From an uncultured virus (IMG/VR IMGVR_UViG_3300022841_000001) (taxonomy: Duplodnaviria; Heunggongvirae; Uroviricota; Caudoviricetes; Crassvirales), in the IMG/VR virus record IMGVR_UViG_3300022841_000001: a stretch of 64,000 bases of DNA. One strand, given 5' to 3'. Made by a program: the position numbers and the translations under genes. Below, piece by piece: positions 1 to 64,000 of this stretch. Within the stretch, counting starts at the first letter, position 1. Each line of letters begins with the position of its first letter. The notes beneath the pieces were generated by a model. It was not told the DNA's origin, searched no databases, and worked only from the letters and a program-made list of their open reading frames with translations.

Positions 1-3000
1 GCAGTGTTGCTTAACAAGTTAAAAATGAACAATAAGGCAGCAATTGCTGCTACTAAGAAAATGGTTCAAGCCTTGTCTAGGTCAAAAACTTTAGACAAGA
101 ATACTAGAATAGCTTTAAAGAATTTTGCATCAAACTATGATACGGAGGTTCAGAACGAAGAAACTCTTGCTGAGATTATAGGAATGATTTCTGATAACTA
201 CTTAAAGTTAGAGCCTTCATCAAAAACAATTGTACGTAAGTGGATCGAAAAGATTGCTGATAAACTTGGTTTAGAAATAGGTCAATCTGAGAATGATGTA
301 GTGGATTTGCTTAATGTAATTGCCAGTAAAGTAATGACAGGTACTGTTATTAGTGATGGTGACTTATCTTTTTTAGATAATTTCGAAGGAGGTAAAGATG
401 TTAAAAATCCAATTAACGCATTAAAGAAAAGTATTGTTGGTAATTTTGAAATATCTTATACTGAAGACTCAAAAATTACAGACTACTTAAAGAATAAAAA
501 AAGTACAGAGAAAAGAATTACTCAACCTGTGGATTTGGAATTTATGAGAGGATTAAGTTCCGCTCTTCAGTCTCCGGACGATATGATGGTTGGTCAACTT
601 AAATACAAGGGTAAAGTTATTTTTGAAGGACAAGGCGGTATATTTTTTGTAACAAAGTTTGGTGCAGTATGGGCGTCTGGTGACGTAAAAACAGCAAAAA
701 CTTTGGCAGACATGATAAATAGAAGTGTCAAAGAGAATGGAGGAAAAAGAGGTTTTTTAACTTTAACAAAAGGAACTGATGCAAAATTAGTTAGTAGTGC
801 TTCTGGTGTCAACTCTACTTTAGCTATACTTGAAACAATGCTTGACGAAGGGTTGATTACACCAAGCGCTTTTAGGTCTGCTATTTCCACTACTGTCAGT
901 AAGGCTGGAGGTAAAATAAACTTAAGACAAAGTGCGAAGGATTTAAAAACAGACGTTGATAAGTATTTTTCTGATTCAACTACAAGTACTTTTGCAAAGA
1001 GAGGAGTTGTTGTAAATAATATAGTTACTGAATTAGCTAAATCATTAAAAGCAGATAAGGCAGCTAAGGTAAAAATAATTGAGTTCTTAGGTGGAGATAC
1101 TTCTAAAGGTCTTGGTGCTGGTGTTACAGCTAAATCACAATCATTAGTGGATTTAATAGCAAAGGTTGTTGGCGAAAAGCTCGTGAAAGGACTTAATACT
1201 GGAGATGTTTATGCTGTTATAGAAGTTGAAGGTGAGGTCGAAGCTGTCAAGGGAGACCATAAATCATACAAGGGGTTTATAAAACAAAAGAACGGAAATC
1301 CACCAATACTACATCTTATTCAAAAGAGAGAACATGGTCGTGAATACATTACAAGAGATTCAGGAAAAGTTTATACCGGCCCTGCTGTAGCAACAAATGA
1401 ATTTGTAACATATAATCTTTCAAAAAATATTAACTCAAAAAACGAGTTAACTCTTAGAAAGCAAAAAACAATAAAAGACAATGGAAAACCAACAACAAAA
1501 GAAGGAAACAGAAAATTCAATGAGCCACTACAGGACGCAACAACAATTGCGAATAGAGTTGCAGAGAGAACGGGCATTAATTATGAAGAAGCTACAAGAA
1601 TCGAAAAACTAGATATTGACAGGGCTAGGGAGATTGCTCAAATTTTTGAACAAACAGAACCAAACCCAAACGATAAAGATGTTAAAGAATCTTACGAAGC
1701 TTTAATTGATGAGACTATAGTTCAGTATGAAGAAATACTAGACGGTGGTTACTTGATTGAAATAAATAATGATGAGCCTTACCTGAACTCTAATAAGATG
1801 ATTGATGACTTACGTCAAAAGAAAAATATGAGAATATTTTCTACTGAGGCAGGTTTTGGTGATGGGAAAATAACTGATGCGGAGAGAGCAGCAAATCCAT
1901 TATTAGCAAAGACAAAATTCAAAGATAAAAACGGAGTGCCATTATTAGCTAATGACATCTTTAGGTTTGTTCACGACTTTTTTGGACATGCGAAGATGGG
2001 TAATGGTTTTGGGCCTATTGGTGAAGAAAATGCCTGGAACGTACACTCTAGAATGTACACTGAATTAGCAAGGGGTGCAATGACAACTGAAACTAGGGGT
2101 CAAAACTCTTGGGTTAATTTTTCAGGAGCAAATAAAGATGCATTTATATTAAGAGATGCCGCTAGAAAACTTAGAAAAGAAGGAAGGTTTGAAGAAGCTT
2201 TAGCAAAAGTAGATGAGGCTTATGATTTAATGCGCTTTGCTGATCAAAAAGTGATGTTAATGCCTAAAGTTTATACACTTACTGATTCAGAAATTTCTAA
2301 TACACCTGAAATAAGAAAGCAAAAAGAAGCTGCTGAGAAGCTTGGTATTCTTTATAAGATGAATACAAAAGGATTTATGCCGTCAACTATTCCACTGGGG
2401 CCTCTACAACAATCGGCTAAAAAACTTGGATTAAGAGTTGAGCGAGCATTGTTTAGAGAGGGTTATAATAAAGGTAAGGTTGCAGGTTACTATTTTTCTA
2501 ATGGAATTACTAGCAACGGTAAACCTAGATTCTATAATCCTCGTGTACCAGGAGCAAGAAAGCAAAAGTCTATGAGCGATATTGGCTTAGTAAATAAAGA
2601 CCTTGTTTCAGTTATAAGAATTGGTAGAGAAAATAATATTAAAGACAACACAATAGTAGATTACTTAAAACGTAAAGCTGGGTTTTTAATGAGTGAAATT
2701 AAACCATTAATGAGTTTAAGTGATTACACTCTTGAGAACTTCCCATCTAGCTTCGGTAATATTGAAGGTGGTTTACAGAAGGGTATGATTCTTTTTGATA
2801 GGTTATATAATTTAAAGACTAATCTATATGAAAACAATCTCACAAAGGTTGGTCAAAAAATTACTGAAATAAATGACAAAATAGAATTATTAACTATTCA
2901 GGATGAAAATTCTACTGAGTTAAAAAATACTGAGAAAATAGCAAAACTAAAATCTTCTTTGAAAAAAGTTGAAAAAGAAGCTAGAAAATCAGGGGATAAA

Positions 3001-6000
3001 TTCTACAAGTTTACAACTCAAGAAATAAATAATAAAATTATTGAAGCTTTAGAAAACTCTAAGGAATATAAAGATGCTTCAAATAAAGGAGCCTACAGCA
3101 CTCAGCAAGCAAAAATGATGTCTCAGATGATGAATGCATTTGAAGGCCCTGTGATGCGAGGAGATGCCGCAGCTAAGATAAAAATGGCAAGGCAAATACT
3201 TAGGGAAAGAACTAGAGGTACGAAAGAATTACAAAAAGTAAAAAGAGATTTAAGAAACTTTATTAGAGTAGCACTTCCGAAATTTGTATTTGCTAAGCCT
3301 GAAGTAATTGAATTAATTAATACCATAACAAATGCTAACCTAGATAATATTGAAAATTTAAAGGTTGAGGTTTTAGAGTTTGTAAATAAGAGAACCAATA
3401 TAGAGCTAACAAAACAGATATCTAAAATTTTAGATGGAAAATATGATGACGTTCAATCAGGTCGTAGAAAAGGTTATAAGGTTGATGAGATTACTAGAAA
3501 AAGATTGACGTTTATAAAAGATCTTATTAAAGGTATCAATACTAAAAGCGGTTTTGAAGAGATTACAAATCTTGGTCAAGAGTTTCAGGATAGAATCGAT
3601 AAGTTAGAAAAATCTACATTACAGACTCCTGCAAATCGATCTGAGATAGCGGATTTAAACATAGCTTTAAACTTTATAAATGCACAGCTTTCAGAAGAGA
3701 ACTCTATTGAAAAAACAAGTGAACTTCAGGATGTTGCTGCAAACTTAATTGACCTAGTGAATATAGGTAAATCAACACTAGAGGCTTCTCTAAGAGCTAA
3801 GCATATGGAGTATATTGATTCGTTTCAAAAAGCTTTCTATGAGATTACTGGTAAAAAAGTAAAGGTGTATGTGCCTAATCCTGAATACAATGAGCTACAA
3901 CCAGAGAGTAATAAGAATACAAGGCTTATAAAAAATCCTGAACACGAGGATAATATGAGGGACTTTAAAATGATATCTGATGCCAAGAAAAGTAGGGTAA
4001 CCAATAGAGCGAAAGCATTCTTTTCAAGTATGACAGAAGGGGCTGTTGCTTTTGTTATTGGCCATAATGATTTAGTTGGTTTGATGTCTAAGATTGGTAA
4101 AATGCCTGGCGAAATATTCGGAGGAGACCTACAAGATATGGTGTCCAATAAAATAGACGACTCTACAAATGATTATAAGTCTAGAAAAATGGCCACTACC
4201 CTTGTTATAAATAATAAATTAGAAGAAGTTTACGGTAAGAAATGGAGGGCTAAAGGTCAAAAAGATAGTAAATCTTATCCAACTGGTATACTATTACATA
4301 CAGGTGTGGCGATTGCTGATTTAAGTCAGAATCAAATGGGTTACTTAGTTAACCAGTACAAAGACCCAGCAAACAAACCTTCATTTAAAAATAAATATGG
4401 AGAAGACTACGTTCGTATAATGGCTGAAATGGAATCTAAATTAAATGATGAAGTTGCAGAAATTGGTAGATGGCAGATTGAAGAATTTTTTCCATCTCTA
4501 TATGAGGGATACAATGATGTGTATAAAAAAGTATACAGAACATCGATGCCTTGGAATGAGCATTATGCTGGTAGAATTTACAGAGAAGGTCGACAAGACA
4601 AGGAAGTTCCAAGCATACTATCTCAAACAGAGGGAGCATACAAAGGTTTTGCTAGTCCTGCATCCACAAAAGAAAGAGTATCTAATAAGCTTGCCATTAA
4701 AGACATGGATCAAATGGCGGCAATGATGACGTATGTTAATGATATGAATTATTTTGCTGGTTATGGCGAGAACTTAAATGACATAGCTAAAATTTTTAGT
4801 AACGATGATATCGTAAATGCTATTACTAGTCAGTACGGAAAAGGCCCGATGAAGAGTATTGATACGATGATTCAGAAACTTTCAAACAGAGGTGTTCAAA
4901 AGGAATACGGTATGGAGTGGATTAATAATGTGACGTCCGCTTTTGTTATTGGTAGACTTGCTATTAACCCGACTATTTTTATAAAACAGTTAACTTCCGC
5001 ACCAGCATACGCTGTAAATATTGGTTTCAGAAACTGGATGAAGCAGGCCGCTATGGGTATACCTGAAGTACGGTCTAACTGGAAAGAAATATCTGAAAAT
5101 TCTATATACATACAAGATAGATATGGCTCTTCTATATTAAGAACTCTTGAAACTTATGCTCCAGCAAAAGTAGAAAATTTAATTCCTACTCAAACTATGG
5201 GTAGTATTATAGATACCCTTATGTACTTAGTAAAACAAGGTGATAAAGGAGCAATTGTTGTTGGAGGTATACCTAATTACGCACACTACAAGGCTGAATA
5301 TAAAAAATCAAATCCAGTAGCAACTGAGCAAGAGGTTATTGATTATGCAATTAAGAAGTTTGAGAGAGACACTAAAAGATCTCAGCAGTCAAGTGACCTG
5401 CAGGATAAGGATCAATTTCAAACTGGTAACCCATTATCTAGAACCTTTAATATGTTCCAGACATCTGTTAAGCAGTACTTAAGAAAAGAGATGACCACGA
5501 CTAGGAATCTTTACAGAAAACTAAAAAGTGGAGGTAAAGAAGGTAAGGGAACTTACTGGGAAAACCTTAAGACATTGACAATGTATCACTCTGTTTTGCC
5601 TGTAATTTTTCAATATATTTCTGCTGGTCTTCCGGGAGTCTTAGCACCTTGGGAAGATGAGGATGAGAACGACTTAATTAGAGCTGCAACTTTGGGTAAT
5701 ATAAATGGTTTGTTTATTATAGGTGAAATGTTTAGTGCTTTTGGAGATTTTATGACCGACAAGCCTTGGACTGGAGACGAGACTACTATTCCAGTACTAA
5801 GTATTGGTCTTAAGTTTTTTGCTGAGTTAAATAAAGGAAACCAATACAATGTAACTCAGTTTGACAAGAATGGTGACCAGAGAACACCGGAGTCAGTAGC
5901 TGAAAGTATAGCTGGACAGCAAGCAGTATACAAGAAAGCTTTCTTTAATCTTGCAAATGCAGGACTACCGGTTGCTCAACTTGATAGACTGGTTAAAAAT

Positions 6001-6297
6001 GCTGATAAGATTATGGAAGGTAATATGACTGCAGAGGAGACTATATTAAGAGCTTTACAATTTTCTGACTATGCAATAACTACTGAAGAGTCAAGACAAA
6101 AGGCTAAAGAGAAGCCTAAAAAAGCTAGAGTATTAACATTAAAGCAGTTAGAGAAATACAACCCTGAAGCTTTTGAAAGAAAGATGGAAATTAAGGATAA
6201 GATTAAAAATTCAGATATGTATCTTAAAAAACAAGAGTTAAAGAGGATGCAAAAAGAGCGAAGGGAAGCTCAACTTGAAAAGTATTATAATAGATAA
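1..6297 (+). CDS. C-terminal part of a giant virion/ejection (polyvalent-type) protein; 5' end outside the window
   Basis: Frame open from base 1 for >2090 aa. EETLAE segment near the start resembles the end of a zincin-like domain. An internal FRFVHDFFGH...GEENAW...TETRGQNSWVNF domain is present, RKQK recurs three times, and the C-terminal half is long and helical. Confidence 0.75.
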   Translation, partial: AVLLNKLKMNNKAAIAATKKMVQALSRSKTLDKNTRIALKNFASNYDTEVQNEETLAEIIGMISDNYLKLEPSSKTIVRKWIEKIADKLGLEIGQSENDVVDLLNVIASKVMTGTVISDGDLSFLDNFEGGKDVKNPINALKKSIVGNFEISYTEDSKITDYLKNKKSTEKRITQPVDLEFMRGLSSALQSPDDMMVGQLKYKGKVIFEGQGGIFFVTKFGAVWASGDVKTAKTLADMINRSVKENGGKRGFLTLTKGTDAKLVSSASGVNSTLAILETMLDEGLITPSAFRSAISTTVSKAGGKINLRQSAKDLKTDVDKYFSDSTTSTFAKRGVVVNNIVTELAKSLKADKAAKVKIIEFLGGDTSKGLGAGVTAKSQSLVDLIAKVVGEKLVKGLNTGDVYAVIEVEGEVEAVKGDHKSYKGFIKQKNGNPPILHLIQKREHGREYITRDSGKVYTGPAVATNEFVTYNLSKNINSKNELTLRKQKTIKDNGKPTTKEGNRKFNEPLQDATTIANRVAERTGINYEEATRIEKLDIDRAREIAQIFEQTEPNPNDKDVKESYEALIDETIVQYEEILDGGYLIEINNDEPYLNSNKMIDDLRQKKNMRIFSTEAGFGDGKITDAERAANPLLAKTKFKDKNGVPLLANDIFRFVHDFFGHAKMGNGFGPIGEENAWNVHSRMYTELARGAMTTETRGQNSWVNFSGANKDAFILRDAARKLRKEGRFEEALAKVDEAYDLMRFADQKVMLMPKVYTLTDSEISNTPEIRKQKEAAEKLGILYKMNTKGFMPSTIPLGPLQQSAKKLGLRVERALFREGYNKGKVAGYYFSNGITSNGKPRFYNPRVPGARKQKSMSDIGLVNKDLVSVIRIGRENNIKDNTIVDYLKRKAGFLMSEIKPLMSLSDYTLENFPSSFGNIEGGLQKGMILFDRLYNLKTNLYENNLTKVGQKITEINDKIELLTIQDENSTELKNTEKIAKLKSSLKKVEKEARKSGDKFYKFTTQEINNKIIEALENSKEYKDASNKGAYSTQQAKMMSQMMNAFEGPVMRGDAAAKIKMARQILRERTRGTKELQKVKRDLRNFIRVALPKFVFAKPEVIELINTITNANLDNIENLKVEVLEFVNKRTNIELTKQISKILDGKYDDVQSGRRKGYKVDEITRKRLTFIKDLIKGINTKSGFEEITNLGQEFQDRIDKLEKSTLQTPANRSEIADLNIALNFINAQLSEENSIEKTSELQDVAANLIDLVNIGKSTLEASLRAKHMEYIDSFQKAFYEITGKKVKVYVPNPEYNELQPESNKNTRLIKNPEHEDNMRDFKMISDAKKSRVTNRAKAFFSSMTEGAVAFVIGHNDLVGLMSKIGKMPGEIFGGDLQDMVSNKIDDSTNDYKSRKMATTLVINNKLEEVYGKKWRAKGQKDSKSYPTGILLHTGVAIADLSQNQMGYLVNQYKDPANKPSFKNKYGEDYVRIMAEMESKLNDEVAEIGRWQIEEFFPSLYEGYNDVYKKVYRTSMPWNEHYAGRIYREGRQDKEVPSILSQTEGAYKGFASPASTKERVSNKLAIKDMDQMAAMMTYVNDMNYFAGYGENLNDIAKIFSNDDIVNAITSQYGKGPMKSIDTMIQKLSNRGVQKEYGMEWINNVTSAFVIGRLAINPTIFIKQLTSAPAYAVNIGFRNWMKQAAMGIPEVRSNWKEISENSIYIQDRYGSSILRTLETYAPAKVENLIPTQTMGSIIDTLMYLVKQGDKGAIVVGGIPNYAHYKAEYKKSNPVATEQEVIDYAIKKFERDTKRSQQSSDLQDKDQFQTGNPLSRTFNMFQTSVKQYLRKEMTTTRNLYRKLKSGGKEGKGTYWENLKTLTMYHSVLPVIFQYISAGLPGVLAPWEDEDENDLIRAATLGNINGLFIIGEMFSAFGDFMTDKPWTGDETTIPVLSIGLKFFAELNKGNQYNVTQFDKNGDQRTPESVAESIAGQQAVYKKAFFNLANAGLPVAQLDRLVKNADKIMEGNMTAEETILRALQFSDYAITTEESRQKAKEKPKKARVLTLKQLEKYNPEAFERKMEIKDKIKNSDMYLKKQELKRMQKERREAQLEKYYNR

Positions 6298-6301
6298 AAA
6301 C

Positions 6302-6340
6302 AAAAAAACACTGAGGGCTAAAATCTCTCAGTGTTTATTT
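6302..6340. terminator. Bidirectional intrinsic terminator between the convergent arms
   Basis: AAACACTGAG...CTCAGTGTTT stem flanked by an A-tract and a T-rich tract, between convergent stops at 6297 and 6340. Confidence 0.8.
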
Positions 6341-6534
6341 TATATTTCGTCAGATAAAGATTTTATCAGCTCATTCATTACTAAGATTATATTCCTGGCT
6401 TTGTTTTTAGCCATTTCATGGTCTCTGTCCATAAGGTCTTCATATAATTCATTAGATAAATTGTGCATCTCGTTTGTAACGTGGTTTATATGGCTTATTG
6501 CCGTCACGTCATCATGTGATATTGGGTTTGGCAT
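6340..6534 (-). CDS. Hypothetical protein
   Basis: ATG ORF, last gene of the minus-strand arm. Confidence 0.65.
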   Translation of the reverse strand: MPNPISHDDVTAISHINHVTNEMHNLSNELYEDLMDRDHEMAKNKARNIILVMNELIKSLSDEI

Positions 6535-6580
6535 TTACGTATTTTTAATGAAACCAGTAAGATACATATTTTATATGTTT

Positions 6581-6952
6581 TTAATTTGACAAAGCTGAAG
6601 TAAGTTTTACATCACATCCCAAATTTATCTTAATGTACAGTGCTTCAAGTGGAGTGATATGCTCAGTTGATTGTACATAGTTTCCCTTTTTTATGAGAGA
6701 TTTTTCTGCTCCATTGTCAGAAAATAGGAAGAATGTATTTTCTAATCCTGTGCTGGGAGCTAGGCCAAAATCAAAGTAAGAAACCATATCCACCTCTAAC
6801 TCTTTTATAAACTTAATAGCAGACTCAGTGTTGGTGCCTGCCCTGTAAGCTATTGATGACATTTCTAGTTTTGGGTTTTGTGCGTATATTTTTAACACTT
6901 CTTTTTTTACTAATAATAATTTTGCAGCATCTGCATTTCTAATCTTCGCCAT
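6581..6952 (-). CDS. Hypothetical protein, possible N-terminal HTH
   Basis: Overlaps the upstream gene; NPKLEMSSIAYRAGTNTESAIKFIKEL resembles an HTH. Confidence 0.55.
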   Translation of the reverse strand: MAKIRNADAAKLLLVKKEVLKIYAQNPKLEMSSIAYRAGTNTESAIKFIKELEVDMVSYFDFGLAPSTGLENTFFLFSDNGAEKSLIKKGNYVQSTEHITPLEALYIKINLGCDVKLTSALSN

Positions 6953-7184
6953 TGTATATTTCTGTTTTAAATCCGTGAGACTCTAATTCTTTTAATCTAT
7001 ATTTTTGCAACTCTGAGACTACCCCTTTCGGGGTTTTTACCTCAGAAAATAATACTTCACAACCCTTTGGAAGAGCTATTAAATCAGGGATACCATTCTT
7101 ATTAGTAAGTTTTAACTTAATAACATAGTAACCTTGTGCTTCTAATTGTTTAATCCTTTTCTTTTGTATCTGTTGCTCAGTCAT
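6939..7184 (-). CDS. VRR-NUC family nuclease
   Basis: E-x-x-IQ start, GIPDL, EVK and SELQ motifs; close to an SF2 helicase gene. Confidence 0.9.
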   Translation of the reverse strand: MTEQQIQKKRIKQLEAQGYYVIKLKLTNKNGIPDLIALPKGCEVLFSEVKTPKGVVSELQKYRLKELESHGFKTEIYNGED

Positions 7185-7185
7185 G

Positions 7186-7275
7186 CTATTTGAAAGGATC
7201 GTTATTTTTGTTGAGGTTTATAAAAATTACCACAATAAAAGAAACTATACTTGCTAGTAAAAATAATTCATTCAT
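7186..7275 (-). CDS. 29-aa single-TM peptide (not in ORF track)
   Basis: MNELFLLASIVSFIVVIFINLNKNNDPFK fills the intergenic gap. Confidence 0.5.
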   Translation of the reverse strand: MNELFLLASIVSFIVVIFINLNKNNDPFK

Positions 7276-7285
7276 ATCTATTGTT

Positions 7286-7495
7286 TTAGTTATCAATCCA
7301 TTCCCATCCCAAGCACTTCTTACAGAACCATCTGTTTATATAATTTGGTTTGAGTTCTAATGAGAATGATATACTCATACCTGTACTTCCACCAATCTGA
7401 TACCTACCAACATATTCTGGTGCATTAACCGCATAAGCCTTTGATTCTACATCACTTAATTTAAATACGCCATCGTTACTATCTTTTTTTTTCAT
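7286..7495 (-). CDS. Hypothetical protein
   Basis: Packed minus-strand ORF. Confidence 0.6.
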   Translation of the reverse strand: MKKKDSNDGVFKLSDVESKAYAVNAPEYVGRYQIGGSTGMSISFSLELKPNYINRWFCKKCLGWEWIDN

Positions 7496-7853
7496 CTTTT
7501 AAAATTTTATTTACGACCCCTTCTAGTCTTTTAGGGTCTTTGTTAAACGCTGTTATTACATTACTTAAAATTAAATGAGAGTCAAATCCATCACGAATAA
7601 TTAAATCCATAAAATCAATTAACTTACCTGAAACATTATGTGTGGTGTTTTCATCTGCAGCAAGCACTAAGTCAAACTCTTTTTCTTCGTGAAAGATAAG
7701 CTCTTTGTTTGAGACATTTAACTTTCTTTTTAATTCTTGCTTATAGAATCGTGTGTACTTTAACTTCTCATTGTAGTGGAGTGCTATATAATTTGACAGT
7801 ATTGCTCCGGTTAGATTCTCTAATTCAAATTTAGCTTCTATTGTTTTTGTCAT
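7479..7853 (-). CDS. Hypothetical protein
   Basis: Packed minus-strand ORF. Confidence 0.65.
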   Translation of the reverse strand: MTKTIEAKFELENLTGAILSNYIALHYNEKLKYTRFYKQELKRKLNVSNKELIFHEEKEFDLVLAADENTTHNVSGKLIDFMDLIIRDGFDSHLILSNVITAFNKDPKRLEGVVNKILKDEKKR

Positions 7854-7855
7854 AT

Positions 7856-9088
7856 TTATATCTTGTGCTTTTGGTTAAAATGTCTTAACGTATAATCTTT
7901 CTTTTTTATTACTGATTGATAGATATCGTGTTCAATACCGCCTTTAGAGAATATCCAATACACATCATTCTCAAGCCGTTCTTTTGTTGTCATCCTATCT
8001 CTTGACTGCCAGTAACTGGTCGCACTGAAATCAATATTGTAATAAACAAGTATGTTCGCTTCCTTTAAACTAATCCCTTCCCTTCCACTTACAATCTGTA
8101 GCGCAATACTTTTGTCTGTGGTGTTAAAAACATCTAAGTCCGTACATAGACCGTCTCCATAAGTTTTTTTAAGAGCATTTAATTCTTCTTTAAATTTATA
8201 GAATATACCTATCTTCATATCAGAAAAGTTGTCGTGTATAAATTCAGCTTTGCTATAGTCCAGTACCATAGATTTTCCTGACTCAAATTTTACAGTACCT
8301 GAGTAGATTTGATGCAACTTCATCATTAATTTTACAGGCGTATCTGCGAGTATGACATCATCCTTACCCTCGACCACTAAATTCTTTTTAAGTTTACTAG
8401 CCAGCGAGTAGGTCATATCCGACATCTCTACTTCGATGAGGTGTTCTGTTGTTTGTACCTTAAATCCTGCCTCTTTTTGTGTGTAGGCTAAAGTGTGTGG
8501 CTCCATCGCTTCTATTATTGATTCACGTCCACCTGAGTAATCTTTTATAAGTTGCCCATTGATTTTTCTCTCCTTGACATCCACGTAGTCGTCACAAAAT
8601 CTGTAGAAGTTTTTGTACGCAGAGAATGGGTTGTTCTTTATTCCATAAACTTGGTGATACATCTGACTGTAGTTCTCTGGAGTTGGCGTTCCTGAAAGTA
8701 GTATAGTATACGTGTTTGGATTCTCTAGGAGTAGAAGTTTTATTTGCTTTGCTCGTTTTGTTGGTTTCCTTAACCCACCCATTCCATGTGCCTCGTCACA
8801 CACGATCATATCCCACTTTATTGTTTGGTCTATTTTATGTAGCGACTCGTAGTTTATTACAACAATGTTGTATGATGGTGATAGCATTTTGTAGTCACTT
8901 TCTATGCTACTTATCGCCTTCTTCTTAGTGATGAAAAGCAGGTTCTTTACATTTAAAAGGTCGCTAACTCCAAGGCTTGTAAGTGTCTTTCCTGTTCTAA
9001 CTTCCATAGCTAAGTACACAAATCCATCCTTCTCAAGGAGTGTTTTTGCCTTCTGAATAATCTCTAACTGATAGTCTCTAAATTCCAT
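7856..9088 (-). CDS. SF2 (SNF2-like) DNA helicase
   Basis: FRDYQ Q-motif, MEVRTGKT Walker A, DEAH, SGTP, REGISL and QSRDR motifs. Confidence 0.92.
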   Translation of the reverse strand: MEFRDYQLEIIQKAKTLLEKDGFVYLAMEVRTGKTLTSLGVSDLLNVKNLLFITKKKAISSIESDYKMLSPSYNIVVINYESLHKIDQTIKWDMIVCDEAHGMGGLRKPTKRAKQIKLLLLENPNTYTILLSGTPTPENYSQMYHQVYGIKNNPFSAYKNFYRFCDDYVDVKERKINGQLIKDYSGGRESIIEAMEPHTLAYTQKEAGFKVQTTEHLIEVEMSDMTYSLASKLKKNLVVEGKDDVILADTPVKLMMKLHQIYSGTVKFESGKSMVLDYSKAEFIHDNFSDMKIGIFYKFKEELNALKKTYGDGLCTDLDVFNTTDKSIALQIVSGREGISLKEANILVYYNIDFSATSYWQSRDRMTTKERLENDVYWIFSKGGIEHDIYQSVIKKKDYTLRHFNQKHKI

Positions 9089-9106
9089 TTGATTTTATTT
9101 ATAGGT

Positions 9107-9412
9107 TCAATTCATTTCACTATGTACCCAATTAGCGAGAGTCTCTAAAAAGTCTTTCTTTTTTTTATCATCTAATTTAAAATACTCGTGGCTTACTTTA
9201 CATATTTCTTTATTATCATTTTCAGTTATAATTAAAGGGGTTAATTCTGCTTCTTTACTGATGCCTAAATTACTGCCAACACCAGATAAAATTAATTGCT
9301 CGGCTCTGTCTTTTTTAATCAAGTCCTCTACAAATAATTGTATTTCATAATTGCCTTTTTCACTAAAACCATACTTGTAGTGTATTTCTTGAATTTTGTC
9401 CTGTATACTCAT
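9107..9412 (-). CDS. Hypothetical protein
   Basis: ORF in the operon. Confidence 0.6.
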   Translation of the reverse strand: MSIQDKIQEIHYKYGFSEKGNYEIQLFVEDLIKKDRAEQLILSGVGSNLGISKEAELTPLIITENDNKEICKVSHEYFKLDDKKKKDFLETLANWVHSEMN

Positions 9413-9429
9413 TGTCTATTTATTAAGGT

Positions 9430-9645
9430 TTATAATTTAGGTCTCTCTTTGTATTCTTTAATGAAGTTTAGGCCCCACTCGTATGCATCTTCAGGGTTAT
9501 CGAAGTGTCCCTTAACGTCCTCGGTAACCCAAGATGCTACACCTTTTCTAAGTACGCCAACTATAAATTGGTCTTGGTACCTAGCCATAACCGTCACATT
9601 TAGCCACCATCCTTCAGGAGTAATTCTCCACGGTATACTACCCAT
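9430..9645 (-). CDS. Hypothetical protein
   Basis: TAATG stop/start coupling with the upstream gene. Confidence 0.65.
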   Translation of the reverse strand: MGSIPWRITPEGWWLNVTVMARYQDQFIVGVLRKGVASWVTEDVKGHFDNPEDAYEWGLNFIKEYKERPKL

Positions 9646-10040
9646 TACTTTACAAAGAATTCAATAAGAAACAATCTAGGCGCTACGCTTATGTATACTA
9701 TGTTGTATATATTAGTAAATAAGAAAGCTACGCCTGCTACTGAAAAAATAAGAAACGGAATAATCATCAGAACAAAATGTCCCTTCCTACCAAAAAGAAG
9801 AATCTCATCGTAATCTAAACCCTCTCCGTCATACTTCTCAGACCCTAAGTGGCAAGTAAACCTAGCTAGTAAAAGGAAAATAATAGCCAATAATATGCCA
9901 AGACAAAACCTCAATGTATGCCACATATAAAACTCTTGTAGTAATTGTGGTGCCTGCTCCATAACAAACTCACCTGTCTTCTCGGCTACATTTAAAGCCT
10001 TCTCTAAAATAATTCCTAACTGCTCTTCTAATTTATTCAT
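9645..10040 (-). CDS. Membrane protein (2 TM)
   Basis: Two long hydrophobic segments; F(V)MEQAPQLLQE segment. Confidence 0.7.
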   Translation of the reverse strand: MNKLEEQLGIILEKALNVAEKTGEFVMEQAPQLLQEFYMWHTLRFCLGILLAIIFLLLARFTCHLGSEKYDGEGLDYDEILLFGRKGHFVLMIIPFLIFSVAGVAFLFTNIYNIVYISVAPRLFLIEFFVK

Positions 10041-10061
10041 AATTTATCTATTTAATTTAAT

Positions 10062-10301
10062 TTAAAACACATCAACACACCATATTGGTGTCTTCTCCCC
10101 TACATAAGCACCGCTTACGTTGTATGAGAAATACTCCAAAGCATCCTCCTGAGACATATCCTCCATAAGTATTGCTATACATAAAGCAACCGAGTATATG
10201 AGCCTCATACTATGCTCGTCAATTCCAATTACTGCGGAGTCAAATCCGTCAGCCTTTAATAGCTCCTCTTCACTAAAAATCTCTACTATATCTTCTAACA
10301 T
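10062..10301 (-). CDS. Conserved phage hypothetical protein (start MLEDIVE)
   Basis: LLKADGFDSAVIG...LIYS...EDALEYFSYNVSGAYVGEKTPIW pattern recognised from phage proteins; ATG at 10301 avoids overlap with the upstream gene. Confidence 0.75.
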   Translation of the reverse strand: MLEDIVEIFSEEELLKADGFDSAVIGIDEHSMRLIYSVALCIAILMEDMSQEDALEYFSYNVSGAYVGEKTPIWCVDVF

Positions 10302-10321
10302 TCTATTTATTTTACACTTTA

Positions 10322-10615
10322 TTAATAACCACGTAACTCCACAAACTCCGTCCAACTTGCTTTACCTGCGTGCCTAACCCTCATAAAACCAGCCTTTCTT
10401 ATGTCTTCAATAAAAACCTTATCTACATCATCAGCATAGCGATTAAGTGTAATTAGATTATTATATAGCCTAGTAGAACAAATAGTTAGTTTATCCCATT
10501 TTAATATATTTGTTTTGTCAGAATTATCAATAAGTTTTTTATGGTTATCAAATATCTGTGCTTGGTACTCCTCTATGACGTCTAACGCATCATTGTATTC
10601 CTCTCTTGTTCTCAT
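10322..10615 (-). CDS. RNA polymerase alpha-CTD-like protein
   Basis: CSTRLYNNL...IEDI...FMRVRHAGKASWTEF parallels the alpha-CTD pattern LSVRxxNxL...xxxxNxGxKSLxE. Confidence 0.7.
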   Translation of the reverse strand: MRTREEYNDALDVIEEYQAQIFDNHKKLIDNSDKTNILKWDKLTICSTRLYNNLITLNRYADDVDKVFIEDIRKAGFMRVRHAGKASWTEFVELRGY

Positions 10616-10625
10616 ATATATTATT

Positions 10626-13046
10626 TTAAAAATCCATATCTAGTTCTCCGTTAGTCTCCAATTCGTGCTTGCTTCTGAACTGTATCCAGTTTCCAGGAGC
10701 ATCCCTTCCAATTTCAGGTTTGCATCCGTATTTGAATTTAGCATAAGCATCTAGAAACTTTCCGAACTTTGTATTTGAAATTGGTCTTGAACCGAAACGT
10801 TTCGCATCAGGACACGCCTCTAGAAAATCAAGAAATAGATAGTTTATGTAAATCTTTCTGCCTTTTCCAAGCATACTATTTTCATCCCTACCTTCTCCAA
10901 GGCCACACCAGTAAGCAAAATCATTATTAGTCCCCACCATAAACGCTTTTAGTTTTTGGTTTTTAAAATTTGCCTTAATTAATCCGTGCTTCATATAAAT
11001 TTGTAGACACGTAATCATATAATTATCAAATGCACACCACTCTTCATCATCCCACTCACCAAACATCAATCGACCTAAATCTATTAACGGAGTCATACCA
11101 TTCGTATAGAACTGTGATAATTCTAATTCCCATTTCCTTCTCTCAAACGATGACCCTTCTCCAGTAATTGCGTAATTTGTAGTTATTGCAACTTTTGGAG
11201 ACTTATCAAAAGGAATCTTTATGGCATCTTTATTTTTTTTCTCAAGGGTCAATCCTTCGGTAACCAATGAAAATAATCTCTCAAAATCAAAGAACTTTTT
11301 TACATCATCAAAGCATAATATTTGCGTGTCTGCTGAAACTAACTGGTAAGCAAAGCTCTTCTCAAAATTAAACGACTTACCATCAATAACAACAAGTTTC
11401 TTCATATGACCTAATGCACTCATAAATAATCCTTTACCAGTACCTCCTTCAGGATTGTCTGATATAACCTCATCATTTAATATCACTGCTGGTGAATAGG
11501 ATAGATTTTTCCAAGCGTGTAACATATAACCTATTGTACTTCTAAATGAATCTACAATAAGCTCATCCTTGTTAGATATGTTGAAGATAAATTTACCGTA
11601 ATCACACCCTTTAGTATCACAAACATTAAACTCCCTATCAATTACGTGGTCTTTCCAAACATACCCACCGAGATCTAAATAGTCAATTATTTTAACCTCT
11701 CCACGTTTTACTTGAACTGCTCCGTTTCTGTAGTATAGGTAAGCATTATCTTTGTCGTCTTCAATGAAGTGAACATCAGCAGAAGAAAGAAGTGTTAGAA
11801 ATTCATCTCTAAAAAACCTAGTGCTTTCAGCAAAGTAATTATAAATACTGTAGTCATCTAGCTTCAGCAGGTACTGTAAAACGAAGTCTTTTATTTCCTT
11901 GTCAGATGTGTGGTCTATCAAGTTATCTGTTACTTTTACAAACACAAAACTTTTACTTCCAGTTGGATTAAATTTGTGAAATCCATTAGTCTCTAGAAAC
12001 TCTTTGAAGAATATTGGTACTATTTTAACTACCCCTTTATCGCTTTTTGTCCAAAACTGGTATACTTTATTCGCCTGGTCTAATTGCTCAATCACTTTTT
12101 TAGCAGTCGAAGGGTCGACCTCTTCATCTTCCAGTTCTGATTGAATCTCTTTTTTTGACACTCCACGCTTTAATTTCATTCTAACATTCTGTACCTTCTC
12201 CTCATCCTCGTAGTACTTTGTTCCGAAATTTGCAGTTTTAGAGTAAGCGCTTTTTATTGTTCGCTTTATTTCTTCTGCAGTAAATGTTGAGTCTTGATAA
12301 TTGGTTAAAAATATGTTTTCAGCAAGCGAACTAGCTATACCAAAATCATTAAAAGCAGAGGCCAATACATATGTCTTAGTGTTTCTACTTCCTTCAACCC
12401 AAGGATACTTTTTAGTCCACCATTTTACCAGTATTTCAACAATCTTGTTTTCATCAGTAACTGGTATTGTTATTGTATCTATACTTTTCGTAATCTCTAC
12501 ATATTCTTCCTCCTCTATCTTGTCCCATAAACTTGACACTTCATTGATGTGTATTAATGGGTCGTAGGATTCATAGCAGACTCGTGAGACGTTTTTACAA
12601 GATTTATCAAAGTTGTCACTGTTGAAATGATTTTGAAGGCTTAGGAAGTAGTTTTTATGGTTATCTACGTCTTTAGGAATCTTGACCAGCGCTTTTAATC
12701 CATTCCCACTAGGTGAAACAAATACAGAGTATACAAATTTGTCCTTAGACAATCTCTGCTTCTCTTGCAACATCTCCTTGTTAGTCTTGTATTCATCAAA
12801 GTCTAAACAAATTAATCCACTGTGGTCTACTAGAGCATTGTCCGCTCTTTTACTAAATGTTCCACTGAAACAAATTGCTGGTAATTTTGCTTTTAATATA
12901 TTCCTAGATTCTTTATCCTTTTCTGTTCTGATTTTTTTTACAATATCTTTTGAGGCACCTTCTCTAATTCTTCCTAGTATTAATTTTACATCTCTATAGA
13001 AAGGTTGAGAGGTTTGTTTTATATCTTTAAAAATAGTGATATCCAT
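10626..13046 (-). CDS. Primase-helicase (BT4734/VirE-N-like primase domain, PriCT-like region, SF3-type helicase)
   Basis: KAKLPAICFSG, HSGLICLDFD, SPSGNGLK, RVCYESYDP; EGSRN; GGTGKG Walker A, FDD Walker B, ITTN. Confidence 0.9.
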   Translation of the reverse strand: MDITIFKDIKQTSQPFYRDVKLILGRIREGASKDIVKKIRTEKDKESRNILKAKLPAICFSGTFSKRADNALVDHSGLICLDFDEYKTNKEMLQEKQRLSKDKFVYSVFVSPSGNGLKALVKIPKDVDNHKNYFLSLQNHFNSDNFDKSCKNVSRVCYESYDPLIHINEVSSLWDKIEEEEYVEITKSIDTITIPVTDENKIVEILVKWWTKKYPWVEGSRNTKTYVLASAFNDFGIASSLAENIFLTNYQDSTFTAEEIKRTIKSAYSKTANFGTKYYEDEEKVQNVRMKLKRGVSKKEIQSELEDEEVDPSTAKKVIEQLDQANKVYQFWTKSDKGVVKIVPIFFKEFLETNGFHKFNPTGSKSFVFVKVTDNLIDHTSDKEIKDFVLQYLLKLDDYSIYNYFAESTRFFRDEFLTLLSSADVHFIEDDKDNAYLYYRNGAVQVKRGEVKIIDYLDLGGYVWKDHVIDREFNVCDTKGCDYGKFIFNISNKDELIVDSFRSTIGYMLHAWKNLSYSPAVILNDEVISDNPEGGTGKGLFMSALGHMKKLVVIDGKSFNFEKSFAYQLVSADTQILCFDDVKKFFDFERLFSLVTEGLTLEKKNKDAIKIPFDKSPKVAITTNYAITGEGSSFERRKWELELSQFYTNGMTPLIDLGRLMFGEWDDEEWCAFDNYMITCLQIYMKHGLIKANFKNQKLKAFMVGTNNDFAYWCGLGEGRDENSMLGKGRKIYINYLFLDFLEACPDAKRFGSRPISNTKFGKFLDAYAKFKYGCKPEIGRDAPGNWIQFRSKHELETNGELDMDF

Positions 13047-13069
13047 TGTATGTTGGTTATTTATTAATT

Positions 13070-13236
13070 TGTGTTGATTTTAAAATGCTAATTACCTATA
13101 GTATAACCACTTAATGTATTCTATGTTAATAATGTTGATTTTTTGTCAAAATAATGCAGTTGATTTTAACTATTAAGCTTACTATATATGGTAAATACTT
13201 TTTTTAAAAAACTGAAAAAACGAACATAATCAACAT
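13070..13236. other. Putative replication origin element A
   Basis: ATGTTAATAATGTTGATTTTT arm, AT-rich spacer, inverted AACATAATCAACAT arm; directly upstream of the primase gene; paralogue at 24229-24343. Confidence 0.5.
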
Positions 13237-13263
13237 AATCGCTCTTTTTAGCACAGTTTTTAG

Positions 13264-13288
13264 AAAAAGAAAGGGGCGTAAGCCCCTT
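13264..13288 (-). terminator. Intrinsic terminator after the SSB gene
   Basis: AAGGGGC-N4-GCCCCTT hairpin followed by TCTTTTT on the minus strand. Confidence 0.75.
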
Positions 13289-13310
13289 GTCTTCATTTTT
13301 TTAGTTCAGC

Positions 13311-13538
13311 CTAGAAGTCATCGTCCTTCTTTTCTTTAGCTTCCCAAGTATCTAATTCTAAATATGGTTTCCCATTCTTAGACATTAATACATTCATATT
13401 GACCCAGCCATTTTTGGCATTGTCATTTAAAAATTTTGTTGCCTCTTCTACTTTACAACTTAAGTTACCAATTACGAATTCAGGTGCATCGTCTCTTCTT
13501 TTCCAAGAGAATCCGTCTGCAAAAATTTTGTCTGCCAT
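13311..13538 (-). CDS. Small single-stranded DNA-binding protein (probable)
   Basis: Short beta-rich protein with acidic DDDF tail, downstream of the Sak3 and exonuclease genes. Confidence 0.6.
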   Translation of the reverse strand: MADKIFADGFSWKRRDDAPEFVIGNLSCKVEEATKFLNDNAKNGWVNMNVLMSKNGKPYLELDTWEAKEKKDDDF

Positions 13539-13539
13539 T

Positions 13540-13722
13540 TTACTTATTTTTAATTATTATTTTTTGTTCCAATAGATTAATTGTAGAGTATATTATTTGA
13601 TTCCTTTCCTCTACGGATTTACAAGATAGTGGAAACTCTATACTTATAGTCCTTTCCTTCTTTGATAGACTCTTTTTAAAGAGTTTGCCTATGTATGTAA
13701 TTAAAGATGTCTTCTGTTGCAT
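13540..13722 (-). CDS. Hypothetical protein (start uncertain)
   Basis: Fills the gap in the operon. Confidence 0.45.
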   Translation of the reverse strand: MQQKTSLITYIGKLFKKSLSKKERTISIEFPLSCKSVEERNQIIYSTINLLEQKIIIKNK

Positions 13723-14413
13723 TGTCGCTAAAAAATTTATGATAAATCTCCATTGCTTTCTCTACTTTGTTTTGCCCACTCTCTAAGAAACTTGGTGAGC
13801 ATTCAAATATTCCTAACTTACCAGTAGCTTTGTCTATAACAAAGAATACAAGGGGTTTTCCGAATAATCTTTGGTAGATGTATGCTTGGCTATCATAGTT
13901 GTAAGTTTTAGCGCTATACATAAACTTGTCGATATCTGAGGTGGTTTTGATGTCAATTATAAGGTTATGCTTATGGTTTATGATATCACTCTTACCTTTC
14001 CAGTCCAGTCCCATTATGTTTTGGACGGCAGGAACTTCAAACTCATTACCTTCAGCGTAGATGTATTCACACATCTCCATATTAGAAGACATAATATCAC
14101 ACAAGTGGTCTAAGTTCTGTTTTTCCTTCAGTAGTAAAACTATCTCCCCTTCAGGGCAGGCATCTTTATACTTTTTAGTAGCACGAGTTGATGCATCGAT
14201 TACATCATACTGGTCTAGCTTGTGTGGCTCCAGCATTTTAGTATGGAAGTAACCACCTTCTAACATAGGTTTCGTTTTCTCTTGAGGAATCCTAAACTGG
14301 GTAGGATTCTTTAGTAGATTATAAAGGTCTGAGTTTGATAGATACTGTCTACCAAACTGTCCATAGTAATCTTTGTCATCTCTTAGTCTTTCAAGGACTT
14401 CAGCATTATTCAT
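13676..14413 (-). CDS. PD-(D/E)XK exonuclease (RecE/DUF3799-like)
   Basis: LSNSD, G-x-x-FH-x-x-x-LEP, KGKSD, DIKTT and YDSQAYIY motifs. Confidence 0.88.
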   Translation of the reverse strand: MNNAEVLERLRDDKDYYGQFGRQYLSNSDLYNLLKNPTQFRIPQEKTKPMLEGGYFHTKMLEPHKLDQYDVIDASTRATKKYKDACPEGEIVLLLKEKQNLDHLCDIMSSNMEMCEYIYAEGNEFEVPAVQNIMGLDWKGKSDIINHKHNLIIDIKTTSDIDKFMYSAKTYNYDSQAYIYQRLFGKPLVFFVIDKATGKLGIFECSPSFLESGQNKVEKAMEIYHKFFSDNATEDIFNYIHRQTL

Positions 14414-15092
14414 TTGGCGTATCTTTTAAGTCAACTGCCTTCTGAAGTTCAGTCTTAATCGTCTCCTTTATATCGTACTTTGTGCCAAGAGTTTTAAGGA
14501 TTGTAGGCAAGCCTTTCTCTTTATGTCTAGCAACATAGCTAAGTACTGTCACCCAGTTTGCGTCACCGATATCTAAGGTTAAGAACTTTGGTTCTTTCTT
14601 ATCCACCTTTGCAATAGAGGTAGCCTCAGCCTTCTCATTCACTTTAGACTCTGTCTCATTCTCAGGTAAATCTTCACCTGCGTAGATGTAGATACCTAAT
14701 CCAAACATAGCTAAGTTTTTCACCATACATCTCATTAAGGTTTTGTTTATGTCAATCGTTGTAGCCGACTCAACATCCTTCTCACCGTACTTTGTCTTGT
14801 ACTTGTAAGGAGCTTTCTTCATAGACTTGTTTGCTCCGTTCATTACTGGAAGCCACATTTCTAAGGTCTCACCCTCGATAGTTACGGCACTGTGGCACAT
14901 AAATCCTAAAGCCTCATCATAGGTTGTTTCACCCATCTTGTATGTAGCATCAGGACACGCCTTTTTTACTTCAGACCAAGCCCAAGCCCAAGATAGGTAG
15001 GTAAGTCCTGATTTCTTCTCCGTTTTAGCGTTGACATTAATCGCTGACAATTTTTCGAAGGTCGTCAGTTCCTTTTCTTTAGTGTTTCCCAT
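14406..15092 (-). CDS. Sak3/DUF1071-type ssDNA-annealing recombinase
   Basis: LTYLSWAWAW, MWLPVM, INKTLMRCMVKNLAMFGLGIYIYAGEDLP. Confidence 0.9.
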   Translation of the reverse strand: MGNTKEKELTTFEKLSAINVNAKTEKKSGLTYLSWAWAWSEVKKACPDATYKMGETTYDEALGFMCHSAVTIEGETLEMWLPVMNGANKSMKKAPYKYKTKYGEKDVESATTIDINKTLMRCMVKNLAMFGLGIYIYAGEDLPENETESKVNEKAEATSIAKVDKKEPKFLTLDIGDANWVTVLSYVARHKEKGLPTILKTLGTKYDIKETIKTELQKAVDLKDTPNE

Positions 15093-15119
15093 TTGATTTA
15101 ATTTAACTTGATTACTAAT

Positions 15120-15503
15120 TTATTTTAATTTCAATTTATAAGATGCATACTTCAAAAGTACCTCATCCCTTTTCTTTTTTAGATTCTTAATATGCTTATC
15201 ATTTTTTCTAGTATTGACTTCAGTCTTAATACTATCCTCGATAAGATTTAGCTTGTGCAGGCAGTTTTCTATAGAAATAAACAAACAACCTTTTCGCCAT
15301 CCGTTCCTGCAGAATATATTATACTCCTCATCACTACACTCTTTGTAATACATACCTCCTTTGTTGGTATTTAAGATCTCAATACGGTCTCTGAATTTTT
15401 GAATTTTAATACCCATACCTATAACGCTATGCGATTTATCATCCTTCGAGTGTGTTTTATTTAAAGCTATTGCCTCATTAAAAACATCATCTAAAGTACG
15501 CAT
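15120..15503 (-). CDS. Hypothetical protein
   Basis: ORF in the operon. Confidence 0.7.
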   Translation of the reverse strand: MRTLDDVFNEAIALNKTHSKDDKSHSVIGMGIKIQKFRDRIEILNTNKGGMYYKECSDEEYNIFCRNGWRKGCLFISIENCLHKLNLIEDSIKTEVNTRKNDKHIKNLKKKRDEVLLKYASYKLKLK

Positions 15504-15504
15504 A

Positions 15505-15798
15505 TTATTCGTTGGTTATTTCTTGAACCAACCTCTTGTAGTCCGAATCAGAATCAATCATTTTCTTTGCTTTGTTATACCCATACTTTATAGTAGTACG
15601 GTAAACTTTTAATCCATTGTCCAGCATAAATTGTGATATGTGGCTTATTTTAATTGGTCTTTCTACACATAAGTAGTATAAGAAATATCTTGCATCCACT
15701 ACATTTTCGTGATTGTCTTTGGTGTACATCTCTTCAAGTGTAATTGAGAATTTTATCGATACGGCTTTTGCGTATTTTTCGAATATGCTTCTTTTCAT
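15505..15798 (-). CDS. DnaA C-terminal (domain IV)-like HTH protein
   Basis: VSIKFSITLEEM...VVDARYFLYYL...ISHISQF...RTTIKYGYNK matches the DnaA_C pattern. Confidence 0.75.
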   Translation of the reverse strand: MKRSIFEKYAKAVSIKFSITLEEMYTKDNHENVVDARYFLYYLCVERPIKISHISQFMLDNGLKVYRTTIKYGYNKAKKMIDSDSDYKRLVQEITNE

Positions 15799-15914
15799 TA
15801 TGTTATATATTTAGTCTTATTTGTATCCAGTGTACTACTCATTGTCCATTCAGGTATGCCTCCACTGGGAGTTGTTACCCATTGATTTTGCCAGTCCTCT
15901 CTTGAAATTGTCAT
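15798..15914 (-). CDS. 38-aa hypothetical protein (start MTISRED)
   Basis: ATG at 15914 with an A-rich leader, downstream of the terminator; TAATG coupling to the next gene. Confidence 0.5.
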   Translation of the reverse strand: MTISREDWQNQWVTTPSGGIPEWTMSSTLDTNKTKYIT

Positions 15915-15935
15915 TGTATTATTGATTTGTATCAC

Positions 15936-15962
15936 AAAAACCCCCACACTTTCGTATGGAGG
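15936..15962 (-). terminator. Intrinsic terminator or attenuator
   Basis: CCTCCATAC-GAAA-GTGTGGGGG-TTTTT: 9-bp stem with two G-U pairs, GNRA loop and U tract. Confidence 0.8.
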
Positions 15963-15969
15963 CGGTTGC

Positions 15970-15992
15970 TTGAGAATCAACTACAATTCAAC
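15970..15992 (-). ncRNA. Candidate antisense seed hairpin in a 3' UTR, complementary to the early-gene initiation motif
   Basis: GAAUU-GUAGUU-GAUUC hairpin; AAUUGUAGUUGAUU is complementary to AAUYAACUACAAU upstream of several early start codons. Confidence 0.45.
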
Positions 15993-16154
15993 TTATATTC
16001 CTAGTGGATATTCATCCTCGTCCTCTTCTTCACTGGTAGTTGTATCCTGAGTTGAGTTACTATTACTTTGCTCATTCAGGTCTATGCTCATTGCTTGAAG
16101 AGCCTTGTTTGCTGGGTTGAGTCCTATGAAAAACTCCTTTAAATTGTCGTGCAT
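15993..16154 (-). CDS. 53-aa acidic protein (not in ORF track)
   Basis: MHDNLKEFFIGLNPANKALQAMSIDLNEQSNSNSTQDTTTSEEEDEDEYPLGI directly downstream of a promoter. Confidence 0.6.
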   Translation of the reverse strand: MHDNLKEFFIGLNPANKALQAMSIDLNEQSNSNSTQDTTTSEEEDEDEYPLGI

Positions 16155-16186
16155 AATTTAGTTAAAATTTGATTATATTTCGTTCA

Positions 16187-16216
16187 CAAATATAGTATAA
16201 AATATACATAATACAA
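16187..16216 (-). promoter_or_regulatory. Bacteroidota sigma70-type promoter (middle/replication genes)
   Basis: TTG-N19-TATATTTG, matching the -33/-7 consensus TTG...TAnnTTTG. Confidence 0.8.
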
Positions 16217-16224
16217 GTATAACT

Positions 16225-16812
16225 CTATGAATTTATTTTATTAATAGCATCAACTAGCTCTTGAAGATGTCCTTTGGATGCATACTTATGCTCCTCTCGA
16301 ATCTGCTCAAGCTCTTCTTTTTCACACCCTTCATAGTTATATGATAGGTTTTCCATCCAGTTACTCACATCGCTTTCGTAGTAGTATTCGTGTGCCGTCA
16401 TTTCTCTATGTAAAACAATGCCTTTGTGACCAATAGAAACAAATCCTGCAAAATCCATACCTGATTCTTCATACTCCATTTCTGCAGTCAGTTTGTATTT
16501 CTTACAAATTGCCTCTATTAGTTTTATTGGTGGCGACCAAGCCGAATCTCCTGAGACAATCATATCCTCGTCCCTGAAATAATCTCTTTCGTGAATCTCA
16601 AAATCCCACCACTTCGTGCCATAGTCGTATGGCTCAGCCAACCTGACTGAAGCAAGCCAAGCCTTATTATCAATCTCTGACAAGTCCAGAACAAAATCTC
16701 CAAACTCTGTAAAATAATTGACGTCATCATACTTGTCAAATTTATCTTGTAACTTTCTTAGCGATTCGTTGCTCCCATCGAAGCACACGTAATTATAACA
16801 ATTGTTTGCCAT
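16225..16812 (-). CDS. DUF1281/YubB ferredoxin-like protein
   Basis: MANxCYN, YGTKW, DSAWSPP and YEESGMDFAG motifs. Confidence 0.75.
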   Translation of the reverse strand: MANNCYNYVCFDGSNESLRKLQDKFDKYDDVNYFTEFGDFVLDLSEIDNKAWLASVRLAEPYDYGTKWWDFEIHERDYFRDEDMIVSGDSAWSPPIKLIEAICKKYKLTAEMEYEESGMDFAGFVSIGHKGIVLHREMTAHEYYYESDVSNWMENLSYNYEGCEKEELEQIREEHKYASKGHLQELVDAINKINS

Positions 16813-16813
16813 C

Positions 16814-17275
16814 TTATTTGTTTTTAGTAACTATTAATTCAATCTCTTTATCTCTAATAACTAACCTATTTCCCTCCTCTAGCTCGTCTAAGGAATCTTT
16901 TATATCATCATAACTGTGACAGTCTTTAATAAAATAGAAGTCCATCAGGTACTCTATTGTATCGTATATGTCTAAATCTTCTTCAGTGTTCGTGTATGAC
17001 TTGTTTGCTATGTGTTCACCAGTCTGTTTGAATTTGACATCAAACGTTTCCTCGGTGCTTTTAAGTTCCATTAAGTTTTCTGAAATGTCACGTATTGCAA
17101 ACCAAACTGCATCCATTGTGCTTTCGCAGGTTAAAGCAACGTGTAAAATGCTTTCTGCCTGCTCCTTGGTACATTTGTAATTATCCTGCACATCTTTGAG
17201 ATGCCATAAACCCTCAACATAGTACCCTTTGCTTTCTAAAAATTTCTTTGCACTTTCTTCTGTAATTTCACTCAT
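16814..17275 (-). CDS. Hypothetical early protein (acidic)
   Basis: Start preceded by AACTACA. Confidence 0.75.
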   Translation of the reverse strand: MSEITEESAKKFLESKGYYVEGLWHLKDVQDNYKCTKEQAESILHVALTCESTMDAVWFAIRDISENLMELKSTEETFDVKFKQTGEHIANKSYTNTEEDLDIYDTIEYLMDFYFIKDCHSYDDIKDSLDELEEGNRLVIRDKEIELIVTKNK

Positions 17276-17307
17276 TGTAGTTAATTTAAATTATTGACTT
17301 ATTGTCG

Positions 17308-17348
17308 TGGATAGGGAGGAATCGAACCTCCCAAGCACCTTGCTACCC
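17308..17348 (-). ncRNA. Mini tRNA-like element 1 (acceptor stem plus T-arm, no anticodon arm)
   Basis: GGGTAG-CAAGGTGCTTG-GGAGG-TTCGATT-CCTCC-CTATCC-A. Confidence 0.8.
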
Positions 17349-17349
17349 T

Positions 17350-17541
17350 TTACTTTCTAGCTTTTGCTAGTGACCTATTGACTAAAGCAATCAAGTCATA
17401 CAAGTGATGTTTCTCATCACTTCCTATTCGCTGACTCCAAGAGAGCATACCTTTAAGGTCGTGTCTCAATTCATTCAGGTCGCCAACAATCATCTTCATA
17501 GTTCTATTGGTCTTATCTAACTCCGCCTTCACGTCCTGCAT
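17350..17541 (-). CDS. Hypothetical early protein
   Basis: Packed ORF. Confidence 0.65.
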   Translation of the reverse strand: MQDVKAELDKTNRTMKMIVGDLNELRHDLKGMLSWSQRIGSDEKHHLYDLIALVNRSLAKARK

Positions 17542-17544
17542 ACC

Positions 17545-17811
17545 TTAAGAATTTAGGTGGTTATTGTTTACTATGTAAATCTCAGTCTCTACGCTCTGCG
17601 TTGATGAGTTCCATTCCTGAATAATCAGGTCGTAGTTCAGGTGCTTTGCATTGCAGGAAACTAGCAGGTCGTTCAGTTCATCCATTTCAGTTAGACGGAA
17701 ACTTCTATCTGTTGGTATCCTATCTCTTACTCCTCTCCTATCGTCACAACGAAATTCGTAGTAAACCTTGTTACTTGATATTAACTCTAAAATACTTCTT
17801 GGTGTTGCCAT
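17545..17811 (-). CDS. Hypothetical early protein
   Basis: Packed ORF. Confidence 0.7.
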   Translation of the reverse strand: MATPRSILELISSNKVYYEFRCDDRRGVRDRIPTDRSFRLTEMDELNDLLVSCNAKHLNYDLIIQEWNSSTQSVETEIYIVNNNHLNS

Positions 17812-17813
17812 AA

Positions 17814-17930
17814 TTATCTGTTTTTTAACTCTGTTTGTAATTGGTCTACTAGCTCCCTAGCGACATCTAACTCCTTCGGCTCTAAATGAAATCCATTTAG
17901 TAATTGCGTTATTATTTGTAAATCTTTCAT
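17814..17930 (-). CDS. 38-aa hypothetical protein (start MKDLQII)
   Basis: ATG at 17930 follows the upstream stop; the longer track ORF overlaps its neighbour. Confidence 0.55.
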   Translation of the reverse strand: MKDLQIITQLLNGFHLEPKELDVARELVDQLQTELKNR

Positions 17931-17934
17931 AGTT

Positions 17935-18312
17935 TTATCCGTATATAACTTCGCCAAAAATAACACACTGCAATACGCAGTCTGCATCAAAAGCATCGTC
18001 TCGTTCATTAATAATATTAAACAATGTATCCGGGTCGACTTTCGGGACTCCGGTAAGAACACTTTCTAAAACTATTTTAGTGAAATCATCATCACCAGCC
18101 TCCTCGTCCACAAAAGACAATGAATTACCGTCAAGCAGGATTTGCATCAGGACATCTTCATAACACCCATCCATCACTTTATCTTTAGCTGATTTGTAGT
18201 CTTCCATTTCGTACACTAGTCCTATACCGTAATAATGCATCTGAGACAGTCCATTGCATAATGAAGTGTGAAATACTCCTAAAATTTCTTCTCTTGTTAA
18301 TTTGATTTCCAT
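17935..18312 (-). CDS. Hypothetical early protein
   Basis: C-terminal DAFDADCVLQCVIFGEVIYG pattern recognised from phage early proteins. Confidence 0.75.
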   Translation of the reverse strand: MEIKLTREEILGVFHTSLCNGLSQMHYYGIGLVYEMEDYKSAKDKVMDGCYEDVLMQILLDGNSLSFVDEEAGDDDFTKIVLESVLTGVPKVDPDTLFNIINERDDAFDADCVLQCVIFGEVIYG

Positions 18313-18319
18313 AATTTAT

Positions 18320-18727
18320 TTATAAGTGTGTTAAACATTGATTGCAAAACGAAAAATCGTCTTGGTTATGCGTGTTAATACTTCCACATTTGTGGCATTT
18401 GTGACCCTCTTCCATAGAGACATCACAGTAGTAATCTCTGTTGATTATCTCGATAGCTAGATGCTCGATATAAATATCACTCATACTCTGTTCCGTCTCT
18501 AGCCAAATGTCACCATCTCGCTCAAGTAAGAATCTCTGAATAATATTATCCTCGTTTATCTCTGTAGCTATTTCCTCTATAGCTTCAGTAGACTGGATGT
18601 TGTCCAAGGGCATTGTTTGGCTAGGCATTCTTACCCTTGTGCGCTCCCAAGCTCTTGCACTATGTATCAAAATGATGTTGTAAATTTCTCTATCAAAATA
18701 CAACCGTGTTTCTAAATCTATTTCCAT
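18320..18727 (-). CDS. Hypothetical protein with C-terminal Zn ribbon
   Basis: CHKC...CNQC. Confidence 0.7.
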   Translation of the reverse strand: MEIDLETRLYFDREIYNIILIHSARAWERTRVRMPSQTMPLDNIQSTEAIEEIATEINEDNIIQRFLLERDGDIWLETEQSMSDIYIEHLAIEIINRDYYCDVSMEEGHKCHKCGSINTHNQDDFSFCNQCLTHL

Positions 18728-18729
18728 AT

Positions 18730-18960
18730 CTAATTGTGTTTATTTTCCTGAGCATACTCATATAACGCATCCATAAAAGAGTCTTCTAGTAAGTCCATAT
18801 AGAATCTAGTAATATCCATTCCATCCAGCATAACACTGGTCACCTCTAATTCATCTTCAGGAGGTGCAAATCTGTCCTCGTCATTCCATTCGTAATCGTA
18901 TTCAATGATTAACTCGTATCCAAACGGCTCTCCTACTGTGTAAATTCCTTTTGTCTTCAT
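18730..18960 (-). CDS. Small acidic early protein
   Basis: Packed ORF, very acidic. Confidence 0.7.
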   Translation of the reverse strand: MKTKGIYTVGEPFGYELIIEYDYEWNDEDRFAPPEDELEVTSVMLDGMDITRFYMDLLEDSFMDALYEYAQENKHN

Positions 18961-18971
18961 ATCTATCTTTT

Positions 18972-19205
18972 TTAATGGTTAAACATATCTTCCCAGCCAT
19001 CTACTCCTTGTGATACTCCTCCAGCTCTGCTGGGGAATTCTCTTTGAATATAGTCTGTCACATAATACTCTTGGTCTGTAAATGACTCACTTAAATCTGT
19101 GCAGTACTCATCAGCATCTTCTCTTGTTGAAAATCCATCCTGATTCATCTCACCTTGTCCGTGGTTATTGACCCACATTACCTTGTACATTGTTGTTCTC
19201 TTCAT
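18972..19205 (-). CDS. Small acidic early protein
   Basis: Start preceded by AATCAACTACA. Confidence 0.7.
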   Translation of the reverse strand: MKRTTMYKVMWVNNHGQGEMNQDGFSTREDADEYCTDLSESFTDQEYYVTDYIQREFPSRAGGVSQGVDGWEDMFNH

Positions 19206-19242
19206 TGTAGTTGATTTTAATCTCTGCCAAAATCGGCATTGT

Positions 19243-19283
19243 TGCTGGAGGAGGAATCGAACCTCTTTACATCCAATCCAGCA
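19243..19283 (-). ncRNA. Mini tRNA-like element 2
   Basis: (T)GCTGGA-TTGGATGTAA-AGAGG-TTCGATT-CCTCC-TCCAGC-A. Confidence 0.8.
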
Positions 19284-19291
19284 TTGGGTAT

Positions 19292-19789
19292 TTACCCACC
19301 ATAATTACTATCTATCCAGTCACACAATATGTTCCTATTGTTATCGTCCAGCTCCATAAATAACTTGAAGAAGTTAAGTGTTCCACCAAAACTATTACTG
19401 GCGTTTAGACTCGTCCATTTAGAAGTTATGTGACCAGTCATATGCTCATTGTTTGACCAAACTTTCTGTATCCAGTCGTGAGGAAAATTGTTGGCGAAGT
19501 ACATAAATTTAATGATGTTGGAATTGCCTACAAAAACTGGCTCAACAACCTCAATCTCTTCAGACTCCCATTCTGTCCATAGGTATTCTTCGTTATTATA
19601 AGACTCATTTAGTAGGAATTCATCCGACAAAACCTCATCACCTTTTGATGTTATTTGTCTAGACTTAATCCATTGTATCAAGTCTGCTTCATATTTAAAT
19701 ATCTCGCCATCTTCACAAAGATATCCTTCAAAAATTCCTGCTCCAGTTGCGCTACACGTTCTTGGAAATACTACGTTTTGTTTTGTCAT
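19292..19789 (-). CDS. Hypothetical early protein
   Basis: 165-aa ORF, apparently two domains. Confidence 0.75.
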   Translation of the reverse strand: MTKQNVVFPRTCSATGAGIFEGYLCEDGEIFKYEADLIQWIKSRQITSKGDEVLSDEFLLNESYNNEEYLWTEWESEEIEVVEPVFVGNSNIIKFMYFANNFPHDWIQKVWSNNEHMTGHITSKWTSLNASNSFGGTLNFFKLFMELDDNNRNILCDWIDSNYGG

Positions 19790-19794
19790 AATTT

Positions 19795-19908
19795 CTATCT
19801 GTTTACTACGTTATAATTTGATGCTTTTGATGAACACTGGAAGCTTCCACAACTTGAAAACATTACCAATATAATTAACACTACTACTACTTTTAATTGT
19901 CTACTCAT
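19795..19908 (-). CDS. 37-aa lipoprotein (not in ORF track)
   Basis: MSRQLKVVVVLIILVMFSS|CGSFQCSSKASNYNVVNR: basic N-region, hydrophobic core, lipobox FSSC. Confidence 0.65.
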   Translation of the reverse strand: MSRQLKVVVVLIILVMFSSCGSFQCSSKASNYNVVNR

Positions 19909-19924
19909 TTTATCTATTTTTAAA

Positions 19925-20257
19925 TTAATATGCTGATGTTGCTCTTTTTTGAATGTTTTCAAATGTATCGTCCTCGTCTCTGTAATCCCTAGTTAAATTG
20001 TGGTAATACTTCATCAACTCTTTACCTATAGAGTCTAGCTCACCGAATCTGTCCACATACTGTAGTTGTAGCATTACATTAGATTCTTGAGACCTAATGG
20101 TATCATTCACCTGAATAGCTCCCATCATTCCACCACCTAAGTAGTTTTGATATGCCGACATTTTGTGACCCTTGAATCCTATTGATGTTAAACTAATTTC
20201 AACACCTCCACCTCTAGTTGAGGTTTCTTTTCTTACTGTCATTTTCTTAAAGTTCAT
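19925..20257 (-). CDS. Hypothetical early protein
   Basis: Start preceded by AACTACA; immediately downstream of hammerhead 1. Confidence 0.75.
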   Translation of the reverse strand: MNFKKMTVRKETSTRGGGVEISLTSIGFKGHKMSAYQNYLGGGMMGAIQVNDTIRSQESNVMLQLQYVDRFGELDSIGKELMKYYHNLTRDYRDEDDTFENIQKRATSAY

Positions 20258-20273
20258 TGTAGTTATAATTTAA

Positions 20274-20326
20274 GTTAATAACCACCATTGCTGGTGGTTT
20301 TCATCCTTCAGGAATCATCAGTTAAC
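20274..20326 (-). ncRNA. Type I hammerhead ribozyme 1
   Basis: GUUAA-CUGAUGA-UUCC UGAA GGAU-GAAA-ACCACCA GCAA UGGUGGU-UA-UUAAC; predicted cut after UUA, between 20279 and 20278. Confidence 0.9.
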
Positions 20327-20444
20327 CACTTACTGTTATTGTACCATTGGCGTAATGACTACATATTAATCCAGTTGGTAGTACTACCACCTTTACTTGT
20401 TTTGATTTAAAAATCGACTTTACTTTTCTTGCTATTAGTTTCAT
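20322..20444 (-). CDS. 40-aa basic protein (not in ORF track)
   Basis: MKLIARKVKSIFKSKQVKVVVLPTGLICSHYANGTITVSG; its stop codon lies in ribozyme stem I. Confidence 0.55.
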   Translation of the reverse strand: MKLIARKVKSIFKSKQVKVVVLPTGLICSHYANGTITVSG

Positions 20445-20445
20445 A

Positions 20446-21126
20446 TTATTCTAGTGTTTCTAATCTTTCGTTAACTTCTTTTAATGTGTATGTTTTTTCG
20501 CTATCTACGTAGTCTCTAAACTCTTCGATATAGCCTTCACTTATGTCTTGCCTCAGTTCGTAGTCGTCTTTATACTCAGACAGATACTCGTGAATTATTC
20601 CTTCAGAATGGTCGCCATATTTGAACAACTTAGCATCCGTGTATCCTCCTCTAGCATCTGCACCATTGTGTATCTGAATAAGAATATACTCCTCATCATT
20701 TATGGTTAGGTTAGAACCCTGAAGTATCTGAGACAAATCACTGTCACCGTTATAAGTGTTCCAGACTCTCTGCTCAATAACATCATTCTCAAAGGAGTTA
20801 ATGTGGTCAAATGCATTCCTGCTCACTCCGTAAGATTCACAGTCAGAATTCCAATCATCAGACTCTTCCTGAATCTCGTTAAACTCATCGCATAAATCAT
20901 CCAGCTGGAGGTTATTGGTTAGGTAATGAAACACAGATACTGTCCTCATTATATCACCTCTTTCCCAGTCGAATTCATAAACCTCCATTTCTTCATTGTT
21001 AAAATCCTCAATGGTCTTCTTTTGGTTTCTTTGCCAGCCTCTGCCTTCAGAAAATCCACTGTCACCCATCGCTTTACCAGTATTTTCGGTAAGCATTCCG
21101 TAAACTAATTTTTGTACTTGATTCAT
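20446..21126 (-). CDS. Hypothetical early protein (acidic)
   Basis: MLTENTG...DSG...RGWQRNQ, NTYNGDSDLSQILQ and QIHNGADARGGYTD segments. Confidence 0.8.
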   Translation of the reverse strand: MNQVQKLVYGMLTENTGKAMGDSGFSEGRGWQRNQKKTIEDFNNEEMEVYEFDWERGDIMRTVSVFHYLTNNLQLDDLCDEFNEIQEESDDWNSDCESYGVSRNAFDHINSFENDVIEQRVWNTYNGDSDLSQILQGSNLTINDEEYILIQIHNGADARGGYTDAKLFKYGDHSEGIIHEYLSEYKDDYELRQDISEGYIEEFRDYVDSEKTYTLKEVNERLETLE

Positions 21127-21147
21127 AATTGTAGTTAATTTAATTTA

Positions 21148-21200
21148 AGTTAATAGCCATTCGAAAATGGCTTTCATCCTTCAGGAATCGTCAGTTAACT
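21148..21200 (-). ncRNA. Type I hammerhead ribozyme 2
   Basis: AGUUAA-CUGACGA-UUCC UGAA GGAU-GAAA-GCCAUU UUCG AAUGGC-UA-UUAACU; predicted cut after CUA, between 21154 and 21153. Confidence 0.9.
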
Positions 21201-21405
21201 ATATTTTAAAGGTTAATACCTCGTTTATGTCATCAATTTCATTCTGAGTGAACAATATGAAATCAGAACCTATAGCCTGCTGGATGCAGTTTAGGTAAGC
21301 TCTTTTTAATTCATTTTCTGTAGGGTAATACTCATTCAGAACCTCATCTTCCTTCCATCTTTCAAACATCTTAGTGTTTGCATCTAATAATTCTTTAAAA
21401 GTCAT
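21199..21405 (-). CDS. Hypothetical early protein
   Basis: ATG at 21405; stop overlaps hammerhead 2 stem I. Confidence 0.65.
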   Translation of the reverse strand: MTFKELLDANTKMFERWKEDEVLNEYYPTENELKRAYLNCIQQAIGSDFILFTQNEIDDINEVLTFKI

Positions 21406-21426
21406 AATCAATAATTTAAGTTAATA

Positions 21427-21660
21427 TTATATTCTTGGTACAAAGTGTTCGTCTTTAGACATCAGCCCAACAAAATCGTGCATCACGTCATCCTGAGAAA
21501 ATAAAGATTCATCATCAAATAGCCTTTCAGCCCATTCAGGATTGTCCATTATAAGTATTGCACAAACGCCTTCCCTCGTTAATCGCTGGATGTCTGCAAA
21601 GTGGTCTAGTATCCCATCAGGAATAAGATTGTAAAGTAATTCTTCTTTTAATTCATTCAT
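21427..21660 (-). CDS. Small acidic early protein
   Basis: Start preceded by AACTACAATT. Confidence 0.7.
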   Translation of the reverse strand: MNELKEELLYNLIPDGILDHFADIQRLTREGVCAILIMDNPEWAERLFDDESLFSQDDVMHDFVGLMSKDEHFVPRI

Positions 21661-21673
21661 AATTGTAGTTGTT

Positions 21674-21940
21674 TTAGTATAATTCAGAGTTTTCGATTAA
21701 TTTAACTTGGTATGCTGGTAGCTCATTGCAGTAATCTTGATACTTATCAAACGAGTCTTCACATTTCTTGTTTATCCTGCGCCATTCACTGGTCTCATTC
21801 TCCTGCTGACCCTCAATCTCATCACGCAGTATGTTGAACGCATTATACTTCTCCAGCCACTGGATGGCTCTATTTAAATTTACCTGATTCTTCTTTGCTT
21901 TAGCTATCATCTTAGTTGTTTTTATGTGATTCATATGCAA
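21674..21940 (-). CDS. Hypothetical early protein (start uncertain)
   Basis: Packed ORF. Confidence 0.65.
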   Translation of the reverse strand: MHMNHIKTTKMIAKAKKNQVNLNRAIQWLEKYNAFNILRDEIEGQQENETSEWRRINKKCEDSFDKYQDYCNELPAYQVKLIENSELY

Positions 21941-22169
21941 TCATATCGTAAGCTGGTGAGTAATACTTCACGGTGCCATTGATGGAATTAATCTTTTCTA
22001 TTTTTGCCTCCAGCTCTATCTTTTTTCGGTAATCACTGTGCAGTATCTTGCTTGCATCTTCCGTAGTATAGATGATTGCTGACACTAGATTTGATATCAA
22101 ATCACTGCCGTTATAATACGTTAATTTGTCCTCCGTTAATACGTTCATTACTGTTGCTGATGTCTTCAT
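21912..22169 (-). CDS. Hypothetical early protein
   Basis: Packed ORF. Confidence 0.65.
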   Translation of the reverse strand: MKTSATVMNVLTEDKLTYYNGSDLISNLVSAIIYTTEDASKILHSDYRKKIELEAKIEKINSINGTVKYYSPAYDMIAYESHKNN

Positions 22170-22171
22170 AA

Positions 22172-22426
22172 TTATCTTAGTTTATTAATTAATATTCCCT
22201 CTAATCCTATTGCTACTAACGTGAATACAGTTATCATCTGAATTTTCGTCCATACACTGTTGTAAATTTGGTCTACAGTCATATAGCTCTCACTGTGTAT
22301 CTGAATGTCCAGCAACAATAGATTGTCTATCTCTATTATTCTACTGTATAAATCAAATCCTAACACAAATCCTGATACTATAAATACTCCTAACCCAATC
22401 GCAATCACTATTCCTAAAATTCTCAT
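22172..22426 (-). CDS. Early membrane protein (2 TM)
   Basis: Hydrophobic N- and C-terminal segments. Confidence 0.7.
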   Translation of the reverse strand: MRILGIVIAIGLGVFIVSGFVLGFDLYSRIIEIDNLLLLDIQIHSESYMTVDQIYNSVWTKIQMITVFTLVAIGLEGILINKLR

Positions 22427-22458
22427 ATCAATCTATTTTTAATTATTGTTACTATTAG

Positions 22459-22498
22459 TAAGAGTGCAGGAATCGAACCTGCATTAACCATTACTCTT
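22459..22498 (-). ncRNA. Mini tRNA-like element 3
   Basis: AAGAGT-AATGGTTAAT-GCAGG-TTCGATT-CCTGC-ACTCTT-A. Confidence 0.85.
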
Positions 22499-22509
22499 GG
22501 AAATTCATA

Positions 22510-22920
22510 CTACTTGATATAATCCTCCAGCTCCTTCCAGTCAGCTTGTGCATCTACCTTTCTTTCCTGCTCACGTACATCATCAATCAACTTCCCAACA
22601 GCTCGAACAATGTCAGTAGCACAAGATGATGAAGACATAACTGGATTACCAGCTACAGTAGTTACCCTGAGTGACCAAGTCGAGTCACCATATCGCATCA
22701 TATCAAGCGCATTCTTCTCGCTATTCTTTGTGAATTGCATAATGTATTTGTCACTGGTGATTATTACTTTCCACATTGCCTTTGTTCCCTGATTGTCTGT
22801 GGTCTCTATCACTGCTCCATCACATAGCATTCTATATGCTAGCTTTACATAGTCATATTCCATTTGGGTCATCTTTGATGCATTGAATTTCGGCATTACT
22901 ACTTTGATTGTGTTTCTCAT
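22510..22920 (-). CDS. Hypothetical early protein
   Basis: 136-aa ATG ORF. Confidence 0.75.
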   Translation of the reverse strand: MRNTIKVVMPKFNASKMTQMEYDYVKLAYRMLCDGAVIETTDNQGTKAMWKVIITSDKYIMQFTKNSEKNALDMMRYGDSTWSLRVTTVAGNPVMSSSSCATDIVRAVGKLIDDVREQERKVDAQADWKELEDYIK

Positions 22921-22922
22921 AA

Positions 22923-23027
22923 TTATTGGTTTCTTTTGTTATCGGTTAAAGTTATTATTATTAGTACTATTAAGGTGATAAATATCACTGGTATCATAAT
23001 GTTGGTAAACGTGTTAAGCATAATCAT
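22923..23027 (-). CDS. 34-aa single-TM peptide, probable first early gene (not in ORF track)
   Basis: MIMLNTFTNIMIPVIFITLIVLIIITLTDNKRNQ with an A/T-rich leader. Confidence 0.55.
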   Translation of the reverse strand: MIMLNTFTNIMIPVIFITLIVLIIITLTDNKRNQ

Positions 23028-23041
23028 AGTTATTAAATTAG

Positions 23042-23090
23042 TCACCAGTGTAGGTATTGCTCCTATAAAATGCTCACTGCATCACTGGTG
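23042..23090 (-). ncRNA. Three-way-junction, tRNA-like element 4
   Basis: CACCAGTG-[ATGC AGTGA GCAT]-TTTA-[TAGG AGCAATA CCTA]-CACTGGTG-A. Confidence 0.55.
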
Positions 23091-23520
23091 TTCTGTTCTC
23101 GCTATTCGGGGAGTCTTTATACTTTACCCAAGCAAAATTCATACATTACTTCAAAGCCCATTTAATCAAATCCGCTACTAGATGATTAAGATTCATTAAC
23201 CCCATCTACAGATGGTTAAACACTTGGTTATCGTGAAGGAGACCATTAGAAAGGCATTACCGTGACTGGCTTTAATCCTAATGGCTGACAGTGTTTTATG
23301 CTTTGATATCACTGTACTATATGGATTGACTTACTAAAGACGCTTGGTCTACACTACTTCGCTTGATAGATATGGATAGAGATACAATCCCGCATTTAAG
23401 CAGTTGGCTGATTGTGAGCAGGTTAAGAAGATATAGTTAAACCCTTACTTGAAGTAAGGTGATGTAACTGCCTGATTCTCAGTAGTTTAAGTCAATATGT
23501 CAATGAACTGGCGCCTAAGC
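23091..23520 (-). ncRNA. Long structured non-coding leader of the early transcript
   Basis: No credible ORF; nested complementary segments ATTGACTTA/TAAGTCAAT, GCAGTT/AACTGC, CCTTACT/AGTAAGG, AAACACT/AGTGTTT and CCATTAG/CTAATGG. Confidence 0.5.
23493..23508 (-). promoter_or_regulatory. boxA-like antitermination motif
   Basis: GTTCATTGACATATTG about 17 nt downstream of the putative early promoter; resembles rrn boxA. Confidence 0.55.
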
Positions 23521-23525
23521 GAGTA

Positions 23526-23533
23526 CAATTATA
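23526..23533 (-). promoter_or_regulatory. Putative early promoter -7 element
   Basis: cgTATAATTG (one mismatch to TAnnTTTG) just upstream of the boxA-like motif; no clear -33 element. Confidence 0.4.
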
Positions 23534-23910
23534 CGAAATATAAATCATTAATGAGCATAAAATGTGTATAATTATTGCATAATAATTGTATAATCACTGC
23601 TGGCAAGCAAATATTCCAAGCTACATAGTAATTTAATACACAGAACATACTCTAAGACTCCACCAGTTAACAAAGCAATATTGTCTAATTACGGGGTTAA
23701 TGCCTATGATACATTACGATACAAAGCTTTCGATGGGGTTTTAGGCAGAACCTCTGTTCTTGCCATTTATTAGACTTTCTTTCCTTTTGCCTTGGAATAG
23801 CCCAGTTATGATGACTCAGCCCAGCACAATCGCAGGTATTGCCTTCTTTATAATTGATACACCAGCATATCGGCTGGACAATATAGTATTAATGATAAAA
23901 CCAGCATATA

Positions 23911-24023
23911 ATCAACATAACCAACATAACCAACATGGAATCCTGCAGCAATCGACATGCATAACCAACATAAAGTCAACACAAATCCCGAAAAAATCAA
24001 CACAAAATGTCGAAAATCAACAC
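23911..24023. repeat. Cluster of CAACA(T/C) iteron-like repeats
   Basis: CAACATAAC tandem units with a 9-bp period, plus several TCAACAC copies. Confidence 0.7.
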
Positions 24024-24228
24024 AAAACAGACTAAAAACATCGGTTTTCTTTCGAGCAAGGTCGATCGTATAACCCCCTATAGCCCTCAACTTCTTTGTA
24101 TATTGACTTAAAAAAATTTTTTTTGCCTAAAAATGTTAATAATCAACACAACTATGGTGATTTCTAAAAATAATCAACACAACTTATCTATTTGATTATC
24201 AGTACTTTAGAGATACTATTTACTATTA

Positions 24229-24343
24229 ATGTTAATTATGTTGATTTTTCCTCGTAAAAAAAATAAAAAAAATAATATATTACACTATTCCTATACAGTA
24301 AAAACTATTTAAAAAAAGTGAAAAAAACCAACATTTTCAACAT
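24229..24343. other. Putative replication origin element B
   Basis: Same inverted-arm architecture and span as 13123-13236; preceded by an IHF-consensus site at 24197-24209. Confidence 0.5.
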
Positions 24344-24367
24344 TACTACTTTTCAATAATAAATTCT

Positions 24368-24375
24368 TATCTTTG
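24368..24375 (+). promoter_or_regulatory. Promoter -7 element for groEL
   Basis: TATCTTTG 25 nt before the ATG. Confidence 0.7.
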
Positions 24376-24400
24376 TTTAAATTAAATTAAATAGAATAAT

Positions 24401-25987
24401 ATGAGTAATTACATTCCAAAGAACCTTGATTTTGACAGTGCTGGAAGGGACAAATTAATTCAGGGTATTACAAAGATTTCCAAGGCTGTAAAAAGCACGC
24501 TTGGGCCGAGAGGAAAAACTGTATTAATTGAGTCCACGGATCATCTTGGTGGGATTGTTATTACTAAGGATGGTGTTACTGTGGCCAACTCTATTTTTTT
24601 GAATGACCCTATTGAAAATTTAGCTGTTCAGATGCTGAAGGATGCTGCTCGCAAGACGGCTAATACTGCAGGTGATGGAACGACTACTGCTATTGTTTTG
24701 ACTGAGGCTATTGTTTTGGCTGGTCAGGAATTTTTAGATTCTGGGAGTAATGTTTCGGAGGTTGTTAAGTTCATAAATGATTATAGTGAGTTTGTGGTTG
24801 ATGTTTTGACTGAGAATTCAAAAGCAATTAGTGACTCTATGTTACATGACGTTGCTACTATTTCATCAAACAATGACCATGAGCTGGGTGGTATCATTTC
24901 TGATGCTTACAAGAAAGTTGGAAAGAATGGTATTGTAACTATTGAGCGATCTCAAAACCATGAGACATATGCAACGGTAACTGAGGGTATAAAAATAGAC
25001 AGGGGTTACACTTCTAATTTATTTATTACCAACCAGAAAAACGATGAATGTGTTCTGGAGGATGTTCATATTTTAGTGTGTGACCAGGAGATAAGTAACC
25101 TACTACAATTGGAGCCTTTATTAAAACCATTGATGGCGAAAAACAAGAAGCTTTTGATAATCGGGCCTTGCTCGGTAAATGTTGTACAGACTTTGGCTTT
25201 AAATGTTGTTCGTCAAGGATTCAAGATGTGTAATATAATGCCACCTCAGTTTGGTTACAAGCAGCATGAATTAATGCAAGACATTGCTATGTCTGTTGGC
25301 GCCAAGTATTTCTCTGAAAAGACCGGTGATGATTTGAGTCACATATCTATTGATGACTTAGGGCATGCTGACAAGATCATTTGTGGAAAAAGTCAAACGG
25401 TTGTTGTGAAAGGAAAAGAGGTTACACCTGAAATATCTACAAGGATTGAAGAGTTGAAGGAGCAGCAAAGAAATACGACTATCACTGCTGACCGTGAATT
25501 TATAAACGAGCGTATCGCAAGTCTATCTGGATCAATTGGATCTATATTTGTTGGGGCTAATTCTGACATTGAGCAGAAAGAAAAGTACGACAGAGTCGAG
25601 GATGCTGTTTGTGCGGTAAGATCTGCATTGGAAGAAGGAATTGTAAAAGGTGGAGGAGTTGCTCTTATGGAGTCATCGATTAAACTTGATGGAATTCCAG
25701 TCCCAGAAAACCAAGACCAGATGGTCGCATTGAATATTTTAAAGAATGCTTGCTTAGAGCCTATTGCTCAGATAATTAAAAACGCAGGTAAGGATTTTGT
25801 TGAGGTTTACTCTACTGCTAACGGAAAAGGTTATGATGTAAAGGCAGAGGTTTACGGAGATATGTTTGAGATGGGAATTATTGATCCCTTGAAGGTAACA
25901 AAAAATGCATTTAAAAATGCGGTGAGTGTTGCAACGACTATCCTAACCACAAACGCGATTATTACACACGCGCGCGCGAGAGATTAA
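24401..25987 (+). CDS. groEL: Phage-encoded chaperonin GroEL (Cpn60)
   Basis: STLGPRG, ITKDGVTVA, AGDGTTTA, DRGY, EEGIVxGGG and GIIDPLKVT motifs. Confidence 0.97.
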   Translation: MSNYIPKNLDFDSAGRDKLIQGITKISKAVKSTLGPRGKTVLIESTDHLGGIVITKDGVTVANSIFLNDPIENLAVQMLKDAARKTANTAGDGTTTAIVLTEAIVLAGQEFLDSGSNVSEVVKFINDYSEFVVDVLTENSKAISDSMLHDVATISSNNDHELGGIISDAYKKVGKNGIVTIERSQNHETYATVTEGIKIDRGYTSNLFITNQKNDECVLEDVHILVCDQEISNLLQLEPLLKPLMAKNKKLLIIGPCSVNVVQTLALNVVRQGFKMCNIMPPQFGYKQHELMQDIAMSVGAKYFSEKTGDDLSHISIDDLGHADKIICGKSQTVVVKGKEVTPEISTRIEELKEQQRNTTITADREFINERIASLSGSIGSIFVGANSDIEQKEKYDRVEDAVCAVRSALEEGIVKGGGVALMESSIKLDGIPVPENQDQMVALNILKNACLEPIAQIIKNAGKDFVEVYSTANGKGYDVKAEVYGDMFEMGIIDPLKVTKNAFKNAVSVATTILTTNAIITHARARD

Positions 25988-25998
25988 AACTAAAAGAG

Positions 25999-26205
25999 AT
26001 GGCTAAAGCAGCATACCTTGGTACTGAACTTAACGATGAGGCTAAAAAGCGCATACTAAACACAGAGTTTTTTGTAGATCTAGAGATTCACTCTATTGAT
26101 TTATGGGATGCTTTATTGTCAAATGGTTTAGATGTGGAGCAATGGTCTGAGAAAAACAATGGAAATCAAATTTATTTAAAAAATACAGAGTATGACACCA
26201 ATTAA
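25999..26205 (+). CDS. Hypothetical protein between groEL and groES
   Basis: ATG ORF overlapping the groES start. Confidence 0.6.
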   Translation: MAKAAYLGTELNDEAKKRILNTEFFVDLEIHSIDLWDALLSNGLDVEQWSEKNNGNQIYLKNTEYDTN

Positions 26206-26449
26206 CAAATACATAGTTATCAAAACAATTGACGAGGAGATGAAAACTCAGTCCGGATTTCTTTTGTCTTCCACAGATGTGGATGGATTTAGGTACAAAA
26301 AGGGCATCATAGTAAAACCTGGAACCGAAGTTAGTGTTATTGAGGTTGGTGATACAATATACTATGATAAAAACTCAGGTTGTACGCTTATGATCAACGA
26401 TGAAACATTTACCATAATTCAAGAAAGAGATGTGGTTATTGTTTTATAA
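26192..26449 (+). CDS. groES: Co-chaperonin GroES (Cpn10)
   Basis: MTPINKYIVI, KTQSGFLL mobile loop, VGDTIYY, IIQERDVVIVL. Confidence 0.9.
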   Translation: MTPINKYIVIKTIDEEMKTQSGFLLSSTDVDGFRYKKGIIVKPGTEVSVIEVGDTIYYDKNSGCTLMINDETFTIIQERDVVIVL

Positions 26450-26519
26450 GAAATAAAACCGTACATTTGGAACTATGTCGATTCCATTTGACACAATTTT
26501 CTTTTTTATAGCAACTTTT

Positions 26520-26547
26520 CCCACCTCTCTACGATGTGGGTTTTTTT
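26520..26547 (+). terminator. Probable terminator of the groEL operon
   Basis: CCCAC...GTGGG followed by a T7 tract. Confidence 0.5.
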
Positions 26548-26999
26548 ATTTCAGCATTCATCTTAACTATCATAGATCGGTTTGCTTCTTCCATGTAGGT
26601 TAGATTTTTTTTGAACAGTGGATTTGTTGCAGGAAGTTCAGAAATCTCCTCACCATTTAATTTTTTGTAAACGGTATTTATTATTCTTTTTGATCTGTAC
26701 GTCAATTCGTAAAGTGTTGCTTCGGATCCGGTTCGTTTTCTCCAGACATGAATATAGTCATCGGTAAGAAGTTGCTTAAATCTTTTTACATCCCAAGCCA
26801 TAACATATTCAAATTCTTTAAATTTTTCTTTGTTGAATATCTGTTCGCTGTATAGAAATAATAGCATTTCTAAATCAGGGGTTCCTAGTCCATATTTTTT
26901 CTTGACCCAAAATCTAACGACTCTCCAATATTTTAAAAAATCGTGTTCAGGCTGGGTTCTCCAAGTATTCTTGTGCTGCTGTACTCCTTTAACTTTCAT
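26529..26999 (-). CDS. Winged-HTH (MarR-like) regulator, probable
   Basis: LGTPDLEMLLFLY...RFKQLLTDDYI...LYELTYRSKRII; lone minus-strand gene in the late arm. Confidence 0.6.
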   Translation of the reverse strand: MKVKGVQQHKNTWRTQPEHDFLKYWRVVRFWVKKKYGLGTPDLEMLLFLYSEQIFNKEKFKEFEYVMAWDVKRFKQLLTDDYIHVWRKRTGSEATLYELTYRSKRIINTVYKKLNGEEISELPATNPLFKKNLTYMEEANRSMIVKMNAEIKKPTS

Positions 27000-27012
27000 T
27001 AGATTAAATTCT

Positions 27013-27030
27013 TTATCTTTGTAAAGATAA
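27013..27030. promoter_or_regulatory. Palindromic overlapping divergent promoters
   Basis: TTATCTTT-GT-AAAGATAA gives TATCTTTG on + and TATCTTTA on -. Confidence 0.6.
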
Positions 27031-27047
27031 TTATAAATAAATAAATC

Positions 27048-27155
27048 ATGCCAAAAGTAGGAAACAAGAAGTTCGCTTATACTGAAAAAGGAAAAAAAGC
27101 CGCAAAAGCGGCAGCAAAAAAAACAGGAAAGAAGGTAGTTAAAAAGAAATACTAA
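27048..27155 (+). CDS. 35-aa Lys/Ala-rich basic peptide (not in ORF track)
   Basis: MPKVGNKKFAYTEKGKKAAKAAAKKTGKKVVKKKY; TAATG coupling to the next gene. Confidence 0.7.
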   Translation: MPKVGNKKFAYTEKGKKAAKAAAKKTGKKVVKKKY

Positions 27156-27409
27156 TGGCTACTCCAAGAAAGGGTAAAGCAAAAGTTAAGGTAACCTCTT
27201 CAGGTAAAAAGGTCAGTTATGGTCAGGCAGGTAATGCAAAAGGAGGAGGGCCAAGAGTAAAGCCTGGAACAAGTAAGGGTGATAGTTATTGCGCTAGAAG
27301 TCTTGGTATAAAAAAAGGTCTTTCTATGAGTAAGCAAAACGACCCGAATACTCCAAACAATTTATCTCGTAAGAGGTGGAAATGTTCAGGGGCTAAGTCA
27401 AAAAAGTAA
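27155..27409 (+). CDS. Small basic phage protein
   Basis: VSYGQ...SYCARS...PNNLSRKRWKC pattern. Confidence 0.75.
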   Translation: MATPRKGKAKVKVTSSGKKVSYGQAGNAKGGGPRVKPGTSKGDSYCARSLGIKKGLSMSKQNDPNTPNNLSRKRWKCSGAKSKK

Positions 27410-27459
27410 ATTAAGGTATTAGGTTTTTATTCAACCCAAAAGATTGAGATAAATATTTG

Positions 27460-27467
27460 TATATTTG
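27460..27467 (+). promoter_or_regulatory. Promoter -7 element
   Basis: TATATTTG in an intergenic region. Confidence 0.6.
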
Positions 27468-27500
27468 TGTTAGTTGGATTAATAATTAAAATTTTATACT

Positions 27501-27623
27501 ATGGCAAAAAAACCTGTTACAAAAAAAAAGGAGGTGAAGAAAAAACCTGTTGAAATCACAATGTCAAGCAAGGTGCAGCATATTAAGATTTACAGAAAAT
27601 ATAACCCCTTAAGAAATGACTAG
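27501..27623 (+). CDS. 40-aa basic peptide (not in ORF track)
   Basis: MAKKPVTKKKEVKKKPVEITMSSKVQHIKIYRKYNPLRND. Confidence 0.55.
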   Translation: MAKKPVTKKKEVKKKPVEITMSSKVQHIKIYRKYNPLRND

Positions 27624-27801
27624 GAAAGCCATAACAGTAGTAACTAAAACTTCAAGAGGTTTTGGGGATAGTGTAGAAAAGTTCACCCAAGCTACGGGTA
27701 TAAAAAAAGTAGTAGATAAAATATCAGAAGCAACAGGTAAGGATTGTGGATGTAAAGGCAGAAAAGACGCTCTTAATCGTGCGTTTCCTTATAAAAGATA
27801 A
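27616..27801 (+). CDS. Small conserved phage protein
   Basis: GFGDSVEKFTQATGIKK...DCGCKGRKDALN. Confidence 0.75.
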   Translation: MTRKAITVVTKTSRGFGDSVEKFTQATGIKKVVDKISEATGKDCGCKGRKDALNRAFPYKR

Positions 27802-27832
27802 AAGAGATTTTTAACCCTCTAAATAAAAAATA

Positions 27833-28393
27833 ATGGCATACCCAAAGATTACTGTAAATACAGGACTGGCTTTAGAGATTATAGCTAGTGATTCATTACC
27901 AATACCATCTTCGGATCTACCGAAGAAAAGCGGTCAATCAACCGGAACTTCCGCAGGGAAGTTAACAGATACAAATGCAAATTTTTCCAGCGTAAGTGTT
28001 AATGATATCATTTACAACACAACAGACAAAACATCAGCAATAGTAACTGCTATTGATAGTAATACTGTTATATCAGTATCAGAAGACATCTTTGTTTCTG
28101 GTGATAATTATACAGCATTTTTAGGAGGGCCAAATGGTTCTTCAAGAATAAATTCTTCAGAGGGTTGTCTTCTTTATGTTGGAAGCAATTCTGAAATTAA
28201 GCAAAACATTAGTGGATCAGCAGGAGGAACTGCAGACCCTAGGTATGTGGACATTTCAGTTAAAACAACATCAGGAGCAGATGTTATTTTCAAAAACTTT
28301 AAAGTTGGTAGCTATCTGCCAATACAGATAACAAATCTTTATACGACAAATACAACAGCGTCTGCACAGAATTTCTGCGTAGCTGTTTGGTAA
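27833..28393 (+). CDS. Probable structural protein
   Basis: Beta-rich and Ser/Thr/Gly-rich; LYVG...GSYLPIQI. Confidence 0.6.
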   Translation: MAYPKITVNTGLALEIIASDSLPIPSSDLPKKSGQSTGTSAGKLTDTNANFSSVSVNDIIYNTTDKTSAIVTAIDSNTVISVSEDIFVSGDNYTAFLGGPNGSSRINSSEGCLLYVGSNSEIKQNISGSAGGTADPRYVDISVKTTSGADVIFKNFKVGSYLPIQITNLYTTNTTASAQNFCVAVW

Positions 28394-28403
28394 TAATATT
28401 CAA

Positions 28404-28568
28404 ATGAAAATGACAGACGTGAAAATATATATGTTAAATGGGGTCGCAATAGCCCTCAATTTTACTGCAATCGAAATAGGTCTAAAAATAATACTAACTG
28501 CTGTTGTAATAGGATACACGGTAAATAAATGGTGGATAATGTACCGCGATAATAAAAAAAATGAGTAG
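28404..28568 (+). CDS. Putative holin (not in ORF track)
   Basis: MKMTDVKIYMLNGVAIALNFTAIEIGLKIILTAVVIGYTVNKWWIMYRDNKKNE; hydrophobic helices, MKM dual-start pattern, overlaps the lysin start. Confidence 0.6.
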   Translation: MKMTDVKIYMLNGVAIALNFTAIEIGLKIILTAVVIGYTVNKWWIMYRDNKKNE

Positions 28569-28995
28569 AAAAGTTATTCTTCAAAGAGTTTGGTCAGATG
28601 AAAATCAGTCTACAGGATCTTTAATTGTTTTAGAGGAAACTGGTCAGCCAGTATACTTAAGTCCCTGTATTGAAAGAGGTGACAGAAACAATCAAAAGAA
28701 CGTGTCAAATATTCCTGCAGGAACATATCCATTAGTTTTCGAGCATTCTCCAAAGTTTGGAATGTGTTGGGAAATAAAGGAAGTTCCGAATAGATCGGAA
28801 TGTAAGATACATGCAGCTAATTTTTGGGATCAGATAAATGGTTGCATTGCTCCTGCTTCTTTTTTAGGTAAACTTAATTCTGACGGATACTATGACGCGT
28901 TGTCAAGTGGTGACGCACTCGATAGGTTCAACAAGGCACTGGAAGGTATGGAGAACGAGGTTATTACAATAACTGTTTACAATTCTTATATTTAA
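28561..28995 (+). CDS. DUF5675-type putative endolysin
   Basis: IPAGTY, SPKF, VPNRSECKIHAAN...GCI with a His/Cys pair. Confidence 0.75.
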   Translation: MSRKVILQRVWSDENQSTGSLIVLEETGQPVYLSPCIERGDRNNQKNVSNIPAGTYPLVFEHSPKFGMCWEIKEVPNRSECKIHAANFWDQINGCIAPASFLGKLNSDGYYDALSSGDALDRFNKALEGMENEVITITVYNSYI

Positions 28996-28998
28996 AAT

Positions 28999-29124
28999 AT
29001 GGCATACAAGCAAAAGTGTTGGAAAGGCTACGAAGCTAAAGGAATGAAAAAATCACCAAGTGGTAAAAAGACTGCTGGTGGTAAAACAAAAATGGTAAAC
29101 AACTGCGTTAAGAAAAAGGCTTAA
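28999..29124 (+). CDS. 41-aa basic peptide with CWKGY...NCV motif (not in ORF track)
   Basis: MAYKQKCWKGYEAKGMKKSPSGKKTAGGKTKMVNNCVKKKA. Confidence 0.65.
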   Translation: MAYKQKCWKGYEAKGMKKSPSGKKTAGGKTKMVNNCVKKKA

Positions 29125-29164
29125 ATGCTTATGGAAAAACCTGGTTGAAAAAAATTACAAAACA

Positions 29165-29620
29165 ATGAGTAAAAAGAAACCATTCAAAGAAACTAAGTTA
29201 GGTAAATTTCTTGGTAAAATTGCACCTTCAATATTAGATGTTGCAAGTGATATACTTCCTGATGCTGGTTTATTAGGTATGGTGAGTAAGCTTATAAAAG
29301 GGGATCCAAGTATTTCACCTGAAGATAAGGAAGTAGCAAATAAGTATATACAGGAAATGTATGCCCTTGAAGTTGCTGATAGAGATTCGGCAAGAAGCAG
29401 AGAGGTTGAAATTGCAAAAACTCAAAAACAAGACTGGATGATGCTAGCTACTGGACTTACCGGATTGTTTTCTTTTATTTTTATGATCTATGCTGTTGTT
29501 TACATACCTGCTGTTTTAGATAACGATTTATTTGTTCATTTAATGGGTATGATTGAGGGAGTTGTAATTAGTAATATTTTTGCTTATTACTATGGCACAA
29601 GTGCTGAGAATAGAAAATAA
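29165..29620 (+). CDS. Holin-like membrane protein
   Basis: DRDSARSRE, two TM helices, YYYGTS C-terminus. Confidence 0.7.
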   Translation: MSKKKPFKETKLGKFLGKIAPSILDVASDILPDAGLLGMVSKLIKGDPSISPEDKEVANKYIQEMYALEVADRDSARSREVEIAKTQKQDWMMLATGLTGLFSFIFMIYAVVYIPAVLDNDLFVHLMGMIEGVVISNIFAYYYGTSAENRK

Positions 29621-29629
29621 AAAAATTAA

Positions 29630-30343
29630 ATGGCAAGAATTAGTTCATATGTAAATAATACACCTGTTGTTGCCGCGGATAAGTGGATCGGTTCAGATTC
29701 TGTCAATAAGCAACAGACAAAAAATTTCACAGCACAATTGGTTGCTGATTTTATTAATAGTTTTGGGGCAGATGCTCAGAACTTACGTTATAAGTATAAT
29801 CGATCAGAAGATTATCAAACTGGATGTATTTCCTTCGAAGACGGTGGAAATGAAACAGTTCCTTTAAATGGAATTACCTCTATGAATTTAGGAGTATTTC
29901 AATTAAGAAGTACTTATGTAGGTGTTAGTAATTTTATAACTGGCGCTCTTGTTGGTTCTGATATTTTACTTACAGAGTGTAATGATGTAAAAAATTGGGC
30001 TATATATACTTTGGAGTCTGCTGTATTAAGGGACAATGAATTAGAGTATGAGGTTTCGCTTAAATTTAAAACTGGTGGAGGTGTACTAAAAGAGGATGAT
30101 GAATATTTTATTTCTTTATTAAGGTTTGATTCCGCAAGAGAAGGTGATGCAAATAAGGTAGCAAATTTAAATGGCGAGTCTTTAGTTTATGTGATAAATC
30201 ATGACTTAAATAAATTTCCATCGGTATCAATAATTCAGTCTTCAACTGGTAATCAAATTTTTGGAGACGTAAAATATAACACAGAAAATCAATGTACACT
30301 AACTTTTACGAGTTTAGTTACTGGAACTGTAACATTCAATTAA
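29630..30343 (+). CDS. Tail/structural protein
   Basis: MARISSY...DKWIGSD start; HDLNKFPSV fibre-type repeat. Confidence 0.7.
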   Translation: MARISSYVNNTPVVAADKWIGSDSVNKQQTKNFTAQLVADFINSFGADAQNLRYKYNRSEDYQTGCISFEDGGNETVPLNGITSMNLGVFQLRSTYVGVSNFITGALVGSDILLTECNDVKNWAIYTLESAVLRDNELEYEVSLKFKTGGGVLKEDDEYFISLLRFDSAREGDANKVANLNGESLVYVINHDLNKFPSVSIIQSSTGNQIFGDVKYNTENQCTLTFTSLVTGTVTFN

Positions 30344-30355
30344 AATAATAGTATT

Positions 30356-32017
30356 ATGGCAATAGCTTATTTAGTGGGAATTGATCTTAATAATAATCAA
30401 TTACTAGACTTTAAAGTAGATAACAGAACTTCAGACCAAACTGATTTATCAGGTGTTGGTCAGTTAATTTATAGAACGGATATAAACGTTTTAAAGTATC
30501 ACACAGGTTCAAACAATTGGGTTACAATTGGTAAAAGCACGGACTCTTGGATTTTATCTGGAGATAGTGGTACAAATCAAACTATTAGTAACGACAATGT
30601 TGTTCTTATATCTGGAGGTTCTTATTTATCAAGTGTTGTTTCAGCTACTGATACTTTAACTATAAGTCATAATGATACAGCAAGGACAGATACTTCATCT
30701 TCAGATAGTCCTACGCACGGAACGGCTTTTACTGTTATCGATAGTGTTTCAACGAATGCTACTGGACACGTTACTGGTGCTAATGTAAAAACAATTACAC
30801 TACCAAACGACAACGATACTTCTCTTCCTATTAAAAATAGTGCAGGAACATTAGAGTTTACTGCAGAAGATACAGAAGGTATTAGGTTTGGAGCTACTGG
30901 GGGGTCAAGTGTTACTTTTAATAGTGCCACTAAACTTGTAACTTATAACTCTGCTGACAATAATGAAACATATACATTACCAGTTTCTGCCGGAGGCACT
31001 AATAATGCTGTATTAAGTTTAACTGCCGGAGGCACTGGTTCAGGTGTTAAATCTACTGTGTCATTTATTGGTGGTTCTGTAGATAGAATACTTGTAACTG
31101 AAAACGCAGTAAATAATGGTTCAATTACTATTGACTTACCTGATACAGTTGTACTTGTTGAGGATTTAGAAGTTGGTCGAGATCTTAAAGCTACTCGTAA
31201 CTTATCGGTAACTGGACTTGGGTCTTTTATTGGTGAGGTAACTGTTCCAACTGCAACTGCTGATGGAAATGCACCAAATTTAGGGCAAGTAAAATTACTT
31301 ATTGCTGGGGTTGGAGTGTTTCAAGGATCTTATGATGCTGATGCAAATTCACCTGCTTTAGAAGGAGGTAGTAATATTGCTTTAGAACAAGGTGATTATT
31401 TTGTTGTGTCCGTTGCTGGTGAGTTTTTGGGTGAATCTTTAGAGCCAGGAAATTTTATATTTGCAAACAATGCGATTGCAGCTAATTCAAGTCCTGATAT
31501 TTCTAACTATACTACTGTTAAGGCTGATGACAATGTCGCTGGCGCAGGAGCTACGGATGGAGATACTCAGAAAGGTGTAGCTGGTTTTGATAGTGAAAAC
31601 TTTACAGTTTCAGCAAATGGATGGGTTAAGTTAATTGATAGATCTGTTGCAGGAACTAAAGGCTCAGCAAGCAAATCAAATGTCATTACCACTAGTAAAG
31701 AAGGTATTATAACTGCAGCATCTGATGTAGATATTAATATTACTGCTTCTCAAGTAAGTGATTTTTGCACAGCAGTTCAAACTTGTGTTGCTGACAATAG
31801 TGATACCGTATTAATAGGTGATGGTACTGCAACGAGCTATACTATAACTCATAATTATAATACAAGAAAAATAGCCGTACAGACGGTAAGGGCTGGAACT
31901 CCTTATGACACAGTGTATATGGATGTTGAAAGAACTACTGTAAATACAATTACTTTAACAACGACAACAGCTTTGGCTGCAAACGCTGTAGAAGTTTATT
32001 TACAGATAATTAAATAA
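30356..32017 (+). CDS. Tail fibre/structural protein
   Basis: Gly/Thr/Ser-rich; C-terminal IGDGTATSYTITHNYNTR module. Confidence 0.75.
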   Translation: MAIAYLVGIDLNNNQLLDFKVDNRTSDQTDLSGVGQLIYRTDINVLKYHTGSNNWVTIGKSTDSWILSGDSGTNQTISNDNVVLISGGSYLSSVVSATDTLTISHNDTARTDTSSSDSPTHGTAFTVIDSVSTNATGHVTGANVKTITLPNDNDTSLPIKNSAGTLEFTAEDTEGIRFGATGGSSVTFNSATKLVTYNSADNNETYTLPVSAGGTNNAVLSLTAGGTGSGVKSTVSFIGGSVDRILVTENAVNNGSITIDLPDTVVLVEDLEVGRDLKATRNLSVTGLGSFIGEVTVPTATADGNAPNLGQVKLLIAGVGVFQGSYDADANSPALEGGSNIALEQGDYFVVSVAGEFLGESLEPGNFIFANNAIAANSSPDISNYTTVKADDNVAGAGATDGDTQKGVAGFDSENFTVSANGWVKLIDRSVAGTKGSASKSNVITTSKEGIITAASDVDINITASQVSDFCTAVQTCVADNSDTVLIGDGTATSYTITHNYNTRKIAVQTVRAGTPYDTVYMDVERTTVNTITLTTTTALAANAVEVYLQIIK

Positions 32018-32030
32018 TTAAAAATATTTT

Positions 32031-33434
32031 ATGGCTTTTACGTGGTTATCAGGATTTTCAGTAGATGGTAATGTGGGAATTGGTACTCTCAGTTCTGGCG
32101 CTGCTTTAACTTTACAAACAGCACCAGACGCTCAAGCTTTAAATATAATTGGTAGGTCTGATGGGTTAGGGTTTTTGCAATTTTTTGGTTCAGACGGTTC
32201 TACCTTGTATGGTTCAATTGGAGGGAGTTCAAGCGGTCTGTCTTTTGCAGGAAACGTAACTTTAGGAGGATTAATGAGTGTAGCAAATAACGCTACTTTT
32301 GGGGGTAATATAATCTTTTCTAAAAACAATCCAAGTATTGGGCTTAGTACTTCTGATGGAAATGATAATCAGGTATTTAAACTTTACGGTGGTGGTTCTG
32401 CTTCTGGATCAAGGGGTGCGGTTATTCAATTATTTGGAAACGAACATGCTACAAATTCTGGTGAATTATATTTAGCTGCTGGAAGTGGTTATAAAGTTAA
32501 GATTGCTAGTGAAGCTGAATTCTCTACTAACGCTACGTTTAAAGGTAGTGTCTTTATTGAAGGAGCAGATAAATCTATTAGAATAAATAACGGAACACAA
32601 CCTGTCGTGTATTTAGGTGATGGCGGAGCTAATACTGACGGTCAGTTGTTGCTTTATAGTAGCGCTGGAGCTGTTAATGTTGTGTTTAATGGAGATAACC
32701 AAAACCACTACATAGTAAATGGTAATCTAGGTATTGGAACTAGTGGCCCTACTAAAAAATTACACGTATTAAACTCTGAAAATGAAGCTCAAATACGTTT
32801 GGGTCAATCGGGGTCAGGGTCATATGATTTAGGGGTCTATGCTGATGATACATTTTCAATAGGTAGAGATGCCGATACCCAGGAATTTAATATAAAAAAC
32901 GGTAACGTAGGTATTGGGACTACTAGTCCTGGCGCAAAGCTAGATGTAGACGGTGCAGGTAAATTCTCTGGACAGGTTACAATTCCTGAAACTCCAGTTG
33001 CAGATACAGATGCGGCAAGTAAGGCTTATGTTGATAGTAAAACTTTACCTGGTACTTTTGTTGTTCGTTCAAAGAATGTTACTATAAGTCAAAACTTTGC
33101 CACAGTTTGCACTGTAAACTTATCTAACCATACTGGGTGTTACGTAACAGTAACTTGTTTTGGTGATTGGCCAAGTCATAGTACGGCTGCTTACAGGGGC
33201 GAATTTTTTCTTCAAAATGGTGCTGGGGGTCATGCTGAGCCTGGGATGATTATTAGGCAAGACGACAACACTTCGGATTCAACTGATCAGATAATAGCTC
33301 AGATAGTAGATCCACCATCAAGTAATCCAGCAAATTTTATAATTCAATTAAGGCACACAGATACATCGGCACCTGTTGGTTTTACAGGTGTAATAACATT
33401 TACTGTTCAAGGACAATTTAATTCAGTATCATAA
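32031..33434 (+). CDS. Tail fibre protein
   Basis: GNVGIGT repeats; DAASKAYVD. Confidence 0.8.
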   Translation: MAFTWLSGFSVDGNVGIGTLSSGAALTLQTAPDAQALNIIGRSDGLGFLQFFGSDGSTLYGSIGGSSSGLSFAGNVTLGGLMSVANNATFGGNIIFSKNNPSIGLSTSDGNDNQVFKLYGGGSASGSRGAVIQLFGNEHATNSGELYLAAGSGYKVKIASEAEFSTNATFKGSVFIEGADKSIRINNGTQPVVYLGDGGANTDGQLLLYSSAGAVNVVFNGDNQNHYIVNGNLGIGTSGPTKKLHVLNSENEAQIRLGQSGSGSYDLGVYADDTFSIGRDADTQEFNIKNGNVGIGTTSPGAKLDVDGAGKFSGQVTIPETPVADTDAASKAYVDSKTLPGTFVVRSKNVTISQNFATVCTVNLSNHTGCYVTVTCFGDWPSHSTAAYRGEFFLQNGAGGHAEPGMIIRQDDNTSDSTDQIIAQIVDPPSSNPANFIIQLRHTDTSAPVGFTGVITFTVQGQFNSVS

Positions 33435-33437
33435 ATT

Positions 33438-36400
33438 ATGGCAAACGTAACAACTCCAGTAATACAAATAAACGAAGGTAATGTAGGAATTGGTGTTACA
33501 ACACCTTCTGTAACTTTAGAGTTAAATAGCTCTGAGTCGAATCTAGCTACATTAAGAATAGGTAGGTCAACATCTCATACAAATTACTTAGAGCTAGGAA
33601 CCAGTGGTGGGTCTTCTGTTATTAATGCAATTGGTATTGCAGGGGTAAGGGCTAGTACAATATTTAGACAGTCAAACACGTCTGATTTTATTGAGTCAAT
33701 GCGTATTACTGAATCTGGAAGAGTTGGTATTGGAACTTCCAGCCCTAGTCACGAGCTACAGGTACAAAATAGCGTTAATAATAGTGATGTTGCTATTTCA
33801 GTAAATAATAGTTTTGATGACAATCTTCCTGATAGTAATCCTAATTCTGCTATTCTTTTATCTGCAACTAGTAATAACGCGCATCTTAGAGTTCACGGTG
33901 CCCCTAATGATGAGCAGGCTAAACATAGAGTTGATCTAGGTTCAACTGCTGGTGGTAGTTATTTAACTTTTTCTCCTAACGGTTCTGAAAAAGTAAGAAT
34001 TAGCGAAGGTGGTAGACTTGGTGTTGGTACTACTACTCCTGATGGAATCCTTGATGTTGTTCAGGGTAATTCTCAAATGCTTTTTTCTGGTGCTTCTAGT
34101 GATAGAAGTTATTTTAGGATTAAACATAATGCTATTCCTGTTGCAGGAGAGGAGCTTTCTATTTTTGATTTTGCTGGATTTAATTCTGCTAGTCAAGATA
34201 CTAGGTATGTTATATTAACAGCAAAAGCAGAAGTCGCAACTGATGGGTCAGAAGAAGGTTCGTTAAATTTTTCAACAATGAAAGCCGGAACGGCTACTCA
34301 AACTTTGACATTAAGATCTGCTAAAGTTGGTATTGGAACTGCGGATCCGGTGGGTGATTTGGAAATATTTTCTACTGACACTTCTGTTTTATCTCTTAGT
34401 TATAATGGAGGTGGAGGTACTGGTTCTAAAATAAATTTTAATCTTAAAGCATCAACTGTTGCTCAGCCTATAACAACCCAAATTGCTGCTATTGATGATG
34501 GAGCTTATAGACAAAATCTTATATTTTCAACTAAAACTGCAGCTAGTCATGATTCTGGAATAAGTGAAAGAATGCGTCTTACTCCTGACGGAAATTTAGG
34601 TATTGGGGTTACTACTCCTGGTGCTAAACTAGGTGTTGATGGTGGTGTCCGAGCAAGTCAAGGATTTTCTAATGATACTGATGGTCTTAAATTATCATAC
34701 CCAGGTGGAGGTTCTAATATTGCTCTAGGAAACGCAGGCGCAATTGGAGCTATAAAAATTACTTTACCCGTTTCTTGGACTAATACAATGATGCGAATGA
34801 CTATCAAAGTGTATGAGTACACGACAAATGAGTCATTTACTTTGGTATGTGGTGGTTATAATTATAGCGGCGGAAGTGCTTGGTTAGCACAGTTTGCGTA
34901 TATAGAGTCTCAAGCTAACCTTGATAGAAACTTTACGGTTAGGATGGGTCACGATGGCACTAAATGTTGTATATATATAGGAGAATTAACTTCATCTTGG
35001 CAATATCCTAAAGTATATGTTACAGACTTTGAAGCTGGTTTTAATAACGTTGGAGCATCAACTTGGCAAGATGGATGGGATATAAGTATGGAAACCACTG
35101 CTTTTGGAACTCTAACGTATACTAACACAAATACTCAGGTTAACAACTGGCAGAGAAGCGGTCAAGATGTTTACTATGGCTCTGGTTCAGGTAATGTAGC
35201 GATTGGAAATTCAAATCCTTCAGACTACAGTGCAGATGCTAATAACTTAGTAGTAGGTTCTTTATCTGGTAACAACGGTATAACTATATTATCAACGGCT
35301 TCTAGTGGATATGGCAGTATATACTTTGCTGATGGCGCCACTGAAAATAAAGTTTATTCAGGATTTATAAGGTATCAACATAATATATCTGATATGACTT
35401 TTGGCACTAATGAGGTTGAAAGAATGCGACTTACATTAGAAGGTTACCTTGGAATAGGTACAACAAATCCTGCCACGATTTTAGATATAGAAAGTGGAGA
35501 GAACTCAACAGACCCAGCTGTAGCAGATCCTCCTATATTAAGATTAACTAATAGAACAGCTGTTGCTTCCTGGGTGAACGGAGCTATAAACGGAGAGATT
35601 CAGTTCTACACAAAGGATACTAGTGGGAACGCTCCTTATATTACAGGATTTATAAAGTCTATCAATGAAAATGGAGGGTCATTACCTTCTGGTGGATTAG
35701 CTTTTGGTACAACTAAATATAATGAATCTGGTGGTGCAAGCGAAAGAATGCGTATTGACACTAATGGCAACGTAGGGATCGGGGCGACTAGTCCTGGGGC
35801 TAAATTGGATGTTAATGGAGATATACTTATAGGAACTACTGATAAAATAGGTTGGAGATATTCATCTGGAAACACTTCATACCAGTATATCACAGGTGTT
35901 GATCAAATATTAACTCTTACTGGAGGAACGTGGACAAGTAGCGCTACTCAAGCTGCGGTTAGAATGAACACTCAGCAAGGCCAGAAAATTACTTTATTAA
36001 ATAATGGTAATTTAGGGATCGGAACGACTAGTCCTAATACGAAGCTGGAGTTATCAATTGATTCTCCAAATTATGGGGATATGTTAACGTTAACAAATAC
36101 AAATATAGGTGGTGGATCTAAGAGGTCTGCTATGATTTATAGGCTTACTGATTCAGTAGGAACTATAAAAGATGCTGCTTATGTTCAAGTACAGGGAACT
36201 AATAATAATATAACAGGAGGAGCTGCTTATTCAATACACACTAGAAAAGGAGATGCGAATCCAACTGAATCTATGCGTATTGATTCATCAGGTAACGTCG
36301 GGATTGGGACTTCGAGTCCGGATGCTTTATTGGAAATAAGTGGGAATGCGGGCGCTGACCCCAGTCCAATAACAAAACCTACTACTTTCCGTATTACTGA

Positions 36401-36977
36401 TTCTGGGAATGCGGCAACTGGAAGTGGCGACACTACAAATCCTTGGGGAAAAATTGAATTTTATAGCGAAGATGTATCTTCAAGTGGCCCCGCTGTCCAA
36501 GCTCAGATATCAACAGTATATAGTAGTATTTATTCAAACGCATCTAGCTTAGATTTTAGCACCAGAACAACTCCGGCAGCAACGCTGACTACCAGAATGC
36601 GCATCACCTCCGCGGGCAACGTATCTATAGGAAACACCAATAACACCTACAAACTAGATGTTTCTGGAACAATAAGAGCAACAGGAGATGTAATTGCATA
36701 CTCTGATGCTAGAGTAAAAGACAATGTTGAAACAATTGAGAATGCTTTAGATAAAGTTACTCAACTGAGAGGTGTCTCGTACACTAGGAACGATGTAGAG
36801 GAAAAAACTACTAAAATTGGTGTAATTGCTCAAGAAGTATTAGAAGTGCTTCCAGAAGTCGTGCAACAGGACGATGAAGGTAAGTACTCTGTAGCGTATG
36901 GAAATATGGTAGGATTACTTATTGAATCTATTAAAGAATTGAAAGCAGAAGTTGATGAATTAAAATCTAGACTATAA
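33438..36977 (+). CDS. Long tail fibre with C-terminal intramolecular chaperone (peptidase S74)
   Basis: About 10 G(N/R)(V/L)GIG repeats; YSDARVKDNV...GVIAQEV...LLIESIKEL. Confidence 0.9.
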   Translation: MANVTTPVIQINEGNVGIGVTTPSVTLELNSSESNLATLRIGRSTSHTNYLELGTSGGSSVINAIGIAGVRASTIFRQSNTSDFIESMRITESGRVGIGTSSPSHELQVQNSVNNSDVAISVNNSFDDNLPDSNPNSAILLSATSNNAHLRVHGAPNDEQAKHRVDLGSTAGGSYLTFSPNGSEKVRISEGGRLGVGTTTPDGILDVVQGNSQMLFSGASSDRSYFRIKHNAIPVAGEELSIFDFAGFNSASQDTRYVILTAKAEVATDGSEEGSLNFSTMKAGTATQTLTLRSAKVGIGTADPVGDLEIFSTDTSVLSLSYNGGGGTGSKINFNLKASTVAQPITTQIAAIDDGAYRQNLIFSTKTAASHDSGISERMRLTPDGNLGIGVTTPGAKLGVDGGVRASQGFSNDTDGLKLSYPGGGSNIALGNAGAIGAIKITLPVSWTNTMMRMTIKVYEYTTNESFTLVCGGYNYSGGSAWLAQFAYIESQANLDRNFTVRMGHDGTKCCIYIGELTSSWQYPKVYVTDFEAGFNNVGASTWQDGWDISMETTAFGTLTYTNTNTQVNNWQRSGQDVYYGSGSGNVAIGNSNPSDYSADANNLVVGSLSGNNGITILSTASSGYGSIYFADGATENKVYSGFIRYQHNISDMTFGTNEVERMRLTLEGYLGIGTTNPATILDIESGENSTDPAVADPPILRLTNRTAVASWVNGAINGEIQFYTKDTSGNAPYITGFIKSINENGGSLPSGGLAFGTTKYNESGGASERMRIDTNGNVGIGATSPGAKLDVNGDILIGTTDKIGWRYSSGNTSYQYITGVDQILTLTGGTWTSSATQAAVRMNTQQGQKITLLNNGNLGIGTTSPNTKLELSIDSPNYGDMLTLTNTNIGGGSKRSAMIYRLTDSVGTIKDAAYVQVQGTNNNITGGAAYSIHTRKGDANPTESMRIDSSGNVGIGTSSPDALLEISGNAGADPSPITKPTTFRITDSGNAATGSGDTTNPWGKIEFYSEDVSSSGPAVQAQISTVYSSIYSNASSLDFSTRTTPAATLTTRMRITSAGNVSIGNTNNTYKLDVSGTIRATGDVIAYSDARVKDNVETIENALDKVTQLRGVSYTRNDVEEKTTKIGVIAQEVLEVLPEVVQQDDEGKYSVAYGNMVGLLIESIKELKAEVDELKSRL

Positions 36978-38494
36978 TGGCAGTACCTACTACAGGAACA
37001 CTTACATTGCTAAAAATGGCAAGAGAAGCTAAGTATGCTGATTACAATGGTACTCAGAGTATGGGTACCATTGCTATGTATGATATAGTGAATGGCGGTA
37101 ATACGCACGGATCAACAGTAAGTTACCCTGCGTTAAATAGAAACTGTTTACCAAACCCTTCTGGTAGTTTATATAATAGTGCTGTTGAACCTTGTTCACA
37201 AGGATTAGATGTGTCATTTATAATTGACTACACGGGTAGTATGGGGCCTCAGATCGAGACAGTAAAAAGCGGACTCTCTTCTGTAATAGCACATATAAAT
37301 ACAGAGTCAAGCAGCAACTATAGATTATCAATGATTACCGTTGATGAGAATACAAGTGGAACTCCAACTTATTCAGGATGTACTCAGTATACTAGTTTAC
37401 CGACAGCACAAAAATATAACATTGAAGGAAGTACAAATTTATTTCAAATCATAACGGCTTGGGAAATGTTCCCAGTAGGATCAACAAATAACAGTTCTAG
37501 TTTTACAACAGCGGTAGATAACTTAAATGGAGGAGTGTCAGGTGGTTCTTGTATTCAATTAGGACAAGGTAATGGAGTACCAGAACCTATGGATATAGGT
37601 CTTAACCTAGTTATTAACTCTACAAATTTTGTAAATAATTTTAGAGAATCTGCGGCTAAATATATTATAATGCTTACTGACGCTCCTCCTGGTGGAGGAG
37701 ATGATGCTTTTACGTCAGCAGATTACGATGCTCTTCAGATAACAACTGCTACCTGTGTATTTAGAGGTATTAAAGTATTTGTATTAGGGGCGGGTGTTAA
37801 CTCTAGTATAACAATAGATAGCACTACAAGATACCCTTGGAGGGAGTTAGCGGATCAAACAGGAGGAACTTGGGATACAACATATGACACGACAGATGTT
37901 GAAGATGATATAACTGTTGCTTGTCAATCTGATGGAGTATATCCTCCATATAATTTTTCAGATTGGTATGGATATGATCAAGACTGTACTACGGGAATAA
38001 CACCTTTTAATTCTTCAACTGTTCAACCTAGTGAAGCAAATGCATGTTCAGCTAAAATTAGTCAAACGTATTACCATAACGGATCAGCATCTGCTCCAGC
38101 TATAGGGGATGAATGTTATATCAATCAAAATCAAACAACAGTTTTAGCGGCAGGTTATTATTTAACATCCTCTAGTGGAGGCTTTAGAATAACAGGAACA
38201 GCAGGAACTATTGCATCTACTTTTACTTGTACTACTTTGACTAAGATTTATGGAACATTAATGACAAGTAAATTTTCATCTTCTGTCTGTGGAGAACCAG
38301 TTGCTCAGGAGTTATGGCACGATGGGGCATTTGGATTCCCAGGGAATGGAGATCACGTTTATACAGATGCTGCAGGAACAACAGCAGCTGCCTGGGCTGG
38401 ATATAAAGGATACTATAGCGTTAATGCAGGTAATGCGATGGCTGCTAGTAGAATAACAAGCGGGGTAGTTTCATCAGCGATTCTGTGTCCATAA
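36977..38494 (+). CDS. Fibre-associated protein with vWA domain and Cys-rich repeats
   Basis: MIDAS-type IIDYTGSM, MLTDAPP, LADQTGG. Confidence 0.8.
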   Translation: MAVPTTGTLTLLKMAREAKYADYNGTQSMGTIAMYDIVNGGNTHGSTVSYPALNRNCLPNPSGSLYNSAVEPCSQGLDVSFIIDYTGSMGPQIETVKSGLSSVIAHINTESSSNYRLSMITVDENTSGTPTYSGCTQYTSLPTAQKYNIEGSTNLFQIITAWEMFPVGSTNNSSSFTTAVDNLNGGVSGGSCIQLGQGNGVPEPMDIGLNLVINSTNFVNNFRESAAKYIIMLTDAPPGGGDDAFTSADYDALQITTATCVFRGIKVFVLGAGVNSSITIDSTTRYPWRELADQTGGTWDTTYDTTDVEDDITVACQSDGVYPPYNFSDWYGYDQDCTTGITPFNSSTVQPSEANACSAKISQTYYHNGSASAPAIGDECYINQNQTTVLAAGYYLTSSSGGFRITGTAGTIASTFTCTTLTKIYGTLMTSKFSSSVCGEPVAQELWHDGAFGFPGNGDHVYTDAAGTTAAAWAGYKGYYSVNAGNAMAASRITSGVVSSAILCP

Positions 38495-38504
38495 AAAATA
38501 TAAT

Positions 38505-39047
38505 ATGAAATTTATAGATAGTGATTTACAAGATTATATAGGCACTAACTTTAGTGTCTATAAGAGTCATAAAGGAGTTACTCAAATGGTATTCCCTAAC
38601 GGCATGGCATTGAAAAACGATATTAATTATACCCAAATAATATTAGGAAAATGCTCGGATTGTGATTATTTATATAAAGGCTTTTTTAAAGACTTTACAC
38701 ATGACAAAGTTTTAATTGCGGGATTAGGTTTCGGTTTAATCCCTCAGACTTTATCTGAAGTAAATAAGTGTAGTAAAATAGATGTTGTAGAAATCGATCA
38801 AGAAATTATAGATTATAATATTTCTTCAGGTCACTTGAATAGCGATATAGCTATTATAAAAAGTGATATATTTGATTACACAACAATAGAAAAATATGAT
38901 TTAATAATTATAGATACAATTTGGGATGAAGATGAAATGAGTGATGAACAGGTTCAAGCTTTAACTTCTAAATTTCTTACAACAAATTTAAACGATGGAG
39001 GAGTTTTATATATACCTCTAAAAAATAAATGGTTAATTAATAAATAA
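38505..39047 (+). CDS. Class I SAM-dependent methyltransferase / spermidine-synthase-like protein
   Basis: VLIAGLGFG, VVEIDQEII, YDLIIID, LNDGG. Confidence 0.8.
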   Translation: MKFIDSDLQDYIGTNFSVYKSHKGVTQMVFPNGMALKNDINYTQIILGKCSDCDYLYKGFFKDFTHDKVLIAGLGFGLIPQTLSEVNKCSKIDVVEIDQEIIDYNISSGHLNSDIAIIKSDIFDYTTIEKYDLIIIDTIWDEDEMSDEQVQALTSKFLTTNLNDGGVLYIPLKNKWLINK

Positions 39048-39052
39048 AAATT

Positions 39053-39421
39053 ATGATAAATTACGATTGGAATTGTAGGACTGTAGATGCTTACGTAGAA
39101 AAAGATAAAGATTCGGATGTAGTTTACAATGTACATTGGATAGTAACAGGTGTTTTAGATAACGAAGACCCAGAAGGTAACGCTTACTCTATTACAACTA
39201 TTGGAACACAGGTGTTAAATACAAGTACTATTGTAGATTTTATACCGTTTTCTGATATAACAAATGAAGAGGTTGTATCTTGGACAAAAGCAGCTATGGG
39301 TGAAGATCAAGTTAATAGTATAGAGTCTAGTATTGCTTCTCAGATAGATTCTTTGATTAATCCGGTAACAGTTACGTTAACTATTGGTGAACCGGTGCCT
39401 CCGGTTACTGAAGGTGAGTAA
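39053..39421 (+). CDS. Tail-fibre-associated protein
   Basis: DVVYNVHW...FIPFSDITNEEVVSW pattern; position after the fibre genes. Confidence 0.7.
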   Translation: MINYDWNCRTVDAYVEKDKDSDVVYNVHWIVTGVLDNEDPEGNAYSITTIGTQVLNTSTIVDFIPFSDITNEEVVSWTKAAMGEDQVNSIESSIASQIDSLINPVTVTLTIGEPVPPVTEGE

Positions 39422-39451
39422 TTGTTAGTATAGAAAATAAGTGTATATTTG
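39422..39451 (+). promoter_or_regulatory. Promoter for the packaging module
   Basis: TTG-N19-TATATTTG. Confidence 0.75.
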
Positions 39452-39483
39452 TTGTTAAATATTCATAATTTAAATCAAATCAA

Positions 39484-39756
39484 ATGTCAAAAAATTTAAG
39501 CAAGGAACAATTAGAGTTATTACAAGGTTTACAAAAAGATTTTAATCAATCAAAAATTGATATTGCTGATTGTGAAATTAAGAAGATTTCAGTAATTAAA
39601 GCATTGGAGGAAGTTCAGAGAAAATTTGCTGAACAAGAACAAATTTTAATGAAGGAGTTTGGTGAAAATGCAGTAATTAATTTAGAAACTGGAGAGGTAA
39701 AAGATCCTGAGTCAGAAACGACAGATGATGCTATTGACTTTGAGGAAGTAAAATAA
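39484..39756 (+). CDS. Coiled-coil protein
   Basis: Heptad pattern, INLETGEV. Confidence 0.7.
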   Translation: MSKNLSKEQLELLQGLQKDFNQSKIDIADCEIKKISVIKALEEVQRKFAEQEQILMKEFGENAVINLETGEVKDPESETTDDAIDFEEVK

Positions 39757-39776
39757 ATCTTGTAATTGTAATTATA

Positions 39777-39995
39777 ATGGATATAAGAAAAATTTCTATT
39801 GGAGCAGATTACAAGTCGGGGGCAATGCATTACATTGTTGGTCAGAATGTTCTTGGTGGTTCATATCTTATACGTCACATTATTTACGATATTGATTCAT
39901 ATAAAATTTGGATTATTAAGGGAGATGAGGTTTTGCTTTGGAAGGAGTTTAAAGCCACTCTTCCTATTTCTTTAGAATATAATATAAATTTTTAA
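39777..39995 (+). CDS. Conserved hypothetical protein
   Basis: IRKISIGADYK...AMHYIVGQ...WKEF. Confidence 0.75.
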   Translation: MDIRKISIGADYKSGAMHYIVGQNVLGGSYLIRHIIYDIDSYKIWIIKGDEVLLWKEFKATLPISLEYNINF

Positions 39996-40121
39996 AAATG
40001 ATTAGAGACTGGAAAGATATTTTGTATGATTCGTATAAGGATAAATATGATAATATCTCTGATAGCAATACTTCTGAAGAAGAGTCTGAAGATGCTTTAG
40101 TTAAAAATTAAATAAAATACA

Positions 40122-40685
40122 ATGCAATCACCATATAGTTTTATTGTCCAACCATACAATGGTAGGAGGTATGATAATATAAAACAATACGGAGACGTTG
40201 AATTTATTATGAGTTCTTCTGAGGAAGACCATAAATCCTCTAACCGTTTTGCCACAGTTGTTTCCACACCTTTGAAATATAATGGGCCAATTAAAAAAGG
40301 AGACACACTACTTGTTCATCATAACGTATTTAAGTTTTATAACGATATGTATGGAAATAGAAAAAGTGGAAAAAGTTTTTTTAAAGATGATTTATTTTTT
40401 GTAGATATGGATCAATTTTATATGTACAAGAATGATGAGGGCTGGAAGGGGTATAGTAAGTACTGTTTTGTAAAACCTTTAAAAGTAAAAGAATCTTATT
40501 TAAAAAAGACTTGTAAATATGAGCCTCTTACAGGGGTTGTAAAGTACATAAACCAAGAACTAATAGATAAGGGAGTAAAGGTAGGAGATACTGTCTTATA
40601 CCAGCCTGATTCGGAGTATGAGTTTAGGGTAGACGATGAGTTGCTTTACAGGATGTTTACAGATAACATTACTGTAGTTTTGTAG
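40122..40685 (+). CDS. Tandem GroES-like-fold protein
   Basis: Two repeats of FxVxP...GDT(L/V) resembling Cpn10 folds. Confidence 0.6.
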   Translation: MQSPYSFIVQPYNGRRYDNIKQYGDVEFIMSSSEEDHKSSNRFATVVSTPLKYNGPIKKGDTLLVHHNVFKFYNDMYGNRKSGKSFFKDDLFFVDMDQFYMYKNDEGWKGYSKYCFVKPLKVKESYLKKTCKYEPLTGVVKYINQELIDKGVKVGDTVLYQPDSEYEFRVDDELLYRMFTDNITVVL

Positions 40686-40691
40686 TAAGAT

Positions 40692-40967
40692 ATGGATGTA
40701 AATAAAATAAAGTTACAGATTATTGAGGCAGGTGAGCAAGCTGTTCAACAGTTGATTCAGGTTGCTAAAGAAAAAATAATAAAGTACGGGGAGGATGACG
40801 AGCTTGCTGCAGATAAATTAAAGAATGCTGCCGCTACAAAAAAGCTTGCTATATTCGATGCTTTCGAAATACTAAAAAGAATAGAACAGGAAAAGGACTC
40901 CTTAGAGGGAGTGGATAGAAAAAAAGATAATATACCAAAAGGATTTGCAGAATCAAGATCAACCTAA
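40692..40967 (+). CDS. Putative small terminase subunit
   Basis: Short helical protein overlapping the terL start. Confidence 0.5.
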   Translation: MDVNKIKLQIIEAGEQAVQQLIQVAKEKIIKYGEDDELAADKLKNAAATKKLAIFDAFEILKRIEQEKDSLEGVDRKKDNIPKGFAESRST

Positions 40968-43194
40968 CGAAATATATAGAGAGCTTGTAAACGTTGTTCC
41001 AAAAAATGTATTAGCTACTAAGAATAAAGCTAAGACTTGGACTTACGGATATAACGAAAAATATAACTTTGTGGTTATATCAAAGACTGGTCAGATTGGC
41101 CAGGTTCTCAGTATACAGGGATTGAATGTTGCACTACCTAAGTTATCAGGTGAAGTCTTTAAAAGGTCTGATAAAAAAGAAGATCAATACTGGGAACCTA
41201 AAGAGTTGCCAAAAGAATTATCTAAAATAAAATCTATTTTTCAATGGCACGGTTCTCCATCATCCTTCAAGGATAAATGGGTTGACTATATTGAAGAGCA
41301 ATTTGATTATAGGGAGAATGGCTTTTGGTTCATGAATAATGGAGAGCCTACTTATATAACTGGATCTCATTGGATGTATATTCAGCACACTAAAATTGAT
41401 GTAGGTCTTCCTGATTTTCGGGAAGCAAATAGAATATTTTATATACATTGGCAAGCGTGTAAAGCTGATAAAAGAAGTTTTGGTAATTGTTATTTAAAAA
41501 TTAGACGTTCAGGATTTTCCTACATGGGAAGTGAGGAGTGTGCTAATATTGGAACAATAACAAAAGATGCTAGAATTGGTATACTTTCAAAAAGTGGTGC
41601 GGATGCAAAAAAAATGTTTACAGATAAGGTTGTACCTATTTCGAATAACTATCCATTCTTTTTTAAGCCGATACAGGATGGTATGGATAAGCCTAAAACT
41701 GAATTAGCATATAGGGTTCCTGCTTCTAAAATTACTAAAAAAAATATGTATCTAATTGAAGAGCAAGAGCTTGAAGGCTTGGATACAACTATTGACTGGA
41801 GAAATACAGGAGATAACAGTTACGATGGTGAAAAATTAAAACTACTTGTACATGATGAGTCAGGGAAATGGGAACGTCCAGATAATATATTAAACAACTG
41901 GAGGGTAACAAAGACATGTTTACGTTTAGGTAGTAAGGTTATCGGAAAGTGTATGATGGGTTCTACATCTAATGCTTTGAATAAAGGTGGCGCAAACTTC
42001 AAGAAACTTTACGGAGATTCAGATTCAAAAAACCGAAATTCAAATGGTCAAACAAAAAGCGGTTTGTCTAATTTGTTTATTCCAATGGAGTGGAATATGG
42101 AAGGTTTTATTGACCTCTATGGTATGCCTGTGTTTAGAACTCCTAAAAAACCTGTAAAAGGTATTGATGGTGAGATGATCCACCAAGGAGCAATTAATTA
42201 TTGGCAAAACGAAGTGGACTCTTTGGCTAACGATCCGGATGCTTTAAATGAATTTTATAGACAATTTCCTAGAACAGAATCTCACGCTTTTAGAGATGAA
42301 AGCAAACAATCTCTTTTTAATCTTACTAAAATATATCAGCAAATTGACTATAATGATTCATTGATAATGGGTCAGAATATGACTCAGGGTTCATTTTCCT
42401 GGCATAATGGAATACAAGATAGTAGGGTAATATGGTCGCCTGATAAAAGAGGTAGATTTTTCGTAACTTGGTTACCTGAAAGTAGATTACAGAATAATGT
42501 TATTATAAAAAACGGAAAGAAGTATCCTGGCAATGAGCATATTGGGTCTTTTGGATGTGATTCATATGATATTTCTGGGGTTGTTGTCGGTACTGGGTCA
42601 AATGGTGCGTTGCATGGATTGACTAAGTTTAATATGGATAACGCACCAAGTAATGAATTCTTTCTAGAGTACATAGCGAGACCACAGACTGCTGAGATAT
42701 TTTTCGAAGAAGTACTTATGGCTTGCGTGTTTTTTGGAATGCCAATATTGGTTGAGAATAATAAACCTCGACTTTTATATCATTTTAAAAACAGAGGTTA
42801 TAGAGGGTTTAGTATAAATAGACCTGATAAAACATTTAATAAATTATCTAAAACAGAAAAAGAATTAGGAGGAATACCTAACTCAAGTGAAGATGTAAAA
42901 CAATCTCACGCTTCTGCAATAGAGTCGTATATAGAGAAGCATGTAGGTCTTGATATAGCTGGTAATTATAGAGATAGTGAAGATATGGGAATAATGTATT
43001 TTCAAAAAACTTTAGAAGATTGGGCTAAATTTGATATAAATAATAGAACAAAATTTGACGCTTCTATAAGTTCGGGGTTAGCTATTATGGCAAATCAAAA
43101 GCACCTGTATACTCCTACTCAAGAAAAAACAAAAATAAGCGTTAGCTTTGCTACATATAATAACAAGAATTCAGTTAGTCAATTACTTAAATAA
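40945..43194 (+). CDS. terL: Terminase large subunit (TTG start)
   Basis: LKIRRSGFS Walker A variant, VHDESGKW Walker B, GSTSN; nuclease motifs GCDSYD, VENN and FDASISSGLA. Confidence 0.92.
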   Translation: MQNQDQPNEIYRELVNVVPKNVLATKNKAKTWTYGYNEKYNFVVISKTGQIGQVLSIQGLNVALPKLSGEVFKRSDKKEDQYWEPKELPKELSKIKSIFQWHGSPSSFKDKWVDYIEEQFDYRENGFWFMNNGEPTYITGSHWMYIQHTKIDVGLPDFREANRIFYIHWQACKADKRSFGNCYLKIRRSGFSYMGSEECANIGTITKDARIGILSKSGADAKKMFTDKVVPISNNYPFFFKPIQDGMDKPKTELAYRVPASKITKKNMYLIEEQELEGLDTTIDWRNTGDNSYDGEKLKLLVHDESGKWERPDNILNNWRVTKTCLRLGSKVIGKCMMGSTSNALNKGGANFKKLYGDSDSKNRNSNGQTKSGLSNLFIPMEWNMEGFIDLYGMPVFRTPKKPVKGIDGEMIHQGAINYWQNEVDSLANDPDALNEFYRQFPRTESHAFRDESKQSLFNLTKIYQQIDYNDSLIMGQNMTQGSFSWHNGIQDSRVIWSPDKRGRFFVTWLPESRLQNNVIIKNGKKYPGNEHIGSFGCDSYDISGVVVGTGSNGALHGLTKFNMDNAPSNEFFLEYIARPQTAEIFFEEVLMACVFFGMPILVENNKPRLLYHFKNRGYRGFSINRPDKTFNKLSKTEKELGGIPNSSEDVKQSHASAIESYIEKHVGLDIAGNYRDSEDMGIMYFQKTLEDWAKFDINNRTKFDASISSGLAIMANQKHLYTPTQEKTKISVSFATYNNKNSVSQLLK

Positions 43195-45630
43195 ATGAAA
43201 GACATAAAGATACAAGTTAACTCAGCTGCTTTCCCAGATCAGTTTGCTTCAGATTCCGTAAAAGATTCAATGGAGTATGGGCTATCAATAGGAAAGGCTA
43301 TACAATATGAATGGTTTAGACAGGACTCTGGTTCTTGTAGGTTTTATTCTCAAAAAGCAGAGTTTAATAGATTAAGATTATATGCAAGAGGTGAACAGCC
43401 TATTGGTAAATACAAAAATGAATTTGCTATTAATGGTGATTTAAGTCATTTAAATTTAGACTGGACTCCAGTTCCTATCATACCAAAATTTGTTGACGTT
43501 GTTGTTAACGGAATGAACGACAGATTATTTAAAGTAAAAGCTGTTGCTCAGGATGCTCTTTCGGCTGAAAAAAGAAATCAGTTTCAAGAAATTGTAGAAG
43601 GTGATATGATTGCTAGGCCTTTGCTGAAGCAAATTGAAAAAGATTTTGGTGTTGATGTGTTTCAAACTGAAGAGTCTGAACTTCCTGACAACGATCAAGA
43701 GTTAGAGCTTTTTATGCAAATGAAGTACAAGCCAGCAATTGAGATAGCGGAGGAGGAAGCTATAGATACTCAGTTTTCTGCAAACCATTATAATGATATT
43801 AGAAGAAGAGTTGACTATGATATTACAACATTAGGTATTGGTATTAGTAAGCATATGTTCTTACCTGGTTCAGGTGTTAAGCTTGATTATGTGGATCCGT
43901 CAAACGTAGTTTACAGTTATACTGAAGACCCTTGTTTTAAGGATTGTTTCTATTGGGGAGAAGTTAAAACTGTGCCAATCAATGAGTTACTAAAGATAGA
44001 TCCAGACCTTACAAACGATGATCTTGGTGAAATTTCTAAATATAATCAGTCATGGTATGATGAGTATAATTCTGCTCAAGGTCATGAAAATAGTATATTT
44101 TCTAACGAAACTGCTACGTTGTTATATTTCAATTACAAAACAACACATACTTTTGTGTATAAAAAGAAGCAAATGTCTGACGGAACATTTAAGATGTCTG
44201 AAAGAGATGAGAACTTTAATCCTCCACCAGAAATGATGGAAGAGCAAGGTTTTGAAAGAGTTACAAAAACAATAGATGTTTGGTATGATGGTATTATGGT
44301 TATGGGAACTAATATTATGCTTCAGTGGAAACTGGGTGAAAATATGGTTAGACCAAAATCGGCAAGTCAATATGCTCATCCTAATTATGTAGCTTGTGCG
44401 CCAAAAATGTACAAGGGTTCTTTGGAGTCTTTAGTTAGAAGGATGATTCCTTTTGCTGACTTGATTCAGATTACTCACTTAAAAATACAACAAGTAGTTT
44501 CTCGTGTTGTTCCTGACGGTGTCTTTATTGATGCTGATGGTTTGAATGAGGTAGACCTTGGTAATGGTCAAGCCTACAATCCTGAAGACGCGCTTCGATT
44601 ATATTTTCAAACGGGTAGTGTTATTGGTAGGAGTTACACGCAGGATGGTGAATACAATAATGCAAAAGTTCCTATTACACAATTAACATCAAGTAGTGGA
44701 GCTAGTAAAATGCAAATGCTAATTACTAATTATAATCATTATTTAGATATGATTAGATCTGTAACTGGATTAAATGAGGCTAGGGATGGATCAAGTCCTG
44801 ACCCTAATTCTTTAGTTGGTGTTCAGAAATTAGCAGCATTAAATTCTAATGTAGCTACTAGACATATTCTAAATGCAAGTCTATACATTACAAGAACAAT
44901 GGCAGAATGCTTGGCCATTAGAACTTCTGATATTTTAGAGTATGCTGATTTTAAAGATGAGTTTGCTATGCAAATTGGAAAATATAATCTAGGCATACTA
45001 GAAGACATTAAGGATTTGTACCTTCATGACTTTGGTATATTTATAGAAATGGCTCCTGACGAAGAGGAAAAAGCTATGCTTGAACAGAATATACAGATGG
45101 CTTTATCTAGGCAGGATATAAATCTTGAAGATGCTATTGATATTCGTGAGATTGCAAACTTAAAAATGGCTAACCAATTATTAAAGGTTAAACGTAAGGC
45201 TAAGATGGTTGCGGAGCAGCAACAACAAATTCAGCAGCAACAGCAACAAGCTCAGATGCAGATGCAAGCGCAACAAGCTACAGCTCAGTTAGCTATGCAA
45301 ACAAATCAATCTGACACTCAATCTAAAATAGCTGTGAAGGAAGCAGAGATTGCTTTTGATATACAGAAATTGCAGATGGAGGCTCAGTTAAAACAAGACT
45401 TGATGCAGGTTGAATTTCAGATGCAAATGTCTTTAAAGGGTGTGGAGCAAGAAAGCTTACAATCAAGGGAAGATAATCGTGAAGAAGCAAAATCGGGAAG
45501 AATAAATCAGCAATCAACTCAGACCTCAAAAATGATTGAACAAAAAAAGAGGGATTTACCTTCTATCAATTTTGAATCAAATGAGGATAGTTTGGATGGT
45601 TTTGACTTGGCTGAATTTGACCCTAGATAA
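43195..45630 (+). CDS. Portal protein
   Basis: 811 aa directly after terL; IIPKFVDVVVNG, TGLNEARDG, Q-rich barrel. Confidence 0.85.
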   Translation: MKDIKIQVNSAAFPDQFASDSVKDSMEYGLSIGKAIQYEWFRQDSGSCRFYSQKAEFNRLRLYARGEQPIGKYKNEFAINGDLSHLNLDWTPVPIIPKFVDVVVNGMNDRLFKVKAVAQDALSAEKRNQFQEIVEGDMIARPLLKQIEKDFGVDVFQTEESELPDNDQELELFMQMKYKPAIEIAEEEAIDTQFSANHYNDIRRRVDYDITTLGIGISKHMFLPGSGVKLDYVDPSNVVYSYTEDPCFKDCFYWGEVKTVPINELLKIDPDLTNDDLGEISKYNQSWYDEYNSAQGHENSIFSNETATLLYFNYKTTHTFVYKKKQMSDGTFKMSERDENFNPPPEMMEEQGFERVTKTIDVWYDGIMVMGTNIMLQWKLGENMVRPKSASQYAHPNYVACAPKMYKGSLESLVRRMIPFADLIQITHLKIQQVVSRVVPDGVFIDADGLNEVDLGNGQAYNPEDALRLYFQTGSVIGRSYTQDGEYNNAKVPITQLTSSSGASKMQMLITNYNHYLDMIRSVTGLNEARDGSSPDPNSLVGVQKLAALNSNVATRHILNASLYITRTMAECLAIRTSDILEYADFKDEFAMQIGKYNLGILEDIKDLYLHDFGIFIEMAPDEEEKAMLEQNIQMALSRQDINLEDAIDIREIANLKMANQLLKVKRKAKMVAEQQQQIQQQQQQAQMQMQAQQATAQLAMQTNQSDTQSKIAVKEAEIAFDIQKLQMEAQLKQDLMQVEFQMQMSLKGVEQESLQSREDNREEAKSGRINQQSTQTSKMIEQKKRDLPSINFESNEDSLDGFDLAEFDPR

Positions 45631-45646
45631 ATAGTAAAATAAGTAT

Positions 45647-45654
45647 TAACTTTG
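45647..45654 (+). promoter_or_regulatory. Promoter -7 element for scaffold/capsid genes
   Basis: TAACTTTG 15 nt before the ATG. Confidence 0.65.
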
Positions 45655-45669
45655 TAAAAATCAAATCAA

Positions 45670-46866
45670 ATGAAAGTAAAAGCAGTAGAGGCAAACGCTG
45701 AAGAAAAATCAAGAGCAGAAGTTGAAGAGGGTTTATTAAAAAAACACGAAGATCAATACGAACCTACGGAAGAAAAAGATGATGGTATTGATAGGGTAAG
45801 TTTTGTTGATGGAGGGAATCAAACCACATCTAGTAACACTGGAGAAGCTACAAGTGACACGACCGTCACTAGTGATCCTGAAGGTGGAAACGATTTAGTA
45901 GATACAGAGGTTTCGACTACTAAAAAAGAATTAGAAGAAAAAGATATTCTTTCATATATAAAGAATAGATATAACAAGGATATACTTTCTGTTGATGAAT
46001 TGTTTGCGGAAAAAGAGGCAAACGCTGAGTTACCGGAAGATGTATCTAAGTATTTAAAGTACAAGCAGGAAACTGGGCGTGGTATTAATGACTTTTATGA
46101 ATTACAAAAAGACATTGAGACTATGGACGACAGCGCTGTACTTGCTAGTTATTATGGATCAACTGAAGAAGGTTTAGACGCTCAGGATATTCAAGACATT
46201 ATTGAAGATAAGTTTTCATATGATGAAGATTTAGATGATGAAAAGGATATTAGAAAAATAAAACTAGCGAAGAAACGAGAACTTTCGAAAGCGAAAAAGT
46301 TTTTAAATGAACAGAAAGATATGTACGGTGTTCCTCTTGAGTCAAGTGGGAGTGGGTTATCTGGAAATCAGGAACAAGACTTAGCAGCTTACAAAAAGTC
46401 AATCGAGGATTCAAAAAGTGTAACGGAGCAAAACAGTAAAAGGTATGATTATTTCTTAAATAAAACCGAGTCGGTTTTTAACAATGAGTTCAAAGGTTTT
46501 GAATTCGAAGTTGGTGAAAAAAATATTACCTTTAAGTCAGGCGACACAAGTGAACTTAAAAATGTTCAATCTGATGTTAATAATTTCATTAACAAATTTA
46601 TGGACAAGGATGGTTTAATTATGGATGCAAAAGGATATCATAAGGCTTTATCAGTCGCTATGAATCCTGATAAGTTTGCTAAACACTTTTACGAACAGGG
46701 AGCAGCTTCTGCTTTAGACAGCTCTAATAGGAAGTCTAAAAACATCAATATGGATGTTAGGCAGCAGTCTCAAGTGTCATCCAAGAATGGGATAACAATT
46801 AGACCTGTAAGTAAAGGTAACGACAGCGGAAGGGGTCTGAAGATTAGAAGTACAAGGAAAAATTAA
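45670..46866 (+). CDS. Probable capsid scaffolding protein
   Basis: Acidic and helical; lies between portal and capsid genes; FAKHFYEQG. Confidence 0.7.
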   Translation: MKVKAVEANAEEKSRAEVEEGLLKKHEDQYEPTEEKDDGIDRVSFVDGGNQTTSSNTGEATSDTTVTSDPEGGNDLVDTEVSTTKKELEEKDILSYIKNRYNKDILSVDELFAEKEANAELPEDVSKYLKYKQETGRGINDFYELQKDIETMDDSAVLASYYGSTEEGLDAQDIQDIIEDKFSYDEDLDDEKDIRKIKLAKKRELSKAKKFLNEQKDMYGVPLESSGSGLSGNQEQDLAAYKKSIEDSKSVTEQNSKRYDYFLNKTESVFNNEFKGFEFEVGEKNITFKSGDTSELKNVQSDVNNFINKFMDKDGLIMDAKGYHKALSVAMNPDKFAKHFYEQGAASALDSSNRKSKNINMDVRQQSQVSSKNGITIRPVSKGNDSGRGLKIRSTRKN

Positions 46867-46887
46867 TAATTAAAAAAAATCAAAATT

Positions 46888-48345
46888 ATGCCAGTAAATG
46901 CAACACCGGGATTTGATTTGCAGCCAAGTGCGCAACAAACTCCATTAGCAACAAACTACATAAGCAACTTTGATTTCTTAAATCAGTATCTTCCTGATAC
47001 TTATGAAAAGGAATTTGAGCGTTATGGAAACAGATCAGTAGCATCATTCTTAAGAATGGTTGGTGCTGAATTACCTTCAACTTCTGACCTTATTAAATGG
47101 ACAGAACAAGGAAGGTTACACACGAAGTACCAGGCGGTAACTTCTTCAGGATCGATTGGTGCTGATTCGGCAGTTTGGACTATTCCAAACACGTCAACAA
47201 ACTTTAACCCAGCATTAGGTGGGACATCTAGCCAAGCAGCTTTAAGAGCTGGTCAAACGGTTATGATTTCTGATAATAGCTCAAATTCTTCTGCACAGAA
47301 CAAGGGTATTATTACTGTTGCTCCAACGGCTTCAAACCCGAATGTAGTAACAATTGCTTACTATGAGTCTGCTGGTCAGACGATGGATGCAGGAATATCT
47401 TGTGATATTTTTGTATATGGTTCTGAATTCGCTAAAGGCGTAGAAGGAATGAAGGGTTCTTTAGAAGCTAACAACTATTTCTTCCAAAACAAACCAATCA
47501 TAATCAAGGACAAGTATTCTGTTTCGGGTTCTGATATGGCTCAAATTGGATGGGTAGAAGTTGAAGGCGACAATGGAGTTGGGTACTTATGGTACTTAAA
47601 ATCTGAGCATGAAACAAGATTACGTTTTGAGGATTATTTAGAAACAGCGATGATTGAAGCAGTTCCTGCTGAAGCAGCGTCTGGAGCTGGAGATTACTTA
47701 CAAGGCGTAGGTGCAGGACTTAGTGCTGTAAACGAGTCTGGTTCAGAAGGAATTTTCTACGTTGTAGGAAATAGAGGAAATGTTTTTGGTGGTGGTAACC
47801 CTACTACTTTGGCACAATTTGATAACATTATTCAGAGACTTGATAAGCAGGGATCTATTGAGGAGAATGTTATTTTTGTGGACAGACAGTTCTCATTTGA
47901 TATTGACGATATGTTAGCTTCTCAAAACTCTTATGGAGATGGAGGAACTTCTTATGGTTTATTTGACAATGACAAGGACATGGCATTGAATTTAGGTTTT
48001 ACAGGTTTCCGTAGAGGTTATGACTTTTACAAGTCTGACTGGAAATACTTAAACGATCCTACAATGAGAGGTGGTATAAATGCAGGAGCAGTTAATGGAC
48101 TTTTAGTTCCAGCTGGTTCTACAACTGTTTATGACCAAGTCTTAGGAAAGAACGCTAAGAGACCATTCTTACACGTTCGTTATAGAGCTTCAGAAACTGA
48201 AGACAGACGTTACAAGTCTTGGATTACTGGTTCTGCTGGTGGTGTTTCGACAAGTGATTTGGATGCAATGGAGGTAAACTTCTTGTCTGAAAGAGCAGTA
48301 TGTACTTTAGGTGCAAACAACTTTTTCTTATTCCAACAAGCATAA
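46888..48345 (+). CDS. Major capsid protein
   Basis: 485 aa after the scaffold gene; WTEQGRLH, VSGSDMAQIGW; followed by a terminator. Confidence 0.85.
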   Translation: MPVNATPGFDLQPSAQQTPLATNYISNFDFLNQYLPDTYEKEFERYGNRSVASFLRMVGAELPSTSDLIKWTEQGRLHTKYQAVTSSGSIGADSAVWTIPNTSTNFNPALGGTSSQAALRAGQTVMISDNSSNSSAQNKGIITVAPTASNPNVVTIAYYESAGQTMDAGISCDIFVYGSEFAKGVEGMKGSLEANNYFFQNKPIIIKDKYSVSGSDMAQIGWVEVEGDNGVGYLWYLKSEHETRLRFEDYLETAMIEAVPAEAASGAGDYLQGVGAGLSAVNESGSEGIFYVVGNRGNVFGGGNPTTLAQFDNIIQRLDKQGSIEENVIFVDRQFSFDIDDMLASQNSYGDGGTSYGLFDNDKDMALNLGFTGFRRGYDFYKSDWKYLNDPTMRGGINAGAVNGLLVPAGSTTVYDQVLGKNAKRPFLHVRYRASETEDRRYKSWITGSAGGVSTSDLDAMEVNFLSERAVCTLGANNFFLFQQA

Positions 48346-48361
48346 GTAAATAAGTAGTATT

Positions 48362-48393
48362 AAATGGGGATTGATTTATCTTTCCCCATTTTT
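48362..48393 (+). terminator. Terminator after the major capsid gene
   Basis: AAATGGGGA...TCCCCATTTTT. Confidence 0.75.
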
Positions 48394-48418
48394 ATAAATC
48401 AAATTTAATCATATCATA

Positions 48419-49171
48419 ATGAAAGAAAAACAACAGTACAAAGCAAAAGCTTATCGTTTAAAAGGGAGTAAAGCTCCTTTATCATACATGTTATCTTCTA
48501 GGCACTCACAGAGGTCTCCTCTATTGTACTTTGACGAAACTAAAGGAACAAATAGACCATTGCGTTATGCGCGTAATCAGAAGTCCGCTTTTGAGGATGA
48601 ACAGGATGGTAATGCTATTATAGAGCCTATTGTTTTCGAAGACGGTTTATTAACCGTTTCAAAGGAAAACCAAATATTACAAAAGTTTTTACACTTGCAC
48701 CCAAGTAATGGAAACGTATTTGAAGAAATAAATAAAGAGCGTGATGCTTCTCAGGAACTAGAAAATGTTGAAACGGCACTAGATGCTCAGATTTCAGCAA
48801 AAGAAATAACAAAAGATACACTTAAGCTTACTCAGATTTGTCGTGTATTAATGGGTAATTCTATTGAGAACATGACTATTCCTGAATTAAAAAGAGATTT
48901 ACTAGTTTATGCTAGAAACAATCCTGAAGAATTCTTGGATACTATTAATGATCCGATGCTTGAACTGATGGATGATGTTCATCAATTTTTCAACTCTACT
49001 TTACTAGGTTTTAGAAACAACAATAAAGATGTTTACTATAATTTAAGTAATAATAAAAAGAAGATGCTAACTGTTCCGTTTGGAGAAGATCCTTACTTTA
49101 TTGTTTCATCTTTCATGCAGAGTGATGAAGGTGTAGAGGTTTACAAGCTTCTTAAAGGTAAGATTAAATAA
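48419..49171 (+). CDS. Conserved hypothetical protein in the head module
   Basis: RPLRYARNQKS, IVFEDG, LQKFLHLHP. Confidence 0.75.
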   Translation: MKEKQQYKAKAYRLKGSKAPLSYMLSSRHSQRSPLLYFDETKGTNRPLRYARNQKSAFEDEQDGNAIIEPIVFEDGLLTVSKENQILQKFLHLHPSNGNVFEEINKERDASQELENVETALDAQISAKEITKDTLKLTQICRVLMGNSIENMTIPELKRDLLVYARNNPEEFLDTINDPMLELMDDVHQFFNSTLLGFRNNNKDVYYNLSNNKKKMLTVPFGEDPYFIVSSFMQSDEGVEVYKLLKGKIK

Positions 49172-49192
49172 GATTTTACAAAATATACTAAG

Positions 49193-49235
49193 AACACTCT
49201 AAATAATTTAGGGTGTTTTTTTTTTGCTATATTTG
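49193..49235 (+). terminator. Terminator followed immediately by a TATATTTG promoter element (49228-49235)
   Basis: AACACTCTAAA-TAA-TTTAGGGTGTT plus T tract, then TATATTTG. Confidence 0.75.
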
Positions 49236-49250
49236 TAGAAAGAAATTATT

Positions 49251-50225
49251 ATGCCAATAAACGAAGTACGAAACACCGTATTAGCTATAGTTAATAAAAA
49301 TAACTACGGATATATATCGCCACAAGACTTTAACTTATACTGTCAGCAGGCTCAGATGTCTATATTTGAAGATTATTTTTATGCTTATAACAATCAAATT
49401 GTTAAGGAGAATCAGAGAACATCTGGTACAGGATATGCGGATATTACAAAAGGACTAGTTGAGGTAATTGACGGATTTTCAGCTACACAAACATTAATAA
49501 ATAATGGAGCAAATTTATTTTCGCTTCCTAGTAACTATTACTTAATCAACAAACTAAACTACTACCCTATAATTGTGGCTTCAGGGAATATAACCCTGAA
49601 TGCTGCTTTTACAATCAATGACACTGGAGCAACTTTTGTAACAAGCGGAGTTGTAGCAGGTCAATTAGTATCATCTACTTCTAAAGATGGTGTTACGGCT
49701 GGTCAGAGCGCATATATAACAAGCGTAAATAGCGAGACCTCACTATCAATAACAGTTGACTTATTTTCAAAAGTATCTACTATTGGTGGTTCGTATACTA
49801 TCGTTCTAGGTAACGGAATAGTTGAAGTTGAAAGAGTTAATCAGCATAAAATATTTTACCTAAAGTCATCACCATTAACTTCTCCATCTACTGGTTATCC
49901 AGCTTATGTATTAGGTAATGCCACGACTACAGGTTATGGGAATATAATTAATGTTTATCCAGAAACTTTAACAACACCGGGAACTATATTTGCACAGTAC
50001 GTGAGGTACCCTATTGATCCAAAATGGACATACGTTGAGATTGTTTCAGGCGAGCCTGTATTCTCAGCCTCTCAAGATGACTACCAAGACTTCGAGTTAC
50101 CCTTATCAGACGAACCTGCTTTAATAGCAAAAATATGTAAGTACGTAGGTATTGAAATTAGAGAGCAAGATGTTTTTCAATTTGGTGCAAATGAGTTACA
50201 ATCAGAACAACAAACACAACGATAA
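49251..50225 (+). CDS. Head-tail adaptor / tail ring protein
   Basis: NKNNYGYISPQDFNLYCQQAQ...YVRYPIDPKW...DFELP; position. Confidence 0.7.
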   Translation: MPINEVRNTVLAIVNKNNYGYISPQDFNLYCQQAQMSIFEDYFYAYNNQIVKENQRTSGTGYADITKGLVEVIDGFSATQTLINNGANLFSLPSNYYLINKLNYYPIIVASGNITLNAAFTINDTGATFVTSGVVAGQLVSSTSKDGVTAGQSAYITSVNSETSLSITVDLFSKVSTIGGSYTIVLGNGIVEVERVNQHKIFYLKSSPLTSPSTGYPAYVLGNATTTGYGNIINVYPETLTTPGTIFAQYVRYPIDPKWTYVEIVSGEPVFSASQDDYQDFELPLSDEPALIAKICKYVGIEIREQDVFQFGANELQSEQQTQR

Positions 50226-51149
50226 ATGGCATATATAAATGATTACGCATATTACCAAAATTCAGGTAACGAACCAAAAGATGCAAACTGGGGTTCATAT
50301 CAGTATGTTTCTCTAGCGGATATCGTTAACAATTTTATGTTAATGTACCAAGGAAATCACGAGCTGGTAAATAATGTTGACCGTTATCAAGTTTTGTTTC
50401 ACGCAAAGAGAGGGATTCAGGAGTTGAATTATGATGCAATGAAGGAAATTAAAATACTTCAATTAGATGTTACACTTCAACTTAGGTTTATACTTCCTCA
50501 AGATTATGTGAATTGGGTTAGGATTTCAGTTCATGCTGATGGTGTTTTAAAACCTCTTACAGAAAATATTCAAACTAACTGGTCAGGGGCTTATCTTCAA
50601 GATCACGATGCAAACATATTATTTGATGAAGACGGAAATGTGTTAAAGCCTGAGAATTCAGAGCTTGATTTAGAAAGAATAACAGGTGGTGAAAAAAGTA
50701 TTTACCTGAATGATGGGAGTAGGTTTAATGGTTCTGAGGGTTACTGTTGTGATGGTGACTGGTATTTTGACTATGCAATTGGCGCACGTTTTGGTTTAAA
50801 TACTGAAACAGCTAATTCAAACCCTACGTTTACAATAGATAAGCAATCAGGTGTAATTAATTTTAGCAACATCTCAAAAGCAGCATCTGTTGTTTTAGAG
50901 TATGTTTCTGATGGCATGGCTGGTGGTGTAGATTCTGAAGTTCAGTTAAATAAGTTATTTGAAGAATACATTTATGCTTATGTAAAATACTCAATCCTAA
51001 ATGGGAAATTAGCTGTTCAGGAATATGTGGTTAATAGAGCAAGAAAAGATAAGTCTTCTTTACTTAGAAATGCTAAAATTAGATTAAGTAACATTCACCC
51101 TGGAAGACTCTTGCAGAATATGAGAGGCCAGAATAAATGGATAAAATAA
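50226..51149 (+). CDS. Tail ring / tubular protein
   Basis: HAKRGIQELNYD, LPQDYVNWVR, LEYVSDG. Confidence 0.7.
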   Translation: MAYINDYAYYQNSGNEPKDANWGSYQYVSLADIVNNFMLMYQGNHELVNNVDRYQVLFHAKRGIQELNYDAMKEIKILQLDVTLQLRFILPQDYVNWVRISVHADGVLKPLTENIQTNWSGAYLQDHDANILFDEDGNVLKPENSELDLERITGGEKSIYLNDGSRFNGSEGYCCDGDWYFDYAIGARFGLNTETANSNPTFTIDKQSGVINFSNISKAASVVLEYVSDGMAGGVDSEVQLNKLFEEYIYAYVKYSILNGKLAVQEYVVNRARKDKSSLLRNAKIRLSNIHPGRLLQNMRGQNKWIK

Positions 51150-51150
51150 T

Positions 51151-54100
51151 ATGCCAATAATTAATACAAACTTTGTTGCAGGTAGAATGAATAAGTCTGT
51201 TGACGAGAGACTTTTACCTCCAGGAGAATATATTGACGCACTTAATGTGAGGTTAGGTTCTACGGAAACTACTGAGATTGGAGCTGTTGAAAATGCAAAG
51301 GGTAACTCTAGACTTACAACGCTTAGTTATAAGGGGCAAGATTTAAGTCCTGCTGCTGTATGTATTGGCGCGTTTCAAGACGGTGTAAGAGAAACTTTGT
51401 ATTGGTGGGTACACGATGATGAAAACCAAGCTGCCTCTGACGGAGTAGTAGATATGTTAGTGTCATACAACACGACTAGTCAGGTTATAAATTATCACGT
51501 TATTACTGAAGCTTTATTAAATTTTAATACAGATTATTTAATTACAGGAATAAGTTTAATTGATGGTTTATTGTTTTGGACAGATGATTTAAATCCACCT
51601 AGATATATAAATATTCTTAGAAACTACGACTCTCCAGAGGACGATGTAGACAAAATAAAAGAAGAAGACATTAGTGTAATTGTAAAAATCCCTGGTTTTG
51701 AAGATGCAGTAGATAACGTAACGCCATTACCCGTGCCTAAAATAACATTGTTAAATGTTCCGGGTGGAGAAAACTACATTAAAAATAGATTTCTTTGTTT
51801 TGCTTATAGGTATAGGTATTCTGATGGGCAGTATAGTGCTACATCATTATTTAGTTTACCAGCGTTTTCAGCAAAACCTTTTGATTTTGATACTAAAAAC
51901 TTTAATAATGCAGGTATGGAAAACCTGTATAATGGAGTCACTGTAGAGTATTCTACAGGTAGTAAGAATGTGGTGGAAATTGATTTACTTTTTAAGGACA
52001 CTAACGCAAATACAATTAATGTAATTGAACGATTTATAAAAGAAGATTATGGTTGGGCAGATAATACTATACAATCATACGTTTTTACTAACAGTAAAAT
52101 ATACACTGTTTTAGGTGGAGATGAATTACTTCGACAGTACGATAATGTTCCTCGTCTAGCTAAGGCTCAGATAATACAAGGAAATCGATTAATGTATGGG
52201 AATTATGTTGATGGATATAACTTTACAACAGGTAGTTCTGAGGGTACTAGAGTGGCTTTAGATTATAACACAAAAATAGTTAACACACCAATACAGTCTC
52301 AGGAGTTGCCATTTGCAAGTTTTGGTACAGGACTTACTTACAGTATAGATCCTTCAGATAGTAAAAGCTATATAAATAATATCCTTACTTTTGATTTGTC
52401 TTTAACAAACGGAAAGTTAATAAAAGGAGCTTTCATTGGTTTCATATTTAATATTGAAAGTGAAGGAACTGCAGTAGGTTCCGGTCAGAGTGATAATCCT
52501 GCATGGTTAGCAAATGATCAGTTTAAAAATGCTAATTTTACTTTAGAGGTAAACATTACTTTAGATGATGATTACTCTTCAACGTATGATTTTCTTACTA
52601 GCGCTTTATTTCAAAATGCTATAGGAACAATTCTTAATACTAATTTTAACCCATTGTCTACATCGGATCAAGGTTCTTCTTTGACTGATTTTTTTAACAA
52701 TGAATTATCATCACCGTCAACTTCTTTTCAATTTTCTAAAACAAACAGTGGTGTTACTAGTTCTGTAATACAGCAGGGTTTTTTACTATCTGGTATATCT
52801 CCTGGGTCTGATACTTTTAATATACAGATTATAGGTATGCAGTATCAAAACACAGATACAACACCCACAACTACAGATATTTACGAATATTTTAGATTTG
52901 TTAGTGGTGAAGCTGGTTTTAGTAATACGGTAAATACTGGTAGCTTACATAGTAACAGAGATTATGAAACAGGTATTGTTTATAGTGATGGTTTCGGTAG
53001 GTCTTCTACGGTTTTAGTTTCGGAAAGAAATACAGTTTATGTAGAGCCAGGAAATAGTGATACCCAAAATACAATACAAGTAGCATTAAGTTCTCTTGCT
53101 CCATACTGGGCTGAGAGATACAAGTTTGTTGTTAAACCAAGTTTAGCAAATTATGAAGTTATATACACTAATCTTTATTACGTAAGGCCTAGTGATAATA
53201 TGGTTTTCTTTAAACTGGAGGGAGATAATGTAAATAAAGTAACAAAGGGTCAAACCCTAATAATAAAAGCAGATGTTTCAGGGCCTCTATCAAGACTTGA
53301 AAAAGCTGAAGTATTAGAAGTTCAGGCTGAGGCTAGGGACTTCTTGGCGCTAAGTAGTGAGTTAGGTGAAGATTCTAATCAACTAGCAGGTTTATACATG
53401 CAAATGAAAAACCAAAATTTCGACATTGTTATACCTGAAGATTCTGTAATAGAATATGGAGAAATGGTTGTTAGGTCATCAAGTAACGGATGTACTTCTG
53501 GTAGAAAAATAGCTTATCCTTGCTACACTCAAGATGTGGTAGGTGATAGTTCTGCTACAACTAATTACACTGTTCCTGCTGGTTCATCTGTAAAAGTAAA
53601 AGTAAGAGCTTTTCGTAACGATACTTTTAATGGTAGAAGTTGCCAGGAAATATTATGGGAATGGGATCAGCAATATATTTCAAGCGATGACTATTTAGAT
53701 TTAAGAAAATGGTGGGTTGGAGATAATATAAATCCTGTAATTGCAGACCCAGGAAACTTGTCGGATGAAACAACTATAAATTACATTCAGTCTTTAGCGA
53801 ATCCAAGTGGTACTCCTGGAAATGATATACTTGATACTAAGGGTGTTGCGGACAATGTTGAATGTGAAAGTTTTGAAGTAACATTTCAGTGGATACAAGG
53901 TGATTCTCAATCGGCTGATGACCCATTGTATTTAGGTGTAAGTTCAGGAATGCACGGATGCTATAGACCTACACAGTCAAATAGAACTGCAGATCTTCAT
54001 GTTGAGTTAATTGTTCAAAGAGCAAATACTTTAATGGTTTTTGAAAGCGAGCCTTTAGATGCGGATGCTGAACTATACTATGATGCTTCTGAATCTTTTC

Positions 54101-55959
54101 CTATTACACAGCCTGAAGGATTTCATTTGTCAGGAAATAATATTGGTTTAGGAGACCAAGACCAAACATCAAGTGTTGATGCTGTAGTTAATTTAAATTT
54201 CCAAGACTGTTTTACTTTTGGTAATGGGGTTGAGAGTTTTAAAATAAAAGATTCATTAGCTGGTAGAGCTATGGTTTTAGGCCAAAGAGTATTAGCTGTA
54301 TCTAATCAAGATTACAAAGAAGCTGATAGGTTTGAGGGTATTACTTATAGTGGAGTTTACAGTAGTAATAGTGGTGTCAATAATCTTAATGAATTTAATT
54401 TAGGATTGGCAAACTTTAAAGACTGCGAAACTATATTTGGCCCAATACAAAAAATGCATGCTCGTGAAACTGATATACTTGTTCTTCAAGAAGATAGAAT
54501 AACTTACGTATTATCAAGTAAAAATTTAATTAGCGACAGTACTGGTGGAGGAGTTATCGCATCTGTTCCTCAAGTACTTGGAACTCAGATAGCTAGAATA
54601 GAAGAATATGGTATTAGTTATAATCCTGAAAGTTTTGCTTCTTGGGGTTCTGATATGTTTTTCACTGATGTAAAAAGAGGTGCTGTTCTAAAGCTTAGAG
54701 GTACTAGTAGAAATAATGATTCGTTAGAAGTTATATCTTCTAATGGAATGAGGTCATATTTTAGAGATCAGTTTCACGAATCAATACAGACTCAGAAGTT
54801 AGGAGGATACGATCCTTATATGAATGAATATGTATTAGGAATGAACTGTACTGAGATACCTTTACCTCCAGAGGTTTCAGCTTGTGGATATACTCTTCAG
54901 AAAAACAATTTATTAAAAGACTCTGTAATAGTATCAACTATAGATTATGGCGCTGTAATTGGTGAGTCTAATATTTCTTATACTATTGCATCAGGTGGAA
55001 GTATAACTATTTCTTCTTTATGGAATGGTATTACTACTACTAGTGGCTTGCTAACAGGTAATGGTGTATTCTCTTTTGATAAAACATTAAACACTCCTAG
55101 AAACGCTGTGGTAACGATTACTGCAATAACAGATTCTTCTTTTAATATAACAGCTGATTGCCCTACGGAAGTTCCTATAGAAGTTATAAAGGTGGTAATG
55201 AATTCTTCAGTAGATGCAAATGATTTTATACACACTGAATATAAATGGAATAATTTAGTTGTAGTTAGTCCTATTGATTCGAGTCTTTCAACTCTTGGAA
55301 GTAATAATAAAATTGCATCTAATTATGTTTCTCAAATAGGAATTAGGTCTTTAGGTGTTTTTCCTTATAGTGGTACAGATATTACTATCAGGTCTAATAA
55401 GATTAATTTTGATGATTATGATTGGGTTGTTAATAGTGATAACTTTAAATACCTATCTAGTGATGTTTTGTTTTCGAATAACGAAGCAGATATAAATACT
55501 TTATTATCAACATCGGTAACAATACCAAACAATGAAGTATCAAATCCTTCAATTGGATTGTATGAGGCTATTGTTCCTGGATTAGATCTACCAATAAATA
55601 ATAAATATTTATATTTGATTTATGATTACAGAGAAACTAGTTGTCAGGAATTTTGTTATGACCCAGTTTCAGCTTCAGCAGCTTGTTGTGAATGTACTAT
55701 TTCGTATACAGCATACCAAAGTAGCTCAATACAACAGAACAATAAAGTTGTTTGTGGTCAGCCTTTAATACAGACTTTCTATCATACAGGAACCGGTTCA
55801 TTACCAGTTATAGGTGACTTTGTTTACTCATCATCAATTGGCCAACCTGGAACAACATTAGCTCTTGGGCTATACCAGATTAGTGGAACGGATTATATAA
55901 CAGTAAATAAATTTGGACTAGTTACAAAGGTAACTACTTGTCCAGTAAATCAAGTTTAA
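51151..55959 (+). CDS. Tail nozzle/stabilisation (muzzle-like) protein with large insertions
   Basis: GRMNKSVDERLLPPGEYIDALN, LFWTDDLNPPRYIN, FAYRYRY, NRLMYGNY, YGISYNPESF, LGGYDPY. Confidence 0.8.
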   Translation: MPIINTNFVAGRMNKSVDERLLPPGEYIDALNVRLGSTETTEIGAVENAKGNSRLTTLSYKGQDLSPAAVCIGAFQDGVRETLYWWVHDDENQAASDGVVDMLVSYNTTSQVINYHVITEALLNFNTDYLITGISLIDGLLFWTDDLNPPRYINILRNYDSPEDDVDKIKEEDISVIVKIPGFEDAVDNVTPLPVPKITLLNVPGGENYIKNRFLCFAYRYRYSDGQYSATSLFSLPAFSAKPFDFDTKNFNNAGMENLYNGVTVEYSTGSKNVVEIDLLFKDTNANTINVIERFIKEDYGWADNTIQSYVFTNSKIYTVLGGDELLRQYDNVPRLAKAQIIQGNRLMYGNYVDGYNFTTGSSEGTRVALDYNTKIVNTPIQSQELPFASFGTGLTYSIDPSDSKSYINNILTFDLSLTNGKLIKGAFIGFIFNIESEGTAVGSGQSDNPAWLANDQFKNANFTLEVNITLDDDYSSTYDFLTSALFQNAIGTILNTNFNPLSTSDQGSSLTDFFNNELSSPSTSFQFSKTNSGVTSSVIQQGFLLSGISPGSDTFNIQIIGMQYQNTDTTPTTTDIYEYFRFVSGEAGFSNTVNTGSLHSNRDYETGIVYSDGFGRSSTVLVSERNTVYVEPGNSDTQNTIQVALSSLAPYWAERYKFVVKPSLANYEVIYTNLYYVRPSDNMVFFKLEGDNVNKVTKGQTLIIKADVSGPLSRLEKAEVLEVQAEARDFLALSSELGEDSNQLAGLYMQMKNQNFDIVIPEDSVIEYGEMVVRSSSNGCTSGRKIAYPCYTQDVVGDSSATTNYTVPAGSSVKVKVRAFRNDTFNGRSCQEILWEWDQQYISSDDYLDLRKWWVGDNINPVIADPGNLSDETTINYIQSLANPSGTPGNDILDTKGVADNVECESFEVTFQWIQGDSQSADDPLYLGVSSGMHGCYRPTQSNRTADLHVELIVQRANTLMVFESEPLDADAELYYDASESFPITQPEGFHLSGNNIGLGDQDQTSSVDAVVNLNFQDCFTFGNGVESFKIKDSLAGRAMVLGQRVLAVSNQDYKEADRFEGITYSGVYSSNSGVNNLNEFNLGLANFKDCETIFGPIQKMHARETDILVLQEDRITYVLSSKNLISDSTGGGVIASVPQVLGTQIARIEEYGISYNPESFASWGSDMFFTDVKRGAVLKLRGTSRNNDSLEVISSNGMRSYFRDQFHESIQTQKLGGYDPYMNEYVLGMNCTEIPLPPEVSACGYTLQKNNLLKDSVIVSTIDYGAVIGESNISYTIASGGSITISSLWNGITTTSGLLTGNGVFSFDKTLNTPRNAVVTITAITDSSFNITADCPTEVPIEVIKVVMNSSVDANDFIHTEYKWNNLVVVSPIDSSLSTLGSNNKIASNYVSQIGIRSLGVFPYSGTDITIRSNKINFDDYDWVVNSDNFKYLSSDVLFSNNEADINTLLSTSVTIPNNEVSNPSIGLYEAIVPGLDLPINNKYLYLIYDYRETSCQEFCYDPVSASAACCECTISYTAYQSSSIQQNNKVVCGQPLIQTFYHTGTGSLPVIGDFVYSSSIGQPGTTLALGLYQISGTDYITVNKFGLVTKVTTCPVNQV

Positions 55960-57456
55960 ATGGGAGTATTAGGAACATATTGTTTTGATGGATTAAATTT
56001 TTCTCAAGCCTCTGCGCTTTTTAGTGACGCATCATTATCGGTTTTAGCTGATGATGGTTATTATTCTCAAGGAGGTATAGTTAGACAGCAATTAAATGGA
56101 GTTTTATTAAAAGCTAACGCTTGTGGATCGTGTTCTATTTCTTGTGGAAATGGAGTTTCTGTAAGTATTAGTCAGAATGGATTCTTTGATATAAATTTTG
56201 ATGTTGGTAATAGTATTGGGGCAGTAGTTGCTTATTTTTATATGGGTACCTCTATTGCTGATGGTGTCATTGCTAACTATGATTCGAATAATTATAATAG
56301 GTTAACCGCAAAAGGAAACGATGGTACTATTTTAATAGACGGATCTGGTGCTAATGTTGATTATGCTGGTATTGGAAATCAAAACACTGGGGATCCTACT
56401 TATGTAGGTAGTAATTCTTCTAATATTATTAGATCTTACACCAACACGAATACTACTCCTGGACAATGTTCTCCTGGAGATGCTCCTGAAAATTACAGTT
56501 ATTCAGGGTCTTCGTATGTTGCTCAGGGAACTTTAAATCCATTAACGGTAACCAACGAAATGTGTGGAAGAGCTTCTAGTGGTAGCCCTGTGTTTACAAT
56601 AGTAATACCTAAGACAAACTTAACTATTAATTCTTTAAACTTAAAAATTTCTGCTCCTGCGTGTGGAACTTTCTTTTCATATGAATTAGATTGTCCTATT
56701 TCTTTACCGTCTTTTAGTTCTTCAAATGCCTCTCTAACAACGGATTGTGATACTACTCAAAACCAGACTTTTTATTTTGTAAGAAATGCTGTAGGAACAG
56801 GTACACCTTTTACCTTAGATACAAATACAATACCTGAAGTTGGTAATTTTGTTTTTATTGATGAAAATGGTGGTACTTATTTAAATGACAACTCTGATAT
56901 ATTGTACTACGTAACTGGAACTACTTCTATTGGTGTTAGAAATGGTGTTGTAATATCTTCACAGCAATGTGAAAACAATTCATCAGACCCAAAAACAATG
57001 GGGCCAACTTCTACTTCTAGAAATGAAGCATGTTCTACTACTACTACACCTAATACAGCTTATTTTTTAAACAATATAGTAGCAGAAGGTGTTACGGTTT
57101 TCTCTGATTCTAATTTGAATACTCCTTTTGTTGGTGATAGTGGATTTTACAAACTGGAGGACGGTAAAGATAAAGCGATACAGATTGATTCATCAGGTGA
57201 AATTATATCTCCAGTGTTTCTTTGTGGTTCATCTCTTTATAAACTAAGTGATTGTAGTTCTAATTTATTTTACACTGTAGCTAATGACTATCCTGCTCAA
57301 TTAGGAGATGTTATGCAATATCAAATTGGAACTCCAGGTTCCGGAGCTGTATACTGTGGTGAAGTTGTAGACTTAAATCAAGGAGGACAAGCAGATGCTA
57401 CTTTAGTAAACGGCCTTAAGTATGATTGTAATGATAGTGTACACTGTGCGCAATAA
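55960..57456 (+). CDS. Cys-rich virion-associated protein
   Basis: Many Cys; repeats shared with the vWA and nozzle proteins. Confidence 0.7.
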   Translation: MGVLGTYCFDGLNFSQASALFSDASLSVLADDGYYSQGGIVRQQLNGVLLKANACGSCSISCGNGVSVSISQNGFFDINFDVGNSIGAVVAYFYMGTSIADGVIANYDSNNYNRLTAKGNDGTILIDGSGANVDYAGIGNQNTGDPTYVGSNSSNIIRSYTNTNTTPGQCSPGDAPENYSYSGSSYVAQGTLNPLTVTNEMCGRASSGSPVFTIVIPKTNLTINSLNLKISAPACGTFFSYELDCPISLPSFSSSNASLTTDCDTTQNQTFYFVRNAVGTGTPFTLDTNTIPEVGNFVFIDENGGTYLNDNSDILYYVTGTTSIGVRNGVVISSQQCENNSSDPKTMGPTSTSRNEACSTTTTPNTAYFLNNIVAEGVTVFSDSNLNTPFVGDSGFYKLEDGKDKAIQIDSSGEIISPVFLCGSSLYKLSDCSSNLFYTVANDYPAQLGDVMQYQIGTPGSGAVYCGEVVDLNQGGQADATLVNGLKYDCNDSVHCAQ

Positions 57457-57476
57457 TAATAATAAATTATAAAAAA

Positions 57477-58295
57477 ATGTCTTTAAATTGTAGTAATAGT
57501 ACAGTAACGTACAGTGAAAGTGCAAAAGGATTTCCTTCTTTTTACAGCTTTATACCAGAGTATATGATTGGTATGAATAGTTTTTTCTATAGCTTTAAAG
57601 AAGGTAACCTGTGGAGACACAATACAAATCCAGTGCGTAACAATTTTTATGGAGAGCAACATAAATCTACAATAACAAGTGTATTTAATCCTCAGCCCAC
57701 ACAAGCAATAAAATTATTTAAAACGTTATCGTATGAATCAACAACAACTGTAGATAATCAGGCAAATGCTGCCTGGAGTTGTACTTATTTAAAAACTGAT
57801 TTAACGGATGGTAATCCTGGATCTATGTTATCAACTTATTTTCAACAAAAAGAAGGGGAGTGGTTTAGCTACATAAGAACAAATGAATCAACGATAAACT
57901 TTAAAGCTAGGTCAGCAAATGGTATAGGAAACTGTACTGCTATTAGTGGTTTATCTGATGATATATTATTAGAATTCAACGTTTCAGTTGGCTCTATTCT
58001 TAGTATTGGTGATTTAGTTTATGCTGCAAATATAGAGAACGGTTCTGTAGTTGGAATTCCTATAGCTGCTGGTATTGTAATTTCAAAAAACTCCAGCAGT
58101 ATTTCTATAAATGCAACTCCTACACAGAACTATACAGTTCCTACTGTTGGTCAGTACATAATGTATATAAAAAATGCTGTTGCAGAGTCTACTGGAGCTA
58201 GAGGTTACTACTTAGAATTTAAGTTAGAAAATAATTCCTCAAATCCAGTTGAATTGTTTTCTGTGGGCAGTAGCGTCATGAAAAGTAATCCATAG
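57477..58295 (+). CDS. Probable C-terminal part of the nozzle/stabilisation protein, encoded separately
   Basis: TVTYSE...GFPSFYSFIPE, NNFYG, KLFKTLSYES, KEGEWF, GARGYY, ELFSV. Confidence 0.7.
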   Translation: MSLNCSNSTVTYSESAKGFPSFYSFIPEYMIGMNSFFYSFKEGNLWRHNTNPVRNNFYGEQHKSTITSVFNPQPTQAIKLFKTLSYESTTTVDNQANAAWSCTYLKTDLTDGNPGSMLSTYFQQKEGEWFSYIRTNESTINFKARSANGIGNCTAISGLSDDILLEFNVSVGSILSIGDLVYAANIENGSVVGIPIAAGIVISKNSSSISINATPTQNYTVPTVGQYIMYIKNAVAESTGARGYYLEFKLENNSSNPVELFSVGSSVMKSNP

Positions 58296-58303
58296 AATTT
58301 CTG

Positions 58304-58311
58304 TATATTTG
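58304..58311 (+). promoter_or_regulatory. Promoter -7 element, probably giving a leaderless mRNA
   Basis: TATATTTG only 4 nt before the ATG at 58316. Confidence 0.55.
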
Positions 58312-58315
58312 TGAT

Positions 58316-58726
58316 ATGGAATTACATATAAGAAGATTAGTTGAATCGGATTACGATAATATTTTGTGTAAATGGTGGAAAGATTGGAGATGGACACCAC
58401 CTTCTAGAGACTTTTTACCTAACGATGGAGTAGGCGGTATTATAGTTTACGATGGAAATACTCCTGTTTGTGCAGGGTATGTTTATATTACCAATTCAAA
58501 AGTAGGTTGGTGTGATTGGATTATATCTAACTTTGAATATAAAGACAAGAGTAATAGAAAAGAAGCTTTAAATGAGCTGATACGTGCTTTAACTGACACA
58601 TTAAAAAAAGGTGGTTGTAAGTATTCTTACGCTCTTATAAAATCCAAATCTCTAATTGGAAATTATGTAAATAACGGCTATGTTGAGGGAGATAGTTACA
58701 ATAAAGAAATGATAAAAATATTATAA
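58316..58726 (+). CDS. GNAT-fold acetyltransferase-like protein
   Basis: IRRLVESDY...PVCAGYVY...WIISN...; position before the ejection genes. Confidence 0.6.
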   Translation: MELHIRRLVESDYDNILCKWWKDWRWTPPSRDFLPNDGVGGIIVYDGNTPVCAGYVYITNSKVGWCDWIISNFEYKDKSNRKEALNELIRALTDTLKKGGCKYSYALIKSKSLIGNYVNNGYVEGDSYNKEMIKIL

Positions 58727-58727
58727 T

Positions 58728-59573
58728 ATGGCGGCAGTAACAGCATCAGTAGTAGGTATAGCAACAGGTCTTGCATCAGCAGGTATGAGTTTTAGTCAAG
58801 CAGCTAAAGCGTCTGATGCTGAATCTAAAGCATTAAAGGCTTCTGAAGAATTAATGGAGGAGGCTAAAAAAGAAGCAGAAGTTAGATACCTAGAAGGATT
58901 AAATGTTCCTTTAGATGGATACGATGAAGAAGCTCGTGCAAACTTACAAGCTCAACAACAAGGGTTACAAGCTCTTCAAGAGGGTGACCCTAGAAATTTA
59001 GCTGCTGGTGTAGGTAGAGTTGGAGCAGCTGCAACTTTAACGAATGAAGGTATTCGTAACGACAAGAATAGAGAGCTATATGATTTAGAAAAAGCTCAAG
59101 TATTAGAACAACAAGCAATAGGGCAAGATTTAAAAGATATGGCTGTTGGTGCTGCTGCTGATCAGCAAATGATTTCTCGTGATGCTGCTGAAAATAAAGC
59201 TGCTGCTCAACAAAGTGCATTTGCAGGTATAGGTCAAGCGGCTAGTTCTGCGGCCAGCTTAGTTCCATTATACGCGAAGTCAAAAACAGATAGAGATATT
59301 AGTGATATTTTAGGAAATACAGATACTGCTAATATGAGAATAATGGGAGATAATCCTAATAGTAATAGTAATTTATTTGAAAAATACACATTAGCAGGTA
59401 ACAATTCAGAGGCGTCTAAATATGCTCCTCAGATTAGTGGCTCTGCAGCTATGAGTAATTCTCAGATTATGCAGGAAATTACAGCAATGGGTTATACTGC
59501 GGAGGAACTACGTGCATTGAAAAAAGCTAAGAGTGGTTTTAATATTAACACGTCAGGAAGATTCTCTAGATAA
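58728..59573 (+). CDS. Internal virion/ejection protein
   Basis: Hydrophobic Ala/Gly N-terminus, Ala/Gln-rich coiled coil. Confidence 0.7.
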   Translation: MAAVTASVVGIATGLASAGMSFSQAAKASDAESKALKASEELMEEAKKEAEVRYLEGLNVPLDGYDEEARANLQAQQQGLQALQEGDPRNLAAGVGRVGAAATLTNEGIRNDKNRELYDLEKAQVLEQQAIGQDLKDMAVGAAADQQMISRDAAENKAAAQQSAFAGIGQAASSAASLVPLYAKSKTDRDISDILGNTDTANMRIMGDNPNSNSNLFEKYTLAGNNSEASKYAPQISGSAAMSNSQIMQEITAMGYTAEELRALKKAKSGFNINTSGRFSR

Positions 59574-59579
59574 AAAATT

Positions 59580-61637
59580 ATGGCAGAAAATAAAAGTACA
59601 CCACAGGCATCAAATAAATATTCTATTTACGCTCAGAGAAATGTAGAAAGCACTCAAGTTGACTGGTCTAAAATAGCCAGTACTTTAACTAAAGGAGCTG
59701 AATCAATCAGAGATGAGAGGCAAGGTCGTAAAGACGCTATAGACGTAGCTACTCAGGATTCAATGGAGCAGCTTAGTAAGGTTGAAGATGTAAATAATCA
59801 AGATGCTGCTAGTTTACTTATTGATGGCTCAAGTATGTCTACTGAGTCTCTCAGAGTTCAATCAAATATGCTGAAACGTGGTTTAATAAAGCCAAAAGAT
59901 TTTAAGCTTTTTATGCAACAACAAAAAAATGGGTATTCAAATTTAAACACAGCTGTAAAGGGCTGGGATAAATGGGCTACACAAGCAACTGAAAGGTTGG
60001 CTATTGCAAAAGCTACAAGTTCACCTATAGCAAGTGAGTTAGAGATTGAATTAAACAAACAGCTAGAAGGTTTAGGTAACTTAAAGAATAAAAAACTATG
60101 GACTAATCCTGTAAATGGCCAAATGCAGTTGGTTACTATGGGTAAGAATAAGGATGGCATCTATAATGTTATGCCTGATTACAATACTGAAAAAGAAAAG
60201 TTTCAGAATCCAAACACTATGAATAACTTGATGAAGTTTAAGTTAGATAGGTTTGATATGAAGTCTGCGACAAAAAGAATTACAGACCAAACTGCTACAA
60301 TTATAACTGCATACGAAGGTAATTATAATGTTTTATCAGGTGGTGGAGCGATATATTCAAAAGAAAGTTTTAGACAGTTAGGTAAATTTGGAAAAGATTC
60401 AAATGGCAAAAAGCTAACATTTAAAGACTGGAAAGAAAACGAGATTGATGCTGTTGTTGGTAGCTCTTCAGAGACTAATAATTCTAATGCCGGTCAAGTG
60501 CTTGCTGGTAGAGGTTACAAATATGCTAGAACTAAAAAACAATTTAAGTCTCAGTATCCAAATCTTGATGAAAAATTCTTTATTCCTTACGAAACAATTT
60601 CAGGAAGACCAGAAATTACATTAACTTCTGCTCAACAAAAAGAGGCTAGAAATTTTGTAAACAATCAAATTGAAGCTGGTATCGATGATAAATTAACAAT
60701 ATCTTCTGCTAAGGCTGGTCAACAAAAAAGACAAGACACAACAAACACCACTGATATAAATGATGCGAAAAACAGAAGGGTTGCATATGCTGGTGATTTA
60801 AATAACCTTATGTCTGGGGACTCAGGAAAAGCTTCTGCTGTTGGTGAGGATAGAATAGTAGACATGAACAAAAGATTCAAAGAGTCTAAAAGTCAGTCAA
60901 CTAAAGAGATACAAAAAATATCAAGAAACGCTGACGAGTTTGTTATCAAACAAAAAGAGAAAGGAAAAGATATATCTGTTAAAATACAGAGGTATGAAAA
61001 GGATGGTAAAGGTGGGTATGATTCTTCTAGACCAAGACCAGCAAAAGAAATAGCGAGAGAGCTTTACAGGCAAATACTTCCTGCTGATGCTACTGATATG
61101 TCATTTGATCAATTTTATCAAGATGCCATAGATGATGGGTTTAGTTTTACTCCAAGAATGATTGATAATGGTAGTGGTACTATGGTTCCTAACCCTGATT
61201 ACAAAGGTGATGAAACTACTTCTACTACTGAAAACATAAGACCAATTGAATTATATTCTTCAGGGAGTGATTATACTGATTTAAACTTCACGAAAACATT
61301 AGCTGATGAGTACGCTTTAATACCTAAAGGTAGAGATAATTTTGAAGCGGCTACTCCTGTTGTAATGAAATCAGTTGAAAGAGGTTTATCTGCAATACCT
61401 GGAGCTAGAGGTATCACAGTGACCAGTAACGATGTAAGATTTGATAGTACTAACGAGATTATTGTAAACTTCAATAACCCAGTTACTGGGAAGCCTGATA
61501 AAAAAGTTTTTAAATTTAATGAAGACACAACTAAACTTCAAGGAGATGTTGATGTTTTTATTAATGAGCAAATACAATTGTACAACGATTCAATAGGAAG
61601 TGATATAAAAGGAAACGCATCAAGATTTAATAAATAA
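59580..61637 (+). CDS. Internal virion/ejection protein
   Basis: 685 aa, helical, between the small and giant ejection genes. Confidence 0.65.
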   Translation: MAENKSTPQASNKYSIYAQRNVESTQVDWSKIASTLTKGAESIRDERQGRKDAIDVATQDSMEQLSKVEDVNNQDAASLLIDGSSMSTESLRVQSNMLKRGLIKPKDFKLFMQQQKNGYSNLNTAVKGWDKWATQATERLAIAKATSSPIASELEIELNKQLEGLGNLKNKKLWTNPVNGQMQLVTMGKNKDGIYNVMPDYNTEKEKFQNPNTMNNLMKFKLDRFDMKSATKRITDQTATIITAYEGNYNVLSGGGAIYSKESFRQLGKFGKDSNGKKLTFKDWKENEIDAVVGSSSETNNSNAGQVLAGRGYKYARTKKQFKSQYPNLDEKFFIPYETISGRPEITLTSAQQKEARNFVNNQIEAGIDDKLTISSAKAGQQKRQDTTNTTDINDAKNRRVAYAGDLNNLMSGDSGKASAVGEDRIVDMNKRFKESKSQSTKEIQKISRNADEFVIKQKEKGKDISVKIQRYEKDGKGGYDSSRPRPAKEIARELYRQILPADATDMSFDQFYQDAIDDGFSFTPRMIDNGSGTMVPNPDYKGDETTSTTENIRPIELYSSGSDYTDLNFTKTLADEYALIPKGRDNFEAATPVVMKSVERGLSAIPGARGITVTSNDVRFDSTNEIIVNFNNPVTGKPDKKVFKFNEDTTKLQGDVDVFINEQIQLYNDSIGSDIKGNASRFNK

Positions 61638-61642
61638 GAACA

Positions 61643-64000
61643 ATGAACGAAGAAGCTTTTGAATATGCTTACAGTCTTTTTACTCAAGATGGATATACAG
61701 GAACAATAGATGATTACAGGTCTTTAGTATCTAGCGATACTGATGCTGTATCTCATTCTTATGAGTTATTTAAAAAAGATAAATACTCAGGTTCAAGAGA
61801 GGATTTTGAGCAATTGTTAAAACCTGAAAAAAAAAATCAAGTCGACACCGTGGAGGAAACTTCAGATGGGGTGGAGGAAGTTACGGAATCGTTACAAAAA
61901 AATGGATCTTCGGATTCTTTAGGTCAAGAAGATAATGTACCTAAAATAAAAGTAGAGCAAGATGTAATTACTGATAGTTCTATAAATGGTATTGATGTAG
62001 AAAAACAAGACTTTGATAAATTTGTAAGTGATGAAGAGGAGATAAAGAAACAAACTGAAGACCCATTTTCTTATTCTATGAATATTGTAGATGAGGCTTT
62101 AATAAATGGTAGCGAGGAGAATGCTGTTCCTTTAATGAATTATCACTTTAATCAATATGGTTTTAAATTTAAAGAGTCAGATATACTTGGTGATGGTATG
62201 GTTGTTAGTTCAGCATCACTTGATGAGAATGGAAAAAGAAAAGAACTTAGAGTAAACCTTGACCCATTTTCTGGATTTGGAGACAAGGAAGAGAAGGAAG
62301 CATTACAGAATTTTTTAAACGAGAACAAAGAAAACAGCAGGAAACTTCAGTCTGCTGAGAAAGGATACGCTAATTTAGAAAGAAAAATTACTGACCAAAA
62401 AGGAATAGACTCCTCATTAAATTCACTTAATACCAAAGCAAATGTTTTTCGGCAAGAAGTGCAAGGATGGTTAAAAGGTAACGCTGAGTTAAAAAAAAGA
62501 ACAGAGTTTTTCGATGGATTATCTCAAGACGAAATAAATGACCCTAAAATAAGAGATGCTTTTAACTTATACATATCAGATACCAATAAGTCAGAAGCAT
62601 TAAAGAAAAAAATATTAGCTACTGAATCTGAATTAAGGGATTCGGGTAGAGCTTTAGACCAAACAATGGGGCGTTATTCTGAGATGAAATCTGCTTCAGG
62701 AAACATGTCATCAGCTTCTTTGAATGCTATATGGTCTGGAATTGGAAGGATGGGTTCAAGTGCAATGAATTATGTCACTGACTTTATTGTAAACACAGGA
62801 GAGTTTGGAGGCGCAAGTCCTATAGGTTACAAGAAATTGTATATGGATACAGCGAAGAAAATGTTTGCGACAAAGAAATCTGACGATATACACGACTTAG
62901 AAACTCCTAACGAAAACAACGAAACAAGTAAAGGTAAGTGGAATAGTTATCTTGAAAATTTAACTGACGAGCAAAAAGACAAAGTAAGCGCTAAGACTAA
63001 AGATATTTTAGCAAAGGATAGAAAGTTTGACATCTACGACTTTAATGAAGATGGAGGTGCTGATTTAAAAGAGATTCCATCAGGAAGTAGATACTCTGAT
63101 TACGCTAGAAAACAAAATGTAAAAAATCTTAGTAAGGACTCAATGGTAGAGCTTGCTAGAACGGCTCCTGTAAAATCATTTGGTGATGACGATGCCAGTG
63201 TAGAGTACAGCGACTTAGTGAAAGAAGGTTTTTGGGGAGGAGCGTACCTTGGATTAATGGAATCGTTACCAGCTATGGCAGGCCCTTCGGGAAAAGCAGG
63301 TTTAGTAATGAGGACAGCTTCTATGTTTGGTCAAGTTTCTGACCACGTAAACGAAGAGATGTTTAAGAATCCTGAATTTGCAGATATTTCTGAGAACGAA
63401 AAACTAACTGTTGCTATTCCTTTAGGTATAACTGTAGGTGTTCTTGAGACTATTGGTTTTAGGAATGTAGTGCAACAAAAAGGACTTATCAATAAGGTTT
63501 TATTAAAAGCTATAGGAAAGTATACTGGAGCAAAACAAGTGTCTAAGAGAGGGTTTACGGACGTTGTTCGTCAAGAGGTTGACGGAATGTTAGCTCGTGG
63601 TGTCCTTACCTTGGCTGCTGGTGGTGTTGCTGAATTTGAAACAGGTGCTGCACAAGAGATTGCGGATATTGGTATAAAAGCTATATACAATGGTGCTAAA
63701 GAGAAGGATATGTTTCAGACTCCTGAAAGTATCAAGGATGGAATAAACCAAGTTCTTAAAGCAGGTGCGCAAGAGATGGTTGGTGGCTGGATAATGAGTA
63801 CTCCTGGAGCAATGATAAACGCTGCTACTTCTAAGGATTTTACTCGTTTAGATAATGGTGTGTTCGAGGTTTTTGAGGATATGATAGATGATGGTACTTC
63901 TACCAAGTTGATAAACATAAAATTAAAAGAGCAAATAAACGCAGGTGTAATTACTGCCAGTGAAGCAAAAGAGCAAGAAGCTATTTTTAATAAGTTAAAA
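61643..64000 (+). CDS. N-terminal part of a giant virion/ejection protein (runs off the window; not in ORF track)
   Basis: ATG at 61643 (MNEEAFEYAYSLFTQDGY...); no stop found when read by hand, up to 786 codons to the window end. Confidence 0.85.
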   Translation, partial: MNEEAFEYAYSLFTQDGYTGTIDDYRSLVSSDTDAVSHSYELFKKDKYSGSREDFEQLLKPEKKNQVDTVEETSDGVEEVTESLQKNGSSDSLGQEDNVPKIKVEQDVITDSSINGIDVEKQDFDKFVSDEEEIKKQTEDPFSYSMNIVDEALINGSEENAVPLMNYHFNQYGFKFKESDILGDGMVVSSASLDENGKRKELRVNLDPFSGFGDKEEKEALQNFLNENKENSRKLQSAEKGYANLERKITDQKGIDSSLNSLNTKANVFRQEVQGWLKGNAELKKRTEFFDGLSQDEINDPKIRDAFNLYISDTNKSEALKKKILATESELRDSGRALDQTMGRYSEMKSASGNMSSASLNAIWSGIGRMGSSAMNYVTDFIVNTGEFGGASPIGYKKLYMDTAKKMFATKKSDDIHDLETPNENNETSKGKWNSYLENLTDEQKDKVSAKTKDILAKDRKFDIYDFNEDGGADLKEIPSGSRYSDYARKQNVKNLSKDSMVELARTAPVKSFGDDDASVEYSDLVKEGFWGGAYLGLMESLPAMAGPSGKAGLVMRTASMFGQVSDHVNEEMFKNPEFADISENEKLTVAIPLGITVGVLETIGFRNVVQQKGLINKVLLKAIGKYTGAKQVSKRGFTDVVRQEVDGMLARGVLTLAAGGVAEFETGAAQEIADIGIKAIYNGAKEKDMFQTPESIKDGINQVLKAGAQEMVGGWIMSTPGAMINAATSKDFTRLDNGVFEVFEDMIDDGTSTKLINIKLKEQINAGVITASEAKEQEAIFNKLK

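What the first reader, a model, noticed from the sequence alone, without database searches (positions are those of the whole stretch)
21148..21200. Hammerhead ribozyme 2: paralogue with a fully replaced stem III
It has the same stems I and II as copy 1, but N7 is C (the freely variable core position) and stem III is different yet fully paired (GCCAUU/AAUGGC with a UUCG loop, against ACCACCA/UGGUGGU with GCAA). Variation only where hammerheads tolerate it argues that both copies are functional, and the U.U at 10.1-11.1 is kept in both. Stem I again overlaps the upstream stop (UAG). Both cuts create the identical new 5' end UUAACUUAAAUUA.
Basis: partly seen in the sequence, partly recalled or inferred. 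Interest (0 to 1): 0.78.

Follow-up and report, generated by a model that had tools for sequence, protein, structure and literature searches.

The report
Phage intergenic type I hammerhead ribozyme
This is very probably a real self-cutting RNA (a hammerhead ribozyme) between two small early genes of a phage of Flavobacteria-like bacteria, one of two copies in the window; it is an ordinary member of a large phage family.

Summary
On the minus strand, 21200..21148 reads AGUUAA-CUGACGA-UUCC UGAA GGAU-GAAA-GCCAUU UUCG AAUGGC-UA|UUAACU. This is a complete type I hammerhead. A17 is 21154 and the predicted cut lies between 21154 and 21153. A second copy at 20327..20273 has the same stems I and II, U instead of C at N7, and a wholly different but fully paired stem III.

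A covariance model built only from hammerheads of other viral contigs scores the two copies at 49.3 and 47.9 bits (E about 1e-10). The next best hit in the 64 kb window scores 11 bits. Stems II and III covary strongly across relatives.

The window is a tailed phage whose terminase resembles those of Flavobacterium and Cellulophaga phages. The ribozymes sit in the early small-gene cluster. Each overlaps the upstream stop codon and lies 27 or 21 nt before the next ATG.

The U10.1·U11.1 mismatch is not new. Perreault et al. 2011 report it in natural hammerheads. I found it in 87 of 104 distinct viral matches to the U·U stem II pattern.

Rfam misses both copies. Cleavage was not tested and no RNA data were found.

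Verdict: a new member of a known kind, of low to moderate interest. The scan has noted phage hammerheads before on other DNA.

The parts
21148..21200 (-). Hammerhead ribozyme copy 2 (HH2), type I, whole element
   Evidence: Sequence read. Model R1 gives 49.3 bits, E 1.1e-10, full length 1-54. The minimum-energy fold is the three-way junction.
21195..21200 (-). HH2 stem I 5' strand AGUUAA; the upstream gene's stop UAG (21201-21199) overlaps it
   Evidence: ORF 21199..21411.
21188..21194 (-). HH2 core C3-A9 (CUGACGA; N7 = C at 21190)
21176..21187 (-). HH2 stem II hairpin UUCC-UGAA-GGAU with U10.1.U11.1
   Evidence: The same 12-nt module type occurs in L044, L046, L281, L372 and others.
21172..21175 (-). 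HH2 core G12 A13 A14 A15.1
21154..21171 (-). HH2 stem III hairpin GCCAUU-UUCG-AAUGGC, then U16.1 (21155) and A17 (21154); predicted cut between 21154 and 21153
   Evidence: The cut site is inferred from the hammerhead consensus and was not measured.
21148..21153 (-). HH2 stem I 3' strand UUAACU, the first bases of the predicted 3' product
21124..21147 (-). Leader UAAAUUAAAUUAACUACAAUU plus the ATG (21126-21124) of the 226-aa gene 20446..21126
   Evidence: Cut-to-ATG distance is 27 nt.
20273..20327 (-). Hammerhead ribozyme copy 1 (HH1), type I; stop UAA 20324-20322 inside stem I; predicted cut between 20279 and 20278; next ATG at 20257
   Evidence: R1 gives 47.9 bits, E 2.6e-10..
21412..21426 (-). 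Third copy of the leader UAUUAACUUAAAUUA with no ribozyme, directly after the stop (21429-21427) of gene 21427..21660 and before the ATG at 21405
   Evidence: The relative G002/L131 has a hammerhead at the equivalent junction.

Best explanation
HH2 (21200-21148, minus strand) and HH1 (20327-20273) are genuine type I hammerhead self-cleaving ribozymes. They lie in the long leftward early transcript of a tailed phage related to Flavobacterium and Cellulophaga podophages.

Proposed mechanism:
- As RNA polymerase passes, each roughly 53-nt element folds into a three-way junction: a 6-bp open stem I, a 3-bp stem II with a U.U closing pair and a tetraloop, and a 7-8-bp stem III.
- It cuts after A17 by internal transesterification.
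- The upstream gene is left with a structured 3' end bearing a 2',3'-cyclic phosphate.
- The downstream gene is left with a 5'-OH end and a 21-27-nt AU-rich leader.
- The weak AU-rich stem I lets the products separate.
- The net effect is to split the polycistronic early message into separately stable and separately translated pieces.

What is shown: the motif, its full-length match to an independent model, covariation in relatives, and the tight stop-ribozyme-leader-ATG packing. What is inferred: cleavage itself, the chemistry of the ends (from the established hammerhead mechanism), and the consequence for expression.
For: (1) All core positions are present, with A15.1-U16.1 and A17.

(2) Model R1 was built from 29 hammerheads of other viral contigs; the window's copies and L046 were left out. 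It scores the two sites at 49.3 and 47.9 bits, full length. The third-best hit in 64 kb scores 11.1 bits.

(3) In those 29 sequences, 97.8% of cells pair, against 74.6% in shuffles. There are 101 double-sided changes against 30.4, and 0 of 500 shuffles reach the covariation score. The pairing collapses when the partner columns are slid.

(4) Of 127 matches in viral contigs to a loose core pattern, 77 have both hairpins paired. Shuffling the two segments gives 0.83 on average, with a maximum of 4 in 200 shuffles.

(5) Paralogues and orthologues differ in informative ways. The window's two copies share stem II and differ in stem III. The relative G002 has two copies that share stem III and differ in stem II, one with G-C and one with U.U.

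(6) The outer stem I pair covaries: G-C in 66, A-U in 4, G.U in 1 and A.C in 1 of 72.

(7) Across the 72 elements, an upstream ORF ends within -15 to +8 nt of the stem I start in 61. A downstream ATG-ORF was found in 66, at a median of 21 nt after the cut (18-32 nt in 62 of the 66).

(8) No minus-strand terminator-like site lies between 24500 and 17981 (a crude scan).

(9) Natural U10.1-U11.1 hammerheads are described by Perreault 2011. That paper says earlier mutagenesis found U-U to support more cleavage than any other mispair (section 8 read whole).
Against: - No Rfam hammerhead model reports either copy, even at E <= 10 on a 151-nt slice.
- Stem II has only 3 Watson-Crick pairs and lacks the usual G10.1-C11.1. 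Stem I is 6 bp with a single G-C pair.
- With flanks, the minimum-energy fold of HH2 pairs UAGUUAA with a second UUAACUA in the leader (21139-21133) instead of the active stem I. HH1's stem I strand can likewise pair with AACUAC near the start codon.
- The stop codon lies inside or against stem I, so terminating ribosomes would unfold the ribozyme.
- The loci behind R1 were fetched with a pattern copied from the window's own stem I and core, and were kept only if their hairpins paired. Sequence similarity in stem I and the core is therefore built in, and the pairing percentages are inflated.
- No cleavage assay was run and no RNA data were available.
Confidence: 0.8

Rival explanations
1. The elements are hammerhead-derived but catalytically weak or dead relics. 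The U.U at 10.1-11.1, the 3-bp stem II and the NUA cleavage triplets would slow them so much that they no longer process the mRNA. They would persist only as intergenic hairpins, for example protecting the 3' end.
For: Both copies carry U.U instead of G-C, and UA rather than the common UC at 16.1-17. In the stem-I-independent sample, 100 of the 111 type I elements printed have C at position 17 (my count of the printed rows). Rfam models do not score the copies. Competing folds exist with flanks.
Against: - The core is intact in both copies and in relatives.
- U.U recurs in 87 of 104 distinct viral matches that have full three-stem architecture, which argues for selection rather than decay.
- G002 keeps a U.U copy and a G-C copy side by side.
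- Perreault 2011 treats natural U10.1-U11.1 as compatible with activity.
Confidence: 0.1
2. The ribozyme is a regulated switch rather than a constitutive cutter. Either pairing of the stem I 5' strand with the AACUA(C) element of the downstream leader, or ribosomes terminating on the stop codon inside stem I, would decide whether the active fold forms. Cleavage would then be coupled to translation of the upstream gene or to initiation on the downstream gene.
For: - Alternative pairings appear in the minimum-energy or centroid folds of both copies with flanks.
- The AACUACAAU element before the ATG is conserved in both window copies and in G002.
- In the family, the upstream ORF's stop starts at stem I position +3 in 24 elements, or at +7 (the UGA of CUGA) in 11, out of 61.
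Against: - The alternative helices are 5-7 AU-rich pairs that share AACU with stem I by construction, so they may be incidental.
- The proximal strand is transcribed first, and hammerheads can cut within seconds to minutes.
- The +3 and +7 stops are fixed letters of the search pattern, so any ORF in those frames must end there.
- There is no covariation test for the alternative helix.
Confidence: 0.08
3. It is not a ribozyme at all. Two unrelated intergenic hairpins (a processing or protein-binding site, a repeat element or a terminator) happen to be flanked by CUGANGA and GAAA.
For: CUGAUGA and GAAA are short motifs that also occur in kink-turn or C/D-like RNAs. Rfam gave only weak snoRNA-like noise here.
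Against: - The spacing, A15.1-U16.1, H17, three covarying helices and the core are kept across dozens of unrelated stem sequences.
- The chance expectation for the paired architecture is 0.83 against 77 observed.
- No T-run follows stem III, so it is not an intrinsic terminator.
Confidence: 0.02

Closest known systems
Type I hammerhead ribozymes of phages and prophages (Perreault et al. 2011, PMC3088659; Rfam RF00163 Hammerhead_1)
   Same: Same core, same three-helix junction, an open stem I, an intergenic position in phage operons, and several copies close together. Natural U10.1-U11.1 is already reported there (passages and section 8 read).
   Different: The window's copies score below every Rfam hammerhead model, even at E <= 10. 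Canonical members of the same phage class reach only 19.8-26.9 bits against a cut-off of 34. Stem II is a 12-nt UUCN-tetraloop-NGAU module, and the cleavage triplets are CUA and UUA.
Type III phage hammerheads with a U.U stem II (found here in viral contigs)
   Same: An identical core plus stem II module, CUGAYGA-UUCC-NAAA-GGAU-GAAA, with A at position 17 in 71 of 76.
   Different: The topology is circularly permuted. Stem I is a closed 6-7-bp hairpin with a loop of about UGUGUA and stem III is open. The window's elements have an open stem I and a closed stem III.
RAGATH-1 / pseudoknot hammerhead (Rfam RF03152)
   Same: A type I hammerhead with a short stem I in phage-like DNA. RF03152 gives weak sub-threshold hits on canonical members of the same phage class: 24.4-33.5 bits against a cut-off of 56.3.
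   Different: RF03152 includes an upstream hairpin and an almost absent stem II. The window's copies have no RF03152 hit, a 3-bp stem II and coding sequence upstream.
Mobile regulatory cassettes of T4-type phages
   Same: A repeated short intergenic module (here hammerhead plus leader) sits at the edges of gene insertions and deletions between related phages.
   Different: Here the repeat is a ribozyme plus a translation leader, not a promoter. That recombination occurs at it is inferred from four relatives only.

Membership tests
Hammerhead ribozyme | Conserved core C3 U4 G5 A6 N7 G8 A9 and G12 A13 A14 | tested here: met
   CUGACGA and GAAA in HH2; CUGAUGA and GAAA in HH1. Aligned full length by R1.
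Hammerhead ribozyme | A15.1-U16.1 pair followed by H17 (not G) at the cleavage site | tested here: met
   A21172-U21155 and A17 = 21154 in HH2. The equivalent pair and A20279 in HH1.
Hammerhead ribozyme | Three helices around the core, supported by covariation | tested here: met
   Stems II and III: 8 of 10 pairs show double-sided changes in 29 relatives, and 0 of 500 shuffles reach the covariation score. Stem I: 48 different 6-bp sequences among 111 class members. HH1 against HH2: stem III is fully replaced and still paired.
Hammerhead ribozyme | G10.1-C11.1 closing pair of stem II (typical, not obligatory) | tested here: not met
   U.U in both copies. This is a documented natural variant, present in 10 of 72 family members and in 87 of 104 matches to the U.U pattern.
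Hammerhead ribozyme, type I topology | Stem I open, stems II and III closed by loops; the ribozyme body lies 5' of the cut | tested here: met
Hammerhead ribozyme | Tertiary contact between stem I and loop II that gives fast cleavage | not testable with these tools
   No loop or bulge is visible in the 6-bp stem I. The only hint is that the flanks (U before and UAAA after stem I) recur with the tetraloop form of stem II in 6 of 11 other type I U.U elements.
Hammerhead ribozyme | Site-specific self-cleavage | not testable with these tools
   No assay was possible and no RNA run was listed.
Rfam hammerhead families (RF00163, RF00008, RF02275-7, RF03152) | Score at or above the family's gathering cut-off | tested here: not met
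   No hit at gathering level on the window. None at E <= 10 on 15 kb or on 151 nt.
RAGATH-1 / pseudoknot hammerhead | Upstream hairpin and a minimal (about 1-bp) stem II | tested here: not met
   No RF03152 hit. Stem II has 3 pairs plus U.U, and the upstream sequence is the end of an ORF.

The most novel reading that the evidence does not exclude
The hammerhead plus its roughly 25-nt leader (UA|UUAACUUAAAUUA...ACUACAAU-AUG) may be a portable 'gene boundary' module, at which Flavobacteriia podophages gain and lose early genes.

Repeated copies of the module would provide the short homology for cassette insertion and deletion. The ribozyme would then make each newly joined gene an independent mRNA with a ready-made leader.

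The evidence does not exclude this:
- The window has three leader copies, two of them with ribozymes.
- G002 has a ribozyme exactly where the window has a bare leader, and it lacks the genes between HH2 and the 165-aa gene.
- L387 has a bare leader where G002 has three genes plus a ribozyme.
- L388 has a ribozyme directly before the same conserved gene.
Probability: 0.2. Interest if true: 0.5.

Novelty: new member of a known kind. Interest (0 to 1): 0.25.

Why it matters
On its own this adds two more examples to the thousands of known hammerheads, so it matters little. Three practical points follow.

1. A large class of phage type I hammerheads falls below Rfam's cut-offs, so it is invisible to routine annotation. 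The class has a 6-bp open stem I, a stop codon inside or against the ribozyme, and a leader of about 20 nt. In a cultured Flavobacterium phage, one such element lies under a spurious 35-aa opposite-strand CDS.
2. The U10.1·U11.1 stem II is common, not rare, in phage hammerheads of two topologies.
3. A cultured phage-host pair (Elemovirus with Flavobacterium sp. BAL314) carries a relative of the element. What such ribozymes do for phage gene expression could be tested there directly.

Tried and rejected
- **Rfam.** No hammerhead hit at gathering level on the whole window, at E <= 10 on 15000-30000, or on 21100-21250. Only snoRNA- and miRNA-like noise was returned.
- **ARAGORN.** No tRNA in the window.
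- **Failed or empty searches.**
  - One search failed on a pattern-syntax limit and was re-written.
  - The exact stem II pattern in viral contigs gave 0 matches.
  - blastn of 19900-22500 against GenBank phages gave no match.
  - The window's own assembly is not held.
  - The nearest held record, G001, is an 18.8-kb fragment with no match to this region.
- **Closest named relative.** MW202828.1 (72% terminase identity) has no R1 match at E <= 0.01.
- **Sequencing runs.** No RNA holder is listed.
- **Laid runs.** laid DNA contigs only. One diverged contig in X14 spans both ribozymes, but the table of differences was cut, so I could not read whether its changes in the stems are compensatory.
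- **Related loci.** The search for related loci with the single 165-aa protein found nothing. An alignment with the G002 homologue then found 5 loci.
- **Pfam.** Nothing for the nine flanking proteins. PHROGs gave only phrog_11344, of unknown function, for the 226-aa protein.
- **Promoter and terminator scan.** The promoter count is at chance level (28 found, 31.3 expected), and the scan is not designed for Bacteroidota promoters.
- **Rejected idea.** I considered UUAACUUAAAUUA as a product-specific signal. It also occurs at 21426-21412 with no ribozyme, and 1-mismatch variants lie before other genes, for example 24377-24389 before the GroEL-like gene.

Full report
**What is there**

Read on the minus strand, window 21200-21148 is AGUUAA CUGACGA UUCC-UGAA-GGAU GAAA GCCAUU-UUCG-AAUGGC U A UUAACU. 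In hammerhead numbering:
- stem I: 21200-21195 paired with 21153-21148
- core C3-A9: 21194-21188, with N7 = C
- stem II: 21187-21176
- G12-A15.1: 21175-21172
- stem III: 21171-21156
- U16.1: 21155
- A17: 21154

The predicted cut falls between 21154 and 21153.

The first copy lies at 20327-20273: GGUUAA CUGAUGA UUCCUGAAGGAU GAAA ACCACCA-GCAA-UGGUGGU U A UUAACU. The two copies share stems I and II. They differ at N7 and have entirely different, fully paired stems III. That includes the overlap of the upstream stop codons with stem I (UAG 21201-21199; UAA 20324-20322) and the common start UUAACUUAAAUUA of both predicted 3' products.

**Is it more than chance?**

Rfam does not help. No hammerhead family is reported for the window at gathering level, at E <= 10 on 15 kb, or on a 151-nt slice. 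I therefore looked for relatives.

- Of the 127 matches, 77 have both spacers folding as hairpins. Shuffling the spacers gives 0.83 on average, with a maximum of 4 in 200 shuffles.
- After removing duplicates there are 70 distinct elements plus the window's two.

I aligned 29 of these 70. I chose short to medium lengths and left out the window's copies and the close relative L046.
- On that alignment, 97.8% of cells pair, against 74.6% in shuffles.
- There are 101 double-sided changes against 30.4.
- No shuffle of 500 reaches the covariation score.
- Pairing collapses to 28-43% when the partner columns are slid.

Two biases must be stated. The loci were fetched with letters copied from the window's own stem I and core. 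The rows were also kept because their hairpins paired. Stem I and core identity are therefore built in, and the pairing percentage is inflated. The amount of compensatory change is not.

The covariance model R1 built from these 29, run without filters over the whole window, gives 49.3 bits (E 1.1e-10) at 21200-21148 and 47.9 bits (E 2.6e-10) at 20327-20273. Both are full length. The next hit scores 11.1 bits. The window therefore holds exactly two copies. Each minimal sequence has the three-way junction as its minimum-energy fold.

**The family**

A second scan fixed only the common stem II (GNCUUNAAUAGNC) and the core, and left stem I free. Of these, 111 are type I hammerheads with a stem I of 6 bp, in 48 different sequences. 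Stem I therefore covaries too. GGUUAA/UUAACC is simply its commonest version (23 of 111).

Across the 72 elements:
- N7 is U 35, C 23, A 9, G 5.
- The outer stem I pair is G-C 66, A-U 4, G.U 1, A.C 1.
- The 10.1-11.1 pair is G-C 53, U.U 10, A.A 5, G.U 2, U.C 1, A.C 1.

Rfam's type I model scores canonical members of this class at only 19.8-26.9 bits against a cut-off of 34. RF03152 (RAGATH-1) gives 24.4-33.5 bits against 56.3. The class as a whole thus sits below routine annotation thresholds.

**The U.U pair**

Perreault et al. [quoted passage not shown] They add that earlier mutagenesis (their reference 27, which I did not read) found U-U to support more cleavage than any other mispair. A full-text search for 'U10.1' with 'hammerhead' returns only that paper.

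- 76 are complete type III hammerheads: a closed stem I with a loop of about UGUGUA, stem II UUCC-AAAA-GGAU, and A17 in 71.
- 11 are complete type I hammerheads.

The U.U stem II is therefore common in phage hammerheads of two topologies, and the window's copies are the type I form.

Within the 11 type I cases, 6 share with the window's HH2 an A-U outer stem I pair, a U before stem I and UAAA after it. This may mark a particular tertiary contact. I could not test that.

**Context**

The window is a tailed phage. It encodes a terminase, portal, tail fibre, GroEL-like chaperonin, helicase, primase, exonuclease and Sak-like annealing protein. Its large terminase is most like those of Flavobacterium (68 records), Cellulophaga (15), Tenacibaculum (2) and Maribacter (1) phages. 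An uncultured podovirus, MW202828.1, is closest at 72% identity.

The ribozymes lie in the minus-strand block of small early genes of unknown function. No minus-strand terminator-like site lies between 24500 and 17981 (a crude scan). The region is therefore plausibly one long transcript.

HH2 follows the 68-70-aa ORF 21199..21411 and precedes the 226-aa ORF, whose ATG at 21126 is 27 nt after the cut. HH1 follows the 40-aa ORF 20322..20444 and precedes the 110-aa ORF, whose ATG at 20257 is 21 nt after the cut.

The same packing holds family-wide.
- An upstream ORF ends within -15 to +8 nt of the stem I start in 61 of 72 elements.
- In 24 of those the stop is the UAA inside stem I, and in 11 it is the UGA of CUGA. 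Both are fixed letters of my pattern, so any ORF in those frames must end there.
- A downstream ATG-ORF was found in 66 of 72, at a median of 21 nt after the cut.

**Relatives and gene cassettes**

Contig G002 (13.3 kb) shares several early genes with the window. It has two R1 hits: 43.4 bits with G-C at 10.1-11.1 and C17, and 42.0 bits with U.U and A17. They share stem III and differ in stem II. This is the mirror image of the window's pair.

- **G002 against the window.** In G002 the U.U copy sits directly after the homologue of gene 21427..21660 (both end ..DEHFVPRI) and directly before the homologue of the window's 165-aa gene 19292..19789.
- **The window.** That same upstream gene is followed by a bare leader UAUUAACUUAAAUUA (21426-21412) with no ribozyme. 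Then come a 68-aa gene, HH2, the 226-aa gene, a 40-aa ORF, HH1, a 110-aa gene and a 55-aa ORF, and only then the 165-aa gene.
- **Other relatives.** L391 repeats G002's arrangement. L388 has a G-C hammerhead (48.3 bits) just before the homologue. L387 has a bare leader there and lacks three genes plus the ribozyme that G002 has.

Gene gains and losses between these phages thus end at hammerhead or leader modules. This is the basis of the novel reading. It rests on four relatives and on no statistics.

**A cultured relative**

Flavobacterium phage vB_FspP_elemoA_7-9A (NC_055852.1) has one R1 hit at 17290-17347 on the minus strand, at 35.2 bits, with stem I GGCAAA/UUUGUC. It is unannotated and is covered by a 35-aa opposite-strand CDS, gp68. 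It offers a tractable system for testing function.

**Mechanism and rivals**

The best-supported reading is constitutive co-transcriptional self-cleavage that splits the early polycistronic RNA.
- The ribozyme body stays on the 3' end of the upstream message.
- The downstream message begins with 5'-OH UUAACU and a short AU-rich leader.
- The end chemistry follows from the established hammerhead mechanism. The effect on stability and translation is inference.

Points against:
- the weak stems and the U.U pair
- the competing pairings of the stem I strand with UUAACUA or AACUAC in the leader
- ribosomes terminating on the stop inside stem I

These keep alive a 'slow or dead relic' reading (about 0.1) and a 'translation- or leader-coupled switch' reading (about 0.08). 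A non-ribozyme reading is very unlikely (about 0.02).

**Expression data**

No RNA run holding this DNA is listed. The laid runs are DNA contigs only.

**Verdict**

The element is a new member of a known kind. Earlier agents of this scan described phage hammerheads on other DNA, but none on this genome or sequence. Interest is low to moderate.

Noticed in passing
window 21412-21426 (-), compared with L131 2520-2615: A bare copy of the leader UAUUAACUUAAAUUA follows gene 21427..21660 with no ribozyme. The relative G002 has a hammerhead at exactly this junction and lacks the window's genes between there and the 165-aa gene. Gene insertions and deletions between relatives end at hammerhead or leader modules (also seen in L387 and L388).
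   Followed up: partly
L262-L386 (viral contigs): A large class of type III phage hammerheads, 76 of 104 distinct matches. They have a closed 6-7-bp stem I with a conserved loop of about UGUGUA, stem II UUCC-AAAA-GGAU with U10.1.U11.1, and A at position 17. Many are followed by a GGAGG-type ribosome-binding site.
   Followed up: partly
L136-L261 (viral contigs): 111 of 116 distinct matches are type I hammerheads with a 6-bp open stem I in 48 different sequences. The flanks are conserved: A before the first G of stem I, and AA after its last C. Rfam RF00163 scores tested members at only 19.8-26.9 bits (cut-off 34), so the class goes unannotated.
   Followed up: partly
NC_055852.1 17290-17347 (-) = L135 about 791-848: Cultured Flavobacterium phage elemoA 7-9A carries an unannotated hammerhead of this class (35.2 bits). 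It lies under a 35-aa opposite-strand CDS (gp68), which is probably spurious. An unannotated 21-codon ORF ends with UAG right at its stem I.
   Followed up: partly
window 21133-21139 and 21195-21201 (-): The leader after HH2 contains a second UUAACUA. It can pair with UAGUUAA (7 bp) in place of the active 6-bp stem I, and this is the minimum-energy fold of the 111-nt context. HH1's GUGGUU can pair with AACUAC next to its start codon.
   Followed up: no
L008 734-785 (-) and L013 74-129 (+): Other self-cleaving ribozymes lie within a few hundred bases of type I hammerheads in viral contigs: a twister-P1 match (51.9 bits, cut-off 67.2) and a type III hammerhead match (43.2 bits, cut-off 48.5).
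   Followed up: no
window 17307-17382 (-): A weak tRNA-like match (Rfam tRNA-Sec model, 21.7 bits, E 2.2) with a good T-arm GGUUCGAUUCC. ARAGORN finds no tRNA in the window.
   Followed up: no
window 24377-24389 (+), 10053-10065 (-), 17281-17293 (+): One-mismatch variants of the leader motif (UUAAAUUAAAUUA) lie elsewhere. One sits 12 nt before the ATG of the GroEL-like gene at 24401. This suggests a general AU-rich gene leader of this phage rather than a ribozyme-specific sequence.
   Followed up: no
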